Part shown: positions 1 through 43,210 of the stretch, piece by piece
How the letters are laid out: each line of letters starts with the position of its first letter
Numbering within the stretch: the first letter of the stretch is position 1
From: Pseudomonadota bacterium
Lineage (GTDB): Bacteria; Pseudomonadota; Alphaproteobacteria; JAAXGF01
Assembly (NCBI GenBank): GCA_022563655.1
Contig: JADFMW010000001.1
Location: 1-43,210 of the forward strand
Direction of reading: 5' to 3'
Length of the DNA: 43,210 bases
Translations under genes and position numbers: made by a program
The notes under the pieces: generated by a model
What the model saw: the letters and a program-made list of their open reading frames with translations, nothing else
Databases searched by the model: none
Told to the model about the DNA's origin: nothing

Positions 1-1
1 G

Positions 2-120
2 GCCCCGCCCGCCGCGACCCTGCGGGCGGGGCAGAGACGCCGACAGGCTGCGTCAACGCGCTTGCCCGATGTGCCGCATCGCGCGGCGCACGTTTCCTGG
101 CCTGTCGGCGTCTCTGCCCC
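2..120. repeat. Nested GC-rich inverted repeats downstream of holA: 11-bp stem 2-12/22-32 and perfect 21-bp arms 28-48 / 100-120 (GGGGCAGAGACGCCGACAGGC and its reverse complement) separated by 51 nt
   Basis: Arms read directly and reverse-complemented by hand. The left arm overlaps the first hairpin, so the two structures are mutually exclusive. The element touches the window edge. Confidence 0.75.
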
Positions 121-151
121 GTGACGACCGCATCCTGGTGAGAAATGCGGG

Positions 152-1186
152 CTAAGGCGCTGTGTCAGCGCGCCGCGCGGCCCGCGCGATACGCATCAGC
201 GCCCGCGAGCAGACGAGCGCGGCTGGCGTGCCGGTCGTCTTGCACGCGATCTCGGTCGTGAGCACGATCTCCATCGCGCCGACGAGCCGCCCCACCGACC
301 ATTGGGTCAGCTGGCGCTTGAACGCGTCGGCCACGCTGAAGTGCGGCCGCGGGCGGAGCGATGCCATCGCGGCGTCCGCCGAGTCGCCCCGCGCCACCAG
401 CCCGGCGGCGCGATGCAGCCGTTGCAGGTGCCGCGCCATCGCCCGCAGCAGCGCGACCGGCGCGGCGCCCTCGAGGTAGGCCCGCGCGAGTGTGCGCTCA
501 AGACGCGCGAGGTCGCCGGCCGCGGCGGCGAAAGCCACTCCGTCGAGGGTGATGATCGAGCTGTCGCCGACGCATGCGGCAACCTCGGCAAGGGTGATCC
601 GCCGCTCGCTTCCCATGTAGGTCGTCAGCTTTTCGAGCTCGGCGCGCGTCGCCAGCCGGTCACCGCCCAGCGTCGATTCGAGAAAATCGAGCGCTTCCGG
701 TTCGATGCTGAAGCCCGGTCCGGCAAGCGTTTCCTCGATGAGCCGCCTGAGCCGGACGCCGTCGTCTGGGTAGCAGGGCACGGCCGCGGCGTTGGCGGCC
801 TGCTCGAACAGTAGCCGAAGCCGTGATCGCTTCGCGAGGTCGCCGGCCTCGACGACGACCAGCGCGTCGCCCGCCGGTGCGGCCAGAAACCGTTGAAATA
901 GCTCGGCAAGTGCGTCCGTTATTGGGCGCACGCGCACCACCCTGCGCCCGCCGGTGAACGACAGCGCCGCGGCCTCGTCGGCGAGCCGCGCGGGGTCGTC
1001 GCTGAGCTGCGCGGGCGTCAGCTCGGAGACGCGGAACGGGTCGCCGAGGTCGGGCACGACGCCTCGAGCGAGGGCATCGGCGCGCTCGCGCACGAGCCCG
1101 CCGTCGCGGCCGTAGACGAGAACCGCCCTCGCCGCCGGGTCGGGCCGACGGATGAAGCTGTCGACCCGCGCCCCGGTCAGCTTCAC
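152..1186 (-). CDS. holA: DNA polymerase III delta subunit
   Basis: 344-aa ORF with a HolA-like N-terminus (AVLVYGRDGGLVRE...). Its GTG start overlaps the lptE stop (GTGA at 1183-1186). It sits in the conserved leuS-lptE-holA order. Confidence 0.85.
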   Translation of the reverse strand: MKLTGARVDSFIRRPDPAARAVLVYGRDGGLVRERADALARGVVPDLGDPFRVSELTPAQLSDDPARLADEAAALSFTGGRRVVRVRPITDALAELFQRFLAAPAGDALVVVEAGDLAKRSRLRLLFEQAANAAAVPCYPDDGVRLRRLIEETLAGPGFSIEPEALDFLESTLGGDRLATRAELEKLTTYMGSERRITLAEVAACVGDSSIITLDGVAFAAAAGDLARLERTLARAYLEGAAPVALLRAMARHLQRLHRAAGLVARGDSADAAMASLRPRPHFSVADAFKRQLTQWSVGRLVGAMEIVLTTEIACKTTGTPAALVCSRALMRIARAARRADTAP

Positions 1187-1716
1187 TGGGCCGGTCCGGC
1201 GGCGCCCGCCCGCGGGCGGGCAAAGAAGATGGAGAGCAGCGTGCGAATCTCCTCGCTTACCTCGCGTGCGCCGCGCCGCGCCGTGTCCTGCTCGGCGGTC
1301 AGCGTGGCGAAGTCGGAGCGCGCCGCGTTGTAACTGCCGATCGTGCGCGCCCGGTCGCGGTACAGCGCCTCCCCGGTGCGTGCGTCGATGAGCGTGAAGC
1401 CGACATCGAGCCGCAGGTTGAACCGCGTGACCGTGCTGTCCAGCTGGATGGCGAGCGGCGTGGTGGCCCGCGCCACCTCGAGGCGGAGGTGATACCGGGG
1501 CTGCCGAGGCTCGCCCAGGGGCGTCAGGCGCTTGATCAGATCGGTGCGCAGGAAATAGCCGATGCGTCCCTTGACGGGGGCCACCTTGATCGTGGACATC
1601 TCGGCCAGGGTCTCACGCCCGCGACCCGCGTACATCGGCTGAAAACCGCAGCCGGCGAGCGCGGCGACGGCGGGGAAGATCGTCAGGCCCAGCACCCGCC
1701 GCCTAGACCACAACAT
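1183..1716 (-). CDS. lptE: LPS-assembly lipoprotein LptE
   Basis: Lipobox [10 protein letters not shown] follows a hydrophobic signal sequence. The position between leuS and holA fits. Start trimmed to the ATG at 1716 ([10 protein letters not shown]...), which overlaps the leuS stop by 14 nt. The longer track ORF to 1836 would overlap leuS heavily. Confidence 0.8.
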
Positions 1717-4267
1717 TGACGATCCGGTTCGGAACCACGACCACCCGGCGCACCGGTCTGCCGCCAACCGCCCGCGCCACCGACGGCTGCGCGAGCGCCG
1801 CGGCCTCCATCGCCTGTTTGCCGGTGTCGCGGTCAAGCTCCAGGGTGCAGCGCAGCTTGCCGTTAACCTGCACGGCGATCGTCACCGTTTGGTCGGCGAG
1901 CAACGCCGGGTCGGCCTCGGGCCACGGCGAGTCGGTGAGCAGGACTTCGTGGCCGAGCGCCTGCCACAGCTCCTCGGCGATGTGCGGCGTCATCGGCCCG
2001 AGCAGCCGCACGATCGTCTCCAGCCCCTCGCGCAGCACCCAAGCGGCGCCTGGCTCGTCGGCGTTGAGCGCCGACAGTGCGTTGCCGAGCTCGCGCACCC
2101 GCGCGATGGCCCGGTTGAAGTGAAAGCGGTCGAGGTCGCCGCTGGTCGCGACGATCGTCTTGTGGATCGCGCGGTGCACGGTCTCGGCGTGGGGGCCGAG
2201 CCGCTCGGCGATGGCGGTCCCCGACGGCGGCAGGGGCAGGGGCGGCTCGGCGACCATCCGCCACAGGCGATTGAGGTAGCGCCAAGCGCCCTCGACGCCG
2301 GCGTCTGTCCACTCGATGTCGCGTTCCGGCGGGCTGTCCGACAGCATGAACAGGCGCGCCGTGTCGGCGCCGAAACTGCCGATGATCGCCGCCGGATCGA
2401 CCACGTTCTTACGCGACTTGCTCATCGCCTCGGAGCGTCCCGTGCTCACCGGCGCGCCCGTCTCGGCGTGGACATACGAGCCGTCTTCGGCGCGGCGCAC
2501 CTGCTCCGGGTACAGCCAGCGGCCGGCCTCGTCGCGGAACGTCTGGTGACACACCATGCCCTGGGTCAAAAGCCCGGTGAACGGCTCGTCGAAGGCGAGA
2601 TAGCCGCAGTCGCGCAGGGCGCGGGTGAAGAAGCGCGAGTACAGCAAGTGCAGGATGGCGTGCTCGATGCCGCCGATGTACTGGTCTACCGGCAGCCAGT
2701 ACGCCACGGCTTTTTTGTCGAGCGGCTGTTCCGACCGGGCGCAGGCGAAGCGAGCGAAGTACCACGACGATTCGACGAAGGTGTCGAAGGTGTCGGTCTC
2801 GCGCCGCGCGGGCCGGCCGCAGTCCGGGCAGTCGACGTGCTTCCACGTCGGATGAAGATCGAGCGGGTTTCCCGGCCGGTCGAAGCGTACGTCCTCGGGC
2901 AGCGTCACCGGAAGCTGGTCCTTGGGGACGGCGACGATGCCACACTGCTCGCAGTGGATGACCGGGACCGGGCAGCCCCAGTAGCGTTGGCGCGAGATGC
3001 CCCAGTCGCGGAGACGGTAGACCGTCGCGCGCTCACCGGAGCCCTCGGCCACCATCCGCTCGGTGACCTCTTGCTTGGCCTCGTCCACGGTCTTGCCGTC
3101 GAGGAAATCCGAGTTGATGGCGACGCCGTCGCCGGTGTAGGCCTCGTCGCCGATGCTTACCTCGGCGGCGGCGGCCCCGGGCGGGGCAATCACCGCAATC
3201 ACGGGCAGGCCGTAGGTGCGGGCGAACTCGAGGTCGCGCTGGTCGTGGCCTGGGCAGCCGAAGACGGCGCCGGAGCCGTATTCCATGAGCACGAAGTTGG
3301 CGACGTAGACCGGCAGGTCGCACCCCTCGATAAAGGGATGGCGCGCGGTGACCACGGTCTTGTATCCCTTCTTTGCGGCCTGCTCGATCGCCTTCTCGCT
3401 GACACCGAGGCGGTTGCACTCGGCGATGAATTCGGCCAGCGCCGGGTCGCTCGCGGCGAGCTCCTCGGCGAGCGGATGATTGGGCGAGATGGCGCAGAAG
3501 GTGGCGCCGAAGATGGTGTCGTGCCGGGTCGTGAACACCTCGAGCCGGTCGCTGCGGCCGTTGAGCGCGAACCACATGCGCAGACCCTCGGAGCGGCCGA
3601 TCCAGTTCTCCTGCATCAGCCTCACCCGCTCGGGCCAGCGCTCGAGCCGCTTGAGCGAGTCGTGCAGGTCGTCGGCGTAGGACGTGATGCGCAGCATCCA
3701 CTGCGGCAGCTTGCGCCGCTCGACCACCGCGCCCGAGCGCCAGCCGCGGCCGTCGATCACTTGTTCGTTGGCCAGCACGGTCTGCTCCGCCGGATCCCAA
3801 TTGACCCACGAGTCCTTGCGGTAGACCAGCCCGGCGGCGAGAAAGTCGAGAAACATCGCTTGCTCGTGCTTGTAGTACGAGGCATCGCAGGTGGCGAACT
3901 CGCGCGGCCAGTCGTAGCTCAACCCCATCGAGTCGAGCTCGCGGCGCATGGTGTCGATGTTTTCGCGCGTCCATACGGCGGGGTGCACCTGGTTCTCGAA
4001 CGCTGCGTTCTCGGCCGGCATGCCGAAGGCGTCCCAGCCCATCGGGTGGAGCACGTTGTAACCGCACGCCCGTTTGTATCGGGCCACCACGTCGCCCAAC
4101 GTGTAGTTGCGCACGTGCCCCATGTGGATGCGCCCCGAGGGATACGGGAACATTTCAAGAACATAATACTTCTTGCGCGTCGGGTCCTCGGTGGCGTGAA
4201 AGCTGCCGCGCGTCCGCCAGATGCGCTGCCACTTCGCCTCGATTTCCTTCGCGTTGTAGCGCGACAT
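1703..4267 (-). CDS. leuS: Leucine--tRNA ligase
   Basis: Class I synthetase motifs are present: HMGH ([15 protein letters not shown]) and KMSKS ([11 protein letters not shown]). Start trimmed to [14 protein letters not shown] at the ATG at 4267. The track ORF extends 29 codons further upstream. Confidence 0.95.
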
Positions 4268-4518
4268 CGCTGACGCCCTGAGTGCCGGGCTTGGAGGGGA
4301 AAGCCGCGCCCGCTGGCCCGCGAGCCGAGGCGCGCGGGGCGCAAATCCTACCACGCCGCGCCGGCGCTTTCCAGCCGTCGCGTGGCCGGGCGATGTCCTA
4401 GTTTGGAATTATTTAATGACGCGTCACGTCAGTGGAAGGGATATTTGCAGCGTTCTATGGCCTAAATGACTGCCGGCACACGATATTGTGTCTCATCACA
4501 ACAAGTTGTGTGCCGGCC

Positions 4519-4547
4519 TGGACTCACGCATAGCAGTGGTGTATAGA
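4519..4547 (+). promoter_or_regulatory. Candidate sigma70-type promoter for the tRNA gene (TGGACT-N17-TATAGA)
   Basis: Hexamers and the 17-nt spacer read directly. It lies about 44 nt upstream of the tRNA 5' end. Motif match only, with no expression data. Confidence 0.3.
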
Positions 4548-4590
4548 CGAAGGACGCCCCGCTCGGCAAGGAGCGAGGCGTCTGGTGGTG

Positions 4591-4667
4591 GTGGCCGTAG
4601 TTCAGTCCAGTAGAACGTCGGATTCGTAATCCGAATGTCGCGGGAGCGAAGCCCGCCGGTCACCCCA
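4591..4667 (+). tRNA. tRNA-Thr (anticodon CGT), CCA encoded, with non-canonical T-loop and D-loop
   Basis: Hand-folded cloverleaf. Acceptor GTGGCCG/CGGTCAC (one G-T pair). D-stem GTTC/GAAC. Anticodon stem TCGGA/TCCGA with loop TTCGTAA. Variable loop ATGTC. T-stem GCGGG/CCCGC. Discriminator C followed by CCA. The T-loop is AGCGAAG instead of the usual TTCGAAT. Confidence 0.75.
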
Positions 4668-4686
4668 CCAATCCTAACTCTACTAT

Positions 4687-4714
4687 GGGCGATCTTCTGA
4701 TCGCCCTCTTTTTT
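4687..4714 (+). terminator. Rho-independent terminator after tRNA-Thr
   Basis: Perfect 8-bp stem GGGCGATC/GATCGCCC with loop TTCT, followed by TCTTTTTT. Confidence 0.8.
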
Positions 4715-4827
4715 GGATGCGCTATATGTTGCGCCAACTAGCAGGAGCTTGTCAATATCTATTTAGGGGGCTAATCAGCTACTAATAAGGCGTGCTCGCA
4801 AAGCCTTCGCTATAGACTCCCATCCTT

Positions 4828-5070
4828 ATGGCCGATACCAAAAAGGATCGAGGAGGTAAGGCGGCACCTTTCAACCCAAGCCTGCCGCGGCGTACGGTCC
4901 GGTATTTAGAACGCCTCACCAAGACTGGCGTGCATGGTAAAACCCCCAGTGAGGTTGCTCGCGTCTTGGTATGGGATGCAATTAAACGATTGCTTGACCA
5001 AGGTGTTATCCCTTGGGAGGTCGATGGGGTTGAAGATGATGAGGAAGACGATCAAGAGGCTGATAGTTAG
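4828..5070 (+). CDS. Small hypothetical protein, possible ribbon-helix-helix DNA binder with acidic C-terminal tail
   Basis: 80-aa ORF in the low-GC islet. The pattern RRTVRYLERLTKTG...PSEVARVLVWDAIKRLL resembles a beta-alpha-alpha RHH fold, and the tail is EVDGVEDDEEDDQEADS. There is no obvious Shine-Dalgarno sequence and codon usage is atypical for the window. Confidence 0.4.
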   Translation: MADTKKDRGGKAAPFNPSLPRRTVRYLERLTKTGVHGKTPSEVARVLVWDAIKRLLDQGVIPWEVDGVEDDEEDDQEADS

Positions 5071-5387
5071 GCCACAATCTCCCAAACCAGATACGCCCCC
5101 GGCCCCGGCTTAGACTCCACCAGCCCATTCTGCCGCTGGTGACGTAGGCACGCCCCGACGCGTTTACCGAGTATGCGCACAAGCTGGTTCATGGCTAAGC
5201 AGCAGTCTTGTTTGTAACCATTATGTCCTCGATTCTCTAGATCGTGATCGCAAGGCTCGCCGCAGCCTGGCCCGCGGGTCAGCGCCGGACAGGGGCGGAG
5301 GGCAAACTCGGACGCCACCGCCCGGGGATTGCCCGCGGGCGCGCGCTAGCCGCGCTACGTCGGCGCGGATCGGTGCGAAAGGCCCGC

Positions 5388-5912
5388 CTACTTGGGAACG
5401 CTGGCGACGCGCAGCTCACGCGCCCGCGTCAGGATGATGTTCTCGAGCTCGCTTGCGGTGTCCCGCTTGACCGCGGCGTCGCTCCACCCACCGTCGCCAT
5501 CGCGGGCCTGGCGGAACACCGCCACCCTGAGCCCGTCGGCGCGCAGCTCGCGGCTTAGGATATAGACGGTCATCTTCAAGCGCTCGTTCGGCGATTCCGG
5601 CGGCGTGTACCAGTCGGTGATGATGACCCCGCCAAGCGTGTCGGCCGAAGCCAGCGGCATGAACGCGAGCGTATCCAGCGAGGCGCGCCACAGGTAAGCG
5701 TTGACGGCGATCGGCGACACCGCAGCGTCACCTCGAGCGGGGCCGCGGTAACGCAGGATGTTTTCGCCGAGCACCTTGCCGAAGTCGCCCTTGCGCCGTT
5801 CCTCGGTGGTCGTCATCTCGTCCGGGTCGACCACGCCCTTGAGGCTCGAACAGCCGGCGGTGACGCCGGCCGCCAACACCGCGCCGAGAATATAAGTCCG
5901 GATTCCGATCAT
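5388..5912 (-). CDS. Lipoprotein, DUF3576-like
   Basis: Signal sequence plus lipobox (VTAGCSS). The conserved block NAYLWRASLDTLAFMPLASADTLGGVIITDWY matches what I recall of the alphaproteobacterial DUF3576 family. Confidence 0.7.
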   Translation of the reverse strand: MIGIRTYILGAVLAAGVTAGCSSLKGVVDPDEMTTTEERRKGDFGKVLGENILRYRGPARGDAAVSPIAVNAYLWRASLDTLAFMPLASADTLGGVIITDWYTPPESPNERLKMTVYILSRELRADGLRVAVFRQARDGDGGWSDAAVKRDTASELENIILTRARELRVASVPK

Positions 5913-5972
5913 GCCCGGAAGTATGCCCGAACTCGGCGGCGAATTTCCAGTGGGTTCTGCGGGAGCGCGCGC

Positions 5973-6002
5973 AAAAGGGGCGGCGGCAAACGCCGCCGCC
6001 CC
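5973..6002 (-). terminator. Rho-independent terminator of the porin gene
   Basis: Perfect 11-bp stem GGGGCGGCGGC/GCCGCCGCCCC with a 4-nt loop. On the minus strand it is followed by TTTT. It lies 27 nt after the porin stop. Confidence 0.8.
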
Positions 6003-6028
6003 TCGCGCGGGCGAGCTTTGGGCGACCG

Positions 6029-7336
6029 CTAGAAGCTGACCTGGGCGCCGAGCATGAACACGTCGCCCACGTTCTCCTCGTCCGGAGGGGCGGTGAGAGT
6101 CTGACCATCGCCAGCATTATCAAAGGCTACGCCCTGGAAGACCCGATCAACCTCGATGTGGTCGTACTCCGTGTAGAACTTCAAGCCCGGCGCCAGGACG
6201 TACTCGGCGCCGACGGTGTAGATGTCGATCTCGGTCTCGTGGGAGAAAAAGTTCACGTCGAGCTCCGCGCCGCCGATGAAATCGCCGAGCCGCCACTGCC
6301 AGCCTTGGGATTCGCTCCTGAAGTAGCCGAGGTGGGCGGCGAACGGACCGGTCCTATAGCGCGCGGCCGCGGTCCAGAACTGGTAGTCGGGATCTACGTT
6401 CGCCAGGACAAAGCCAGACTCGGCGTTCAGCAACGGCGCGAGGTCGCCGAACGATAGCGAATCGCCGCTTTCTCCATACCCGCCGCCGAGGGCGAAGCCG
6501 CCCCAGCCGATCGTGCCGCCGGCCTGCCACGAGAAGACGTCCTCGATCTCGAAAGGCACTAAACCGGCATCATCCAGTTCCGATCTAATTTGCCTGGTTT
6601 CGGCGTCGGCCCAAATGGCGATGGCCGAGGCGGCCAGGTTGATGCCACCGAAATTGCGCACGAAGTTGACGCCGGCGGCGACGTTGGTCTCGGTATCGAC
6701 GGCAAACGGAGTGGGATTGAAAACCGATCTGCCAGAAGCCCTCAGATCGATGCTCTTGATCCTGCTCCTGTCCTCGCCCAGGTCATGCCCGCTGTCGGGC
6801 GTGAAGCTGACGCCGGCCTGGATGCCCAGGAAGCGCGGGGTGAAATAGCTGATCTTGGTGGCGTCTTCGGTGTCGCCGACGAGATCCGGGCCGCGCGGGA
6901 AAGCGCCGAGGAAGTCGAACCCGCTGCCGAGACCGCCGTCGAACCCGGACTGGCCGATCATCAGGTTCTCGCCGGCGTAGGTCATGACCTCTTCGACGCC
7001 GTCATCGTCGCCGAGCCGCATGGTGCCCCAACCGCCCGAAAGCTGGATGCGGGCTTCATCGGTCCCCACGTCGCCGCTGCGCTCGTCGATATCCAACTCG
7101 ATCTTGAGGCCATACCTCAGGCCGTTGTCCGCCCTCGCCCTGGCTATGAAGCGGATCTCAGCGTCGTCGATCTCGAAGTGTTCGACGCGCGCCAGGTCCT
7201 CGTCCTGATCGTCGAACCACATCTCGAACTTGACGTGACCGCTGATCGAGAGATCCGGGCCCTGGGCGGCGGCACCAGCCGCCATCAGGAGAGACACTCC
7301 GAGGATTGCCGTGGATCCCAAAAGATTTTTTTTCAT
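6029..7336 (-). CDS. Outer-membrane porin (beta-barrel)
   Basis: Signal peptide MKKNLLGSTAILGVSLLMAAGAAAQG. The sequence is rich in alternating Gly/aromatic/acidic residues and ends in a C-terminal Phe (...LGAQVSF). A strong AGGAGG Shine-Dalgarno precedes the ATG. Confidence 0.85.
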   Translation of the reverse strand: MKKNLLGSTAILGVSLLMAAGAAAQGPDLSISGHVKFEMWFDDQDEDLARVEHFEIDDAEIRFIARARADNGLRYGLKIELDIDERSGDVGTDEARIQLSGGWGTMRLGDDDGVEEVMTYAGENLMIGQSGFDGGLGSGFDFLGAFPRGPDLVGDTEDATKISYFTPRFLGIQAGVSFTPDSGHDLGEDRSRIKSIDLRASGRSVFNPTPFAVDTETNVAAGVNFVRNFGGINLAASAIAIWADAETRQIRSELDDAGLVPFEIEDVFSWQAGGTIGWGGFALGGGYGESGDSLSFGDLAPLLNAESGFVLANVDPDYQFWTAAARYRTGPFAAHLGYFRSESQGWQWRLGDFIGGAELDVNFFSHETEIDIYTVGAEYVLAPGLKFYTEYDHIEVDRVFQGVAFDNAGDGQTLTAPPDEENVGDVFMLGAQVSF

Positions 7337-7683
7337 GGTACCGGCGCCTCCTGTTGCCCCCGCCTAGAACAGCCTTGGTGAAGCGCTTATAGCCACCCCA
7401 AGGCACCGCGTCCGGACGATCCGGTAGACGCGGGCCAAGCCGTGCAACCAGGCAATCAAACAGCGAGATTGTCCTCTTGGCAAGAGCAAAGGCAGCCACG
7501 ACCGAAAAAATATTTATTTTGTGACATTTTAGCAACACGCCGCCTATCTTCCCCGTGCGGGCCCGCGAGGGCCCGCGAGCGGTGGCGGCAGGCGTGGAAC
7601 CCGGCCAAGAGAGTGAGCTGGCAGGGGCTTTCGCCGGCGCCGCGCGCGTCGCGGAAGCGCTGGGCGGATACCCGTTTGGGCTT

Positions 7684-7712
7684 CCGTCCCCGGCATCGGG
7701 GAGGCGGTTTTT
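7684..7712 (+). terminator. Orphan plus-strand intrinsic-terminator-like hairpin plus T5
   Basis: The stem CCG-TCCCCG / CGGGGA-(GG bulge)-CGG has loop GCAT and is followed directly by TTTTT. No credible plus-strand CDS lies upstream. Confidence 0.4.
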
Positions 7713-7733
7713 CAGCGTCCCGGTGCGGGCCGG

Positions 7734-9032
7734 CTAGACCGCCTCGATCACCTTCATGGCGACGAGATCGCGCAGCATTTGCGCGCGTACCTCGCCTGTC
7801 TGGCCGGGAAACGCGGCGTCGAGTTCGGGCAGGGAGAACCGCTCGCGCGCGATTACCCATGTCACGAGCCTGTCGCCGCCAGGAGGTATGGCGACGGTCC
7901 CGGCCTTGCCCTCGAGGCTCCATCCGGCGCCCCGCCGGACGACCTTGAGGCCTTTCGCGCGGACCCGGTAGCGCGCGGCCGTCGCCGCCTCGGGCAGGTC
8001 GAACCCGCCGCGGCGATACTTGAAATTACGGTGGAATTGCCGGACCTGTTCGATTGCCTCCGGGCTCGCTGCGATTTCGCCGAGGCGCGCGGCGAGGAGG
8101 CGCAGGTGGGCGGCGATCGCATCGTCGCCGTCATCGCGGGCGGGCCGCGGTGCGGTGGCCCGGAACAGCGGGTCGTCAATCGCCCGATCGAACAATGCAG
8201 TGAGATAATCTATGCCGATTACCGAAGTCAGGCCGAAGGAAACGTGGACGGCGCCGTCGCTCGAGGCGAGCGCGTCGTGGTACTGGCCACGGGGAATGTA
8301 GAGCAGGTCGCCGGGCCTGAGAGAAACCTCCATCAGCACGCCGCCCTTGGCCTTTTCGTGGTAGTCCCGGCTCAGCGTCTTGAAGCGCGGATGGGCGATG
8401 GGGGTGTCGAGGCGACCCTTGTAAATGCGCCACACCTTTTCTCCTTCAGCGTGCATGGCGTAGACATCGTGAGTATCGAAGTGCACGGCGAACGCCTGAC
8501 GCTCGCGCCACGAGCAGTAGAGGTTGGCCTGCGCCTTGGCGCCCAGCGCCTCCTCGAAAGCGCGGGCGGCGGCGGCGAGGTCGGGCGTGAGGGTGTCGAT
8601 GTCGTTGGCCACGAGCGACGCGCCCTGGCGCAGCAGCATGTGCACCCGCTCGGGGTCGGGCTGCATGATGTGCTGGTTGTTGCGGTCGATGGCGGGACGG
8701 CAGTAGCGGTCCGCAGGAACGACCTCTCCGTCCAGCACCATCGGCAACGAGGCCGAGGTCCAGATCGCCGTCATGTCGAGGAGCTCATTGAGCTTGCGCC
8801 ACGACATGAAGCGGGCGAACTTGTCGGGCCGGCCGCGGATGTGGAGCGGCTTCTTGCCGTGGTGCTCGGCGAAGAACGCCTCGGGCGGCATCGGGTCAAG
8901 GATGTCGGCGAAGCCGACTGCGGCGGATGCACCGCTCATAGCGATCCTGGTCAGGCTCTCGACGTCACCTGAGGCGGAACCGGTGCACGATCCCGCAGGC
9001 CCGATCTTCATTGAGCGCGCGTTGGCCGTCAA
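7734..9032 (-). CDS. JmjC/cupin-4 family Fe(II)/2-oxoglutarate oxygenase (ribosomal-oxygenase-like)
   Basis: An HxD...H facial triad is visible (HFDTHD ... AVHVSFG), along with the cupin core LRPGDLLYIPRGQYHDA. The start is uncertain: 9032 or the internal ATG at 8939 (MSGASAAV...). Confidence 0.7.
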   Translation of the reverse strand: MTANARSMKIGPAGSCTGSASGDVESLTRIAMSGASAAVGFADILDPMPPEAFFAEHHGKKPLHIRGRPDKFARFMSWRKLNELLDMTAIWTSASLPMVLDGEVVPADRYCRPAIDRNNQHIMQPDPERVHMLLRQGASLVANDIDTLTPDLAAAARAFEEALGAKAQANLYCSWRERQAFAVHFDTHDVYAMHAEGEKVWRIYKGRLDTPIAHPRFKTLSRDYHEKAKGGVLMEVSLRPGDLLYIPRGQYHDALASSDGAVHVSFGLTSVIGIDYLTALFDRAIDDPLFRATAPRPARDDGDDAIAAHLRLLAARLGEIAASPEAIEQVRQFHRNFKYRRGGFDLPEAATAARYRVRAKGLKVVRRGAGWSLEGKAGTVAIPPGGDRLVTWVIARERFSLPELDAAFPGQTGEVRAQMLRDLVAMKVIEAV

Positions 9033-9348
9033 CCCCGGCCATGGAATTCGTGCCGGCGCCGCTTCGCCTGCGGGGGCCCGTGGCCGATCAGTGGAAGCAC
9101 GCCGGTTACGCCGAATTGTGGCGCGCCGAGGCGTGCTGTGTGGCAGCGGCGGGGGGCGCGGCTAGGCCGCGCAGTCGGTCCCAACGCTTCGCAGTGACGC
9201 GATTAAGCGGCGGAGGATCCGCTGATGGCGATCCCGGCCTGGCGCTCGGCGTCTTCCGGCGTGAACGCGCTTGACCCGGCTGGGCGCAAACCTCTAAGTG
9301 AACGCAGCGCTGCCCTGGCGCGGCGGCCGTCATCCCCAAGGCATCTGC

Positions 9349-10143
9349 ATGGACCGTCTCGAGCGCCTTGAAAACCAGAGCGTCTACATCTTCCGCGAGG
9401 CGTTCAACAAGCTCGATCGGCTGGCGATGCTGTGGTCGGTCGGCAAGGACTCGAACGTCATGACGTGGCTTGTGCGCAAGGCGTTCTTCGGCCACCTGCC
9501 GTTTCCCCTGCTGCACGTCGACACCGGCAAGAAATTCCCCGAGATGTACGCCTTCCGGGACCGCTACGCGAAGGAGTGGGGCATCAACCTCATCGTCGGC
9601 GAGTGCCCGCCGATCGAGGACATGGACGAGACGCTGCCTCCGGCGGCCCGCTCGGCGTCGCGCAAAACCGCCGGCCTCAAGGCGTTGATTGCGAAGCATG
9701 GGTTCACCGGCATCATCGCCGGCATTCGCCGCGACGAAGGGGGGACGCGGTCCAAGGAGCGCGTCTTCAGCCCGCGCGGCGAGGACGGCCAGTGGGACTG
9801 TCGCGACCAGCCGCCCGAGTTTTGGGACCAGTTCACCACCGACTTTCCGCCCCAGGCGCATGTCCGCGTCCACCCGTTGCTACAGTGGACCGAGATCGAT
9901 ATCTGGCGCTACATCGAGCGCGAGAACATTCCCATGGTCGAGCTTTACTTCGCCAAGAACGGCAAGCGCTATCGCTCTCTCGGCGACGAGGACATCACGT
10001 TCCCCGTGAACAGCACGGCGGCGACGATCGCGGAGATCATCGCCGAGCTGGAGGAGACCAAGGTGGCCGAGCGCGGCGGCCGCGCGATGGACCACGAAGC
10101 CGAGGATGCCTTCGAGCGCTTGCGCGTCGACGGTTACATGTAA
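9349..10143 (+). CDS. cysD: Sulfate adenylyltransferase subunit 2
   Basis: PAPS-reductase-like motif LWSVGKDS. Start set to the ATG at 9349 (MDRLERLENQSVYIFREAF). The stop TAA abuts the cysNC ATG (TAATG). Confidence 0.9.
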   Translation: MDRLERLENQSVYIFREAFNKLDRLAMLWSVGKDSNVMTWLVRKAFFGHLPFPLLHVDTGKKFPEMYAFRDRYAKEWGINLIVGECPPIEDMDETLPPAARSASRKTAGLKALIAKHGFTGIIAGIRRDEGGTRSKERVFSPRGEDGQWDCRDQPPEFWDQFTTDFPPQAHVRVHPLLQWTEIDIWRYIERENIPMVELYFAKNGKRYRSLGDEDITFPVNSTAATIAEIIAELEETKVAERGGRAMDHEAEDAFERLRVDGYM

Positions 10144-12143
10144 TGAGCGACGCGGCCGGCCCCGCACGGACCAAGAAGGTCCCCGCACGGACCAAGAAGG
10201 TAGAGCTCGTTCACGACGCGGCGGCGCGCCGTTCGGATGAGCGCCGCGCCACTGCGGCGCGCGAGGTCATGAACATCGTCATCGTCGGCCACGTCGCTCA
10301 CGGCAAATCGACGCTGGTCGGCCGGTTGTTCCACGACACCGGCTCGCTGCCGGAAGGCAAGGCCGAGGCGATCCGCGCCAGCTGCGAGCGCCGCGGCATG
10401 CCCTTCGAGTGGGCGTTTCTGATGGACGCGCTGCAGGCCGAGCGCGACCAGGGCGTTACCATCGACGCCGCGCATATCCGCTTCCGCACCGGGCACCGCG
10501 ATTACGTCATCATCGACGCCCCCGGTCACCGGGAGTTCGTCAAGAACATGGTTACCGGCGCCGCCAGCGCCGACGCCGCCCTGTTGGTGATCGACGCGGC
10601 CGAGGGCGTGCGCGAGCAGTCACGGCGCCACGGCTATCTGTTGCACCTGTTGGGCGTGCGCCAGGTGGCGGTGGTGATCAACAAGATGGACCTGGTGGAT
10701 TACGCCGCCGCCCGCTTCGAAGCGGTCGCCCGCGAGTGCTGCGCGTACCTCGAGCGCATCGGCGTGCACCCCACCGACGTCATTCCGGTCTCCTCCCGCG
10801 AGGGCGACAACGTCGCCCACGGCTCTGCGCGGATGGCCTGGCATGGCGGGCCGACGGTGGTCGAGGCCCTCGACGACTTCGTCGCGCCGCCCCCGCCGAC
10901 CGATCTGCCGCTTCGGCTGCCGCTGCAGGACGTCTACCGCTTCGACGACCGTCGCATTCTCGTGGGACGGGTCGAGACCGGGCGGTTTGCGGTGGGCGAC
11001 GAGCTCTTGTTCTCGCCCTCGAACAAGAGCGCGCGCGTCGCCTCGATCGAGAGCTGGAACCTCGGCTGCGTTGTCGACAATGCGCTCGCCGGCCACTCGG
11101 TGGGGATCACCCTCGACAAGCAGATCTTCGTCGAGCGCGGCGAGGTGGCCAGCCACGCGGACCGCCCGCCCATCGAGACCAACGTGTTCCGCGCCCATCT
11201 TTTCTGGCTCGGCCGGCGGCCGCTCGCGGTGGGGAACGAATACAAGCTGAAGCTCAATACCAGCGAGACACCGGTGGAGGTGCAGGCGATCGAGCGGGTC
11301 ATCGACACGCACGATCTTAGCGCCGCGCCGGCCGACCGGGTCGAGCGCTACGGCGTCGCCGAGGTGGTCCTGCGCACGCGCGGGATGCTGGCGCTGGACG
11401 AGTTCACCCACAGCCCGCTCACCGGCCGGTTCGTCCTCGTCGACGGCTACGAGATCGGCGGCGGCGGCATCATCAACATGGAGGGCTACCCCGACCAGCG
11501 CGGCTTGGTCACCGTCAAGGGGACGAACCTCACCGCCGTCGAGCGCCGGGTTTCGGCCGAGGCCCGGGCGGCGCGCAGCCACCACAGGGGGGGCGTGCTG
11601 TGGTTCACCGGTCGCCCGAGCGCGGGCAAGTCGACCCTGGCGGTCGAGGTCGAGCACCGGCTGTTCCGCAAGGGCTACAACGTGTACGTGCTCGACGGCG
11701 ATAACGTGCGCCGCGGCCTGAACGCCAACCTTGGCTTCTCGCCCGACGACCGGGCCGAGAACATCCGTCGGGTTGGAGAGGCGGCGGCGCTGTTCGCCGA
11801 CGCGGGCATCGTCTGTATCACCGCGTTCATCTCGCCGTATCGCTCTGATCGCGAGCGCGCCCGCGCCGCCAGTCAGGCCTCTGCGCCGGACGTGTTCCAC
11901 GAGATCTACATCAGGGCCGAGCTCGAGCTGTGCGAGCGGCGCGACCCCAAGGGCTTGTACAAGAAGGCGCGCAAGGGGGAGCTTAGCGATTTCACCGGCG
12001 TCTCGGCGCCTTACGAGGCGCCGGATAAGGCCGACCTGGTAATCGACACCGGCGCCGAGAACGTCGATCACTGTGCCCAGCGCATCGTCGAGTACATCGA
12101 GCGGCACTTCGCGCTCGCGGCCGGCGGCCGTTCGGGCCGATGA
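10144..12143 (+). CDS. cysNC: Bifunctional sulfate adenylyltransferase subunit 1 / adenylylsulfate kinase (NodQ-like fusion)
   Basis: GTPase motifs (GHVAHGKST, DAPGH, NKMD) are followed by an APS-kinase P-loop (GRPSAGKST) and LDGDNVR. Start is the ATG at 10144. The track ORF from 9432 is an in-frame read-through across cysD. Confidence 0.9.
10160..10201 (+). repeat. Perfect 21-bp tandem duplication inside the cysNC 5' end (CCCCGCACGGACCAAGAAGGT x2)
   Basis: Read directly. It encodes PARTKKV twice in the N-terminal extension. Confidence 0.95.
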
Positions 12144-12841
12144 GCGACCAGACCGCACCAGCCGAGCCCGACGTCGATGTCGCGGTCAACTTGGCCGCGG
12201 TCAAGGCGCGGATCGCGGCCGCCGCCAAGGCCGTGGGCCGCGCGGCCGACGACGTCACCCTGGTCGCCGTCGGCAAGGTACACGGCGCCGAGCGGATGCT
12301 CGCGGCGCTCGAGGCCGGGCATCGCGTCTTCGGCGAGAACCGAATCAAGGAGGCGGAGACCAAGTGGCCACCTCTCAAAGCGGCGTTCCCGGGTGTCGCG
12401 CTGCACCTGGTTGGGCCCCTGCAGACCAACAAGGTGCGTCAGGCGGTGGCACTGTTCGACGTCATCCAAACCGTCGACCGGACGAAGCTCGCCCGCGCGC
12501 TCGCCGACGAAATGGCGCGCGCCGGGCGGCAACTGCCCTGCTTCATCCAGGTCAACACCGGTGAGGAGCCGCAAAAGTCCGGGGTCATGCCCGCGGCGGC
12601 GGACGCGCTGATCTCGCAGTGCATCGACGAGCTCGCGCTTCCGGTCGTTGGCCTGATGTGCCTGCCGCCGATCGACGACGAGGCGTCGTTGCACTTTTCC
12701 CTGCTCGCCGATGTTGCCCGCCGCCACGGCCTCGACCGGCTCAGCATGGGGATGACCGCCGATTACGAGATCGCCGTCGCGTTCGGCGCCACCCATGTGC
12801 GTCTCGGCACCGCCGTCTTCGGCGCGCGGCCGAGGCCCTGA
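12140..12841 (+). CDS. yggS: YggS-family pyridoxal-phosphate homeostasis protein
   Basis: Family motifs are present: AVGKVH, FGENRIKEA, GPLQTNKV, IQVNTGEE, LSMGMTADY. The ATG overlaps the cysNC stop (ATGA). Confidence 0.9.
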   Translation: MSDQTAPAEPDVDVAVNLAAVKARIAAAAKAVGRAADDVTLVAVGKVHGAERMLAALEAGHRVFGENRIKEAETKWPPLKAAFPGVALHLVGPLQTNKVRQAVALFDVIQTVDRTKLARALADEMARAGRQLPCFIQVNTGEEPQKSGVMPAAADALISQCIDELALPVVGLMCLPPIDDEASLHFSLLADVARRHGLDRLSMGMTADYEIAVAFGATHVRLGTAVFGARPRP

Positions 12842-12852
12842 AAGGCCGGCCG

Positions 12853-13353
12853 TCAGCGCGGCTCGACGCAGAGCTGGGTCGTCCGGTCGCAGGCGTCGAG
12901 AATGAGCCGCAGGTTGGCCTCGCTGACCGCGACGCAGCCCAGAGTCGGGCCGAAATCGGGCCGGGCGACGTGGAGAAAGATGGCGCTGCCCCGGCCCGGC
13001 ACCACCGGGTCGTCGTTGTGGCCCAGGACGACGATGATGTCGTAGATGTGGTCGTCGCGCCATAACAGCTCGAAGCTCGCGTCGTAAGGCTGGCGGACGA
13101 GCTGGTTGTAGTGCGGGTCGCCGGGGTCGTCGCACCACACGTCGAGCGGGTGGACCGGGGCCACGGGCAGGACGGTGGTGGGATTGGCGACCCGGTCGTC
13201 GCGCCAGAGCACTCGCCGCAAGGCGAAACATCCCACCGGGGTGGCGCCGTCGCCCTCGTGCTTCGTCTTGGTTACGCCGGCGCGACCGAGAGCGCAGGGA
13301 ACGCGACGGTCGTTCCACTCGGCGGTACCGTCAGGCGTAACGATAATCTTCAT
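12853..13353 (-). CDS. L,D-transpeptidase (YkuD) fold protein without signal peptide
   Basis: Catalytic motif GSAIFLHVARPDFGPTLGCVAV (His ... Gly-Cys). The N-terminus MKIIVTPDGTAEW is not hydrophobic. Confidence 0.75.
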   Translation of the reverse strand: MKIIVTPDGTAEWNDRRVPCALGRAGVTKTKHEGDGATPVGCFALRRVLWRDDRVANPTTVLPVAPVHPLDVWCDDPGDPHYNQLVRQPYDASFELLWRDDHIYDIIVVLGHNDDPVVPGRGSAIFLHVARPDFGPTLGCVAVSEANLRLILDACDRTTQLCVEPR

Positions 13354-13376
13354 TTCAGGCGCTCGGCCGTCGTGGG

Positions 13377-14144
13377 CTAGACGATTGTGTCAAGCCTTGC
13401 CATGACTGGTTCGCGCGTGATCGGACGACGCTCGTATGTGTCGTGCGCATACCTCACATTCTCATATTTGTCGAGGGCCTGTCCCAGCACGAGCAGGACC
13501 CAGCCGGTGGCCGACTCCGCGGTGCCGAAACGCGCCGCCATGGTGGTGTAATCCTCTTGGGCTTGCGGGGTCCGCATCAGCCACGGCGGCGTCTGCGCGG
13601 GGTCGTCCTCGCGCTCATCGACGACCGGGGTCGTGGGCGCCGTGGCGCTTGCCAGGGCGACTGGCTGGCCCGCTGGTTCGGGCTCGCCCGGCTTGGCCGG
13701 CTTGGCCGGCAGGCCGGGCGCAACGGCCTGCGCGTCCCCGCTGGCGCTGGTTGCGGGGGGCTGTGTCGCCGCGGCGGTGGCGACTTGCGGTCCCGCGTCG
13801 GAGTCGTCGAACAGCGCAAGGACATGCTCGCCGATGTCCTTGCCCGTCGTGTCGGCGATGAAAGCGTTTACCATGGCGGCAACGAAGCCGAAGATGCCGC
13901 CGAACAAGGCGCCGCCGAGCACCCGCGAGCCGATCGAAATCTCGTCGCCGGTGGCCGCGCGATAGAATGTGGAGATGATCGGGAGGTGTTGCAGCGGGTT
14001 AATGAGATCGAGAAAATCGTCGAAGTTGAGACCGTCGCTGCCGAAGAAACCCTCTTCGGCCGTGTCCGCAGCCGGGACTTGCGGCGCTGGCGCGGTTACG
14101 TCGGGGTGCAGCGGAGCGGCCGAGGAATAGGGTGTCACGGTCAT
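13377..14144 (-). CDS. Hypothetical protein with Pro/Ala-rich central region
   Basis: 255-aa ORF with a conserved-looking N-terminal block (DFLDLINPLQHLPIISTFYR), one hydrophobic segment (LGGALFGGIFGFVAAMVNAF) and a low-complexity PA-rich linker. It lies 23 nt upstream of the L,D-transpeptidase-fold gene on the same strand. Confidence 0.6.
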   Translation of the reverse strand: MTVTPYSSAAPLHPDVTAPAPQVPAADTAEEGFFGSDGLNFDDFLDLINPLQHLPIISTFYRAATGDEISIGSRVLGGALFGGIFGFVAAMVNAFIADTTGKDIGEHVLALFDDSDAGPQVATAAATQPPATSASGDAQAVAPGLPAKPAKPGEPEPAGQPVALASATAPTTPVVDEREDDPAQTPPWLMRTPQAQEDYTTMAARFGTAESATGWVLLVLGQALDKYENVRYAHDTYERRPITREPVMARLDTIV

Positions 14145-14345
14145 GTCGGGTCCTTACCTGCAAATCACCAGCAAATCCGATGCCAGGGAGAACCACAAGG
14201 AGACTCAACGACTTGGCGCGTCAGCCCAGACGCCTGCTCGGCCGCAGACGGCAAATCTTGCCGGGTCGGCCCGGTCGCGGGTGCCTACCACCGCGCCGAG
14301 GACGTGCCCTTACGCGGCGCCGATGAACGGCGTTCAACGGCCTGT

Positions 14346-14393
14346 CCGGGTCGCCAACCGGGTCGCAAACCGGGTAGCAAGCCGGGCCGCGGG
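14346..14393. repeat. Imperfect 12-bp x4 tandem repeat (CCGGGTCGCCAA / CCGGGTCGCAAA / CCGGGTAGCAAG / CCGGGCCGCGGG)
   Basis: Read directly. It ends about 80 nt upstream of the response-regulator start codon, in the divergent intergenic region. Confidence 0.8.
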
Positions 14394-14472
14394 CCGTACG
14401 GCGACTGCTTTCTTGCTTACCAGAGCGTCGCGAATGCGCTATAGACATCGCAAGCGCTGATGGAGTCGAGCG

Positions 14473-15183
14473 ATGGGAAGAGGGGATCGGCCGACGACTC
14501 TGGGCAAACGAATCCTGATCGTCGACGACGACGATGCGTTGCGCCAGGCGCTCGCCGAGCAACTGCAACTGCACGAGGAGTTCGTGATCGGCGAGGCCGC
14601 TGACGGCGGCACGGCGCTCGAACGGGTCAAGGCGCATCGCTACGACCTGGTGCTGCTCGACGTCGGCCTGCCCGACATCGACGGCCGCGAGCTGTGCAAG
14701 ATCATACGGCGCGCCGGCCACAAGATGCCGATCATCATGCTGACGGCCGCCGACAGCGACGCCGACACCATTTTGGGCCTCGAGTCGGGCGCCAACGACT
14801 ACATCTCCAAGCCGTTCCGACTTGGCGTTCTGCTTGCCCGCATGCGCGCCCAGCTGCGCCAGCACGAGCAAAGCGAGGATGCCGTCTTCACCATCGGGCC
14901 ACACACCTTCCGCCCCAGCGCCAAGCTGCTGCTGGACACGGAGAACGACCGCAAAATCCGTCTCACGGAGAAGGAGACGGCGATCTTGAAGTACCTCTAC
15001 CGGGCGGGCGACAAGGCGGTGTCGCGCGAGGTGCTGCTCGACGAGGTATGGGGCTACAACGCCGCGGTCGCCACCCACACGCTCGAGACGCATATTTACC
15101 GACTGCGCCAGAAGATCGAGCGCGACCCATCGAACGCGGCGCTTCTCGTTACTGAACCCGGTGGCTACCGGCTCGTGCCCTAG
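14473..15183 (+). CDS. OmpR-family response regulator (receiver plus winged helix), CenR-like
   Basis: Receiver motifs ILIVDDD and LVLLDVGLPDIDG. The winged-helix region includes LTEKETAILKYL ... THTLETHIYRLRQKIE. The CenR assignment is from recollection only. Confidence 0.85.
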   Translation: MGRGDRPTTLGKRILIVDDDDALRQALAEQLQLHEEFVIGEAADGGTALERVKAHRYDLVLLDVGLPDIDGRELCKIIRRAGHKMPIIMLTAADSDADTILGLESGANDYISKPFRLGVLLARMRAQLRQHEQSEDAVFTIGPHTFRPSAKLLLDTENDRKIRLTEKETAILKYLYRAGDKAVSREVLLDEVWGYNAAVATHTLETHIYRLRQKIERDPSNAALLVTEPGGYRLVP

Positions 15184-15336
15184 CCCGGTCCCGGTGGGCA
15201 CCACGCCTGAGGTCGATCGCGGCCCGCGCCCACGGAAGCGGTCCGGCCAGGGCGGTTTCAGGTTTCGCGACAAGCCTCTTTGGGGCAAACTAGAACGGCG
15301 TTACTGGCCGCTCGGAGAGGGCGGAGAACGGGTTTG

Positions 15337-16167
15337 GTGACAAACGATGACTTTTACGTCCGCTTCTGGGGCGTGCGCGGCAGCATGCCGTGTCCCGGCG
15401 TGGCAACCGAGCGCTACGGCGGCAACACCTCGTGCCTCGAGATCCGCTGCGGCGGGCGTCTGATTATCCTAGACGGGGGCACCGGCCTGCGCCCCTTCGA
15501 CCGGGCGCTGGCCGCCGACGGGCCGCTCGACGCCGACATGTTTTTCAGCCACGCCCATCTCGACCACATCTGCGGCTGGCCGTTTTTCACGAGCTTGCTC
15601 AGGCCGCAATCGTCTCTCACGGTGTCGGCCGGACACCTGTTGCCCGACCATACCATCGAGCAAGTGCTTGCCGGACTGTTGCGCGATCCGTTTACGCCGG
15701 TGCGTCCCGACCGGGTGCGCGCACGCATTACCTACCATGACTTTCACGCCGGCGAGACGCTCGAGCCGCGGCCCGGCATCAGGCTGCGCACGGCGCCGCT
15801 CAACCATCCGCAAGGGGCCACCGGCTATCGCGTCGAGTACGGCGGGCGGGCGATCTGCTACCTCACCGATACCGAGCACGTCCCCGGCGCCGCGGATCGG
15901 AACATCCTGGGTTTGATCGCCGGCGCCGACATGGTGATCTACGACTCGACCTACACCGACGAAGAGTTCCCCGGCTACGTGAACTGGGGACACTCCACGT
16001 GGCAGGAGGGGGTGCGGCTGTGCGACGCCGCGGGCGTCAAGACGTTCGTCGTCTTTCACCACGAGCCCGACCACGGCGACGACTTCATGGACAGGGTCGC
16101 CGCCGACGTCGAGCGGGCGCGCCCGGGTTCGGTCGTCGCGCGCGAGGGGATGACGCTCAGGCCGTGA
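15337..16167 (+). CDS. MBL-fold metallo-hydrolase
   Basis: HxHxDH motif (SHAHLDHICG) and N-terminal VRFWGVRGSMPCPG...GGNTSCLEI. Start set to the GTG at 15337, downstream of GGAGAGGG. The TTG at 15280 is also possible. Confidence 0.8.
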   Translation: MTNDDFYVRFWGVRGSMPCPGVATERYGGNTSCLEIRCGGRLIILDGGTGLRPFDRALAADGPLDADMFFSHAHLDHICGWPFFTSLLRPQSSLTVSAGHLLPDHTIEQVLAGLLRDPFTPVRPDRVRARITYHDFHAGETLEPRPGIRLRTAPLNHPQGATGYRVEYGGRAICYLTDTEHVPGAADRNILGLIAGADMVIYDSTYTDEEFPGYVNWGHSTWQEGVRLCDAAGVKTFVVFHHEPDHGDDFMDRVAADVERARPGSVVAREGMTLRP

Positions 16168-16192
16168 GCGCGCGGCGCCTGGGGCTGGAGCG

Positions 16193-17029
16193 ATGATCCG
16201 GCGCCGCCTGGGCTTCGGTCTTGCCACGGTCCTCGGGATCGCCCCGCGCGGCTTTTTTATTCCGTACCGCCACGCCGGTAAGCTTCCGCCGCCCGGCGCC
16301 CGCCCGCCGTACGTAGCCGTGGCCGCCCAGCTGCGCCGGCACGAGCGCGACTTCCGGCTGGTGGTCTCACGGCTCGAGGATTACGCGGACGCCCTGCGCG
16401 CCATCGGCCGCGACGCCCCGCCCGCGCCGCGCTGGGACCAGGACTGGTTTCCCCGGCTCGACGCGGCGGTGGCTTACGCCTTGGTGCGCCGCGCCGCGCC
16501 GCGCCGCATCGTCGAGGTCGGCTCCGGCCATTCGACCCGCTTCCTCGCCCGCGCCGTCGCCGACGGCGGCCATGCCACCCGGATCACCGCGATCGACCCG
16601 GCGCCGCGCGCGGCGCTCTCCGACCTCGCGGTTGAGATCATCCGCGCGCCGCTGCACCAAGTCGGCGACACGCCCTTCACCGAGCTGAGCGCGGGCGACG
16701 TGCTGTTTATCGATTCGAGCCATATCCTGATGCCGGGAACCGACGTCGACCAGTTGTTGAACCACGTATTGCCGGCGTTGCCCGCGGGGGTTCGGGTGCA
16801 CTTCCACGATGTCTTCCTGCCCGACGACTACCCGTCCGAGTGGGCGTGGCGCGGCTACAACGAGCAGCTCGGCGTCGCCGCCCTGGTCCATGGGGGCGGC
16901 TACCGGCCGCTGTTCGCCAGTCACTACGTGACGACGCGCCTGGCGGACGCGCTCAACGGCGGCATTATCGCCGAGCTGCCGCGCGTGCAGGGGGCGCGCG
17001 AGTCAAGCCTGTGGCTCGAGAAGCTTTGA
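16193..17029 (+). CDS. Class I SAM-dependent methyltransferase-fold protein
   Basis: Motif I-like IVEVGSGHSTRFLA and FIDSSH. 278-aa ORF. Confidence 0.6.
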   Translation: MIRRRLGFGLATVLGIAPRGFFIPYRHAGKLPPPGARPPYVAVAAQLRRHERDFRLVVSRLEDYADALRAIGRDAPPAPRWDQDWFPRLDAAVAYALVRRAAPRRIVEVGSGHSTRFLARAVADGGHATRITAIDPAPRAALSDLAVEIIRAPLHQVGDTPFTELSAGDVLFIDSSHILMPGTDVDQLLNHVLPALPAGVRVHFHDVFLPDDYPSEWAWRGYNEQLGVAALVHGGGYRPLFASHYVTTRLADALNGGIIAELPRVQGARESSLWLEKL

Positions 17030-17116
17030 GCCGTATGGGCCCGTCTTCACGCGATGCCGGCGCGGCGGAAGGCCGGGCTTGGGTATAATGGGGGCGATGC
17101 CGAGGGATCTGATGAC

Positions 17117-18466
17117 ATGCTGAGCGGGCTGCAGCGGCGAGTGTTCGGCGCCGCCGCGACGGGGCGCCTGCCCGAGCGCATCGTGGCCGACATCCGAAAA
17201 GAACAGGAACAGAGCGAAATCCTGATCGGTTGGGTTCAGCTCGTCGGCGTGGTGATGTTCGCCGTCGTCTACACGATCGCACCGAAGACGTTCGATCCGG
17301 CGAAAACCTTCGCGCCGGTCCCGTGGGCGCTCGGTTTCTACTTTGCCTTCACGCTGGTTCGCTTGTTCCTGGCGTTCCGGAGGCGCTTGCCGAGTTGGAT
17401 GGTCGTGCTCTCGGTCATCATCGACATGACCGTCCTTTTGCTCACGATATGGAGCTTTCACCTGCAATACATGCAGCCGCCGGGGTTCTCGCTCAAGGCG
17501 CCCACGCTGCTCTACATCTTCATCCTCATCGCGCTCAGGTCGCTGCGCTTCGAGGCGCGGTACGTGGTGCTCGCCGGCGCCGTCGCCGTGATCGGCTGGC
17601 TCACCTTGCTGGGCTATGCGTTGTTCAGCGGTCCGATGAGCGACACGATCACCCGCGACTACGTCCACTACATCACCTCGTCGAGCATCCTGATCGGCGG
17701 CGAGGTCGACAAGATCCTCTCGATAGTCATGGTGACGGCGATCTTGGCGATAGCGCTGGTGCGGGCGCGGCGGCTGCTGATTCGCTCGGCCAGCGAGCAC
17801 GCGGCCGTGACCGACCTGTCGCGCTTCTTCGCGCCCGAGGTGGCGCGCCAGATCACCGGCTCCGAGCACGGCGTGCGCCCCGGTCAGGGGGAGATGCGCG
17901 AGGCCGCTATCCTCTACCTCGACATCCGCGGCTTCACGTCACTCGCGCACCAGCTGCCGGCTGACGACGTGATGGCGCTGCTGGCCGAGTACCAAGCGCG
18001 CATGGTGCCGATCATCCAGCGCCACGGCGGCAGCATCGACAAGTTCCTCGGCGACGGCATCATGGCCACCTTCGGCGCCGCCATGAAGACCTCGACTTAC
18101 GCGGCCGATGCGATGCGCGCCGCCTTAGCCCTGCTCGAGACGGCTGACGAGTGGAATCGCGAGCGCGCCGCGGCCGGGGCGGTTGCCCTCAGGATGGGAG
18201 TGGGCATTGCCGTCGGCTCGGTGGTGTTTGGCGCGGTGGGCGATTCGACCCGGCTCGAGTTCACCGTGATCGGCGACGCCGTGAACCTGGCGGCGAAGCT
18301 CGAGAAGCACACCAAGGTCGAGAACGTGCGCGCGTTGACTGCGGTGGCGGCGCTCCGTCTCGCTCGCGAGCAGGGTTACGCGCCGCCGGCGGACCACGAG
18401 ATCCGGTCGGGGCACGCCGTGGAAGGCATCGCAGACCCCCTCGACCTCGTGGTGCTCGCGGGCTGA
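17117..18466 (+). CDS. Membrane-anchored class III adenylate/guanylate cyclase
   Basis: Several N-terminal hydrophobic helices are followed by the cyclase catalytic core (AILYLDIRGFTSLAH, FLGDGIMATFGA, VIGDAVNLAAKLE). Start set to the ATG at 17117 after GAGGGA. Confidence 0.85.
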   Translation: MLSGLQRRVFGAAATGRLPERIVADIRKEQEQSEILIGWVQLVGVVMFAVVYTIAPKTFDPAKTFAPVPWALGFYFAFTLVRLFLAFRRRLPSWMVVLSVIIDMTVLLLTIWSFHLQYMQPPGFSLKAPTLLYIFILIALRSLRFEARYVVLAGAVAVIGWLTLLGYALFSGPMSDTITRDYVHYITSSSILIGGEVDKILSIVMVTAILAIALVRARRLLIRSASEHAAVTDLSRFFAPEVARQITGSEHGVRPGQGEMREAAILYLDIRGFTSLAHQLPADDVMALLAEYQARMVPIIQRHGGSIDKFLGDGIMATFGAAMKTSTYAADAMRAALALLETADEWNRERAAAGAVALRMGVGIAVGSVVFGAVGDSTRLEFTVIGDAVNLAAKLEKHTKVENVRALTAVAALRLAREQGYAPPADHEIRSGHAVEGIADPLDLVVLAG

Positions 18467-18482
18467 GGCGGCGGGTGCGGCC

Positions 18483-19658
18483 TCAGTGGTAGGGATCGGC
18501 GGCGTCGCGCAGGCCGTCGCCGAAGAAGTTGAACGCCAGCACGATGATGATCACCGGCGCCACCGGCAGCATCAGCCAAGGGTAGAGCGCGACGACGTTG
18601 ATGTTCTGCGCCTCGTTGAGCAGCACGCCCCAGCTGGTGAGCGGCGGGCGCAAGCCTAGGCCGAGGAACGACAGCGCAGTCTCGCCGAGGATCATCGACG
18701 GTATCGACAACGTCGCCGAGGCGATCAGGTGGCTCATGAAGCTCGGCAGCAGGTGGCGGCCGATGACCCGGCGGGGCGAGGCCCCCATGAGGACGGCGGC
18801 GGTGGCGAAGTCTTCCTCGCGCAGCGCCAGCAGCTTCGAGCGCACGGCGCGCGCGAGGCCGGTCCAGTCGATCAGGCCGAGAATCACGGTGATGCCGAAG
18901 TAGATCAGAATCGGGTTCCACGTCACCGGCAGCGCCGCCGACAGCGCCATCCACAGCGGCAGCTCGGGAAAGCTGCGGATCACCTCGATCAGCCGCTGGA
19001 TGATGGTGTCGACCCAGCCGCCGTAATAGCCCGACAACCCGCCGAGGACGATGCCGAGGAAGAAGCTGATGGTGATGCCGAACAGTCCCACGGTCAGCGA
19101 AATGCGCGTTCCGTAGATGATGCGCGAGAGCATGTCGCGGCCCAGGCGGTCCGTGCCAAGCAGAAACAGCGTGCCGCCCTCGGCCGGGCAGATGAAATGC
19201 AGATCGCTTTCGAAGAGGCCGGCGTACTCGTAGCTATCGCCGCGGCAAAGGAAGCGAATGGGCTCAACCTTGGCGGGGTTGGGGGTGTACTCGCGGCGCA
19301 GGTTCTCCATGTTGAGCCGGTAGTTGTAGCCGTAGACGAATGGCCCGACGAACCGGCCCTCGTGGAACAGATGAATACCTTGCGGCGGTGCGTAGATGAA
19401 GCCGGTGTTGCGCGTGTGCAAGTCGTAGGGCGCGAGAAACTCGCTGATCAGGATCGAGAAGTACAGAGCCGCAAGGACGGCGCCCGAGATGACGGCGATG
19501 CGGTGGCGCTTCAGCTTGAACCACATCAAGGTCCACTGCGACGCCATGTAGTAACGCTCCTGCTCGGGCGTCAGGGCCTCGATCTCGTACGGGTCGAACG
19601 GCTCTCGCGAGACGTAGTGGCCGATGAGAGGGCTGAGATTGCCGGTCGCCTGGGACAT
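18483..19658 (-). CDS. ABC transporter permease (DppC/OppC/YejE-like)
   Basis: 391 aa beginning MSQATGNL. A permease EAA-type region is present (...ATAAVLMGASPRRVIGRHLLP). Its ATG shares one nucleotide with the upstream permease stop (TGATG). The track ORF to 20438 is an out-of-frame fusion artefact. Confidence 0.85.
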   Translation of the reverse strand: MSQATGNLSPLIGHYVSREPFDPYEIEALTPEQERYYMASQWTLMWFKLKRHRIAVISGAVLAALYFSILISEFLAPYDLHTRNTGFIYAPPQGIHLFHEGRFVGPFVYGYNYRLNMENLRREYTPNPAKVEPIRFLCRGDSYEYAGLFESDLHFICPAEGGTLFLLGTDRLGRDMLSRIIYGTRISLTVGLFGITISFFLGIVLGGLSGYYGGWVDTIIQRLIEVIRSFPELPLWMALSAALPVTWNPILIYFGITVILGLIDWTGLARAVRSKLLALREEDFATAAVLMGASPRRVIGRHLLPSFMSHLIASATLSIPSMILGETALSFLGLGLRPPLTSWGVLLNEAQNINVVALYPWLMLPVAPVIIIVLAFNFFGDGLRDAADPYH

Positions 19659-20701
19659 CAGCGCGTCATCCCTCCGTGCAGGCGGATGCGCGGGTCGAGC
19701 ACGGCGAGCAGCAGGTCCGAGACGAACACCCCGATGACCGTCAGCACCGCCAGGAACAGCAGGAACGAGCCGGCGAGATACATGTCCTGGCTTTGCAGCG
19801 CGTGCAGCAGCATCGGCCCGGTGGTCGGCAGCGACAGCACCACCGAGACGATGGCGGCGCCCGAGATCACCTGCGGCAGCAGATTGCCGATATCGGCGAT
19901 GAACGGGTTCAAGGCCATGCGCAAGGGGTACTTCAACAGCAGCTTGAAGGGATGCAGGCCCTTGGCCCGGCCGGTGATGACGTACTGCTTTTGCAGCTCG
20001 TCGAGCAGGTTGGCGCGCAGCCGGCGGATCATCCCGGCGGTGCCCGAGGTGCCGATCACCACCACCGGAATCCACAGGTGCTCGAGCACCGAGACGGTCT
20101 TCCCCCAGCTCCACGGCTCTTCGAGGTACTGCGGGTCCATCAGCCCGCCGATCGACGTGCCGAAGGTGACATTCGCGAAGTACAGGAGCACCAGCGCGAG
20201 CAGGAAGTTTGGCGTCGCCAGCCCGAGGAAGCCCACGAACGTAAGGCCGTGGTCCGCCCAGCTGTACTGATGCGTCGCCGAGTAGATGCCGATGGGAAAC
20301 GACATCATCCAGGTGAACAGGATGGTCGTGAACGAAACGATAAAGCTCAACAACAGCCGGTCGCCGACCACCTCGGTCACCGGCAGGTCGTACTCGAAAG
20401 AATAGCCAAAGTTCCCCTCCAGCATACCGAACAACCACAACAGGTACTGTTCGTGCAGGGGCTTATCGAAGCCGTACTGCTCGCGCAGGAAATTGATTTT
20501 CGCGAGGTTCACCGTCTCGCCCTGCGACTGGAGCTCGGCAACGTACGTCGTGAGGTAGTCGCCGGGCGGGAGCTGGATGATCACGAACGTGATCAGGCTG
20601 ATCGCCAGCAACGTGGGGATCATGATCAGGATGCGGTGAATGGTGTAGCCGAGCACGGCCGCGCTATCCTTCGCCGAAGGCCGGGGGATCCCCTGCCGCA
20701 C
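19658..20701 (-). CDS. ABC transporter permease (DppB/OppB/YejB-like)
   Basis: N-terminus LGYTIHRILIMIPTLLAISLITFVIIQLPPGDY is typical of the family. The start is a GTG at 20701 or 20656; it is not resolved. Confidence 0.85.
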   Translation of the reverse strand: MRQGIPRPSAKDSAAVLGYTIHRILIMIPTLLAISLITFVIIQLPPGDYLTTYVAELQSQGETVNLAKINFLREQYGFDKPLHEQYLLWLFGMLEGNFGYSFEYDLPVTEVVGDRLLLSFIVSFTTILFTWMMSFPIGIYSATHQYSWADHGLTFVGFLGLATPNFLLALVLLYFANVTFGTSIGGLMDPQYLEEPWSWGKTVSVLEHLWIPVVVIGTSGTAGMIRRLRANLLDELQKQYVITGRAKGLHPFKLLLKYPLRMALNPFIADIGNLLPQVISGAAIVSVVLSLPTTGPMLLHALQSQDMYLAGSFLLFLAVLTVIGVFVSDLLLAVLDPRIRLHGGMTR

Positions 20702-20878
20702 TTCGGGCGCCCGCCGTCAGGACAACCGCCATCCCACCTCCGAGCAGTGGCCCCGAAGCGGTGGGCGGGCGTTCAAGACGCGAAGAGCGTCGGTCGCGCG
20801 CAGGCACGACGCGCACGCTCGTCCCTCGTTTCGAACCGGTCGTTTCCTCTACCCTGTGCGGCATTGAGACGTATCCCG

Positions 20879-21028
20879 TTAGCCCGACGACATGCCCGTG
20901 ATCACGACGTGCGGCGGGGCGTATCCGTGGCCGCTCGCCGCACACGTACGGGAGATCCCGTTCGGAGTGCGCGCGAGGGCCGGAATTCCCGCCGCCCGCA
21001 CGCCGAGCAGGATCGCCGCGATCGTCAT
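20879..21028 (-). CDS. Candidate small ORF (49 aa) in the intra-operon spacer
   Basis: Hand translation gives MTIAAILLGVRAAGIPALARTPNGISRTCAASGHGYAPPHVVITGMSSG*. Of the 48 codons after the ATG, 42 end in G/C, as in real genes here. It follows an AT-rich promoter-like stretch. It has no clear Shine-Dalgarno sequence and falls below the track's length cutoff. Confidence 0.3.
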   Translation of the reverse strand: MTIAAILLGVRAAGIPALARTPNGISRTCAASGHGYAPPHVVITGMSSG

Positions 21029-21329
21029 AGTCTAGTGCAAAATTCTAAAGCAAAACTGTTGTCCCTAGTTTTTTGCCGCACGACCGTCCCGGTCGGTCGC
21101 CTGAGTCAGTTGCCGGTGAAAATCAATCAGAGCCGCGCGCCCGTCTGTGACGGCCGTCACAGTAGCGCGAAAAATTACCAAACATGCCGCGACGATCGTC
21201 GCCGTAGCGGCGTCGGACGGCTGTGTGCGGATGGCGGCATCGATCTCTCAAAGCTGTGGGGCGGCGGGCAAAATCGTGGCGCAGAGGCTCCCGCGTTGCT
21301 TCGGCCTTTTCGGCGGTTCCGGTGGTTGC

Positions 21330-21437
21330 CTGAGAAGAGCGGTTAACCTGAGAAGAGCGGTTAACCTGAGAAGAGCGGTTAACCTGAGAAGAGCGGTTAA
21401 CCTGAGAAGAGCGGTTAACCTGAGAAGAGCGGTTAAG
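21330..21437. repeat. 18-bp x6 tandem repeat (CTGAGAAGAGCGGTTAAC; five perfect copies, sixth ends in G)
   Basis: Read directly. The five junctions between adjacent units each form the 8-bp palindrome GGTTAACC, giving five copies at 18-bp spacing. The repeat is intergenic, between the SBP gene and the permease genes. Confidence 0.95.
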
Positions 21438-21447
21438 ATGTCGAGGT

Positions 21448-21484
21448 AAAAAGGAAAACCGGCGTTCGCGGTGAGCAGAACGCG
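21448..21484 (-). terminator. Weak terminator or attenuator hairpin after the SBP gene
   Basis: The minus strand reads GCGTTC-(10-nt loop)-GAACGC followed by CGGTTTTCCTTTTT. The stem is short and the loop large. Confidence 0.3.
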
Positions 21485-21520
21485 ATCCCCTTGGAGGGCC
21501 GGGGGGCGGGGGTCTTGCCC

Positions 21521-23494
21521 CTAATTCTGCCTCCGGTCCGCGCCATCCGCGGCGAACCAGAACGTCTCGGGCCGGTAGATGCCGAAGTGCGCGCCCGGGT
21601 CCCAGTTGTACACGCCTTCCACGGGCACGTTGCGTAGCCGGTTGCTCACCACGATCGGTTGCGGCACGCCGCTGATGATGCCGATGGTGAATACTTGCTC
21701 GGCGTGAATCTTGAGCATCTTGTGCCAGATCGCCTCGCGCTCGGCTCGGGTGGCCGCGGCGTACCAGGCGGTGTTGAGTTGGAACAGCTCGCGGGCCGGT
21801 TCGAGGTCGATCGGCTCGCCCGCGAAGCCGCTGGTCTCGTAGTACTGCCCCCACTTGGGCCATTGGTAGCCCTGCTGCGAGGTGGGCGCCAGCTCGGCCG
21901 GGCTCATGTCGGGAGTCGCCGCGCCGTTTTCGTAACCGAACCAGATCGCTATCTGTGTCTTGCCGGCGAAGATGCGGTTGCGGAACACCTCGCGCTGTGA
22001 CGGTCTGGTGTAGAGCTTGATGCCGGCCTTGAGCCAGCTGTCGTGAATAAGCTCGAGCACATCGGTCTGCTCGGTGTCTTCGCCGGCGGTCTCGACGATG
22101 ATCTCGAGCGGCCGGCCGCTGGGAAGCAGACGCACGCCGCGCTTGCCGCGCCGGATGAGGCCGATTTCATCGAGCAGCGCGTTGGCCTTGGCGAGGTCGA
22201 ACCCGGCCCAGGCCGAGGCGTACTCGGGTTTGTAGAGCGGGCTTACAGGCTGGACCGTGTTGTTGCCCTCGATGCCCAGTCCGTAATAGATCACCTGGTT
22301 GATTTCGTTGCGGTTGATCGCCAGCGAGAGCGCCCGACGGAAGCGCACGTCGCGGGTCAGAGCGCGCCACTCGGGGTTGGTTGAGTTGAGGTTGGGGTAG
22401 AGCGCCAGATGCGAGCCGCGCACCGTGCGCCAGAGCTGCACACGATAGTCGTTGCGCCGCTCTCCAGCCTTGAGCAAGGTGTAATGGTTGAAGTTCAGCC
22501 CGCGCGCCTGAAGGTCGGTTTCGCCGGCGCTGACCTTTGCCGGGATCAGCTTACTGTCGACCAGGTCGAGCAGCACGCGATCGATGTAGGGAAGCTGGCG
22601 GCCCGCCTCGTCGATCCGGTGGAAGTAAGGGTTGCGCCGGGCGATGAAACGTGTCGCCGGCACCCGGGTCGTGTTGACCCAGGGCTGCAATGTCGGCAGC
22701 TCCGGGTTGTCGAAGCGGTACATGTTGTCCTTGCTGTTGTACAACGCCGCCCAGCTGTGCTTGCCCGCTTTCTTGGCCCTTGTTTCGAGCTCGGCCAGAT
22801 CGGCGTAACGCTCATGAAAGCGCTTGAGGTAGTGCGCCGGGCGGTAGATGAACAATGGCGAGGCCCCGGCCAGCGCCGGCAGGAAGTTGGGGTTTGGCCG
22901 CGACCAGCTGTAGCGCACGGTGGTCTCGTCGATGACCTCGAAGCGCGGCGGTTCGCCGCCGACCAGCAGCACCTCGTGCGGGCCCGCCGGCGCCAGCTTC
23001 AGGTTTGTGGCGTAATCCTCCCAGTAGAAGCGGAAGTCTTCGCTGGTGAATGGGTGGCCGTCGGACCACTTGTGGCCTTTGCGCAAGCTGAAGGTAAAGA
23101 CGCGCCCGTCCTGGACCTCGAGCCGCTTGAGAATGTCGGGCACGAAGTTGTAGTTCTCGTCGTAGCGAACCAGCCGCGAGTAACCGTATACGACCAGCAA
23201 CTTCAGGTCCTTGGCGCGGCGCACCAGCATATGCCAATCGCCGCCGTAGACGCCGAGGCTGAACCGCTCGCTGGCGCGGACCACCAAGGGCTCGGTGGCG
23301 ATGCGCCGCGCCACCGGCGGCAGCTTGCCGGCGGCGACGTCCTCGGCCAGGAACGGCGGCTCGATCAGCTCGGGCGGGGCGGCCCCCGGGGTGTCTTGCA
23401 GAACCACGGTGTCCGCCACCGCGGGGCCGTGCGCCGCGGCCAGAGCGCCGACGACGCAGAGGACGAGGAAGTGAAGCGTTGCGAGTCGCTTCAT
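21521..23494 (-). CDS. ABC transporter substrate-binding protein, family 5 (peptide/opine/nickel type, long YejA-like form)
   Basis: Signal peptide MKRLATLHFLVLCVVGALAAAHG. The 657-aa periplasmic protein has family-5 character. Its ATG overlaps the ATPase stop (ATGA). Confidence 0.85.
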   Translation of the reverse strand: MKRLATLHFLVLCVVGALAAAHGPAVADTVVLQDTPGAAPPELIEPPFLAEDVAAGKLPPVARRIATEPLVVRASERFSLGVYGGDWHMLVRRAKDLKLLVVYGYSRLVRYDENYNFVPDILKRLEVQDGRVFTFSLRKGHKWSDGHPFTSEDFRFYWEDYATNLKLAPAGPHEVLLVGGEPPRFEVIDETTVRYSWSRPNPNFLPALAGASPLFIYRPAHYLKRFHERYADLAELETRAKKAGKHSWAALYNSKDNMYRFDNPELPTLQPWVNTTRVPATRFIARRNPYFHRIDEAGRQLPYIDRVLLDLVDSKLIPAKVSAGETDLQARGLNFNHYTLLKAGERRNDYRVQLWRTVRGSHLALYPNLNSTNPEWRALTRDVRFRRALSLAINRNEINQVIYYGLGIEGNNTVQPVSPLYKPEYASAWAGFDLAKANALLDEIGLIRRGKRGVRLLPSGRPLEIIVETAGEDTEQTDVLELIHDSWLKAGIKLYTRPSQREVFRNRIFAGKTQIAIWFGYENGAATPDMSPAELAPTSQQGYQWPKWGQYYETSGFAGEPIDLEPARELFQLNTAWYAAATRAEREAIWHKMLKIHAEQVFTIGIISGVPQPIVVSNRLRNVPVEGVYNWDPGAHFGIYRPETFWFAADGADRRQN

Positions 23495-25380
23495 GACGCG
23501 ATCTTGATCTGGTCGGCCGGGCCCGAGACGCGCACCATGTGGCCGCCGCCGAGGTCGAGCAGACTGGCCTTTGCCGAACCGTCAAGCGTGAACGGCGCTG
23601 GCCAGGCGGCCGGGTCCGAGCAGCGGTTGGCGGCCAGTGCACCGAAGTCCAGCCTGCGGGAGGGATCGGGCTCGGGCACCGCCGCCACCAGGGCCTTGGT
23701 GTATGGGTGCACCGGCTTGGTGAACAAATCCTCCTGCCGCGCGATCTCGATCAGCCGACCGGCGCACATCACGGCGATTCGGTCGGCGATATAGTTGACC
23801 ACCGCCAGGTTGTGCGAGATGAAGAGGTATGTCAGGCCGAGCTCGCGCTTCAGGTCCTTGAGCAGGTTCAGTACCTGCGCCTGGATCGAGACGTCGAGCG
23901 CCGAGACCGGCTCGTCGCAGATCAACAGATTCGGGTTCAGCGCGAGCGCGCGGGCGATGCCGATGCGCTGGCGTTGACCGCCCGAGAAGCTGTGCGGGTA
24001 ACGTCGCAGATAGCGCAGGTCGAGACCGACGAAGCGCATCAGCTGCTTGACCATCCAGGCACGCTCGTCGGCCGTGCCGATCCGGTGGATGACGAGTGGC
24101 TCGCTGATGATGTCGAACACGGTCATGCGCGGGTTCAGCGAGCTGTAAGGGTCCTGGAAGATGTACTGAACCTTGCGGCGGTATTCGAGCAGCGCGTCGC
24201 CCTCGAGGCTGAGCACGTCGGTCGCGTGTCCGCTGCCGTTGTACAGCACTTCGCCGGCGTCGGGGACGAGCGCGCGCATGATGATCTTGCTCGTCACCGT
24301 CTTGCCGCAGCCCGATTCGCCAACCAGACCGAGGCACTCGCCGCGCATGATGTCGAAGCTCACGTCGTCGACGGCCAAGTGGGGTTTAGAGTCCCCGCTG
24401 GCGAGCCAGCCGGTCTTGCGGCTGCCGAACGTTTTGCTCACGCCGCGCACGCGCAGCAGCGGGCCCGTCTCGTCGGCTTCCTTTGCAGGCGCCGTCTTGG
24501 GCGCGAGCGCCGTCGCGCTGCCCGGGCTGATTTCACGGATCGGCACCAGGCGCTCGCCGGGCCGCATGTCGAAGCGGGGGACCGCGTGCAGCAGCGCCTT
24601 GAGATAGGGGTGCTCGGGCCGGCGGAAAATGTCGTCGAGCGAGCCGCTTTCCATGACCTTGCCGTTGTACATCACGACGATCTCTTCGGCGACGTTGGCG
24701 ACGATGCCGAGGTCGTGGGTGATGATCAGGATCGCCATCCCGAGCTCGCGCTGGAGGTCAATCATCAACTTGAGGATTTGCGCCTGGATGGTGACGTCGA
24801 GCGCGGTGGTGGGCTCATCCGCGATCAGCAGCGCCGGCCGGCAGATGAGCGCCATCGCGATCATCGCCCGCTGGCGCAGCCCTCCCGACAGCTCGAACGG
24901 GTACGTCTTGAGCGCACCCACCGGGTCGGGAAAGCCGACCAACCGCAACATATCGGCGGTCATCTCGCGGCCGGTCCGGGTGTCGACCTTGAGGTGCAGG
25001 TGCAGCGCCTCGCCCACTTGGTCGCCGATGGTGTGAAGCGGCGACAGCGAGGTCATCGGTTCCTGGAAGATGATCGAAATACGCCCGCCGCGGATCGCCC
25101 GCATCTCGCTGGAGCCGGGGTCTAGCGCAGCGATGTCGACCTCGGTGCCCGGCTTGTCGGGGTCGGCGAACAGGATTTCGCCGCGCGCGAGGCGCGCCGT
25201 TTCGGGCAGTATCCCCATGATGGACTGCGACACGACCGATTTGCCCGACCCGGACTCGCCGACGAGAGCGACGGTGGAGCCTGGGAGGATGCGGAAGGAA
25301 ACCCCGTCGACCGCGGTGATGACGCCTTCCGGAAGGTCGAACTCGACCTTGAGGTCGCGAACGCGGAGCAGTTCGTCCAT
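23491..25380 (-). CDS. ABC transporter ATP-binding protein with two fused ATPase domains (DppD-DppF/YejF-like)
   Basis: Two Walker A motifs (GESGSGKS, GESGCGKT), two signatures (LSGGLRQR, FSGGQRQR) and two Walker B motifs (LLIADEPT, LLICDEPV). Confidence 0.9.
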   Translation of the reverse strand: MDELLRVRDLKVEFDLPEGVITAVDGVSFRILPGSTVALVGESGSGKSVVSQSIMGILPETARLARGEILFADPDKPGTEVDIAALDPGSSEMRAIRGGRISIIFQEPMTSLSPLHTIGDQVGEALHLHLKVDTRTGREMTADMLRLVGFPDPVGALKTYPFELSGGLRQRAMIAMALICRPALLIADEPTTALDVTIQAQILKLMIDLQRELGMAILIITHDLGIVANVAEEIVVMYNGKVMESGSLDDIFRRPEHPYLKALLHAVPRFDMRPGERLVPIREISPGSATALAPKTAPAKEADETGPLLRVRGVSKTFGSRKTGWLASGDSKPHLAVDDVSFDIMRGECLGLVGESGCGKTVTSKIIMRALVPDAGEVLYNGSGHATDVLSLEGDALLEYRRKVQYIFQDPYSSLNPRMTVFDIISEPLVIHRIGTADERAWMVKQLMRFVGLDLRYLRRYPHSFSGGQRQRIGIARALALNPNLLICDEPVSALDVSIQAQVLNLLKDLKRELGLTYLFISHNLAVVNYIADRIAVMCAGRLIEIARQEDLFTKPVHPYTKALVAAVPEPDPSRRLDFGALAANRCSDPAAWPAPFTLDGSAKASLLDLGGGHMVRVSGPADQIKIAS

Positions 25381-25844
25381 TACGCGTTCGCCGCTGATTC
25401 GTCGGAGGCGATTCCGAGGACGGCCAGGTTCTCCAGCGTCGGTGGGCTGAGGACCACGTGGTTGGCGCGCGCTGCGAACAACGCCTGGCGGGTGATGATC
25501 GGAAAGCCGTCGATCGACGAATCAAGCTTCACGGTGCGGCTCGCGCCCTTGAGCTTGAGGTGCATCCACCCTCCATGGCCGTCGCGTCGCGTTGAGTAAT
25601 AGCCGAGCGTCATAGCGTCTAAGTCTCGCCAGCGCAAGACCGCCCCGGCCGGCCCCACCACTCGAATCGCCTCGGTGGAGACCTCGATACGCGTCATGTG
25701 GCGAAAAGCGGTGCGCACCGCGAAGACGAGAAATAATGTGCCAAACGCGCCGAGGATATAGGCCATAACGGGTGCTGTGTGAAAAAACCATAAAGTGCCA
25801 AACAGCGCTATCCCGAGCGCGGCGCGGCCGTAGTCCGCAGCCAT
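25380..25844 (-). CDS. Small membrane protein (two TM helices plus soluble domain; possible bacterial-PH-like topology)
   Basis: 154 aa beginning MAADYGRAALGIALFGTLWFF. Its stop TAA shares one nucleotide with the ATPase ATG (TAATG). The longer track ORF to 26255 is Arg/Pro-rich and implausible. Confidence 0.6.
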   Translation of the reverse strand: MAADYGRAALGIALFGTLWFFHTAPVMAYILGAFGTLFLVFAVRTAFRHMTRIEVSTEAIRVVGPAGAVLRWRDLDAMTLGYYSTRRDGHGGWMHLKLKGASRTVKLDSSIDGFPIITRQALFAARANHVVLSPPTLENLAVLGIASDESAANA

Positions 25845-25870
25845 GGCACGGGTGGGGTAGCGGTGGCTGG

Positions 25871-26647
25871 TCACGGCCCGAGGCGCCGTCGCCTTGGCGC
25901 CGCGAAGGCATCCCTGGCGCTCATCCAGCGCGTTGCGGGATGTGCTGCCGTCGCCTCCAGGAACGCGCCGATGAATGCCCACGCCGCCTCGTCGTGGTCG
26001 CGATGGTGGCTCAAGAGGCCTGTGGGCTCGTCGCCGGCAGCGCGCGTCCGCCGCGCGCGCAGGTGCCCGACCGCCAGCGCGAGCGCCTCGTCGACGCCGA
26101 CGAAGCCGCGCGTCGCGCGCCAGTCGATGATATCGACGTGGGCGTTTACTTGGCGCAGGCCAGGGGCGGAGCGGGCGCGCGGGCCGTAGGTGGACAGCCC
26201 CGAGAAGCCGGCGCTGGCCAGACGGCCGACGAGTGCGCTGGCGATGCGGTTCCACGGCGGCACCAGCACGTCAAGCGCGCGCGCGCCGAACAATGCCGTG
26301 AGTCTGCGGCGGCCCGCGGCGAGCTCATCGAGCGCCTCGTCGGCGGAGCGCTCGGGGCCAAGCTCTGCCTTGCGTTTGCCAGGGGGCGCGTGGTTCAGGT
26401 GGGCGTAGCCGTGCTGGAGCACGTCGATATCGTCGCCGGAATCGACGCGGGCGGCGGTTTCGTCTTCGACCATTGCCGGGATCACCGCGAGCGCCAGGGG
26501 CGCCGCCGCCTGGGCCCGTAGGGCGAGCAGGCGATCGAGGGCCGGAATCGGCCGGGCGGAGTCATCGTCGCGCCACCACAAGGTGGCGGTGCGGCCTTCG
26601 CCGGCCCAACGGTCGAGTTCGTCGGTGAGCATGCACCAGTTACTCAT
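25871..26647 (-). CDS. Polysaccharide deacetylase (NodB-homology) family protein
   Basis: An Asp motif (WWRDDD) and a His motif (HGYAHLNH) are in the expected order. The start is at 26647 (overlapping the upstream stop by 8 nt) or 26632. Confidence 0.7.
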   Translation of the reverse strand: MSNWCMLTDELDRWAGEGRTATLWWRDDDSARPIPALDRLLALRAQAAAPLALAVIPAMVEDETAARVDSGDDIDVLQHGYAHLNHAPPGKRKAELGPERSADEALDELAAGRRRLTALFGARALDVLVPPWNRIASALVGRLASAGFSGLSTYGPRARSAPGLRQVNAHVDIIDWRATRGFVGVDEALALAVGHLRARRTRAAGDEPTGLLSHHRDHDEAAWAFIGAFLEATAAHPATRWMSARDAFAAPRRRRLGP

Positions 26648-27800
26648 CTTCGCGTTTCGCCCAAGTGGTGATCATGGCGGCGCTGCGCCCGGCGCCGTCG
26701 ACGGCGACGGCGCGGTGCGGCGGCCGTGGCGCGGCCAGCGCGGCGTCCACAGTGGTTGCGAGCCGCGCCGGCGTGAGGTCGCGCTCGTCGAGGCAACGCA
26801 CCAGCCCGAGCGCCTCGAGCCGTGCCGCCCGCAGGCTTTGCTCGGTCTGCCCGCCCCGCGAGAAGGGAACGATCACGGCTTGGGCGCGAGCCTGTAAGAT
26901 GTTTACGGCGGTATTATAGCCGCCCTGGGAGATCGACACAGCGCAATTCGCCAAGAGATCGGCGAAGTCGGGCCGGGCGCGTTCGACGATGACGCCGTTG
27001 GGGGCTTCGGCGGTGAGGGCCGCGAAGGCCTCGGCCGATAGGTTTTCTCCGGCGAGCAGCCGCCAGTCGAGGTCGCACCCCGATCGCGACAACGGGCGCG
27101 CCTCGAGCGCGGTCCGCAGCACGATCTCGCCAACGGCGCCGCCCCCCGCCGATGCCACCACCTCGTTCCAGCCCGGGGCGCCGGGGCCGCCGCGACGCCC
27201 GGCGGGCTCCGCTACGTAGCCGGTGTAGGAAATCATGTCGGCGATCTCGGCGGCGGCGGGGAAGCTCTCCTCGAAGCGGATTACCTTCGGGTCGCCGTGG
27301 ACCAGCACGGCGTCGAGGTAGCGCCGCGCCCAGGCCGCCGCCTCGGCGGTGCGCTTGGGCGCGCGCGCGGTCAGCACGTCGCGCACCGAAGAGACCACCC
27401 AGGGCCGCGGCGCGGCGGCGCGTGCGGCGGCGAGCAGCGGCAGCAGCTCGAAGCGCAGCTGGCGGCGCCCGAACGGGAACATCTCGACGACCAGCACGTG
27501 CGGTTTGACCCGCGCGAACAGGTCGAGCAGCATGGTGCGGCGGCGATCCAGCCACGCCGCGTCCGGCGCCCGGCCGTCTGCGCAGACAAGGGCGCTGAAA
27601 CTCTCGTCGCGGCTGCGCAGCGGCGGCAGTTGCACCAGCGCCGCGCCGCCCACGTCGAGCCCCGCGACCGGCTCCCCCCCGCTCGCCACCGTCACTTCGA
27701 GGTCGCGGGCGGCGCACGCGCGGGCCAGCGCGACGGCGCGCCTCAAGTGACCGATGCCGAGCAGGTGCTGGACATAGAACAGGACGCGACGGCGCGTCAC
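26640..27800 (-). CDS. Glycosyltransferase, COG4671-like (GT-B fold), paralog 1
   Basis: N-terminal RRVLFYVQHLLGIGHLRR matches the paralog at 30792-32018 (RRILIYSHDTFGLGHLRR). The GTG start at 27800 overlaps the upstream stop (GTGA). The track ORF to 28007 is an extension. Confidence 0.7.
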   Translation of the reverse strand: MTRRRVLFYVQHLLGIGHLRRAVALARACAARDLEVTVASGGEPVAGLDVGGAALVQLPPLRSRDESFSALVCADGRAPDAAWLDRRRTMLLDLFARVKPHVLVVEMFPFGRRQLRFELLPLLAAARAAAPRPWVVSSVRDVLTARAPKRTAEAAAWARRYLDAVLVHGDPKVIRFEESFPAAAEIADMISYTGYVAEPAGRRGGPGAPGWNEVVASAGGGAVGEIVLRTALEARPLSRSGCDLDWRLLAGENLSAEAFAALTAEAPNGVIVERARPDFADLLANCAVSISQGGYNTAVNILQARAQAVIVPFSRGGQTEQSLRAARLEALGLVRCLDERDLTPARLATTVDAALAAPRPPHRAVAVDGAGRSAAMITTWAKREDE

Positions 27801-28387
27801 GATAGCTCGAGCGGCAGGTTCAGCCGTTCGACCGCGGGCGCGCCGTCGGCGGCGAGGGTGAACAGATGGGCGCAATCCCAGGCGAGGGGCGCTGGCAGCG
27901 TGCCGGTCATGTCCCAACCCGTGGCCTGCGCCACGATCGCGCGAATCACGCCCTTGTGGGTGACGGCGACCAGTGGGCGTTTGCGCGCCGCCACTTCTGC
28001 AAGCCACGGCGCGAGGCGCGCCTGCACGTCGCGCGGGCTTTCGCCGCCGTCGGGGCGAAAGTCGAGGCCGCGCGCTTCGTTCTCCGCGATCGCCGCGCCG
28101 AACTCATCGCGCAGCGCCGCCAGGCGGCGCCCTTCCCAGCGGCCCCAGTCCATCTCGGTGAGCCGCGCCTCGATCGCGATGTGCTTGACGCCCATGAGCC
28201 GCGCCGTATCGCGGGCGCGGACCAGCGGGCTCGAGGCCCAGTCGGCGCCGGCGAGCTGGGCGGGCGGCCGCCTGCGGGCGGCGGCGGCGCGGCCGCGCGG
28301 GCTCAGCGGCACGTCGGTCCGCCCCTGGATCCGGCCTTGCTCGGTCCAAGCGGTCGCCGCATGCCGGATGAGCGCGAGCCGCGTCAT
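27797..28387 (-). CDS. Histidine phosphatase (phosphoglycerate-mutase-like) family protein
   Basis: 196 aa beginning MTRLALIRHAATAW (RH catalytic motif) with a later VTHKGVIRA. Its ATG overlaps the upstream GT4 stop (ATGA). Confidence 0.8.
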   Translation of the reverse strand: MTRLALIRHAATAWTEQGRIQGRTDVPLSPRGRAAAARRRPPAQLAGADWASSPLVRARDTARLMGVKHIAIEARLTEMDWGRWEGRRLAALRDEFGAAIAENEARGLDFRPDGGESPRDVQARLAPWLAEVAARKRPLVAVTHKGVIRAIVAQATGWDMTGTLPAPLAWDCAHLFTLAADGAPAVERLNLPLELS

Positions 28388-29532
28388 GCGCCGGCGTGCG
28401 CGAGGGCGAGCGCCCGTTCGAGCGTCGCGCTCGCCGCCGCCAAGCCGTGGCGCTCCTCGACGGATGCGGCCGCCGCGGCGCCGAGCACGGCGCGTAATCG
28501 GCGATCGTCGAGCAGCTGGCGGACCGCCGCGGCGAACGCGCCATCGTCGCCGGCGGGAGTGAGCACGCCGGTCTTGCCCGAGCGTACCACCTCGGCGACG
28601 CCGCGGACGCGCCCGGCGACCACGGGCAGCCCGGCCGCCTGCGCCTCGAGTACGGCCATGCCGTAGGCCTCGTCGACCGCAGGCCAGACAAAGGCGTCGG
28701 CCGCCGCGTAGAACGCCGGCAACGCCTCGGGCGGGCGCGCTCCGGCGTAGACGACCCGCTCGCCACCGAGGGGGCCGAGCGCCGCCTCTACCTCGGCCCG
28801 CGCCGGGCCCGCGCCGACGACGAGCAATCGCCACTCGAGGTCGGTGACGCGCCCGAGGGCGGCGCCGAGCCGGCGATACGAGGCGAGCTTGTCGCCGCGC
28901 CGCATCATGGCGACGGCGAGCAACCACGGCGGCTCCGCGTCGAGACCGAGCTCGGCGGCGATTTTTCCGCGGTGCGCCGCGCGCGCCCTCTGTGCCGCCC
29001 GATACGGCGCAACGTCGAGGAACGGCGGCAGGGAAAGCAAGCGCTCGGGCGCGCGCACCAGAGGGCGCAGACATTCGGCGTCGTCTTCGGTCAGCGCCAG
29101 CACCGCGTCGGCCCGGGCCAGCGCCGCCGCCACGGCGGCGTGGCCGTCAGCCCACGGACCGTTGGCCTGCTTGGGCGCGAACGAGGGCTCGGCCACCAGG
29201 TACGGGATGCCGAGCGCGCGGCCGACCTCGGGGCCGAGCCAGTCGGGCGCCTTGTGGTAAAGGTGATAGGTAAACCACGCAGCCGGACGCTCGTGCTTGG
29301 GCGCCGCGCGGTACCGGCGCACCAGCGCCGCGGCCTCGGCCGCGCCCCGGGCGCGGATCGCCGCTTGCCGCGCGGCGTTGCCCTCGCCCTCGTAGCTGCG
29401 CAGGGTCGAGGCCAGGTCGACCGCGTGGCCCGCCGTTTCCAGCGCGGCCATGATCAGCCCGGCCATGCGGCGGTCGCCCGAGGGAACCGCGTGTGTCGGC
29501 GCCTTGAGCGGAGCGTAGAAGGCGATTCGCAT
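28384..29532 (-). CDS. Glycosyltransferase family 4 (GT-B)
   Basis: 382 aa beginning MRIAFYAPLKAPTHAVPSGD. The C-terminal E-x7-E-like region is PAVDEAYGMAVLEAQAAGLPVVA. Confidence 0.8.
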   Translation of the reverse strand: MRIAFYAPLKAPTHAVPSGDRRMAGLIMAALETAGHAVDLASTLRSYEGEGNAARQAAIRARGAAEAAALVRRYRAAPKHERPAAWFTYHLYHKAPDWLGPEVGRALGIPYLVAEPSFAPKQANGPWADGHAAVAAALARADAVLALTEDDAECLRPLVRAPERLLSLPPFLDVAPYRAAQRARAAHRGKIAAELGLDAEPPWLLAVAMMRRGDKLASYRRLGAALGRVTDLEWRLLVVGAGPARAEVEAALGPLGGERVVYAGARPPEALPAFYAAADAFVWPAVDEAYGMAVLEAQAAGLPVVAGRVRGVAEVVRSGKTGVLTPAGDDGAFAAAVRQLLDDRRLRAVLGAAAAASVEERHGLAAASATLERALALAHAGA

Positions 29533-29553
29533 CGGCGGCCGCCCGATGCCGCT

Positions 29554-30780
29554 TCAGCGCGCGAGGCCGAACTTCGCCGCGAGCTGGCTGCTCCCGCGGC
29601 TCATGGAGAAGGACTCGCGCACCCGCTCCTGGCCGGCTCTTCCGAGGCGCGCGCGCAGCGCCGGGTCGGCGATCAGCGCCGCCAGCGCCGCGCTCAGGGC
29701 GGCGCGGTCGCGCGGCGCCACCAGGCAGCCGGTGACGCCGTCGTCGATCAACTCGGGGATCGCCGACAGCCGGGTCGCCAGTACCGCAAGCCCTTGCGAC
29801 TGCGCTTCCATCAGCACGTTGGGCAGACCGTCGCGGTCGCCATCGTTGGCGACGCGGCTGGCGAGCACGAAGAGGTCGGAGGCGCGGTAATGCTCGAGCA
29901 CCACGTCCTCGGGTTGTGCGCGGAGCCATTGGACGCGGCCGTCGAGGCCGGCCGCGCGGGCTTGGCGCCGGAGCGCCGCGAGCAACGGCCCGTCGCCGAT
30001 ATGAACGAACCGCCAATTGACCTCGCGCGGCAGCGTGGCCAGCGCCGCCAGCAGGTCGTCGTAGCCTTTCTTGGCCACGGCGCGGCCCACCGACAGGATG
30101 GTGACGGGATCGTCGGCGGCAGCGCCGTCGCGCGGTGGGCGCACGCGCTCGGCGGCGGGGAAGCGGCCCGGGTCGAGGCCGTGGTAGGCCAGCTCGACGC
30201 GGCCCGGCGGGGCCAGCTGGGCGAGGTGGTCGCGGCCCGCCGCGGTGCAGGTGACCAACCATCGGCATTCGGCGAGCTTCTCGGCCTTCTCCCAAGTGGG
30301 CGAGGTCCAGATGTCCTTGGCGTGCGCCGAGCAGCTCCAGGGCAGTCCGGTGAGCAGGCTGGTATAGCGCGCGACCGACGCCGGAGTGTGCAGGAAGTGA
30401 GCGTGCAGGTGGTTCACCCCCGGCGGCAGCTCTCGCGCCAGCACCAGCGCCTGGCCGAAGCGGCGCACCCGGTTGGGGCTGAGGTCGCGGGCCAGGTCGC
30501 GCAGCCAAGCCCACCGCGCCGCCCGATAGCGAGGATTTCGCCTCGCCGCCCGCCAGCCGCGCCACACCCGTAGCGGCTCGCGCCACAGGTACTCCGGCAG
30601 GTATGTCACGGGGGCTTTGATGCGGGCATGGATGGGATGGACGTGGGGGTCCGTCGGGTGGCGCAGCGAAACGATGGCGATGTCGAGCCCACGCTCTTCG
30701 AGGGCGAGGATTTCCTGGGCGATGAAGGTCTCGGAGAGCCGGGGGTAGCCCTTGAGGATGAAGGCGACCGTGCCGAGCAC
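29554..30780 (-). CDS. Glycosyltransferase family 4 (WcaL-like)
   Basis: N-terminus VLGTVAFILKGYPRLSETFIAQEI is typical of this subgroup. C-terminal region GLPNVLMEAQSQGLAVLAT. The GTG start at 30780 lies 11 nt after the upstream stop. The track ORF to 32184 is an out-of-frame read-through. Confidence 0.75.
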   Translation of the reverse strand: MLGTVAFILKGYPRLSETFIAQEILALEERGLDIAIVSLRHPTDPHVHPIHARIKAPVTYLPEYLWREPLRVWRGWRAARRNPRYRAARWAWLRDLARDLSPNRVRRFGQALVLARELPPGVNHLHAHFLHTPASVARYTSLLTGLPWSCSAHAKDIWTSPTWEKAEKLAECRWLVTCTAAGRDHLAQLAPPGRVELAYHGLDPGRFPAAERVRPPRDGAAADDPVTILSVGRAVAKKGYDDLLAALATLPREVNWRFVHIGDGPLLAALRRQARAAGLDGRVQWLRAQPEDVVLEHYRASDLFVLASRVANDGDRDGLPNVLMEAQSQGLAVLATRLSAIPELIDDGVTGCLVAPRDRAALSAALAALIADPALRARLGRAGQERVRESFSMSRGSSQLAAKFGLAR

Positions 30781-30791
30781 AGCCTCGTCCC

Positions 30792-32018
30792 CTACCGCGA
30801 TCGGCCGATCCGCGCGACGCCGCCGGCGCGGTTGCCCTCGGCGAGCCGCATGGCGACCAGCCGATTGAGGTTGACGAAGCCATCCAGGAGACCGGGTATG
30901 ACGACCTCCGAGGGCAGCCGCTGCTGCGGCAGGCGCCTGAGCGCCGTCGCCATGGCGGCCGGGTCGCGCCGGCCGGTGTCGTCCAGCATTGCGACCAGCC
31001 CGAGGTCGCTGAAGCGCGAGGCGCGGATGTACTGCTCCATGCGCGGCACCCGGCGCGGCACGATGATCGCGCGCTTGTCGAACGACAGGATCTCGCAGAA
31101 CGTGTTGTAGCCGCCCATGGCGACGACGCCGGCGGCGCGCGCCATCAAGCTCTCCAGGTAGGCGTCGAAGACGACGGCCGTAACGCGCGGCAGCTTGTTC
31201 ACGCGCTCTTGGAACTGGGCCTGCAGCTCGGGCTGCATGAACGGTCCGAAGACCAGAAGCGCATTCCACGGCGGTGGCGAGCTGCATTCGTAAGCACTCA
31301 GCACCCAGTCGATCAACGCTTCGCCATCGCCGCCACCCCCGCCGGTAACCAGAACGTAAGGTTCCTTGATTCTCTCGATCACTCCGGAAAGCGGTGTGCT
31401 GGCAGGCACCGTCCGCGGCAGGTAGCCCGTGAACGCGACCTTCTTGCGCACGTCTGCCGGCAGGCCGATGTCGGCGATCGGGTCGTAAATTTGCGGCAAG
31501 CCGTAGATCCAGATGTCGTCGTAAAGATGGCGCAGCGCGGGCAGCACGTTCTTGCGCCGCCACTCGGGCCGCAGCAGGCTGGGTTCGTCGAGCACGTCGC
31601 GCAGGCCGAGCACGATGCGCGTGCCGCGCTGCTTGAGCATCTCCAGGGTCTCCTTGATCTCGCCGCGCAGGCCCAGCGGCTCCTTGTCGACGATGAAGAT
31701 GTCCGGGCCGAAGATGCCGGCGGTGTGCAGGATGATCGATGCCCGCATGGCGAGCGTCTGCTCGATGTCGATGTGCAGGTTGAGCGTGGTGTACTCGCCG
31801 TTGCGCAGCTTGATGACGCCGGGGATGCGGACGAAGTCGACCCGCGCGCGGAAGTCGAAGCTGCCGATGATCGGCGAGCCCGAAAGTATCAGCACCGAAA
31901 GCTGCTTGTGCTCCTCGACCAGGGCGTGGGCAATGGCGCGGCAGCGGCGCAGGTGGCCGAGACCGAAGGTGTCGTGGCTGTAGATCAGGATCCTTCGTCC
32001 CGCGGCAGGTTTGTTCAT
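30792..32018 (-). CDS. Glycosyltransferase, COG4671-like (GT-B fold), paralog 2; first gene of the operon
   Basis: Start at the ATG at 32018 (MNKPAAGRRILIYSHDTFGLGHLRR) with an upstream GAAGGGGG Shine-Dalgarno sequence. 408 aa. Confidence 0.75.
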   Translation of the reverse strand: MNKPAAGRRILIYSHDTFGLGHLRRCRAIAHALVEEHKQLSVLILSGSPIIGSFDFRARVDFVRIPGVIKLRNGEYTTLNLHIDIEQTLAMRASIILHTAGIFGPDIFIVDKEPLGLRGEIKETLEMLKQRGTRIVLGLRDVLDEPSLLRPEWRRKNVLPALRHLYDDIWIYGLPQIYDPIADIGLPADVRKKVAFTGYLPRTVPASTPLSGVIERIKEPYVLVTGGGGGDGEALIDWVLSAYECSSPPPWNALLVFGPFMQPELQAQFQERVNKLPRVTAVVFDAYLESLMARAAGVVAMGGYNTFCEILSFDKRAIIVPRRVPRMEQYIRASRFSDLGLVAMLDDTGRRDPAAMATALRRLPQQRLPSEVVIPGLLDGFVNLNRLVAMRLAEGNRAGGVARIGRSR

Positions 32019-32307
32019 CGCTTGGGCCCCCTTCGCTGTGCCACACCGGCCGACGCATCCGCCGGGCGCGGTGCTGCGAGCCGGCCAGTCTGACCGGTCG
32101 CGCGCATCTGCGCAATTCGTTTGAATGTTTGCCGACCTTGGCACGGCGCGCAAAGACGGAAGCATCGATTGCGCGAACACACAAGTTTGTGCGCTGGCGA
32201 CCGAGGCAAAAGCCATTTACGCTTGCGCGAAGCTAGGCTAACGTTGCGTGCGACGCGTGCAAGGGAAACAGCGGGCATCGTCACCGATTCGGGAACGGGC
32301 AAGAGTC

Positions 32308-34971
32308 ATGGAGCAAAGTATATATAAATTCGTTCTTCGATATAGTAAAACACAGCAGATTTTTGTGTTGCTGGTCACAGTATGTTCTCTGCCATTTTAT
32401 TACGTATCGTTGGACATACCAAAAAAAATAGTTAATGGCGCGTTGGAGGGAGGGCCCGAGGATTTTCCCAAGCCGCTAGAGTTCTTTGGCATCAAGGTCG
32501 TTGATCTCGATCAACTTGTGCTGTTGTTCGCTCTGTGCGGCGTGTTCCTCGTGCTCGTCTGCATCAACGGCGGCTTCAAGTTCTACATCAACGTCTACAA
32601 GGGCCTGTTGGGCGAGCGCATGCTGCGCCGCCTGCGCTACCAGCTCTACAGCCGCATCCTGCGCTTTCCCTTGCCGCACTTTCGCAAGGTCTCGCAAGGC
32701 GAGCTGATCCCGATGATCACCCAAGAGGTCGAGCCGCTCGGCGGCTTTATCGGCGACGCCTTCGCGCTGCCCATGCACCAGGGCGGGCTGTTGCTGACCG
32801 CCCTGGTGTTCATTATGGTGCAAGATTGGCGGATGGGCGTTGCCGCGATCGCGTTCTATCCCGTGCAGGGCTACATCATTCCCAAGCTGCAGCGGCGGGT
32901 GAACCTGCTCGGCAAGCAGCGGGTGAAGGAGGTGCGCAAGCTGTCGGAGCGCATCGGCGAGACGGTTTCCGGCGCCCAGGAGATCCACGCCTACGACACC
33001 TCGCAATACGAGCTCGCTGATTTCGGCCACCGCCTGGGGCGCATCTTCGACATCCGCTATCAGATCTACCGCAAGAAATTCTTCATCAAGTTCCTCAACA
33101 ACTTCATGAATCAGCTGACGCCGTTTTTCTTCTTTGCGATCGGCGGCTACCTGGTGATCAAGGGGGAACTTTCGCTCGGCTCGCTGGTGGCCGTGCTGGC
33201 GGCGTACAAGGATCTCGCGCCGCCATGGAAAGAGCTTCTGAACTACTACCAGATGAAGGAAGACTCGCGCATCAAGTACGACTCGGTCGTCTCACAGTTC
33301 GCGCCGCCCGGCATGCGCGATGAAGCGCAGCTCGACGCCGAGGTCGACGCGGCGGAGCCGCTGAGCGGAGAGTTGGTGGTGGGCAATCTCACGCTCAGCG
33401 AGGACGACGTCAGGGTGGTCGACGGGGTGTCGTTCTCCCTGGGCGTCAATGAGCGCCTCGCCATCGTCGGCGCCGGCGGCAGCGGCAAGGAGGAGTTGAC
33501 GCTTCTGCTGGCGCGCCTGCTCGACCCCACGGGCGGTCGCATCACCATTGGCGGCAAGGACATCAAGACGCTGCCCGAGGCGGTTACCGGCCGCCGCATC
33601 GCCTATGTCGGCGCCAACGCGCAGTTGTTTTCGGCGAGCATCGGCGACAACCTGTTCTACGGCCTCAAGCACCGTCCGTCGCAGGAGGCCGGGTACGATG
33701 CTAAAACGGCGGCGCTGCGTCGCGATGCATTGGCCGAGAGCGCGCGCGCCGGCAACACCACGCGCGACATTTTCGCCGACTGGATCGACTACGCCGCCGC
33801 CGGCGCCGACTCGCCCTCGGAGCTCACCGCGGCGGCGATCCGCGCGCTCACGGTCGCCGAGATGGTCGACGACGTTTATCAGTTCGGCCTGCGCGGCACG
33901 ATCGACCCGTCGGCGCACGCCGAACTCGCCACGCGTATTCTGCGTGCGCGGACAGCGCTGCGAGAGCGCCTTGCCGATCCCGATCTCGCCGGCCTTGTCG
34001 AGTTTTTTGACAACGAGAAATACAACACCAACGCCACGGTGGCCGAAAACCTGCTGTTCGGCACTCCCGTCGACGACACCTTCGACATGGAACGGTTGGC
34101 CGAGAACGCTTACGTGATGTCGGTGCTCGACCGGTGCGGCCTGACCGAAGACCTGCTCGCCATGGGCCACGAGATCGCCGGCACCATGGTCGAGATGTTC
34201 TCGGACCTGCCGGCCGAGCACGAGTTCTTCGAGCAGTTCAGCTTCATCCGCGCCGACGATCTGCCCGACTACAAGGAGCTGATCGGCCGGGTCGATAAGG
34301 ATAAGCTCGAAACGCTGAGCGAGGACGAACGGCACAAGCTTTTGTCGCTGCCGTTCAAGCTGGTCCCCGCGCGCCACGCGCTGGGGCTCGTCGACGACGT
34401 CATGCAGCCGCGCCTGCTCGAAGCGCGCAAGACCTTCGCCCGCGATCTGCCGGACAATTTATCGTCGGCAGTGGAGTTCTTCGCTCCCGACCGATACAAC
34501 GCCGCCTCGACGTTGCAGGACAACATATTGTTCGGCAAGCTTGCCTACGGTAAGGCGCAGGCGGCGACGCGCATCGGGGCGCTGATCTCGGAGGTGATCA
34601 GCGAGCTTGACCTGTATACGGCGGTGGTCGCAGCGGGGCTTGAATTCCAGGTTGGCATCAGCGGCTCGCGGCTGTCGGACGCCCAGCGGCAGAAGCTGGC
34701 GATCGCGCGCGCCGTACTGAAGCGCCCCGATATCTTGGTCGTCTCGGAAGCCACCGCGAGGCTCGACGGCGCCACCCAGACGAAGGTCACGAAAAATTTG
34801 CTTACCGAATTCGAAGGACGCGGGCTGATCTGGGCGTTGCACCGCCCAAGCCTTGCCAATCAGTTCGAGCGGGTTCTCGTGATGCGTGGCGGGAAGGTGG
34901 TCGAGCACGGTAAGTTCTCGGAGCTCGACCAGCCCGACACGCATTTCAAGATGCTGATCGCGGCGGAATAG
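32308..34971 (+). CDS. ABC exporter-type fusion (transmembrane domain plus atypical, expanded nucleotide-binding domain)
   Basis: 887 aa from the ATG at 32308 (MEQSIYKFVLRY). The N-terminal half is a multi-helix ABC_membrane-like region. In the NBD, Walker A is GAGGSGKE (33469-33492), the signature is LSDAQ, Walker B is ILVVSE, and the H-loop is ALHRPS. Confidence 0.8.
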   Translation: MEQSIYKFVLRYSKTQQIFVLLVTVCSLPFYYVSLDIPKKIVNGALEGGPEDFPKPLEFFGIKVVDLDQLVLLFALCGVFLVLVCINGGFKFYINVYKGLLGERMLRRLRYQLYSRILRFPLPHFRKVSQGELIPMITQEVEPLGGFIGDAFALPMHQGGLLLTALVFIMVQDWRMGVAAIAFYPVQGYIIPKLQRRVNLLGKQRVKEVRKLSERIGETVSGAQEIHAYDTSQYELADFGHRLGRIFDIRYQIYRKKFFIKFLNNFMNQLTPFFFFAIGGYLVIKGELSLGSLVAVLAAYKDLAPPWKELLNYYQMKEDSRIKYDSVVSQFAPPGMRDEAQLDAEVDAAEPLSGELVVGNLTLSEDDVRVVDGVSFSLGVNERLAIVGAGGSGKEELTLLLARLLDPTGGRITIGGKDIKTLPEAVTGRRIAYVGANAQLFSASIGDNLFYGLKHRPSQEAGYDAKTAALRRDALAESARAGNTTRDIFADWIDYAAAGADSPSELTAAAIRALTVAEMVDDVYQFGLRGTIDPSAHAELATRILRARTALRERLADPDLAGLVEFFDNEKYNTNATVAENLLFGTPVDDTFDMERLAENAYVMSVLDRCGLTEDLLAMGHEIAGTMVEMFSDLPAEHEFFEQFSFIRADDLPDYKELIGRVDKDKLETLSEDERHKLLSLPFKLVPARHALGLVDDVMQPRLLEARKTFARDLPDNLSSAVEFFAPDRYNAASTLQDNILFGKLAYGKAQAATRIGALISEVISELDLYTAVVAAGLEFQVGISGSRLSDAQRQKLAIARAVLKRPDILVVSEATARLDGATQTKVTKNLLTEFEGRGLIWALHRPSLANQFERVLVMRGGKVVEHGKFSELDQPDTHFKMLIAAE

Positions 34972-34995
34972 GCCGCCGGACGGGGAGAAAGACCC

Positions 34996-35454
34996 ATGAG
35001 CTTGCAGGAAGACGTTGAACGGCTGCGCAGCATCCCGTTGTTCGCCAAGATCGAGCCGAGCAAGCTGAAGCTGCTCGCCTTTACCGCTCAGAGGGTCACG
35101 TTCAACTCCGGCGAAAATCTGTTCCGCCAGGGCGACGTCGGCGACGCCGCCTACATCATTACCAGCGGCACCGCCGACGTGGTGGTTGCCACTCCGAACG
35201 GGCCCCTCACCGTCGCGCAGGTGGGCACCAACGACTTCGTCGGCGAGATCGCGATCCTCTGCGACGTACCGCGCACCGCCACCGTCACGGCGACCAGCAC
35301 GTTGATGACGATGCGCATATCGAAGGAGCTGTTCTTCGAGCTGGTTTCTCAGTTTCCCGAGATCTCGGTGGAGATCATGCGCGTGCTGGCGCATCGCCTC
35401 GACGTGACAACGCGCCAACTGCAAGACGCGCTGAGCAAGCTCAAGGCCGGGTAA
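34996..35454 (+). CDS. Stand-alone cyclic-nucleotide-binding (CAP-effector) domain protein
   Basis: 152 aa with CNB hallmarks LFRQGDVGDAAYIITSGTADV and FVGEIAILCDVPRTATVTA. There is no DNA-binding or other output domain. It starts 24 nt after the ABC gene. Confidence 0.85.
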   Translation: MSLQEDVERLRSIPLFAKIEPSKLKLLAFTAQRVTFNSGENLFRQGDVGDAAYIITSGTADVVVATPNGPLTVAQVGTNDFVGEIAILCDVPRTATVTATSTLMTMRISKELFFELVSQFPEISVEIMRVLAHRLDVTTRQLQDALSKLKAG

Positions 35455-35474
35455 AGCGGACGGGCGAGCGGCTC

Positions 35475-35969
35475 GTGAGTCGGCTTGACAGCTTCATCCG
35501 CCGCCTCTGCGCCCAGCGCGACTGCCTCGTGCTGGGCGCCAGGCTGATCGCCGATGTGCCCGGCCCGGTGCTCGAGTTCGGCCTCGGCAACGGGCGTACG
35601 TACGACCACCTGCGCGGCCTCCTCCCCGAGCGCGAGATCTTTGTATTCGACAGGCGCATCGCCGCCCATCCCGACTGCATCCCAGATCCCGAGCACATGC
35701 TGCTCGGGGATCTGCACGACACCCTGCCGCGAGCGAGCGAGCGCATTCACGAGCCGGCGGCGCTCGCCCACTTCGATATCGGCCTCGTTGACGCCGCGGC
35801 AAACGCGGCGCTGTGCGCCTTCGTGGCGGGTTGGGCGGCGCCGTTGATGGCGCGCGGCGGGGTCGTCGCCTCCGACCAGGAGCTGGCCGCGCCCGGCTGG
35901 CTTGCGCTGCCGCTGCCCGGGGGCGTCGCCGAAGGCCGCTACTTCATGTACCGGGTGACCGGCGCGTAG
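35475..35969 (+). CDS. Hypothetical protein, possible small SAM-methyltransferase fold
   Basis: 164 aa with a GTG start. VLEFGLGNGRTYDHL resembles a glycine-rich motif I. The functional call is weak. Confidence 0.45.
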   Translation: MSRLDSFIRRLCAQRDCLVLGARLIADVPGPVLEFGLGNGRTYDHLRGLLPEREIFVFDRRIAAHPDCIPDPEHMLLGDLHDTLPRASERIHEPAALAHFDIGLVDAAANAALCAFVAGWAAPLMARGGVVASDQELAAPGWLALPLPGGVAEGRYFMYRVTGA

Positions 35970-36144
35970 CGATCGCGCGGGGGCGTCTCGATTCCGTCGC
36001 GGCTCAGCGCCGCGTGGCGCCAAGCTCGGAAGCGCCTCCGGCGGCGTGTCAAACCGCGGTGCCCGCCCCACACTCGGCGTCGGTTTCGCTGGCATTTCGG
36101 GGCCGGGCGGATAGAGTGTGCCGGCGCGCGCCCGTCGGTCGCGT

Positions 36145-36208
36145 CATCATCGGCGAAGGCCATCATCAGCGAAGGCCATCATCGGCGAAGGCCATTATCA
36201 GAGAAGAA
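36145..36208. repeat. 16-bp x4 tandem repeat (CATCATCGGCGAAGGC, CATCATCAGCGAAGGC, CATCATCGGCGAAGGC, degenerate CATTATCAGAGAAGAA)
   Basis: Read directly. It ends 9 nt before the proposed dctP GTG. The unit length is not a multiple of 3. Confidence 0.9.
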
Positions 36209-36216
36209 AGGGCCCG

Positions 36217-37251
36217 GTGGCGTTTCGCAACTTCTTGCCGACCATGCTCTGCGCGCTGGCGCTCGCCGCCGCGGCGCTGGCCGTCCCCGGCTCGTCGCCG
36301 GCCCAAGAGGTCACGCTCAAGCTTCACCATTTCCTGCCGCCCAGCTCGACCACCCACGCGGGGTTTCTCAAGCCGTGGGCAGACAAGGTGATGGCGGAGT
36401 CGCAGGGCCGCATCAAGATCGATATCTACCCGGTGATGCAGCTCGGCGGCCGGGCGCCGCAGCTCTACGATCAGGTGAAGGACGGCGTCGTCGATCTGGC
36501 CTGGACCCTGCCCGGCTACACCGCCGGCCGCTTTCCCTTGGTCGAGGTGTTCGAGCTGCCCTACGTCACCGGCTCGGCCGTGGCCACCAGCCAGGCGCTG
36601 ATGGCGTTCTACGAGCGCCACCTGAAGGACGAATTCAAGGATGTCCGCGTGCTCGCGCTGCACTCCCACGCGCCCGGCGCCTTGCACATGGCGACGAAGC
36701 CGATCCGGACGATCGAGGATCTCAAGGGGGTCAAAATCCGCGCCCCGACGCGCGCCGTCAACGCGGCGCTCAAGGCGCTGGGCGCGACGCCCGTGGGCAT
36801 GCCGGTGCCACAGGTGCCCGAGGCGATCGCCCGCGGCGTCGTCGAGGGCGCGGCGCTGCCCTACGAGGTTACCCTGCCGCTGAGGGTGCACGAGATCACG
36901 CGCTACCACACGAATACGGGCCTCTACACCGCCGTTTTCTTGTTCGCCATGAACAAGGCGCGCTACGAGAGCCTGCCGCCCGATCTCAAGGCGGTGATCG
37001 ACCGCAATTCGGGCCTCGCGCTGGCTGAGCGCGCCGGGCGCGTGTGGGACGCGGCCGAGGCGCCGGGGATCGCCGCCGCCAAGGCGCGCGGCAACACCAT
37101 CTTCACGCTTTCCGACGACGAGGTGGCGCGCTGGAAAGCGGCGACGCGGCCCGTCATCGACCGGTGGATCGCAGAGACCGACGCCCGCGGCCTCGACGGC
37201 AGAGCGCTGTACGAGGAAGCCAGGGCGCTGGTCGCCCGTTACGGAGAGTAG
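36217..37251 (+). CDS. dctP: TRAP transporter substrate-binding protein (DctP family)
   Basis: Signal peptide VAFRNFLPTMLCALALAAAALAVPGSSPAQE followed by DctP-like sequence (LKLHHFLPP..., WADKV...). The GTG at 36217 is preferred, and the ATG at 36244 is possible. Confidence 0.85.
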   Translation: MAFRNFLPTMLCALALAAAALAVPGSSPAQEVTLKLHHFLPPSSTTHAGFLKPWADKVMAESQGRIKIDIYPVMQLGGRAPQLYDQVKDGVVDLAWTLPGYTAGRFPLVEVFELPYVTGSAVATSQALMAFYERHLKDEFKDVRVLALHSHAPGALHMATKPIRTIEDLKGVKIRAPTRAVNAALKALGATPVGMPVPQVPEAIARGVVEGAALPYEVTLPLRVHEITRYHTNTGLYTAVFLFAMNKARYESLPPDLKAVIDRNSGLALAERAGRVWDAAEAPGIAAAKARGNTIFTLSDDEVARWKAATRPVIDRWIAETDARGLDGRALYEEARALVARYGE

Positions 37252-37259
37252 GCGCGCCG

Positions 37260-37808
37260 GTGCGCGGGGTCGCGGGCGGCGACGATCGCGCCGACGGCTC
37301 TGGCGGGCACGCTGCCGGGCCCCGCTTCGGGCGGGCGCTGGAGCGCGTCGCCAAGGGATTCGCGCTTGCGGGCGGCGTGATGCTGCTCGCGGTCACCGCG
37401 CTCACGGTGACCAGCGTCGTCGGGCGCAGCGTGTTCAACCGCCCGGTTCTCGGCGACTTCGAGCTGGTCGAGATCGGCGTCGCGGTGGCGGTGTTCGCGT
37501 TTCTACCCTATTGCCAGCTGTGCCGCGGAAACGTAGTGGTCGATTTTTTCGCCCAACGTGCCGGCGCCCGCGCCCGCGCCCGTGCCTGGGCCGACGCGGC
37601 GCATAGTCTCATCTACGCCCTGATCGCGGCGCTTTTCGCGTGGCGCCTTGCGCTGGGCGGCGTCGAGCTGCGCGCCTGGGGCGAGACGTCGATGATCCTC
37701 GGCGTGCCGATTTGGTGGGGATTCGTACCCATGGCCGCCTCGATGGCGGTGCTCGCGGTCGTCTGCCTCTACACGCTGCTGCGCAGCCTCGGCGAGGCGC
37801 GGCGATGA
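37260..37808 (+). CDS. dctQ: TRAP transporter small permease (DctQ family)
   Basis: Four hydrophobic helices. The stop overlaps the dctM ATG (ATGA). The GTG start at 37260 is inferred, so the N-terminus is uncertain. Confidence 0.75.
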   Translation: MRGVAGGDDRADGSGGHAAGPRFGRALERVAKGFALAGGVMLLAVTALTVTSVVGRSVFNRPVLGDFELVEIGVAVAVFAFLPYCQLCRGNVVVDFFAQRAGARARARAWADAAHSLIYALIAALFAWRLALGGVELRAWGETSMILGVPIWWGFVPMAASMAVLAVVCLYTLLRSLGEARR

Positions 37809-39124
37809 GCGGGGTGGATCTCGGCGTGCTGATGTTCGCCGTGCTCGTTGTGCTCCTGGTGCTGCGCATGCCCATCGGCGTCGCCATGCTGGTGACCGGG
37901 ATGGCCGGCTACGTGATGCTCTCGGGCTGGGAGCCGCTCATCAACTACCTCAAGACCGGCCCCTACTACCGGGTCTCGAGCTACTCGCTGTCGGTCATCC
38001 CGCTGTTTCTGCTGATGGGGCAGTTTGCCATGCACGCGGGCCTCAGCCGGGCGCTGTTCGGCGCCGCCAATGCCTGGCTCGGGCACCACCCGGGCGGCCT
38101 GGCGATGGCCGCGGTGGGCGGCTGCGCGGGCTTCGGCGCAATTTGCGGCTCGTCGCTGGCCACTGCGGCGACGATGGCGCGCGTCGCCCTGCCCGAGATG
38201 CGCCGCTACGGCTACTCGGGCGCGCTGGCGACCGGGTCGCTGGCGGCCGGCGGGGCGCTCGGCATCCTGATTCCGCCCTCGGTGGTGCTGGTGATCTACG
38301 CCATTCTCACCGAGCAGTCGATCGGCAAGATGTTTCTCGCCGCCTTCGTGCCCGGCGGCCTCGCCGCACTTGGCTACATGCTCGCCATCGCCGTTTACGT
38401 GCGGTACCGCCCCGACGCCGGGCCGGCAGGGATGCGGTCGAGCATGCGGCAGCGACTCGCCAGCCTGCTCGACGTCTGGTCGGTGGTGCTGATCTTCGCG
38501 CTCGTGATCATCGGCATCTATCGCGGTTGGTTCACGCCGACCGAAGGCGCGGCGGTGGGCGCCTTCGGCACCGGGGCGCTGGCGGTGATCTACGGCCGCA
38601 TGCGGCTCGCCGGCCTCGTTGAGTGCCTTTTCGGCACCGCACAGACCACGGCGATGATCTTTCTCATCCTGCTTGGGGCCGATATCTTCAACTCCTTTCT
38701 CGCGCTCTCGCAGCTGCCCGTCGCGGCGGCCGAGGCCATCGGCGCGAGCGGGCTTGAGCCGTTCGCGGTGCTGGCGGTCATACTGGTCTTCTACCTGGCG
38801 CTCGGCTGCGTGATGGACTCGCTCTCGATGATCCTGCTGACGATCCCGGTGTTCTTCCCGATCATCGCCGGGCTCGACTTCGGCCTCGGGTCCGAGGAGA
38901 CGGCGATCTGGTTCGGCATTCTCACCCTCATCGTCGTCGAGGTTGGGCTGATCACGCCGCCTGTCGGGATGAACGTGTTCGTCATCAACGCGCTCGCCGA
39001 CGGCGTGCCGATGGCCGAGACGTTCAAGGGCGTGACGCCGTTTCTCGTCTCCGACGTGGTGCGCATCGCGTTGCTCGTCGCCTTCCCCGGCATCGCCCTG
39101 TGGCTGCCCCGGGTGCTGAGCTGA
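37805..39124 (+). CDS. dctM: TRAP transporter large permease (DctM family)
   Basis: 439-aa polytopic membrane protein beginning MSGVDLGVLMFAVLVVLLVLRMPIGVAM, which is typical of DctM. Confidence 0.9.
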   Translation: MSGVDLGVLMFAVLVVLLVLRMPIGVAMLVTGMAGYVMLSGWEPLINYLKTGPYYRVSSYSLSVIPLFLLMGQFAMHAGLSRALFGAANAWLGHHPGGLAMAAVGGCAGFGAICGSSLATAATMARVALPEMRRYGYSGALATGSLAAGGALGILIPPSVVLVIYAILTEQSIGKMFLAAFVPGGLAALGYMLAIAVYVRYRPDAGPAGMRSSMRQRLASLLDVWSVVLIFALVIIGIYRGWFTPTEGAAVGAFGTGALAVIYGRMRLAGLVECLFGTAQTTAMIFLILLGADIFNSFLALSQLPVAAAEAIGASGLEPFAVLAVILVFYLALGCVMDSLSMILLTIPVFFPIIAGLDFGLGSEETAIWFGILTLIVVEVGLITPPVGMNVFVINALADGVPMAETFKGVTPFLVSDVVRIALLVAFPGIALWLPRVLS

Positions 39125-39186
39125 GGCGGGCATCTGTGTGGCGAGAAGACCCAAGCTGCCGGCTGGTGATGCGCGGTGAGGGCGGC

Positions 39187-39828
39187 TCACCCTTGCGGGG
39201 CATGCGGCCGGGCGACGATCAGCTTGATGATGTCGCGGTACAGGAACCGCTGCGAGACGATTTCGAGGCCGGCATCCGGAAGGTAACGTTCCGTATGGCG
39301 GTCGAACGCCGCCCCGTAGGCCCAGCGCGCCCACGGCGCCCAAAGCCGCATGACCAGCCGCCTCAGCGGATCACTGGAATAGGCGCAATCGAGGAGCCGG
39401 ATCTGGCCGCCCGGCTTGGCAATGCGCGCGAGTTCCTTGAGCGCGGGAAGCTGCTGGCGTTGATCGAGAACGGTGAACAGGAACGTCGCCACGATGGTGT
39501 CGAAATGGCGGTCCGGGAACGTGGTTGCCAGAACATCCATCTCCAGGAGCTCGACTTCCTTTCCGAGTTTCGCGCGCCGTCGCCTTGCCTGGGCAAGCAT
39601 CGCGGGGCTGACGTCGATACCGATGACGCGGCAACTTTCAGGATAGAAGGGTATGTTTCGGCCGGTGCCCACACCGGCGTCCAGTATCAGTCCCGAGGCG
39701 CCCTCGAACACTTGCCGCCTGAGCGGCCTATAGCGGCCATACTCGAACGGTAGGTCGACGAGGTCATATAGGCGCGTGACGTGGGCCTGCTCGTGGCGGG
39801 TCACTTTGCGAGATCCGCGTTGCTTCAC
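39187..39828 (-). CDS. Class I SAM-dependent methyltransferase (UbiE/Methyltransf_11-like)
   Basis: Motif I ILDAGVGTGRN and post-I IGIDVSPAML. GTG start at 39828; the exact start is uncertain. Confidence 0.8.
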   Translation of the reverse strand: MKQRGSRKVTRHEQAHVTRLYDLVDLPFEYGRYRPLRRQVFEGASGLILDAGVGTGRNIPFYPESCRVIGIDVSPAMLAQARRRRAKLGKEVELLEMDVLATTFPDRHFDTIVATFLFTVLDQRQQLPALKELARIAKPGGQIRLLDCAYSSDPLRRLVMRLWAPWARWAYGAAFDRHTERYLPDAGLEIVSQRFLYRDIIKLIVARPHAPQG

Positions 39829-39965
39829 CTCCCTTCTAAACCAAGATCAGCCAAGTGTAACGCGACATCGGAACGCGAGGCGCGGGCGACGGCCCCGGCA
39901 TGGCGGCCGGCGCGCTCTGCTACCCCGTGGCGCGCCGGGAAGCTGTCATCCGGGACATGCGGGCT

Positions 39966-39990
39966 AGCCCCGCTTCGGCGGGGCTTTTCT
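39966..39990 (+). terminator. Orphan intrinsic terminator with UUCG tetraloop
   Basis: Perfect 8-bp stem AGCCCCGC/GCGGGGCT with loop TTCG, followed by TTTCT. There is no plus-strand CDS upstream. Confidence 0.6.
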
Positions 39991-40015
39991 AGTGCGCCGC
40001 GGAATTTCGAGCAAA

Positions 40016-40073
40016 GTGTGACGGTCGTCACACGGTTTGAGAAAAAACCCCACGGAATTGTGATGGCGGTCAC
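40016..40073. promoter_or_regulatory. Two GTGA-N6-TCAC palindromes (40018-40031 and 40060-40073), 42 bp centre to centre; candidate operators
   Basis: Read directly. The first extends to GTGTGACGGTCGTCACAC (8-bp arms). Both lie upstream of the 40147 gene. Confidence 0.4.
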
Positions 40074-40146
40074 TTCCGAGGCTGGCAGCGAACTCTTACA
40101 AACAGCGCCAGAGCTTTCTGCTGGAGCGTCTCGATAGGAGGTTGTC

Positions 40147-40554
40147 ATGAGCGAGCAGGTGCAGCTAGATCGTTACGACGGGACCGGCTCGAGCCTTTGG
40201 CCGGTGATGCGGCGGCTCGACCAGACGGCGTCACGCGCGCTCGACTCGTTGTTTCGGTTGGGTACCGCCAACTGGGAAAAGAGAAACGGCAACGGCGAGC
40301 GTGAGATGAGCGAGGCCGACGTGGAAGCGCGGGACCGGTACAAGTACGCCCTTGCCGGCCTCACGTCGGAGCAGAGGGGCGTGCTCTACGACGTGTGCTG
40401 CCTCGGCATGGACGCTGAGGCCTTGGCGGTCTCAAGGGGCCTATACTCATCGACCGCTCACCTGATGTTCCGAGATGCCCTTGGAGCGCTGGAGCGGCAC
40501 CTGGCGGGCCGTTGCCGCAACCTGGGCTCTCTGCCGTCGGCGGCCATCTTCTGA
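40147..40554 (+). CDS. Small protein with sigma-70 region-4-like HTH
   Basis: 135 aa with a strong AGGAGG Shine-Dalgarno sequence. The C-terminal LTSEQRGVLYDVCCLGMDAEALAVSRGLYSSTAHLMFRDALGALERHL follows the region-4 pattern seen in ECF sigma factors. No region 2 is visible. Confidence 0.6.
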   Translation: MSEQVQLDRYDGTGSSLWPVMRRLDQTASRALDSLFRLGTANWEKRNGNGEREMSEADVEARDRYKYALAGLTSEQRGVLYDVCCLGMDAEALAVSRGLYSSTAHLMFRDALGALERHLAGRCRNLGSLPSAAIF

Positions 40555-40612
40555 CGGCCAAACAGCGCTAGGTGCGTTCGCGCGGTCGCTTGTTGGTCAC
40601 TCGAACGACGAA

Positions 40613-40650
40613 GGGGTTGAGCCATTATGGCCCAACCCCTTGCTTTTGTT
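40613..40650. terminator. Strong hairpin terminator between the 40147 gene and the tRNA fragment
   Basis: GGGGTTGAGCC-ATTAT-GGCCCAACCCC (11-bp stem with one mismatch) followed by TTGCTTTTGTT on the plus strand. It also lies immediately 3' of the minus-strand tRNA fragment. Confidence 0.7.
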
Positions 40651-40699
40651 GGCTCCCCGGGCCGGACTCGAACCAGCGACCTAGTGGTTAGCAGCCACC
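40650..40699 (-). other. 3' portion of a tRNA gene (anticodon arm, variable loop, T-arm, 3' acceptor strand, CCA); putative att remnant
   Basis: The minus strand reads GGTGG-CTGCTAA-CCACT-AGGTC-GCTGG-TTCGAGT-CCGGC-CCGGGGA-G-CCA. The complementary 5' acceptor strand (CCGGGGA on the plus strand) is absent within 200 nt, and the upstream sequence forms no D-arm. Confidence 0.65.
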
Positions 40700-40829
40700 T
40701 GATTAGCGACCTCCGCTGCATTCCGATGATCACCTATGATATAGGCGTGGAAGCCGGAACGCCTGTTGACAGAATGGCTTTTCGGGTGCTCAATGGAGGT
40801 CATGGACGGTCATACTGTCTCTGTCTCCG

Positions 40830-40868
40830 TGGAACCTATTTGGAACCTAAACCTGTTCAGGTGGTTCC
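40830..40868. promoter_or_regulatory. Direct repeats TGGAACCTA x2 (11-bp spacing), a third AACCT and an inverted GGTTCC; candidate integrase arm-type sites
   Basis: Read directly. They lie 20-58 nt upstream of the integrase start, between the att fragment and int. Confidence 0.35.
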
Positions 40869-40887
40869 GAGACATCGGAGGCCCGCC

Positions 40888-42213
40888 ATGCCGAAGCTGA
40901 AATTCACGGCCCGAGGCATCGAGGCCATCAAGCCACCGCCGGAGCGCCCGCCGAAGAAAGAGCGGGACCGTCTAAAGGCCATGGATATCAAGTTTGAACA
41001 CGGCCAGTGCGACTACTGGGATTCAAGTGTTCCAGGCTTCGTGCTCCGAGTGTCGTACGGAGGTCGGAAGTCATGGGGCCTTGTCTACCGGCACGAAGGC
41101 CGGCGCCGGAGATTGAGCCTGGGGGTCTATCCGGCGCTGTCGCTTGCCGATGCCCGCGAGAAGGCCAGTGACGCGCTCCGAGAGGTTGCCCACGGGAAAG
41201 ACCCGGCCGCCGATAAGCAGGCCGAGCAAAAGGCTGAGACCTTCGGCGAGCTGGCCGCGGAGTACATCGAGAAGCACGCCAAGGCGAAGAAGCGGTCCTG
41301 GCGCAAGGACGAACTCGCCTTCGAGCGCGACCTGCTGCCGATCTGGCGCCATCGGAAAGCGTCCTCGATCACGCGCAAGGAGGTGGTCCGGGTGCTCGAC
41401 GACATCGTTGAGCGTGGCGCAGGAATCCAAGCCAACCGCACTTTGGAGATCCTGCGCAAGTGCTACAACTGGGCGATCAGCCGCGACATCGTTTCGTATA
41501 ACCCATGTCAGGGCATTGAGCGCCCCGCGGACGAACACTCCCGCGAGCGAGTGCTCTCCAACGACGAGATTTCTGCCGTCTGGAAAGCGGTGGACGACGA
41601 AGAACCGATGGTCGCGGCGGCCTTCCGGCTCCGCTTGTTGACCGCCCAGCGCGGCCAGGAAATCGAGACCATGCGCCTCGAGGATATCGACGGCGCATCG
41701 GGCTGGTGGACGATCCCGGGAGAGAGGACCAAGAACGGCCTCGCGCACCGCGTCCCGCTGAGCCGACAGGCCATGGATATTCTGGACGCGTTGGACGGCG
41801 ACGCCGAGGGCGACGTCGACGACCACGGCGATGACGCCGGGCGCGACCATCAAGGATGGGTATTCCAGAGCTCGAAGCGGGATGGCCCCGTGACGAATCT
41901 GTGGCGCGCGACAGCCGATATTCGCAAGAGCGCGGCCAAAGCCCGCGATGGCGAGAAGGTCGATTTCGTGCCGCACGATTTGCGACGGACTGCGGCGAGC
42001 AAGATGACCGGCGACCTCGGCATCAGCCGGCTCACCGTCTCGAAAATCCTCAACCACATCGAGACTGGCGTCACTGCCGTTTACGACCGCCACAGCTACG
42101 ACGCTGAGAAACGACAGGCCCTCGACGCCTGGGGCGCCCGCGTCGAGCAGATCGTCGCTGGTAAGCCGTCAGAGGAAGATGACGCGAAGGTGGTGCCGAT
42201 GCGTCGTGGCTGA
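40888..42213 (+). CDS. int: Tyrosine-type site-specific integrase (P4-like, N-terminal arm-binding DUF4102-type domain)
   Basis: 441 aa from the ATG at 40888 (GGAGG 7 nt upstream). N-terminus MPKLKFTARGIEAIKPP...YWDSSVPGFVLRVSYGGRKSW. Catalytic elements LLTAQRGQE, HDLRRTAAS and VYDRHSY. The track ORF from 40627 reads through the tRNA fragment. Confidence 0.9.
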   Translation: MPKLKFTARGIEAIKPPPERPPKKERDRLKAMDIKFEHGQCDYWDSSVPGFVLRVSYGGRKSWGLVYRHEGRRRRLSLGVYPALSLADAREKASDALREVAHGKDPAADKQAEQKAETFGELAAEYIEKHAKAKKRSWRKDELAFERDLLPIWRHRKASSITRKEVVRVLDDIVERGAGIQANRTLEILRKCYNWAISRDIVSYNPCQGIERPADEHSRERVLSNDEISAVWKAVDDEEPMVAAAFRLRLLTAQRGQEIETMRLEDIDGASGWWTIPGERTKNGLAHRVPLSRQAMDILDALDGDAEGDVDDHGDDAGRDHQGWVFQSSKRDGPVTNLWRATADIRKSAAKARDGEKVDFVPHDLRRTAASKMTGDLGISRLTVSKILNHIETGVTAVYDRHSYDAEKRQALDAWGARVEQIVAGKPSEEDDAKVVPMRRG

Positions 42214-42318
42214 CGGTCCGAGCTGGCGCGGCTAGGGAAGTGCACCCCGAAAGCCGGCGACCCTACCGCCGGCCGCCGCGCCGCCATTCCACGGTAGGGC
42301 ACCTATAGGGGGGGTGCG

Positions 42319-43125
42319 ATGTTTAACCCCGATCCAGAGAAGTTTTACACGCTGCCCCTGGCGTTCGATGTCCTTGGGCGTGCGCGCTTTCCTAAGATGT
42401 GGACAGGGAAGGAACTCAGGGCGCGTGACCTACCGCCGCCCGCCGCTACGTTCCGCCGCATCAGGCAAGCCGAGGAAGAACTTCGGAGGGAGGACGCCGA
42501 GGACGAACAGCGCGCTCGGCGAGAGCAGGCTGAAAAGGTTGAACGGGCGCGCCGTGCGTCGTTTAGAGTCAGGACGGGCACGGAAGTTTCTCGCCGACCC
42601 CACCGCCGCTCTGTTCCCGAACCGATGCTTACCGCTGATGAGGTCAAGCGGCAGTGGGTCGAAAGGGTTGCCTCGCGCGCTGGCTACCCGCCCGAGATCG
42701 TAGAGGCCGCTGAAGACCAACCCGCGTGTAGGAGAGAGCACCGTGCCCGATGGCGCAGGAACGCGATCGAAGGAGACATTCGGCGGCTCCTACACGACTT
42801 GCGCCCTCAGCCAGTGTTGCAGAAATCCTCTGACGGCCGACGTGCCAAGATTCCGAGCCGCCTCTGGTTTGCCGGCGAGTTAAGGGTTCAGTTCGACACC
42901 GGCGAGGCGAGTTGGCCGGGCATTGATACGGCGGGGCGGGAGATCGTGTACCAAGGCTTGGTGCTGATCGAGCGGGCTCCGTTCGATCACGTGGTCAGTG
43001 GCGAGCCTGTTGACGAAGATGCGCGAGGCGAGGACAGCCGCGAACTCGAGACCGCCGCTGAGGAAGCGGCGCAACAGCGTCCGCTAGTTGTGGAGTCGCA
43101 TGAGGTTGTTCACATCCGAGCCTGA
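42319..43125 (+). CDS. Hypothetical protein (island cargo), Arg/Glu-rich central region
   Basis: 268-aa ORF with a G-rich Shine-Dalgarno sequence. I recognise no family. Confidence 0.5.
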   Translation: MFNPDPEKFYTLPLAFDVLGRARFPKMWTGKELRARDLPPPAATFRRIRQAEEELRREDAEDEQRARREQAEKVERARRASFRVRTGTEVSRRPHRRSVPEPMLTADEVKRQWVERVASRAGYPPEIVEAAEDQPACRREHRARWRRNAIEGDIRRLLHDLRPQPVLQKSSDGRRAKIPSRLWFAGELRVQFDTGEASWPGIDTAGREIVYQGLVLIERAPFDHVVSGEPVDEDARGEDSRELETAAEEAAQQRPLVVESHEVVHIRA

Positions 43126-43210
43126 TCGGCTGATGGGTGTATTTCCTTTTATCCCGGCATGGGGCCGGTGCCAATTGTAATGGTGTAGCCAATGGGGGAG
43201 CTCCTGGGCT

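What the first reader, a model, noticed from the sequence alone, without database searches (positions are those of the whole stretch)
25871..35969. Divergent glycosyltransferase operon plus atypical ABC, CNB protein and MTase-fold gene: candidate uncharacterised cNMP-linked glycan synthesis and export module
**Seen in the sequence**
- Six minus-strand genes run in order: COG4671-like GT, WcaL-like GT4, GT4, histidine phosphatase, second COG4671-like GT, NodB deacetylase.
- They are joined by 4-8 nt overlaps or gaps of 11-21 nt (ATGA at 28384-28387, GTGA at 27797-27800, overlap at 26640-26647).
- Across a 289-bp control region they are transcribed divergently from the atypical ABC exporter, a stand-alone cNMP-binding protein (24-nt gap) and a small MTase-fold protein (20-nt gap).
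- I see no Wzx/Wzy, Wzm/Wzt, Wza/Wzc, synthase-type or initiating phosphoglycosyl-transferase genes here.

**Inference**
- The cluster may build and export a short glycan or glycoconjugate, including a phosphatase step and a de-N-acetylation step.
- Export would go through a single fused ABC protein whose partner senses cAMP or cGMP.
- I cannot match this gene set to a characterised pathway from memory.
Basis: inference. Interest (0 to 1): 0.68.

Follow-up and report, generated by a model that had tools for sequence, protein, structure and literature searches.

The report
Cyclic-nucleotide-linked sugar-chain synthesis and transport locus
This is the core of a roughly 20-kb gene cluster, conserved across many Alpha- and Betaproteobacteria and apparently uncharacterised, that joins sugar-chain-building enzymes to an unusual ABC transporter with a cAMP/cGMP-sensing partner, an oligosaccharide-type uptake system and a nucleotide cyclase.

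Summary
The only label without a family hit, "NodB deacetylase", was confirmed by motifs and by a confident AlphaFold model that matches CE4 deacetylases.

The locus is larger than reported. The minus-strand operon continues into a small membrane protein and a four-gene Opp/Dpp-type ABC importer. The importer's binding protein is closest to oligosaccharide binders. Beyond it lie an MBL hydrolase, a methyltransferase and a 6TM adenylate cyclase.

Comparative genomics supports a functional unit:
- The cNMP-binding (CNB) gene follows the ABC gene in 73 of 73 metagenome loci with enough sequence.
- The first glycosyltransferase lies divergently upstream in 42 of 49.
- ABC and CNB are fused in 9 of 9 longer family members tested.
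- Betaproteobacterial versions lack ABC/CNB, but about half carry a cyclase or a cNMP-gated channel instead.

The ABC protein has a duplicated helical-subdomain insert and family-wide non-canonical Walker A, Walker B and Q-loop residues.

No characterised pathway matched; it is not the S. meliloti msbA2 operon. The most likely function is carrier-independent cytoplasmic assembly of a small, de-N-acetylated, O-methylated oligosaccharide, with cNMP-gated export and re-uptake. The product and the direction of transport remain inferred.

The parts
15280..16167 (+). MBL-fold hydrolase (probable peripheral member)
   Evidence: PF12706, E 1.8e-20. A 42%-identical orthologue sits inside the S. meliloti version of the cluster.
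16193..17029 (+). Methyltransf_24 SAM methyltransferase
   Evidence: PF13578, E 2.5e-11. Non-orthologous TylF/Methyltransf_24 genes occupy the same neighbourhood in L170 and L175.
17054..18466 (+). Membrane-bound class III nucleotide cyclase; roughly six N-terminal hydrophobic segments are apparent by eye, followed by the catalytic domain
   Evidence: PF00211, E 3.7e-18. Convergent on the importer, 16 nt from its stop. Orthologues: 72% identity in the same position in L175, and 48% over 82% of the length, divergent from GT-A, in L168.
18483..19658 (-). OppC-type importer permease
   Evidence: PF12911 and PF00528. NCBIfam Opp/Nik/Gsi permeases, all below cut-off. Start confirmed.
19658..20701 (-). 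OppB-type importer permease
   Evidence: NCBIfam Opp4B 229 bits, below cut-off. Conserved in relatives.
20702..21520 (.). Atypical ~800-bp spacer inside the importer operon, with an 18-bp x6 perfect tandem repeat at 21329-21436
   Evidence: Relatives have only about 2-30 bp between these genes.
21521..23494 (-). Periplasmic SBP_bac_5 binding protein (657 aa, signal peptide), oligosaccharide-type
   Evidence: PF00496, E 4e-55. Nearest solved relatives are 5ipw (9e-88), the pectin-oligosaccharide binder SPH1118 (8e-67) and an alpha-galactoside binder (1.5e-30).
23491..25380 (-). Fused double ATPase of the importer (GsiA/YejF-like)
   Evidence: Two ABC_tran domains plus oligo_HPY. GsiA 582 bits against a cut-off of 1077. 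ATGA overlap with the SBP gene.
25380..25844 (-). Small membrane protein (an N-terminal hydrophobic stretch read by eye as two TM helices, plus a soluble domain), function unknown
   Evidence: No family hit. Conserved between deacetylase and importer in 24 of 25 full-length metagenome loci. TAATG overlap with the ATPase gene.
25871..26647 (-). Cytoplasmic CE4/NodB-fold deacetylase
   Evidence: Invariant DDD, H-x3-H, PPWNR, D-x-x-D-W and HH motifs. AlphaFold pLDDT 93.9; top Foldseek PDB hits are CE4 enzymes. Relatives are named polysaccharide deacetylase.
26640..27800 (-). GT-B: MurG/GT1-like glycosyltransferase, paralogue of GT-A
   Evidence: PF04101, 31.5 bits. 25-27% identity to GT-A.
27797..28387 (-). 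Histidine phosphatase (branch 1)
   Evidence: PF00300, E 1e-39. All NCBIfam hits are below cut-off. Absent from several relatives.
28384..29532 (-). GT4 glycosyltransferase b
   Evidence: PF13692 and PF00534.
29554..30780 (-). GT4 glycosyltransferase a (EpsE/WcaL-like, below cut-offs)
   Evidence: PF00534, E 3.6e-33. NF041876 153 bits against 400.
30792..32018 (-). GT-A: very conserved MurG/GT1-like glycosyltransferase, first gene of the operon
   Evidence: PF04101, 32.5 bits. 65-80% identity across Alpha- and Betaproteobacteria.
32019..32307 (.). 289-bp divergent intergenic region
   Evidence: No promoter, terminator or inverted-repeat signal above chance.
32308..34971 (+). Type-I-exporter-fold ABC half-transporter with a ~290-aa duplicated helical-subdomain insert and non-canonical ATP-site motifs
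   Evidence: Motif census. Internal duplication: hhalign probability 96%. AlphaFold model and Foldseek match to Sav1866, MsbA and TmrAB. The insert defines a family of 644 representatives.
34996..35454 (+). Stand-alone cyclic-nucleotide-binding protein (no DNA-binding domain found)
   Evidence: PF00027. Phosphate-binding cassette conserved, with Arg in 116 of 116 homologues. Always follows the ABC gene. Fused to the ABC in other family members.
35475..35969 (+). Methyltransf_17 small SAM methyltransferase
   Evidence: PF12692, E 4e-52. PDB 3iht at 5e-36 and a weak match to the sugar O-MTase CalS11. In Ruegeria TM1040 and L170 it lies next to the GT operon without ABC/CNB.

Best explanation
The finding is the centre of a conserved locus of about 20.7 kb and 18 genes (window 15280-35969). 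The locus makes and moves a small glycan under cyclic-nucleotide control.

Shown:
- The gene content and tight operon structure.
- Conservation of the block across Rhodospirillales-type Alphaproteobacteria, Rhizobiaceae, roseobacters and Burkholderiales.
- An obligate ABC-CNB pairing, with fusion of the two in some lineages.
- A CE4 fold for the deacetylase.
- An oligosaccharide-type binding protein in the importer.
- A conserved adenylate cyclase neighbour.

Inferred mechanism:
1. Four soluble GT-B glycosyltransferases assemble a short oligosaccharide or glycoside in the cytoplasm, without an undecaprenyl-phosphate primer, flippase or polymerase.
2. One step uses a phosphorylated acceptor that the co-translated histidine phosphatase then dephosphorylates. 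This follows the logic of sucrose-phosphate, glucosylglycerate and MshA-type pathways.
3. The cytoplasmic CE4 enzyme removes an N-acetyl group, and small SAM methyltransferases O-methylate the sugar.
4. The MsbA/Sav1866-fold ABC dimer carries the product across the inner membrane.
5. The CNB protein, loaded with cAMP or cGMP from the neighbouring 6TM cyclase, docks on the enlarged nucleotide-binding domain and gates that step.
6. The Opp/Dpp-type importer, co-transcribed with the GTs, takes the glycan or a fragment of it back up.
For: - Operon structure with 1-8-nt overlaps from GT-A through to the importer.
- Synteny: 44 of 51 alpha loci have ABC plus CNB, and the importer is present in 31 of 39 alpha and 12 of 14 beta loci.
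- From the ABC side: CNB in 73 of 73, GT-A in 42 of 49, MT17 in 51 of 66, full block in 24 of 25.
- Rearranged but complete sets occur in R. etli p42e and S. meliloti pSymB.
- ABC-CNB fusions in 9 of 9 long family members.
- The CNB phosphate-binding cassette is under selection, with Arg in 116 of 116.
- The cyclase is orthologous in L168 (next to GT-A) and in L175 (same position). Other cyclases or cNMP-gated channels lie next to GT-A in 8 of 15 beta loci.
- The deacetylase has a CE4 fold and no signal peptide.
- The SBP is closest to pectin-oligosaccharide and alpha-galactoside binders.
- A distant GT28-GT4-GT4 module on an Escherichia plasmid has a canonical ABC exporter and an AlgE-type outer-membrane porin, which argues that the ABC in this module is ancestrally the product's exporter.
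- Methyltransferases recur: MT17, TylF/MT24 and FkbM.
- No carrier-lipid pathway genes were found among the window ORFs scanned.
Against: - No product has been observed.
- The ABC lacks the Walker A Ser/Thr (replaced by Asp/Glu in 43 of 49), the Walker B Asp (Asn/Ser in 45 of 49) and usually the Q-loop Gln (Tyr/Phe in 39 of 49). Ordinary ATP-driven pumping is therefore not assured.
- Burkholderiales and Ruegeria versions have the GTs and importer without this ABC/CNB. Export by this protein is therefore not intrinsic to the pathway.
- An importer inside a biosynthetic operon could equally mean the substrate comes from outside.
- The phosphatase, GT4b and the deacetylase are missing from some versions.
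- Cyclases are numerous in these genomes, and the rhizobial cyclase is not orthologous to the window's.
Confidence: 0.45

Rival explanations
1. Glycolipid pathway. The MurG/MGD-like and GT4 enzymes glycosylate a membrane lipid such as diacylglycerol or a phospholipid head group. The deacetylase creates an amino-sugar lipid, and the MsbA-fold ABC flips it to the outer leaflet under cNMP control.
For: - The ABC's best family and fold matches are lipid flippases and exporters (MsbA 219.9 bits; Foldseek).
- GT28-type and GT4 enzymes make MGDG/DGDG-type lipids (established knowledge).
- There are weak GT4 hits to glycolipid synthases (NF053787 and NF049988).
Against: - All those hits are far below cut-off.
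- An oligosaccharide-type soluble-ligand importer is co-transcribed.
- The histidine phosphatase and small sugar-type MTases fit soluble intermediates better.
- No acyltransferase or lipid-synthesis gene is conserved in the block.
Confidence: 0.2
2. Uptake and remodelling route. The importer brings in an external oligosaccharide or glycopeptide, for example plant-derived or cell-wall-derived. The GTs, phosphatase, deacetylase and MTases modify it in the cytoplasm. The ABC/CNB pair has a regulatory or secondary role.
For: - The importer is the most constant partner of the GTs, including in lineages without ABC/CNB.
- The SBP resembles binders of pectin fragments and alpha-galactosides.
- S. meliloti has a polysaccharide lyase directly upstream of the importer.
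- Opp-family transporters recycle muropeptides in Rhizobiales (paper listed).
Against: - No glycoside hydrolase or kinase typical of catabolism is conserved.
- Four Leloir-type GTs are unusual for salvage.
- L168 has the GT block and cyclase with no importer.
- The distant Escherichia module is clearly secretory.
Confidence: 0.15
3. An ordinary surface polysaccharide, LPS or capsule locus whose priming transferase, flippase or polymerase are encoded elsewhere. The cNMP genes would be incidental neighbours.
For: GT4 and CE4 genes are common in such loci. The best NCBIfam hit for GT4a is an EPS enzyme. The rhizobial versions sit near a nucleotide-sugar dehydrogenase.
Against: - No Wzx/Wzy, Wzm/Wzt, Wza/Wzc, synthase or priming transferase was found among the scanned window ORFs or in any annotated relative.
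- GT-A is 65-80% identical across two proteobacterial classes, unlike strain-variable surface-glycan GTs.
- The cNMP components recur in non-orthologous forms and as fusions.
Confidence: 0.1

Closest known systems
Cyclic beta-1,2-glucan export by NdvA/ChvA/Cgt (type I ABC exporter)
   Same: A homodimeric TMD-NBD ABC of the Sav1866/MsbA fold moves a cytoplasmically made, carrier-lipid-independent glycan to the periplasm in Alphaproteobacteria. The ABC here hits the glucan-exporter models (NF010178 at E 4e-50; 7zo8).
   Different: Those hits are far below cut-off. NdvA has canonical ATP-site motifs, no ~290-aa insert and no CNB partner. Its glucan is made by one giant synthase, not four small GTs, and there is no linked importer.
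Sinorhizobium meliloti msbA2 operon (SMb21188-SMb21191)
   Same: Glycosyltransferases are co-transcribed with an MsbA-like ABC thought to export an unknown polysaccharide (PMC3687685, PMC12239276).
   Different: It is a different locus. msbA2 lies at about 938 kb on pSymB, whereas the homologue of this cluster lies at 837 kb. The msbA2 operon has an acyltransferase and no CNB, importer or MurG-like GTs.
Two-step glycoside pathways (GT plus dedicated phosphatase, sometimes plus deacetylase): MshA/MshA2/MshB, sucrose-phosphate synthase/phosphatase, GpgS/GpgP
   Same: A GT4 enzyme is translationally coupled to a phosphatase, with a de-N-acetylase in the same operon. GT4b's second- and third-best NCBIfam hits are MshA and BshA. 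GpgP is a histidine phosphatase (established knowledge).
   Different: All scores are far below family cut-offs. The deacetylase here is CE4, not LmbE. There are four GTs rather than one. The phosphatase is absent in some versions.
Nod-factor pathway (NodC/NodB/NodS with NodIJ export)
   Same: Cytoplasmic assembly of a short oligosaccharide, NodB-type de-N-acetylation, methylation and ABC export, with no carrier lipid.
   Different: No NodC (GT2) or NodA was found among the ORFs scanned. NodIJ is an ABC-2 system. The deacetylase here is too divergent to hit the Pfam model.
Cyclic-nucleotide-binding accessory proteins of cyanobacterial bacteriocin ABC exporters (TIGR03896) and second-messenger gating of polysaccharide secretion by c-di-GMP (BcsA, PelD, Alg44)
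   Same: These are precedents for a nucleotide-second-messenger receptor beside or within a secretion machine. The CNB protein weakly hits TIGR03896 (E 4.5e-8).
   Different: The TIGR03896 score is 32.8 bits against a cut-off of 161. The cargo there is peptide. The known glycan systems use c-di-GMP and PilZ, GIL or I-site receptors, not a PKA/PKG-type CNB domain.
GT28-GT4-GT4-ABC module on Escherichia plasmid NZ_AP025748.1
   Same: Homologous GT triad (35%, 33% and 35% identity) followed by a TMD-NBD ABC exporter.
   Different: That ABC is 604 aa with canonical Walker A, Walker B and LSGGQ motifs. Its partners are two APH-type kinases, an AlgE-type porin and a sugar dehydrogenase. It has no CNB, importer, phosphatase or deacetylase, and it is also uncharacterised.

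Membership tests
CE4 / NodB-fold polysaccharide deacetylase | Five catalytic motifs (Asp-Asp; His-x-x-x-His metal ligands; Arg-Pro motif; Asp-x-x-Asp-Trp; Leu-x-His) | tested here: met
   W-R-D27-D28-D29, H79-G-x-x-H83, P130-P-W-N-R134, D172-x-x-D-W176 and H214-H215 are invariant in 33-35 homologues.
CE4 / NodB-fold polysaccharide deacetylase | Deformed (beta/alpha) barrel fold | tested here: met
   AlphaFold pLDDT 93.9. The top 40 Foldseek PDB hits are CE4 or related deacetylases and CE4-fold domains, with E 8.5e-8 to 2.4e-4 and TM 0.39-0.66.
CE4 / NodB-fold polysaccharide deacetylase | Passes the Pfam PF01522 model | tested here: not met
   The window protein has no hit. Only 7 of 35 relatives hit weakly (best 1.7e-3), and 15 of 35 hit DUF2334. 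It is a divergent subfamily.
ABC type I (Sav1866/MsbA-fold) exporter | ABC_membrane TMD fused to an ABC_tran NBD, with the exporter fold | tested here: met
   PF00664 at E 2e-26 and PF00005. Foldseek matches Sav1866, MsbA, TmrAB and TM287/288 with probability 1.0.
ABC type I (Sav1866/MsbA-fold) exporter | Canonical Walker A GxxGxGK[ST], Q-loop Gln, LSGGQ, Walker B hhhhDE and H-loop His | tested here: not met
   The family has GxxGSGK[D/E], Q-loop Tyr/Phe, LS-A-A-Q and hhhh[N/S]E. The H-loop His is present in 25 of 49. A ~290-aa insert lies between the Q-loop and the signature motif.
MsbA / NdvA / HepA equivalogs | NCBIfam curated cut-off | tested here: not met
   MsbA 219.9 against 602; HepA 188.6 against 725; glucan exporter 170.8 against 733.
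Cyclic-nucleotide-binding domain (PKA/PKG/CAP type) | PF00027 match and phosphate-binding cassette with the conserved Glu and Arg | tested here: met
   66.2 bits against a cut-off of 27.5. In GE-IAIL-CDVP-RTATV, Arg is present in 116 of 116 and Glu or Asp in 116 of 116. Actual ligand binding was not tested.
CRP/FNR transcription factors | C-terminal helix-turn-helix DNA-binding domain | tested here: not met
   The protein is 152 aa with only the CNB domain, and no HTH family hit. The 'Crp/Fnr regulator' annotation in S. meliloti looks like a misnomer.
   PF04101 at 32.5 and 31.5 bits against a cut-off of 22. TIGR00661 scores only 36.9 against 195.9. COG membership itself cannot be tested with these libraries.
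GT4 glycosyltransferases | Glycos_transf_1 / Glyco_trans_1_4 C-terminal domain | tested here: met
   E 3.6e-33 and 2e-28. No equivalog cut-off is reached, so donor and acceptor remain unknown.
Histidine phosphatase superfamily, branch 1 | PF00300 and the N-terminal Arg-His catalytic motif | tested here: met
   136.7 bits. 'LIRHAAT' at residues 6-12 and a later 'THKG' are visible in the sequence. Alpha-ribazole phosphatase scores 113 against 163, so it is not a member of that equivalog.
Wzx/Wzy-, ABC-2 (Wzm/Wzt, KpsMT)- or synthase-dependent polysaccharide pathways | Priming phosphoglycosyl-transferase plus flippase/polymerase, ABC-2 permease or processive GT2 synthase | tested here: not met
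   None was found among the larger window ORFs scanned or in the annotated relatives.
Opp/Dpp/Nik (PepT) ABC importers | SBP_bac_5, two BPD_transp_1 permeases and oligo_HPY ATPases | tested here: met
   No substrate-specific equivalog cut-off is reached. The nearest solved SBPs bind oligosaccharides.
S. meliloti msbA2 operon | Same locus and gene set (SMb21188-91) | tested here: not met
   The homologue maps to pSymB 837,168-838,301 and msbA2 to about 938 kb. The gene content differs.

The most novel reading that the evidence does not exclude
The ABC-CNB pair is not an ordinary pump. It would be a cAMP/cGMP-gated release device with a re-wired ATP site: the acidic residue has moved from Walker B to Walker A, and the helical subdomain is triplicated. 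It would discharge a methylated amino-oligosaccharide as a diffusible signal or protective solute. The co-transcribed oligosaccharide importer would then sense or recapture that molecule. This would be a second-messenger-gated glycan release-and-reuptake loop shared by rhizobia, Azospirillum-type Rhodospirillales and related bacteria.
Probability: 0.12. Interest if true: 0.85.

Novelty: new variant of a known kind. Interest (0 to 1): 0.7.

Why it matters
Post-translational control of bacterial glycan secretion is known almost only for c-di-GMP. A PKA/PKG-type cAMP/cGMP receptor that is obligately paired with, or fused to, an ABC transporter would add a second messenger class to that picture.

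It would also assign a role to some of the many orphan adenylate cyclases of Alphaproteobacteria.

The ABC family itself has 644 representatives at 50% identity. It is a natural experiment in ATP-site rewiring and domain triplication.

The locus occurs in tractable, agriculturally relevant bacteria: Rhizobium etli and R. leguminosarum chromids, Sinorhizobium pSymB, Azospirillum and Ruegeria. Its product could therefore be an unrecognised factor in plant or algal association, and it can be tested directly by genetics and glycomics.

Tried and rejected
- **Literature.** Searches for COG4671, DUF3095 and PF12692/Methyltransf_17 found nothing. Searches combining cNMP, ABC and glycosyltransferase terms, and p42e terms, found no description of this locus.
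- **Clr/cAMP regulon of S. meliloti.** The regulated polysaccharide cluster there (nodP2-SMb21248) has a different, Wzx/ExoP-type content and is not this locus.
- **msbA2 operon.** Rejected by map position and gene content. My first guess at the 1021 coordinates (870-915 kb) was empty.
- **Sequence-only identification of the deacetylase.** Pfam, NCBIfam, phmmer and a 35-sequence profile against the PDB all failed. Only structure prediction resolved it.
- **Regulatory signals.** Scans for promoters, terminators and inverted repeats in and around the 289-bp divergent region gave nothing above chance. Rfam found no riboswitch in the window.
- **Cyclase orthology with rhizobia.** Only the catalytic core matches (27-31% identity, 31-36% coverage). 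The rhizobial cyclases are therefore analogous neighbours, not orthologues.
- **MT24 orthology.** The window's Methyltransf_24 protein does not match the TylF genes of L170 or L175.
- **Substrate assignment.** No NCBIfam equivalog cut-off was reached for any GT, the phosphatase or the importer.
- **TRAP transporter.** The transporter just right of the MTase (36118-39124) is not conserved with the cluster, with 0 of 160 loci. I excluded it.

Full report

Yes.

The minus strand carries, in transcription order:
- GT-A (30792-32018)
- GT4a (29554-30780), after an 11-nt gap
- GT4b (28384-29532), after a 21-nt gap
- a histidine phosphatase (27797-28387), with an ATGA overlap
- GT-B (26640-27800), with a GTGA overlap
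- the deacetylase (25871-26647), with an 8-nt overlap

Across 289 bp, the plus strand carries the ABC gene (32308-34971), the CNB gene (34996-35454, 24-nt gap) and the small methyltransferase (35475-35969, 20-nt gap).

Pfam supports eight of the nine labels above its gathering scores. GT-A and GT-B are true paralogues. No NCBIfam equivalog cut-off is reached by any protein, so 'WcaL-like' is only a loose resemblance.

**2. The one unsupported label, 'NodB deacetylase'.**

The window protein has no Pfam, NCBIfam or PDB sequence match, even as a 35-sequence profile. Three lines of evidence still support the label:
- Its family keeps the five CE4 motifs invariant: DDD, H-x3-H, PPWNR, D-x-x-D-W and HH.
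- Some relatives hit DUF2334 and Polysacc_deac_1 weakly, and NCBI names homologues 'polysaccharide deacetylase'.
- An AlphaFold model with pLDDT 93.9 finds CE4 enzymes (peptidoglycan, chitin and xylan deacetylases, and ArnD) almost exclusively among its top 40 PDB neighbours.

The label stands, as a divergent subfamily. It has no signal peptide, which suggests a cytoplasmic location.

**3. The locus is bigger than the finding.**

The minus-strand operon does not end at 25871. After a 26-nt gap comes a conserved small membrane protein (25380-25844). It is followed by a fused double ATPase (TAATG overlap), an SBP_bac_5 binding protein (ATGA overlap) and two permeases (1-nt overlap). Together these form a complete Opp/Dpp-type importer reaching 18483.

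Convergent on it, and tightly spaced on the plus strand, are an MBL-fold hydrolase (15280-16167), a Methyltransf_24 enzyme (16193-17029) and a class III cyclase with about six N-terminal hydrophobic segments by eye (17054-18466).

The TRAP transporter to the right of the methyltransferase is not conserved with the cluster (0 of 160 loci).

**4.

GT-A is unusually conserved, at 65-80% identity across Alpha- and Betaproteobacteria.

In 80 GT-A-centred genome loci, analysed by tblastn:
- ABC plus CNB lie divergently upstream in 44 of 51 alphaproteobacterial loci that have enough sequence.
- They are present in 0 of 15 betaproteobacterial loci.
- The importer follows the GTs in 31 of 39 alpha and 12 of 14 beta loci.

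The reciprocal scan used 80 ABC-centred metagenome loci:
- CNB lies immediately downstream in 73 of 73.
- GT-A is divergent upstream in 42 of 49; most exceptions are rearrangements that still carry GT4a.
- MT17 is present in 51 of 66.
- The GT-plus-importer block is present in 24 of 25.

Rearranged versions exist on annotated replicons:
- R. etli CFN42 p42e carries the importer, GT-A, GT4a, GT-B, ABC and CNB co-directionally, with a cyclase, a sugar dehydrogenase and MT17 nearby.
- S. meliloti pSymB-type replicons add a GT4-deacetylase pair, the MBL orthologue, a polysaccharide lyase and an FkbM methyltransferase.
- Ruegeria TM1040 carries the importer and GT-A through to the deacetylase plus MT17, without ABC/CNB.

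Conservation through such different gene orders argues strongly for a functional unit. The phosphatase, GT4b and the deacetylase are dispensable in some lineages.

**5. The ABC-CNB pair.**

The ABC has the Sav1866/MsbA exporter fold. Its nucleotide-binding domain is atypical across the whole family (49 sequences):

| Motif | Canonical | This family |
|---|---|---|
| Walker A | GxxGxGK[S/T] | GxxGSGK[D/E] in 43 of 49 |
| Q-loop | Gln | Tyr/Phe in 39 of 49 |
| Signature | LSGGQ | LS-A-A-Q |
| Walker B | hhhhDE | hhhh[N/S]E in 45 of 49 |
| H-loop | His | His in only 25 of 49 |

These residues are themselves conserved among closer relatives. This looks like a re-wired site rather than a decaying one. 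Whether it still hydrolyses ATP is unknown.

About 290 residues are inserted between the Q-loop and the signature motif. The insert repeats the post-Q-loop segment (SIGDNLFYG / TVAENLLFG / TLQDNILFG). hhalign gives 96% probability (E 2e-9) for the second against the third copy.

This insert marks a family of 644 representatives at 50% identity, always at the same position. Seventeen of the listed members are 1026-1206 aa long. All nine that I scanned carry a C-terminal cNMP_binding domain fused to the ABC, and two also carry a GGDEF domain.

The CNB protein has no detectable DNA-binding domain. It resembles PKG/PKA CNB domains most closely. It keeps a canonical phosphate-binding cassette, GE-IAIL-CDVP-RTATV, with Arg in 116 of 116 homologues. 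The Arg-Thr-Ala form is typical of PKG sites but does not decide between cGMP and cAMP (my knowledge). The window cyclase has the Lys...Thr substrate-specifying pair of class IIIb adenylate cyclases (read from the sequence, interpreted from established knowledge).

**6. The cNMP link extends beyond ABC/CNB.**

The window's cyclase has two orthologues in related loci:
- 72% identity in the same convergent position in L175.
- 48% identity over 82% of the length in L168, where it lies divergent from GT-A and there is no importer.

In Burkholderiales-type loci that lack ABC/CNB, 8 of 15 carry, just upstream of GT-A, a different cyclase (one with a ferredoxin domain) and/or an MloK1-type cNMP-gated channel with a C39-TPR protein. 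Rhizobial versions have yet another cyclase beside the importer.

Cyclases are abundant in these genomes, so any single adjacency is weak evidence. The recurrence in non-orthologous forms is not.

**7. What does it do?**

The scanned ORFs include no priming transferase, flippase, polymerase, ABC-2 system or synthase, and neither do the relatives. All the enzymes appear to lack signal peptides and TM segments (by eye, untested). Assembly is therefore most likely cytoplasmic and independent of a carrier lipid. Several observations shape the model:
- A GT4 gene is translationally coupled to a phosphatase, which recalls two-step glycoside pathways.
- The CE4 enzyme implies an N-acetyl-hexosamine converted to the free amine.
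- The recurring MT17, TylF/MT24 and FkbM genes imply O-methylation. MT17 weakly resembles the sugar O-methyltransferase CalS11.
- The importer's binding protein is closest to a pectin-oligosaccharide binder (SPH1118; PMC9314435, PMC7055323) and an alpha-galactoside binder, not to peptide binders.
- A distant GT28-GT4-GT4 module on an Escherichia plasmid is followed by a canonical ABC exporter and an AlgE-type porin. This suggests the ABC in this module began as the exporter of the GTs' product.

I therefore favour, at about 0.45, synthesis of a small, modified oligosaccharide with cNMP-gated export and importer-mediated recapture.

The rivals are a glycolipid flipped by the MsbA-like ABC (0.2), modification of an imported glycan (0.15) and a conventional surface polysaccharide with missing parts elsewhere (0.1). 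Mere coincidence of neighbours is excluded by the synteny.

**8. Comparison with what is known.**

The closest functional analogues are:
- NdvA/ChvA-type glucan export
- the S. meliloti msbA2 operon
- Nod-factor assembly
- GT-plus-phosphatase glycoside pathways
- c-di-GMP-gated polysaccharide secretion

None is a match. All equivalog scores are far below cut-off. The S. meliloti homologue lies at 837 kb on pSymB, 100 kb from msbA2. The Clr-regulated pSymB cluster is a different, Wzx/ExoP-type locus. Nine literature searches found no description of this gene set. The library does not cover subscription-only papers, so a prior description cannot be fully excluded.

**9. Verdict.**

The feature is a genuine, widespread, apparently uncharacterised locus built from known families. 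Its distinctive elements are:
- a re-wired, domain-triplicated ABC transporter obligately paired with a cNMP receptor
- an oligosaccharide importer embedded in a biosynthetic operon
- recurrent cyclase neighbours

I rate it a new variant of a known kind, with interest 0.7.

Noticed in passing
window 20702-21520 (repeat at 21329-21436): An ~800-bp non-coding spacer interrupts the importer operon between the binding-protein and permease genes. It contains a perfect 18-bp x6 tandem repeat (CCTGAGAAGAGCGGTTAA). Relatives have only about 2-30 bp there.
   Followed up: partly
window 9298-12143: CysD-like (PAPS_reduct family) and fused CysN/CysC (NodP/NodQ-like) sulfate-activation genes lie about 3 kb left of the extended cluster. 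A link to sulfation of the glycan was not examined.
   Followed up: no
window 14473-15183: An OmpR-type response regulator gene lies immediately upstream of the MBL-MTase-cyclase unit. It may regulate the locus. Its conservation was not checked.
   Followed up: no
window 40627-42299: A phage-type integrase (Arm-DNA-bind_3 plus Phage_integrase) is followed by an int-alpA RNA motif (Rfam RF02996, 38.8 bits) near the right end, which suggests an integrated element. The window's only tRNA (Thr, 4591-4667) is far from it.
   Followed up: partly
window 26000-31000 versus 31000-35000: G+C is 72-78% over GT-B, the phosphatase, GT4b and GT4a, but 59-65% over GT-A and the ABC gene, although these belong to one locus. 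The cause is unexplained. It may reflect amino-acid constraint on the highly conserved GT-A and ABC.
   Followed up: no
P0431, P0467 (representative library): Some members of the ABC family carry both a cNMP-binding and a GGDEF domain at the C-terminus. This hints at cross-talk between cNMP and c-di-GMP signalling in this transporter family.
   Followed up: partly
L018 5536-9285; L015 7087-9396; also L009, L023, L026: Burkholderiales-type loci have a conserved trio upstream of GT-A: a cyclase with an N-terminal 2Fe-2S ferredoxin domain, a Peptidase_C39_2-TPR protein, and an MloK1-like cNMP-gated ion channel.
   Followed up: partly
L085 (Azospirillum oryzae plasmid NZ_CP054622.1, 3549-4793); Sneathiella loci L014, L043, L062, L067: A GT-A orthologue of 66-68% identity occurs alone, without any other cluster gene within 10 kb. 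This enzyme may therefore also work outside the module.
   Followed up: no
L086 21364-21828 (S. meliloti CP090105.1): The stand-alone CNB orthologue is annotated as 'Crp/Fnr family transcriptional regulator' although the family lacks a DNA-binding domain. The adjacent ABC gene (about 18955-21204) has no entry in the distributed gene table.
   Followed up: partly

What the first reader, a model, noticed from the sequence alone, without database searches (positions are those of the whole stretch)
32308..34971. ABC exporter with non-canonical ATPase motifs and a roughly 290-aa internally repeated insertion in the NBD
**Seen in the sequence**
- Walker A is GAGGSGKE, with Glu where the Mg-coordinating Ser/Thr normally sits.
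- Walker B is ILVVSE, with Ser replacing the conserved Asp while the catalytic Glu is kept.
- The signature is LSDAQ rather than LSGGQ.
- The Q-loop Gln, D-loop (ARLD) and H-loop His are retained.
- The Walker A Lys and the signature are about 395 residues apart, against about 100 in typical exporters as I recall.
- The extra sequence carries two additional copies of the exporter motif that normally occurs once after the Q-loop. The three copies are SASIGDNLFYG (aa 442-452), NATVAENLLFG (575-585) and ASTLQDNILFG (733-743).
- The second and third copies are each preceded by an FF-x-x-x-(K/R)-Y-N string.

**Inference**
- The helical-subdomain segment has been triplicated.
- The Ser-to-Glu and Asp-to-Ser changes could be a compensatory swap at the Mg site, or they could mark a regulatory, non-hydrolytic NBD.
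- The protein is probably a homodimeric half-transporter, so both ATP sites would carry these changes.
Basis: partly seen in the sequence, partly recalled or inferred. Interest (0 to 1): 0.72.

Follow-up and report, generated by a model that had tools for sequence, protein, structure and literature searches.

The report
Degenerate ABC exporter with triplicated subdomain
This gene encodes a membrane exporter of the ABC type whose ATP-binding engine has lost most of its catalytic signature residues, has gained a 280-residue insertion made by copying one of its own segments twice, and is paired with a cyclic-nucleotide sensor protein; it belongs to a large, widespread and so far undescribed family.

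Summary
ORF 32308-34971 (+) encodes an 887-aa half-size type IV ABC exporter. [quoted passage not shown]

One claim is wrong. The canonical Q-loop Gln position is Ala436; Q439 is off-register and not conserved. The A-loop aromatic residue is also missing.

The triplication is supported by profile-profile comparison (unit 2 vs 3: E 5e-15; unit 1 vs 3: E 1e-7). The insertion folds confidently (pLDDT 93) but matches nothing in Pfam or the PDB.

It is not an artefact. At least 926 protein clusters (50% identity) and at least 558 species genomes, mostly Rhodospirillales and other Alphaproteobacteria, carry the same architecture.

Across the family the catalytic residues drift (Walker A Lys in 29/61), while the repeated (D/E)NLLFG motifs are invariant.

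A stand-alone cyclic-nucleotide-binding protein follows the gene in 69/77 loci and is fused to the exporter in other clades. A conserved glycosyltransferase cluster is transcribed divergently.

Best reading: a cyclic-nucleotide-regulated, weakly or non-hydrolytic exporter-like protein for a glycoconjugate. This is a new variant of a known kind; its function is untested.

The parts
32308..34971 (+). Gene for the 887-aa ABC exporter-like half-transporter. The start is ATG 32308; an in-frame GTG at 32248 is unlikely because homologues begin MExSIFKF.
32308..33312 (+). Transmembrane domain (aa 1-335). It has six long TM helices of the type IV exporter fold and is the most conserved part of the protein.
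   Evidence: - Pfam ABC_membrane, E 2e-26.
- AF2 helices.
- Foldseek hits to TmrAB, MsbA, NdvA and PCAT1.
- Conservation by region.
33364..33663 (+). N-terminal part of the NBD (aa 353-452). It has no A-loop aromatic residue, a Walker A ending GKE, and a Q-loop strand with Ala436 at the Gln position.
33469..33492 (+). Walker A GAGGSGKE (aa 388-395). Glu395 sits at the Ser/Thr position.
   Evidence: -.
- E in 41/43 close homologues.
- E14/S12/D11 among distant representatives.
33565..33918 (+). Repeat unit 1 (aa ~420-537). It comprises a pre-Q helix, strand IAYV, SASIGDNLFYG, a ~42-aa unit-specific sub-insertion, and a helix ending GLRG.
   Evidence: hhalign vs unit 3: P 92-94%, E 7e-7 to 1e-7.
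33664..34503 (+). The insertion (aa 453-732). It is all-alpha with two short strands, has no Pfam family and no PDB fold match.
   Evidence: - (no Pfam hit at E <= 10).
- pLDDT 92.9.
- best Foldseek E 1.6.
- found only inside this exporter family, 926 clusters.
33919..34401 (+). Repeat unit 2 (aa ~538-698). It comprises helix ILRARTALRERL, strand LVE, FFDNEKYN, NATVAENLLFG, a helix ending GL..G, and ~80 unit-specific residues. N581 and G585 are invariant in the family.
34402..34653 (+). Repeat unit 3 (aa ~699-782). It comprises helix LLEARKTFARDL, strand VEF, FFAPDRYN, ASTLQDNILFG and a helix ending GLEFQVG. It runs straight into the signature motif and is the copy that matches canonical profiles on the C-terminal side.
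34672..34686 (+). Signature motif LSDAQ (aa 789-793). The family consensus is L-S-x-[A/T]-Q.
34732..34749 (+). Walker B ILVVSE (aa 809-814). Ser813 sits at the Asp position and the catalytic Glu814 is kept.
34840..34842 (+). H-loop His845.
   Evidence: His in 39/43 close homologues but not conserved in distant ones.
34996..35454 (+). Stand-alone cyclic-nucleotide-binding domain protein (152 aa, no HTH). It lies 24 nt downstream with its own RBS. Its phosphate-binding cassette GEIAIL..PRTATV is intact.
   Evidence: -.
- Directly downstream in 69/77 loci.
- Fused to the exporter C-terminus in other clades.
25380..32018 (-). Divergently transcribed conserved cluster. It contains a GT28-like gene, an EpsE-like GT4, a second GT4, a histidine phosphatase, a GT28_C gene, and two proteins of unknown family.
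   Evidence: synteny.

Best explanation
**What it is**
The gene encodes a half-size type IV (ABCB-like) ABC exporter whose NBD has been remodelled in two ways.

1. The segment from the pre-Q-loop helix to the next helix-loop is present three times in tandem (aa ~420-537, 538-698, 699-782).
   - The segment runs through the Q-loop strand and the (D/E)N(I/L)LFG helix.
   - The result is a ~280-aa, well-folded, all-alpha insertion with no counterpart in Pfam or the PDB.
2. The ATP site is non-canonical throughout.
   - There is no A-loop aromatic residue.
   - Walker A ends GKE.
   - Ala occupies the Q-loop Gln position.
   - The signature is LSDAQ.
   - Walker B is hhhhSE.

**The family (shown)**
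- It is one member of a large uncharacterised family.
- The insertion is always present, while the catalytic residues drift.

**How it most likely works (inferred)**
- The conserved job of this NBD is not canonical ATP hydrolysis.
- The protein is made together with a small cyclic-nucleotide-binding protein, and most likely binds it.
- The remodelled NBD is inferred to act as a regulatory, dimerisation or docking module. In this clade it may still bind ATP through Lys394, Glu814 and His845.
- That module would couple the cAMP/cGMP level to the opening of the exporter's transmembrane domain.
- The cargo is probably a glycolipid or oligosaccharide made by the divergently transcribed glycosyltransferase cluster.
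For: **Architecture**
- Searches show the domain layout and motifs.
- AF2 gives pLDDT 86 overall and above 90 for the NBD and insertion.
- Foldseek matches the whole model to type IV exporters.

**Triplication**
-, with E values down to 5e-15.

**Family size and constant position of the insertion**
- 926 clusters.
- At least 558 species genomes.
- More than 120 full-length homologues.

**Degenerate site across the family**
- Walker A Lys 29/61, Walker B Asp 18/61, H-loop His rare.
- N581 and G585 are 61/61.
- 0 of 295 members have more than 6 of 8 canonical features.
- The RecA-like N-terminal part has only 1 of 100 columns at 90% conservation or more among distant members.

**CNBD partner**
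- Directly downstream in 69/77 loci, with gaps of 9-98 nt in 68 of them and 297 nt in one.
- C-terminal fusion in 15 of 60 representatives, plus 2 of 60 with an added GGDEF domain.
- Intact PKA/PKG-like binding cassette.

**Glycosyltransferase cluster synteny**
-.
Against: - No biochemical data exist. ATP binding, hydrolysis, transport and cyclic-nucleotide binding are all untested.
- In the close clade, GKE, SE, the catalytic Glu and the H-loop His are conserved (40-41 of 43). This could mean a working, rewired ATPase rather than a regulatory one.
- The link to the glycosyltransferase cluster rests on synteny only.
- The physical contact between the CNBD and the NBD or insertion is inferred from operon linkage and gene fusion, not modelled.
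Confidence: 0.55

Rival explanations
1. The protein is a fully active ATP-driven exporter with a rewired Mg2+ site. Glu395 in Walker A would coordinate Mg2+ in place of Ser/Thr, and Ser813 would take the place of the Walker B Asp. This is a carboxylate swap. The insertion would be an accessory domain.
For: - GKE (41/43) and hhhhSE (40/43) are conserved together in the close clade, while the Q-loop column varies in the same sequences.
- The catalytic Glu814 and His845 are kept.
- Among near-independent representatives, an acidic residue at 395 goes with non-Asp at 813 (20:3). The split is 21:14 for non-acidic residues (p = 0.039) and 6:7 for Ser/Thr (p = 0.018).
Against: - The A-loop aromatic residue is missing and the Q-loop Gln is replaced (Ala here; Gln in only 22/43 of the close clade).
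- The second signature Gly is lost.
- In the wider family the Walker A Lys itself is lost in about half of the members, and GKE occurs with N, D or S at 813.
- The covariation test is not tree-aware.
Confidence: 0.25
2. The protein is not a transporter. It would be an ABC-exporter-derived membrane receptor or signal transducer. The transmembrane domain would sense a ligand or membrane state, and the degenerate NBD with its insertion would relay this to the CNBD (and, in some clades, to a GGDEF-like domain) or to the glycosyltransferases.
For: - Catalytic motifs are degenerate across the family.
- Some relatives are fused to a CNBD and to a GGDEF-like domain at the C-terminus, the usual place of output domains.
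- Those GGDEF domains are themselves degenerate.
Against: - The transmembrane domain is the most conserved region and keeps the full six-helix exporter architecture.
- The conserved neighbourhood is a glycoconjugate biosynthesis cluster that would need an exporter.
- No output domain is present in this clade.
Confidence: 0.2
3. The protein is one half of a heterodimeric exporter. Its partner, encoded elsewhere, would supply a canonical ATP site, as in TmrAB or TM287/288.
For: Degenerate sites are common in heterodimeric and full-length exporters (review PMC7756269).
Against: - No second ABC_membrane gene lies in the two syntenic loci whose genes were listed.
- None turned up among the window ORFs that were scanned; a few candidate ORFs were not scanned.
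- Both the Walker A/B side and the signature side of this NBD are non-canonical, so neither composite site of a heterodimer would be fully canonical.
Confidence: 0.08
4. The feature is an artefact: a frameshift or assembly error, a pseudogene, or an insertion of a known accessory domain.
For: None found.
Against: - The ORF is continuous, with GC3 of 0.83.
- Homologues are full-length and collinear, several of identical length.
- The insertion is found in 926 clusters, always at the same place.
- It has no Pfam or PDB match.
- It is predicted with high confidence.
Confidence: 0.01

Closest known systems
Homodimeric type IV ABC exporters (MsbA, NdvA/ChvA cyclic-glucan exporter, HepA, PCAT1 core)
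   Same: - Same domain order (TMD then NBD) and the same six-helix ABC_membrane fold.
- These are the best sequence and fold matches.
- The link to glycoconjugate synthesis genes resembles NdvA and HepA.
   Different: - NCBIfam scores are far below every equivalog cut-off, for example MsbA 220 vs 602 and NdvA 171 vs 733.
- The NBD is interrupted by 280 aa.
- The A-loop, Walker A S/T, Q-loop Gln, signature GG and Walker B Asp are all non-canonical.
Heterodimeric or full-length exporters with one degenerate ATP site (TmrAB, TM287/288, ABCC1, CFTR, SUR)
   Same: - They have non-canonical catalytic residues.
- A degenerate site is used for structural or regulatory ATP binding rather than turnover (review PMC7756269).
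- CFTR and SUR (recalled from my own knowledge) show that ABC exporter folds can serve as gated channels or regulators.
   Different: - Those proteins always keep one consensus site.
- Here a single gene with no partner found would give two identical degenerate sites, and both faces of the NBD are altered.
- Their substitutions are typically catalytic Glu to Asp and H-loop changes, not Walker A S/T to Glu with Walker B Asp to Ser.
HetC of Nostoc PCC 7120 and TIGR03896-type CNBD proteins next to bacteriocin exporters
   Same: An ABC exporter is functionally tied to a cyclic-nucleotide-binding-type domain (PMC10986499; weak TIGR03896 hit of the partner protein).
   Different: - HetC is a peptidase-containing exporter with an N-terminal CNBD, a C39 peptidase domain and a catalytically required ATPase.
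- Here the CNBD is a separate downstream protein or a C-terminal fusion.
- There is no peptidase domain, and the ATPase motifs are degenerate.
ABC ATPases with large insertions between Walker A and the signature (Rad50/SMC coiled coils, UvrA insertion domains, ABCF arm)
   Same: A long insertion separates the N-terminal and C-terminal halves of the cassette. This comparison is from my own knowledge and was not tested here.
   Different: - Those are soluble, catalytically active ATPases.
- Their insertions are coiled coils or zinc modules.
- The insertion here arose by internal triplication of the Q-loop/helical-subdomain segment and has no fold match to them.
SbmA/BacA-type transporters
   Same: They use an ABC-exporter-like transmembrane fold without ATP hydrolysis, being proton-driven. 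This is recalled from my own knowledge and gives a precedent for ATP-independent use of the fold.
   Different: SbmA/BacA lack an NBD altogether, whereas here a complete but degenerate NBD is kept and enlarged.

Membership tests
Type IV (ABCB-like) ABC exporter half-transporter | N-terminal six-helix ABC_membrane (PF00664) domain | tested here: met
   - Pfam E 2e-26, aa 68-297.
- Six long helices in the AF2 model.
- Foldseek TM about 0.6 to TmrAB, MsbA, NdvA and PCAT1.
Type IV (ABCB-like) ABC exporter half-transporter | C-terminal ABC_tran (PF00005) nucleotide-binding fold | tested here: met
   Pfam E 1.7e-17, in two stretches. NCBIfam profiles match 372-470 and 733-885.
Type IV (ABCB-like) ABC exporter half-transporter | Walker A GxxGxGK[S/T] | tested here: not met
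   GAGGSGKE. Glu in 41/43 close homologues.
Type IV (ABCB-like) ABC exporter half-transporter | Q-loop Gln at the canonical position | tested here: not met
   Ala436 aligns with the P-glycoprotein Gln. The column is Q22/A14/P4 in close homologues.
Type IV (ABCB-like) ABC exporter half-transporter | Signature LSGGQ | tested here: not met
   LSDAQ. The family consensus is LSx[A/T]Q, and S.G is kept in only 11/295.
Type IV (ABCB-like) ABC exporter half-transporter | Walker B hhhhDE | tested here: not met
   ILVVSE. Ser in 40/43 and the catalytic Glu is kept.
Type IV (ABCB-like) ABC exporter half-transporter | H-loop His | tested here: met
   His845, present in 39/43 close homologues. It is not conserved in distant members.
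Type IV (ABCB-like) ABC exporter half-transporter | ATP hydrolysis-driven substrate export | not testable with these tools
   Needs ATPase and transport assays.
MsbA, NdvA/ChvA and HepA equivalogs (NCBIfam) | Whole-protein score above the curated cut-off | tested here: not met
   MsbA 219.9 vs 602; HepA 188.6 vs 725; glucan exporter 170.8 vs 733.
Heterodimeric exporters with one degenerate site (TmrAB or TM287/288 type) | Two adjacent half-transporter genes, one supplying a consensus site | tested here: not met
   - No second ABC_membrane gene in the two syntenic loci whose genes were listed.
- None among the window ORFs that were scanned; a few candidate ORFs were not scanned.
- A partner encoded elsewhere cannot be excluded.
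CNBD-containing peptidase exporters (HetC type) | C39 peptidase domain and N-terminal CNBD on the exporter | tested here: not met
   Pfam finds only ABC_membrane and ABC_tran. The CNBD is a separate downstream gene or a C-terminal fusion in relatives.
The family itself: CNBD-linked exporter-like proteins with a triplicated helical-subdomain insertion (unnamed) | ~280-aa insertion after the first xNLxYG motif, with invariant ENLLFG and QDNILFG copies | tested here: met
The family itself: CNBD-linked exporter-like proteins with a triplicated helical-subdomain insertion (unnamed) | CNBD encoded immediately downstream or fused at the C-terminus | tested here: met
   Window gene 34996-35454; 69/77 loci; fusions.

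The most novel reading that the evidence does not exclude
The family could be an ABC-exporter-derived machine that no longer runs on ATP hydrolysis. Cyclic-nucleotide binding to the partner CNBD, docked on the triplicated helical subdomain, would drive or gate NBD dimerisation and so the transmembrane gate. That would make it a second-messenger-gated exporter, channel or receptor built on the type IV ABC fold, with two identical degenerate sites.
Probability: 0.3. Interest if true: 0.85.

Novelty: new variant of a known kind. Interest (0 to 1): 0.62.

Why it matters
- ABC exporters are understood as ATP-hydrolysis-driven pumps, and degenerate sites are known only next to a consensus site.
- Here a widespread bacterial family apparently has a single-gene architecture in which both ATP sites would be non-canonical.
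- In this family the catalytic residues drift while a self-duplicated insertion and a cyclic-nucleotide sensor are conserved.
- It would therefore be a natural test case for what an ABC cassette can do without canonical catalysis: regulatory ATP binding, second-messenger gating, or signalling.
- It would also define a new, foldable all-alpha domain that arose by internal triplication of the Q-loop/helical subdomain.
- It flags a conserved, uncharacterised glycoconjugate gene cluster in Rhodospirillales, including cultured Azospirillum, Inquilinus, Sneathiella and Nisaea, that can be studied genetically.

Tried and rejected
- **Known accessory domain in the insertion.** Pfam on the insertion and on its two halves gave no hit at E <= 10. 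Foldseek against the PDB gave at best E 1.6 and TM <= 0.16. Rejected.
- **Relic signature helices.** I tested whether the helices ILRARTALRERL (540-556) and LLEARKTFARDL (699-712) are relics of the signature helix QKLAIARAVL, prompted by invariant A-R pairs. hhalign gave E 0.4-0.5. The weak collinear match TLSEDERHKL vs RLSDAQRQKL gave E 0.05-0.08. Neither is significant, so I dropped the idea.
- **The double ABC ATPase as an energising partner.** It sits at the end of the divergent operon. It is a GsiA/YejF/Dpp-type importer ATPase followed by a family-5 binding protein and a permease, so it is an ordinary importer.
- **Contig look-up.** The look-up of encoding contigs on the window's own protein returned nothing.
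- **Literature.** Four full-text searches found no description of this family, of a GKE/SE site or of the insertion.
- **Model geometry.** Coordinates are not exposed, so I could not superpose the three units or analyse the NBD dimer interface.
- **GGDEF fusions.** The fused GGDEF domains lack a GG[D/E]EF motif, so they do not show an enzymatic output.
Full report
**1. The observation**

ORF 32308-34971 (+) is open and encodes 887 aa. An in-frame GTG at 32248 exists, but homologues start at the Met of MEQSIYKF.

- GAGGSGKE 388-395
- LSDAQ 789-793
- ILVVSE 809-814
- ARLD 817-820
- SASIGDNLFYG 442-452
- NATVAENLLFG 575-585
- ASTLQDNILFG 733-743
- FFDNEKYN 566-573
- FFAPDRYN 724-731

Lys394 and Leu789 are 395 residues apart.

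Pfam finds ABC_membrane (aa 68-297, E 2e-26) and ABC_tran in two stretches. NCBIfam exporter models match about 72-470 and then about 733-885, skipping about 260-280 residues. Alignments to P-glycoprotein show the same split.

One claim fails. In those alignments the canonical Q-loop Gln falls opposite Ala436. Q439 lies three residues further on, in a column that is Tyr/Phe in relatives. The A-loop aromatic residue is also absent: there is a gap opposite the 'SYP' of P-glycoprotein, and the column is Asp/Glu in the family.

**2. Not an artefact**

- More than 120 proteins of 870-960 aa align to 100% of the query at 57-86% identity, several with exactly 887 aa.
- GC3 of the ORF is 0.83, as for neighbouring genes.
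- A search of 1.84 billion representatives with the insertion alone (aa 453-732) found 926 proteins at E <= 1e-3 and 248 at E <= 1e-30.
- In every full-length hit listed, the match lies at about residues 450-730 of an 820-1200-aa protein; the shorter hits appear to be fragments.
- A scan of one genome per species found at least 558 genomes with a relative.
- These are mostly Rhodospirillales and other Alphaproteobacteria. Cultured carriers include Azospirillum soli, A. halopraeferens, Inquilinus limosus, Nisaea, Sneathiella and Zavarzinia.
- All source annotations are generic ('ABC transporter ATP-binding protein').

**3. The insertion is a triplication**

- Pairwise, aa 543-585 and 702-743 are 42% identical (E 7e-8).
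- With family profiles, unit 2 (about 545-620) matches unit 3 (about 704-777) over 64-73 columns, with probability 98% and E 1.4e-14 to 4.6e-15.
- Unit 1 (about 420-532) matches unit 3 with probability 92-94% and E 7e-7 to 1e-7, once a 42-residue sub-insertion in unit 1 is gapped.
- Unit 1 vs unit 2 gives E 2e-5.

The repeated module has four parts:
- a helix (ILxARxxL in units 2 and 3);
- a short strand (IAYV, LVE, VEF);
- the loop FDxxxYN;
- the helix (D/E)N(I/L)LFG, followed by a further helix ending in GL..G.

Unit 3 runs straight into the signature motif. The DSSP pattern of the AF2 model repeats accordingly.

- AF2 predicts the whole NBD and insertion at pLDDT above 90.
- The insertion alone reaches pLDDT 92.9.
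- The insertion has no Pfam match at E <= 10.
- It has no significant PDB fold match; the best is E 1.6 with TM <= 0.16.

The full model matches type IV exporters such as TmrAB, MsbA, NdvA and PCAT1.

**4. The ATP site**

In 43 close homologues:

| Position | Residues observed |
|---|---|
| Walker A | G-x-x-G-S-G-K-E (Glu 41/43) |
| Walker B | hhhh-S-E (Ser 40/43, Glu 40/43) |
| Signature | L-S-x-[A/T]-Q |
| H-loop | His 39/43 |
| Q-loop column | Gln 22, Ala 14, Pro 4 |

In 60 more distant full-length representatives (27-54% identity) the alignment remains clean, but the catalytic positions drift:

| Position | Residues observed |
|---|---|
| Walker A Lys | K29 R13 A9 Q3 G2 |
| Walker A Ser/Thr position | E14 S12 D11 R6 H4 |
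| Q-loop | P19 A13 Q6 |
| Walker B Asp position | N29 D18 S5 |
| Catalytic Glu position | E21 D15 G5 H4 |
| H-loop | A/P/R/S/Q, His rare |

- By contrast, N581 and G585 of copy 2 are 61/61. N739 and G743 of copy 3 are 58/58 and 60/61.
- Among 295 full-length members, none has more than 6 of 8 canonical features and only one has 6.
- Among distant members, only 1 of 100 columns in the RecA-like N-terminal part reaches 90% conservation. The figures are 32 of 335 for the transmembrane domain and 11 of 280 for the insertion.
- The family-wide constraint therefore lies on the transmembrane domain and the repeated motifs, not on catalysis.
Among 58 representatives, an acidic residue at 395 goes with non-Asp at 813 in 20 of 23. 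The figure is 21 of 35 for other residues (Fisher p = 0.039) and 6 of 13 for Ser/Thr (p = 0.018).
- This test ignores phylogeny.
- GKE also occurs with Asn or Asp at 813.

**5. Partner and neighbourhood**

- Its phosphate-binding cassette (GEIAIL..PRTATV) is intact. Its best structural relatives by sequence are PKA and PKG regulatory domains.
- The same gene lies directly downstream on the same strand in 69 of 77 loci. The gap is 9-98 nt in 68 of them and 297 nt in one.
- In other clades the CNBD is fused to the exporter's C-terminus. This is the case in 15 of 60 full-length representatives. Two more carry a GGDEF-like domain as well, which lacks the GG[D/E]EF motif.
- Together these are gene-fusion ('Rosetta stone') evidence that the two proteins work together.
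- Upstream and divergent lies a conserved cluster:
  - a GT28-like gene;
  - an EpsE-like GT4;
  - a second GT4;
  - a histidine phosphatase;
  - a GT28_C gene;
  - two proteins with no family.
- A GsiA/YejF-type importer follows on that strand. It is an ordinary importer.
- No second half-transporter gene lies in the two syntenic loci whose genes were listed. None turned up among the window ORFs that were scanned.
- A few candidate ORFs, near 12.8-17.0 kb and 36-40.6 kb, were not scanned.

**6. Mechanism**

Shown:
- a type IV exporter scaffold;
- a triplicated, well-folded insertion;
- a non-canonical ATP site whose residues are not conserved across the family;
- an obligate genetic link to a CNBD;
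- synteny with glycosyltransferases.

Inferred:
- The NBD with its insertion serves as a regulatory or docking module rather than a canonical motor.
- The CNBD conveys cAMP/cGMP levels to it.
- The cargo is a glycoconjugate from the neighbouring cluster.

In this particular clade ATP binding may persist, through Lys394, Glu814 and His845. A rewired Mg2+ site with real turnover cannot be excluded (rival 1).

The fusion architectures also leave room for a receptor-like, non-transport role (rival 2). A distant heterodimer partner is unlikely, because both faces of the cassette are altered (rival 3).

**7. Comparison with known systems**

- It works most like homodimeric lipid or glycan exporters (MsbA, NdvA) in layout. 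It fails their equivalog cut-offs by a wide margin and fails five of the motif criteria of a canonical cassette (membership table).
- Degenerate sites are well known, but next to a consensus site in heterodimers or full transporters (PMC7756269).
- A CNBD on an ABC exporter has a published precedent in HetC. That protein is a peptidase-containing exporter with an N-terminal CNBD and a required ATPase (PMC10986499).
- Four full-text searches found no description of this family, the insertion or the GKE/SE site.

**8. Verdict**

- The Q-loop claim was corrected. Three points were added: family-wide degeneracy, the CNBD partner with its fusions, and the conserved glycosyltransferase neighbourhood.
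- It is a new variant of a known kind: an uncharacterised but abundant subfamily of ABC exporters.
- Interest is moderate to high for transporter specialists. It is limited by the absence of any functional data and by my inability to model the dimer or the CNBD complex.

Noticed in passing
window 17054-18466 (+): A 470-aa protein with a class III adenylate/guanylate cyclase catalytic domain (Pfam E 3.7e-18) lies about 14 kb from the exporter/CNBD pair. It is a possible source of the cyclic nucleotide. Its co-occurrence across genomes was not examined.
   Followed up: no
window 25380-25880 and 25871-26647 (-): Two proteins of about 166 and 258 aa have no Pfam or NCBIfam match. They sit inside the glycosyltransferase operon and are conserved in 42 and 43 of 55 syntenic loci.
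   Followed up: partly
window 19658-25380 (-): A GsiA/YejF/Dpp-type importer follows the glycosyltransferase operon on the same strand. It comprises a fused double ATPase (23491-25380), a family-5 binding protein (21521-23494) and a permease (19658-20701). The ATPase start overlaps the preceding gene's stop in relatives, and the ATPase is present in 39/55 syntenic loci.
   Followed up: partly
window 35475-35969 (+): A Methyltransf_17 (SAM-dependent methyltransferase) gene lies right after the CNBD gene and is conserved there in 33/55 loci.
   Followed up: partly
window 9298-12143 (+): Sulfate-activation genes are present: a CysD-like PAPS_reduct-family protein and a CysN/CysC (GTPase plus APS kinase) fusion. 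A link to sulfation of a glycan was not examined.
   Followed up: no
window 32018-32308: The GT28-like gene most likely starts at the ATG at 32018 (MNKPAAGRRILIY...) rather than at 32216. That leaves a 290-bp divergent intergenic region containing a small palindrome, CACAAGTTTGTG (32180-32191).
   Followed up: no
relatives P0188, P0227, P0304-P0309, P0323, P0373: Exporter-CNBD-GGDEF fusion proteins (1156-1206 aa) have a GGDEF domain with no [G/A/S]G[D/E]EF motif. This is a second degenerate nucleotide-handling domain in the same family.
   Followed up: partly
relatives P0149, P0150, P0155: Three 50%-cluster representatives have scrambled, Arg/Gly-rich C-terminal regions in place of the signature and Walker B motifs. 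These are probably frameshifted metagenomic gene calls. I excluded them from the covariation test.
   Followed up: partly
window 32001-33000: GC content drops to 0.586 over the transmembrane-domain part of the exporter gene, against 0.65-0.75 in flanking kilobases. A similar dip occurs at 4001-5000.
   Followed up: no
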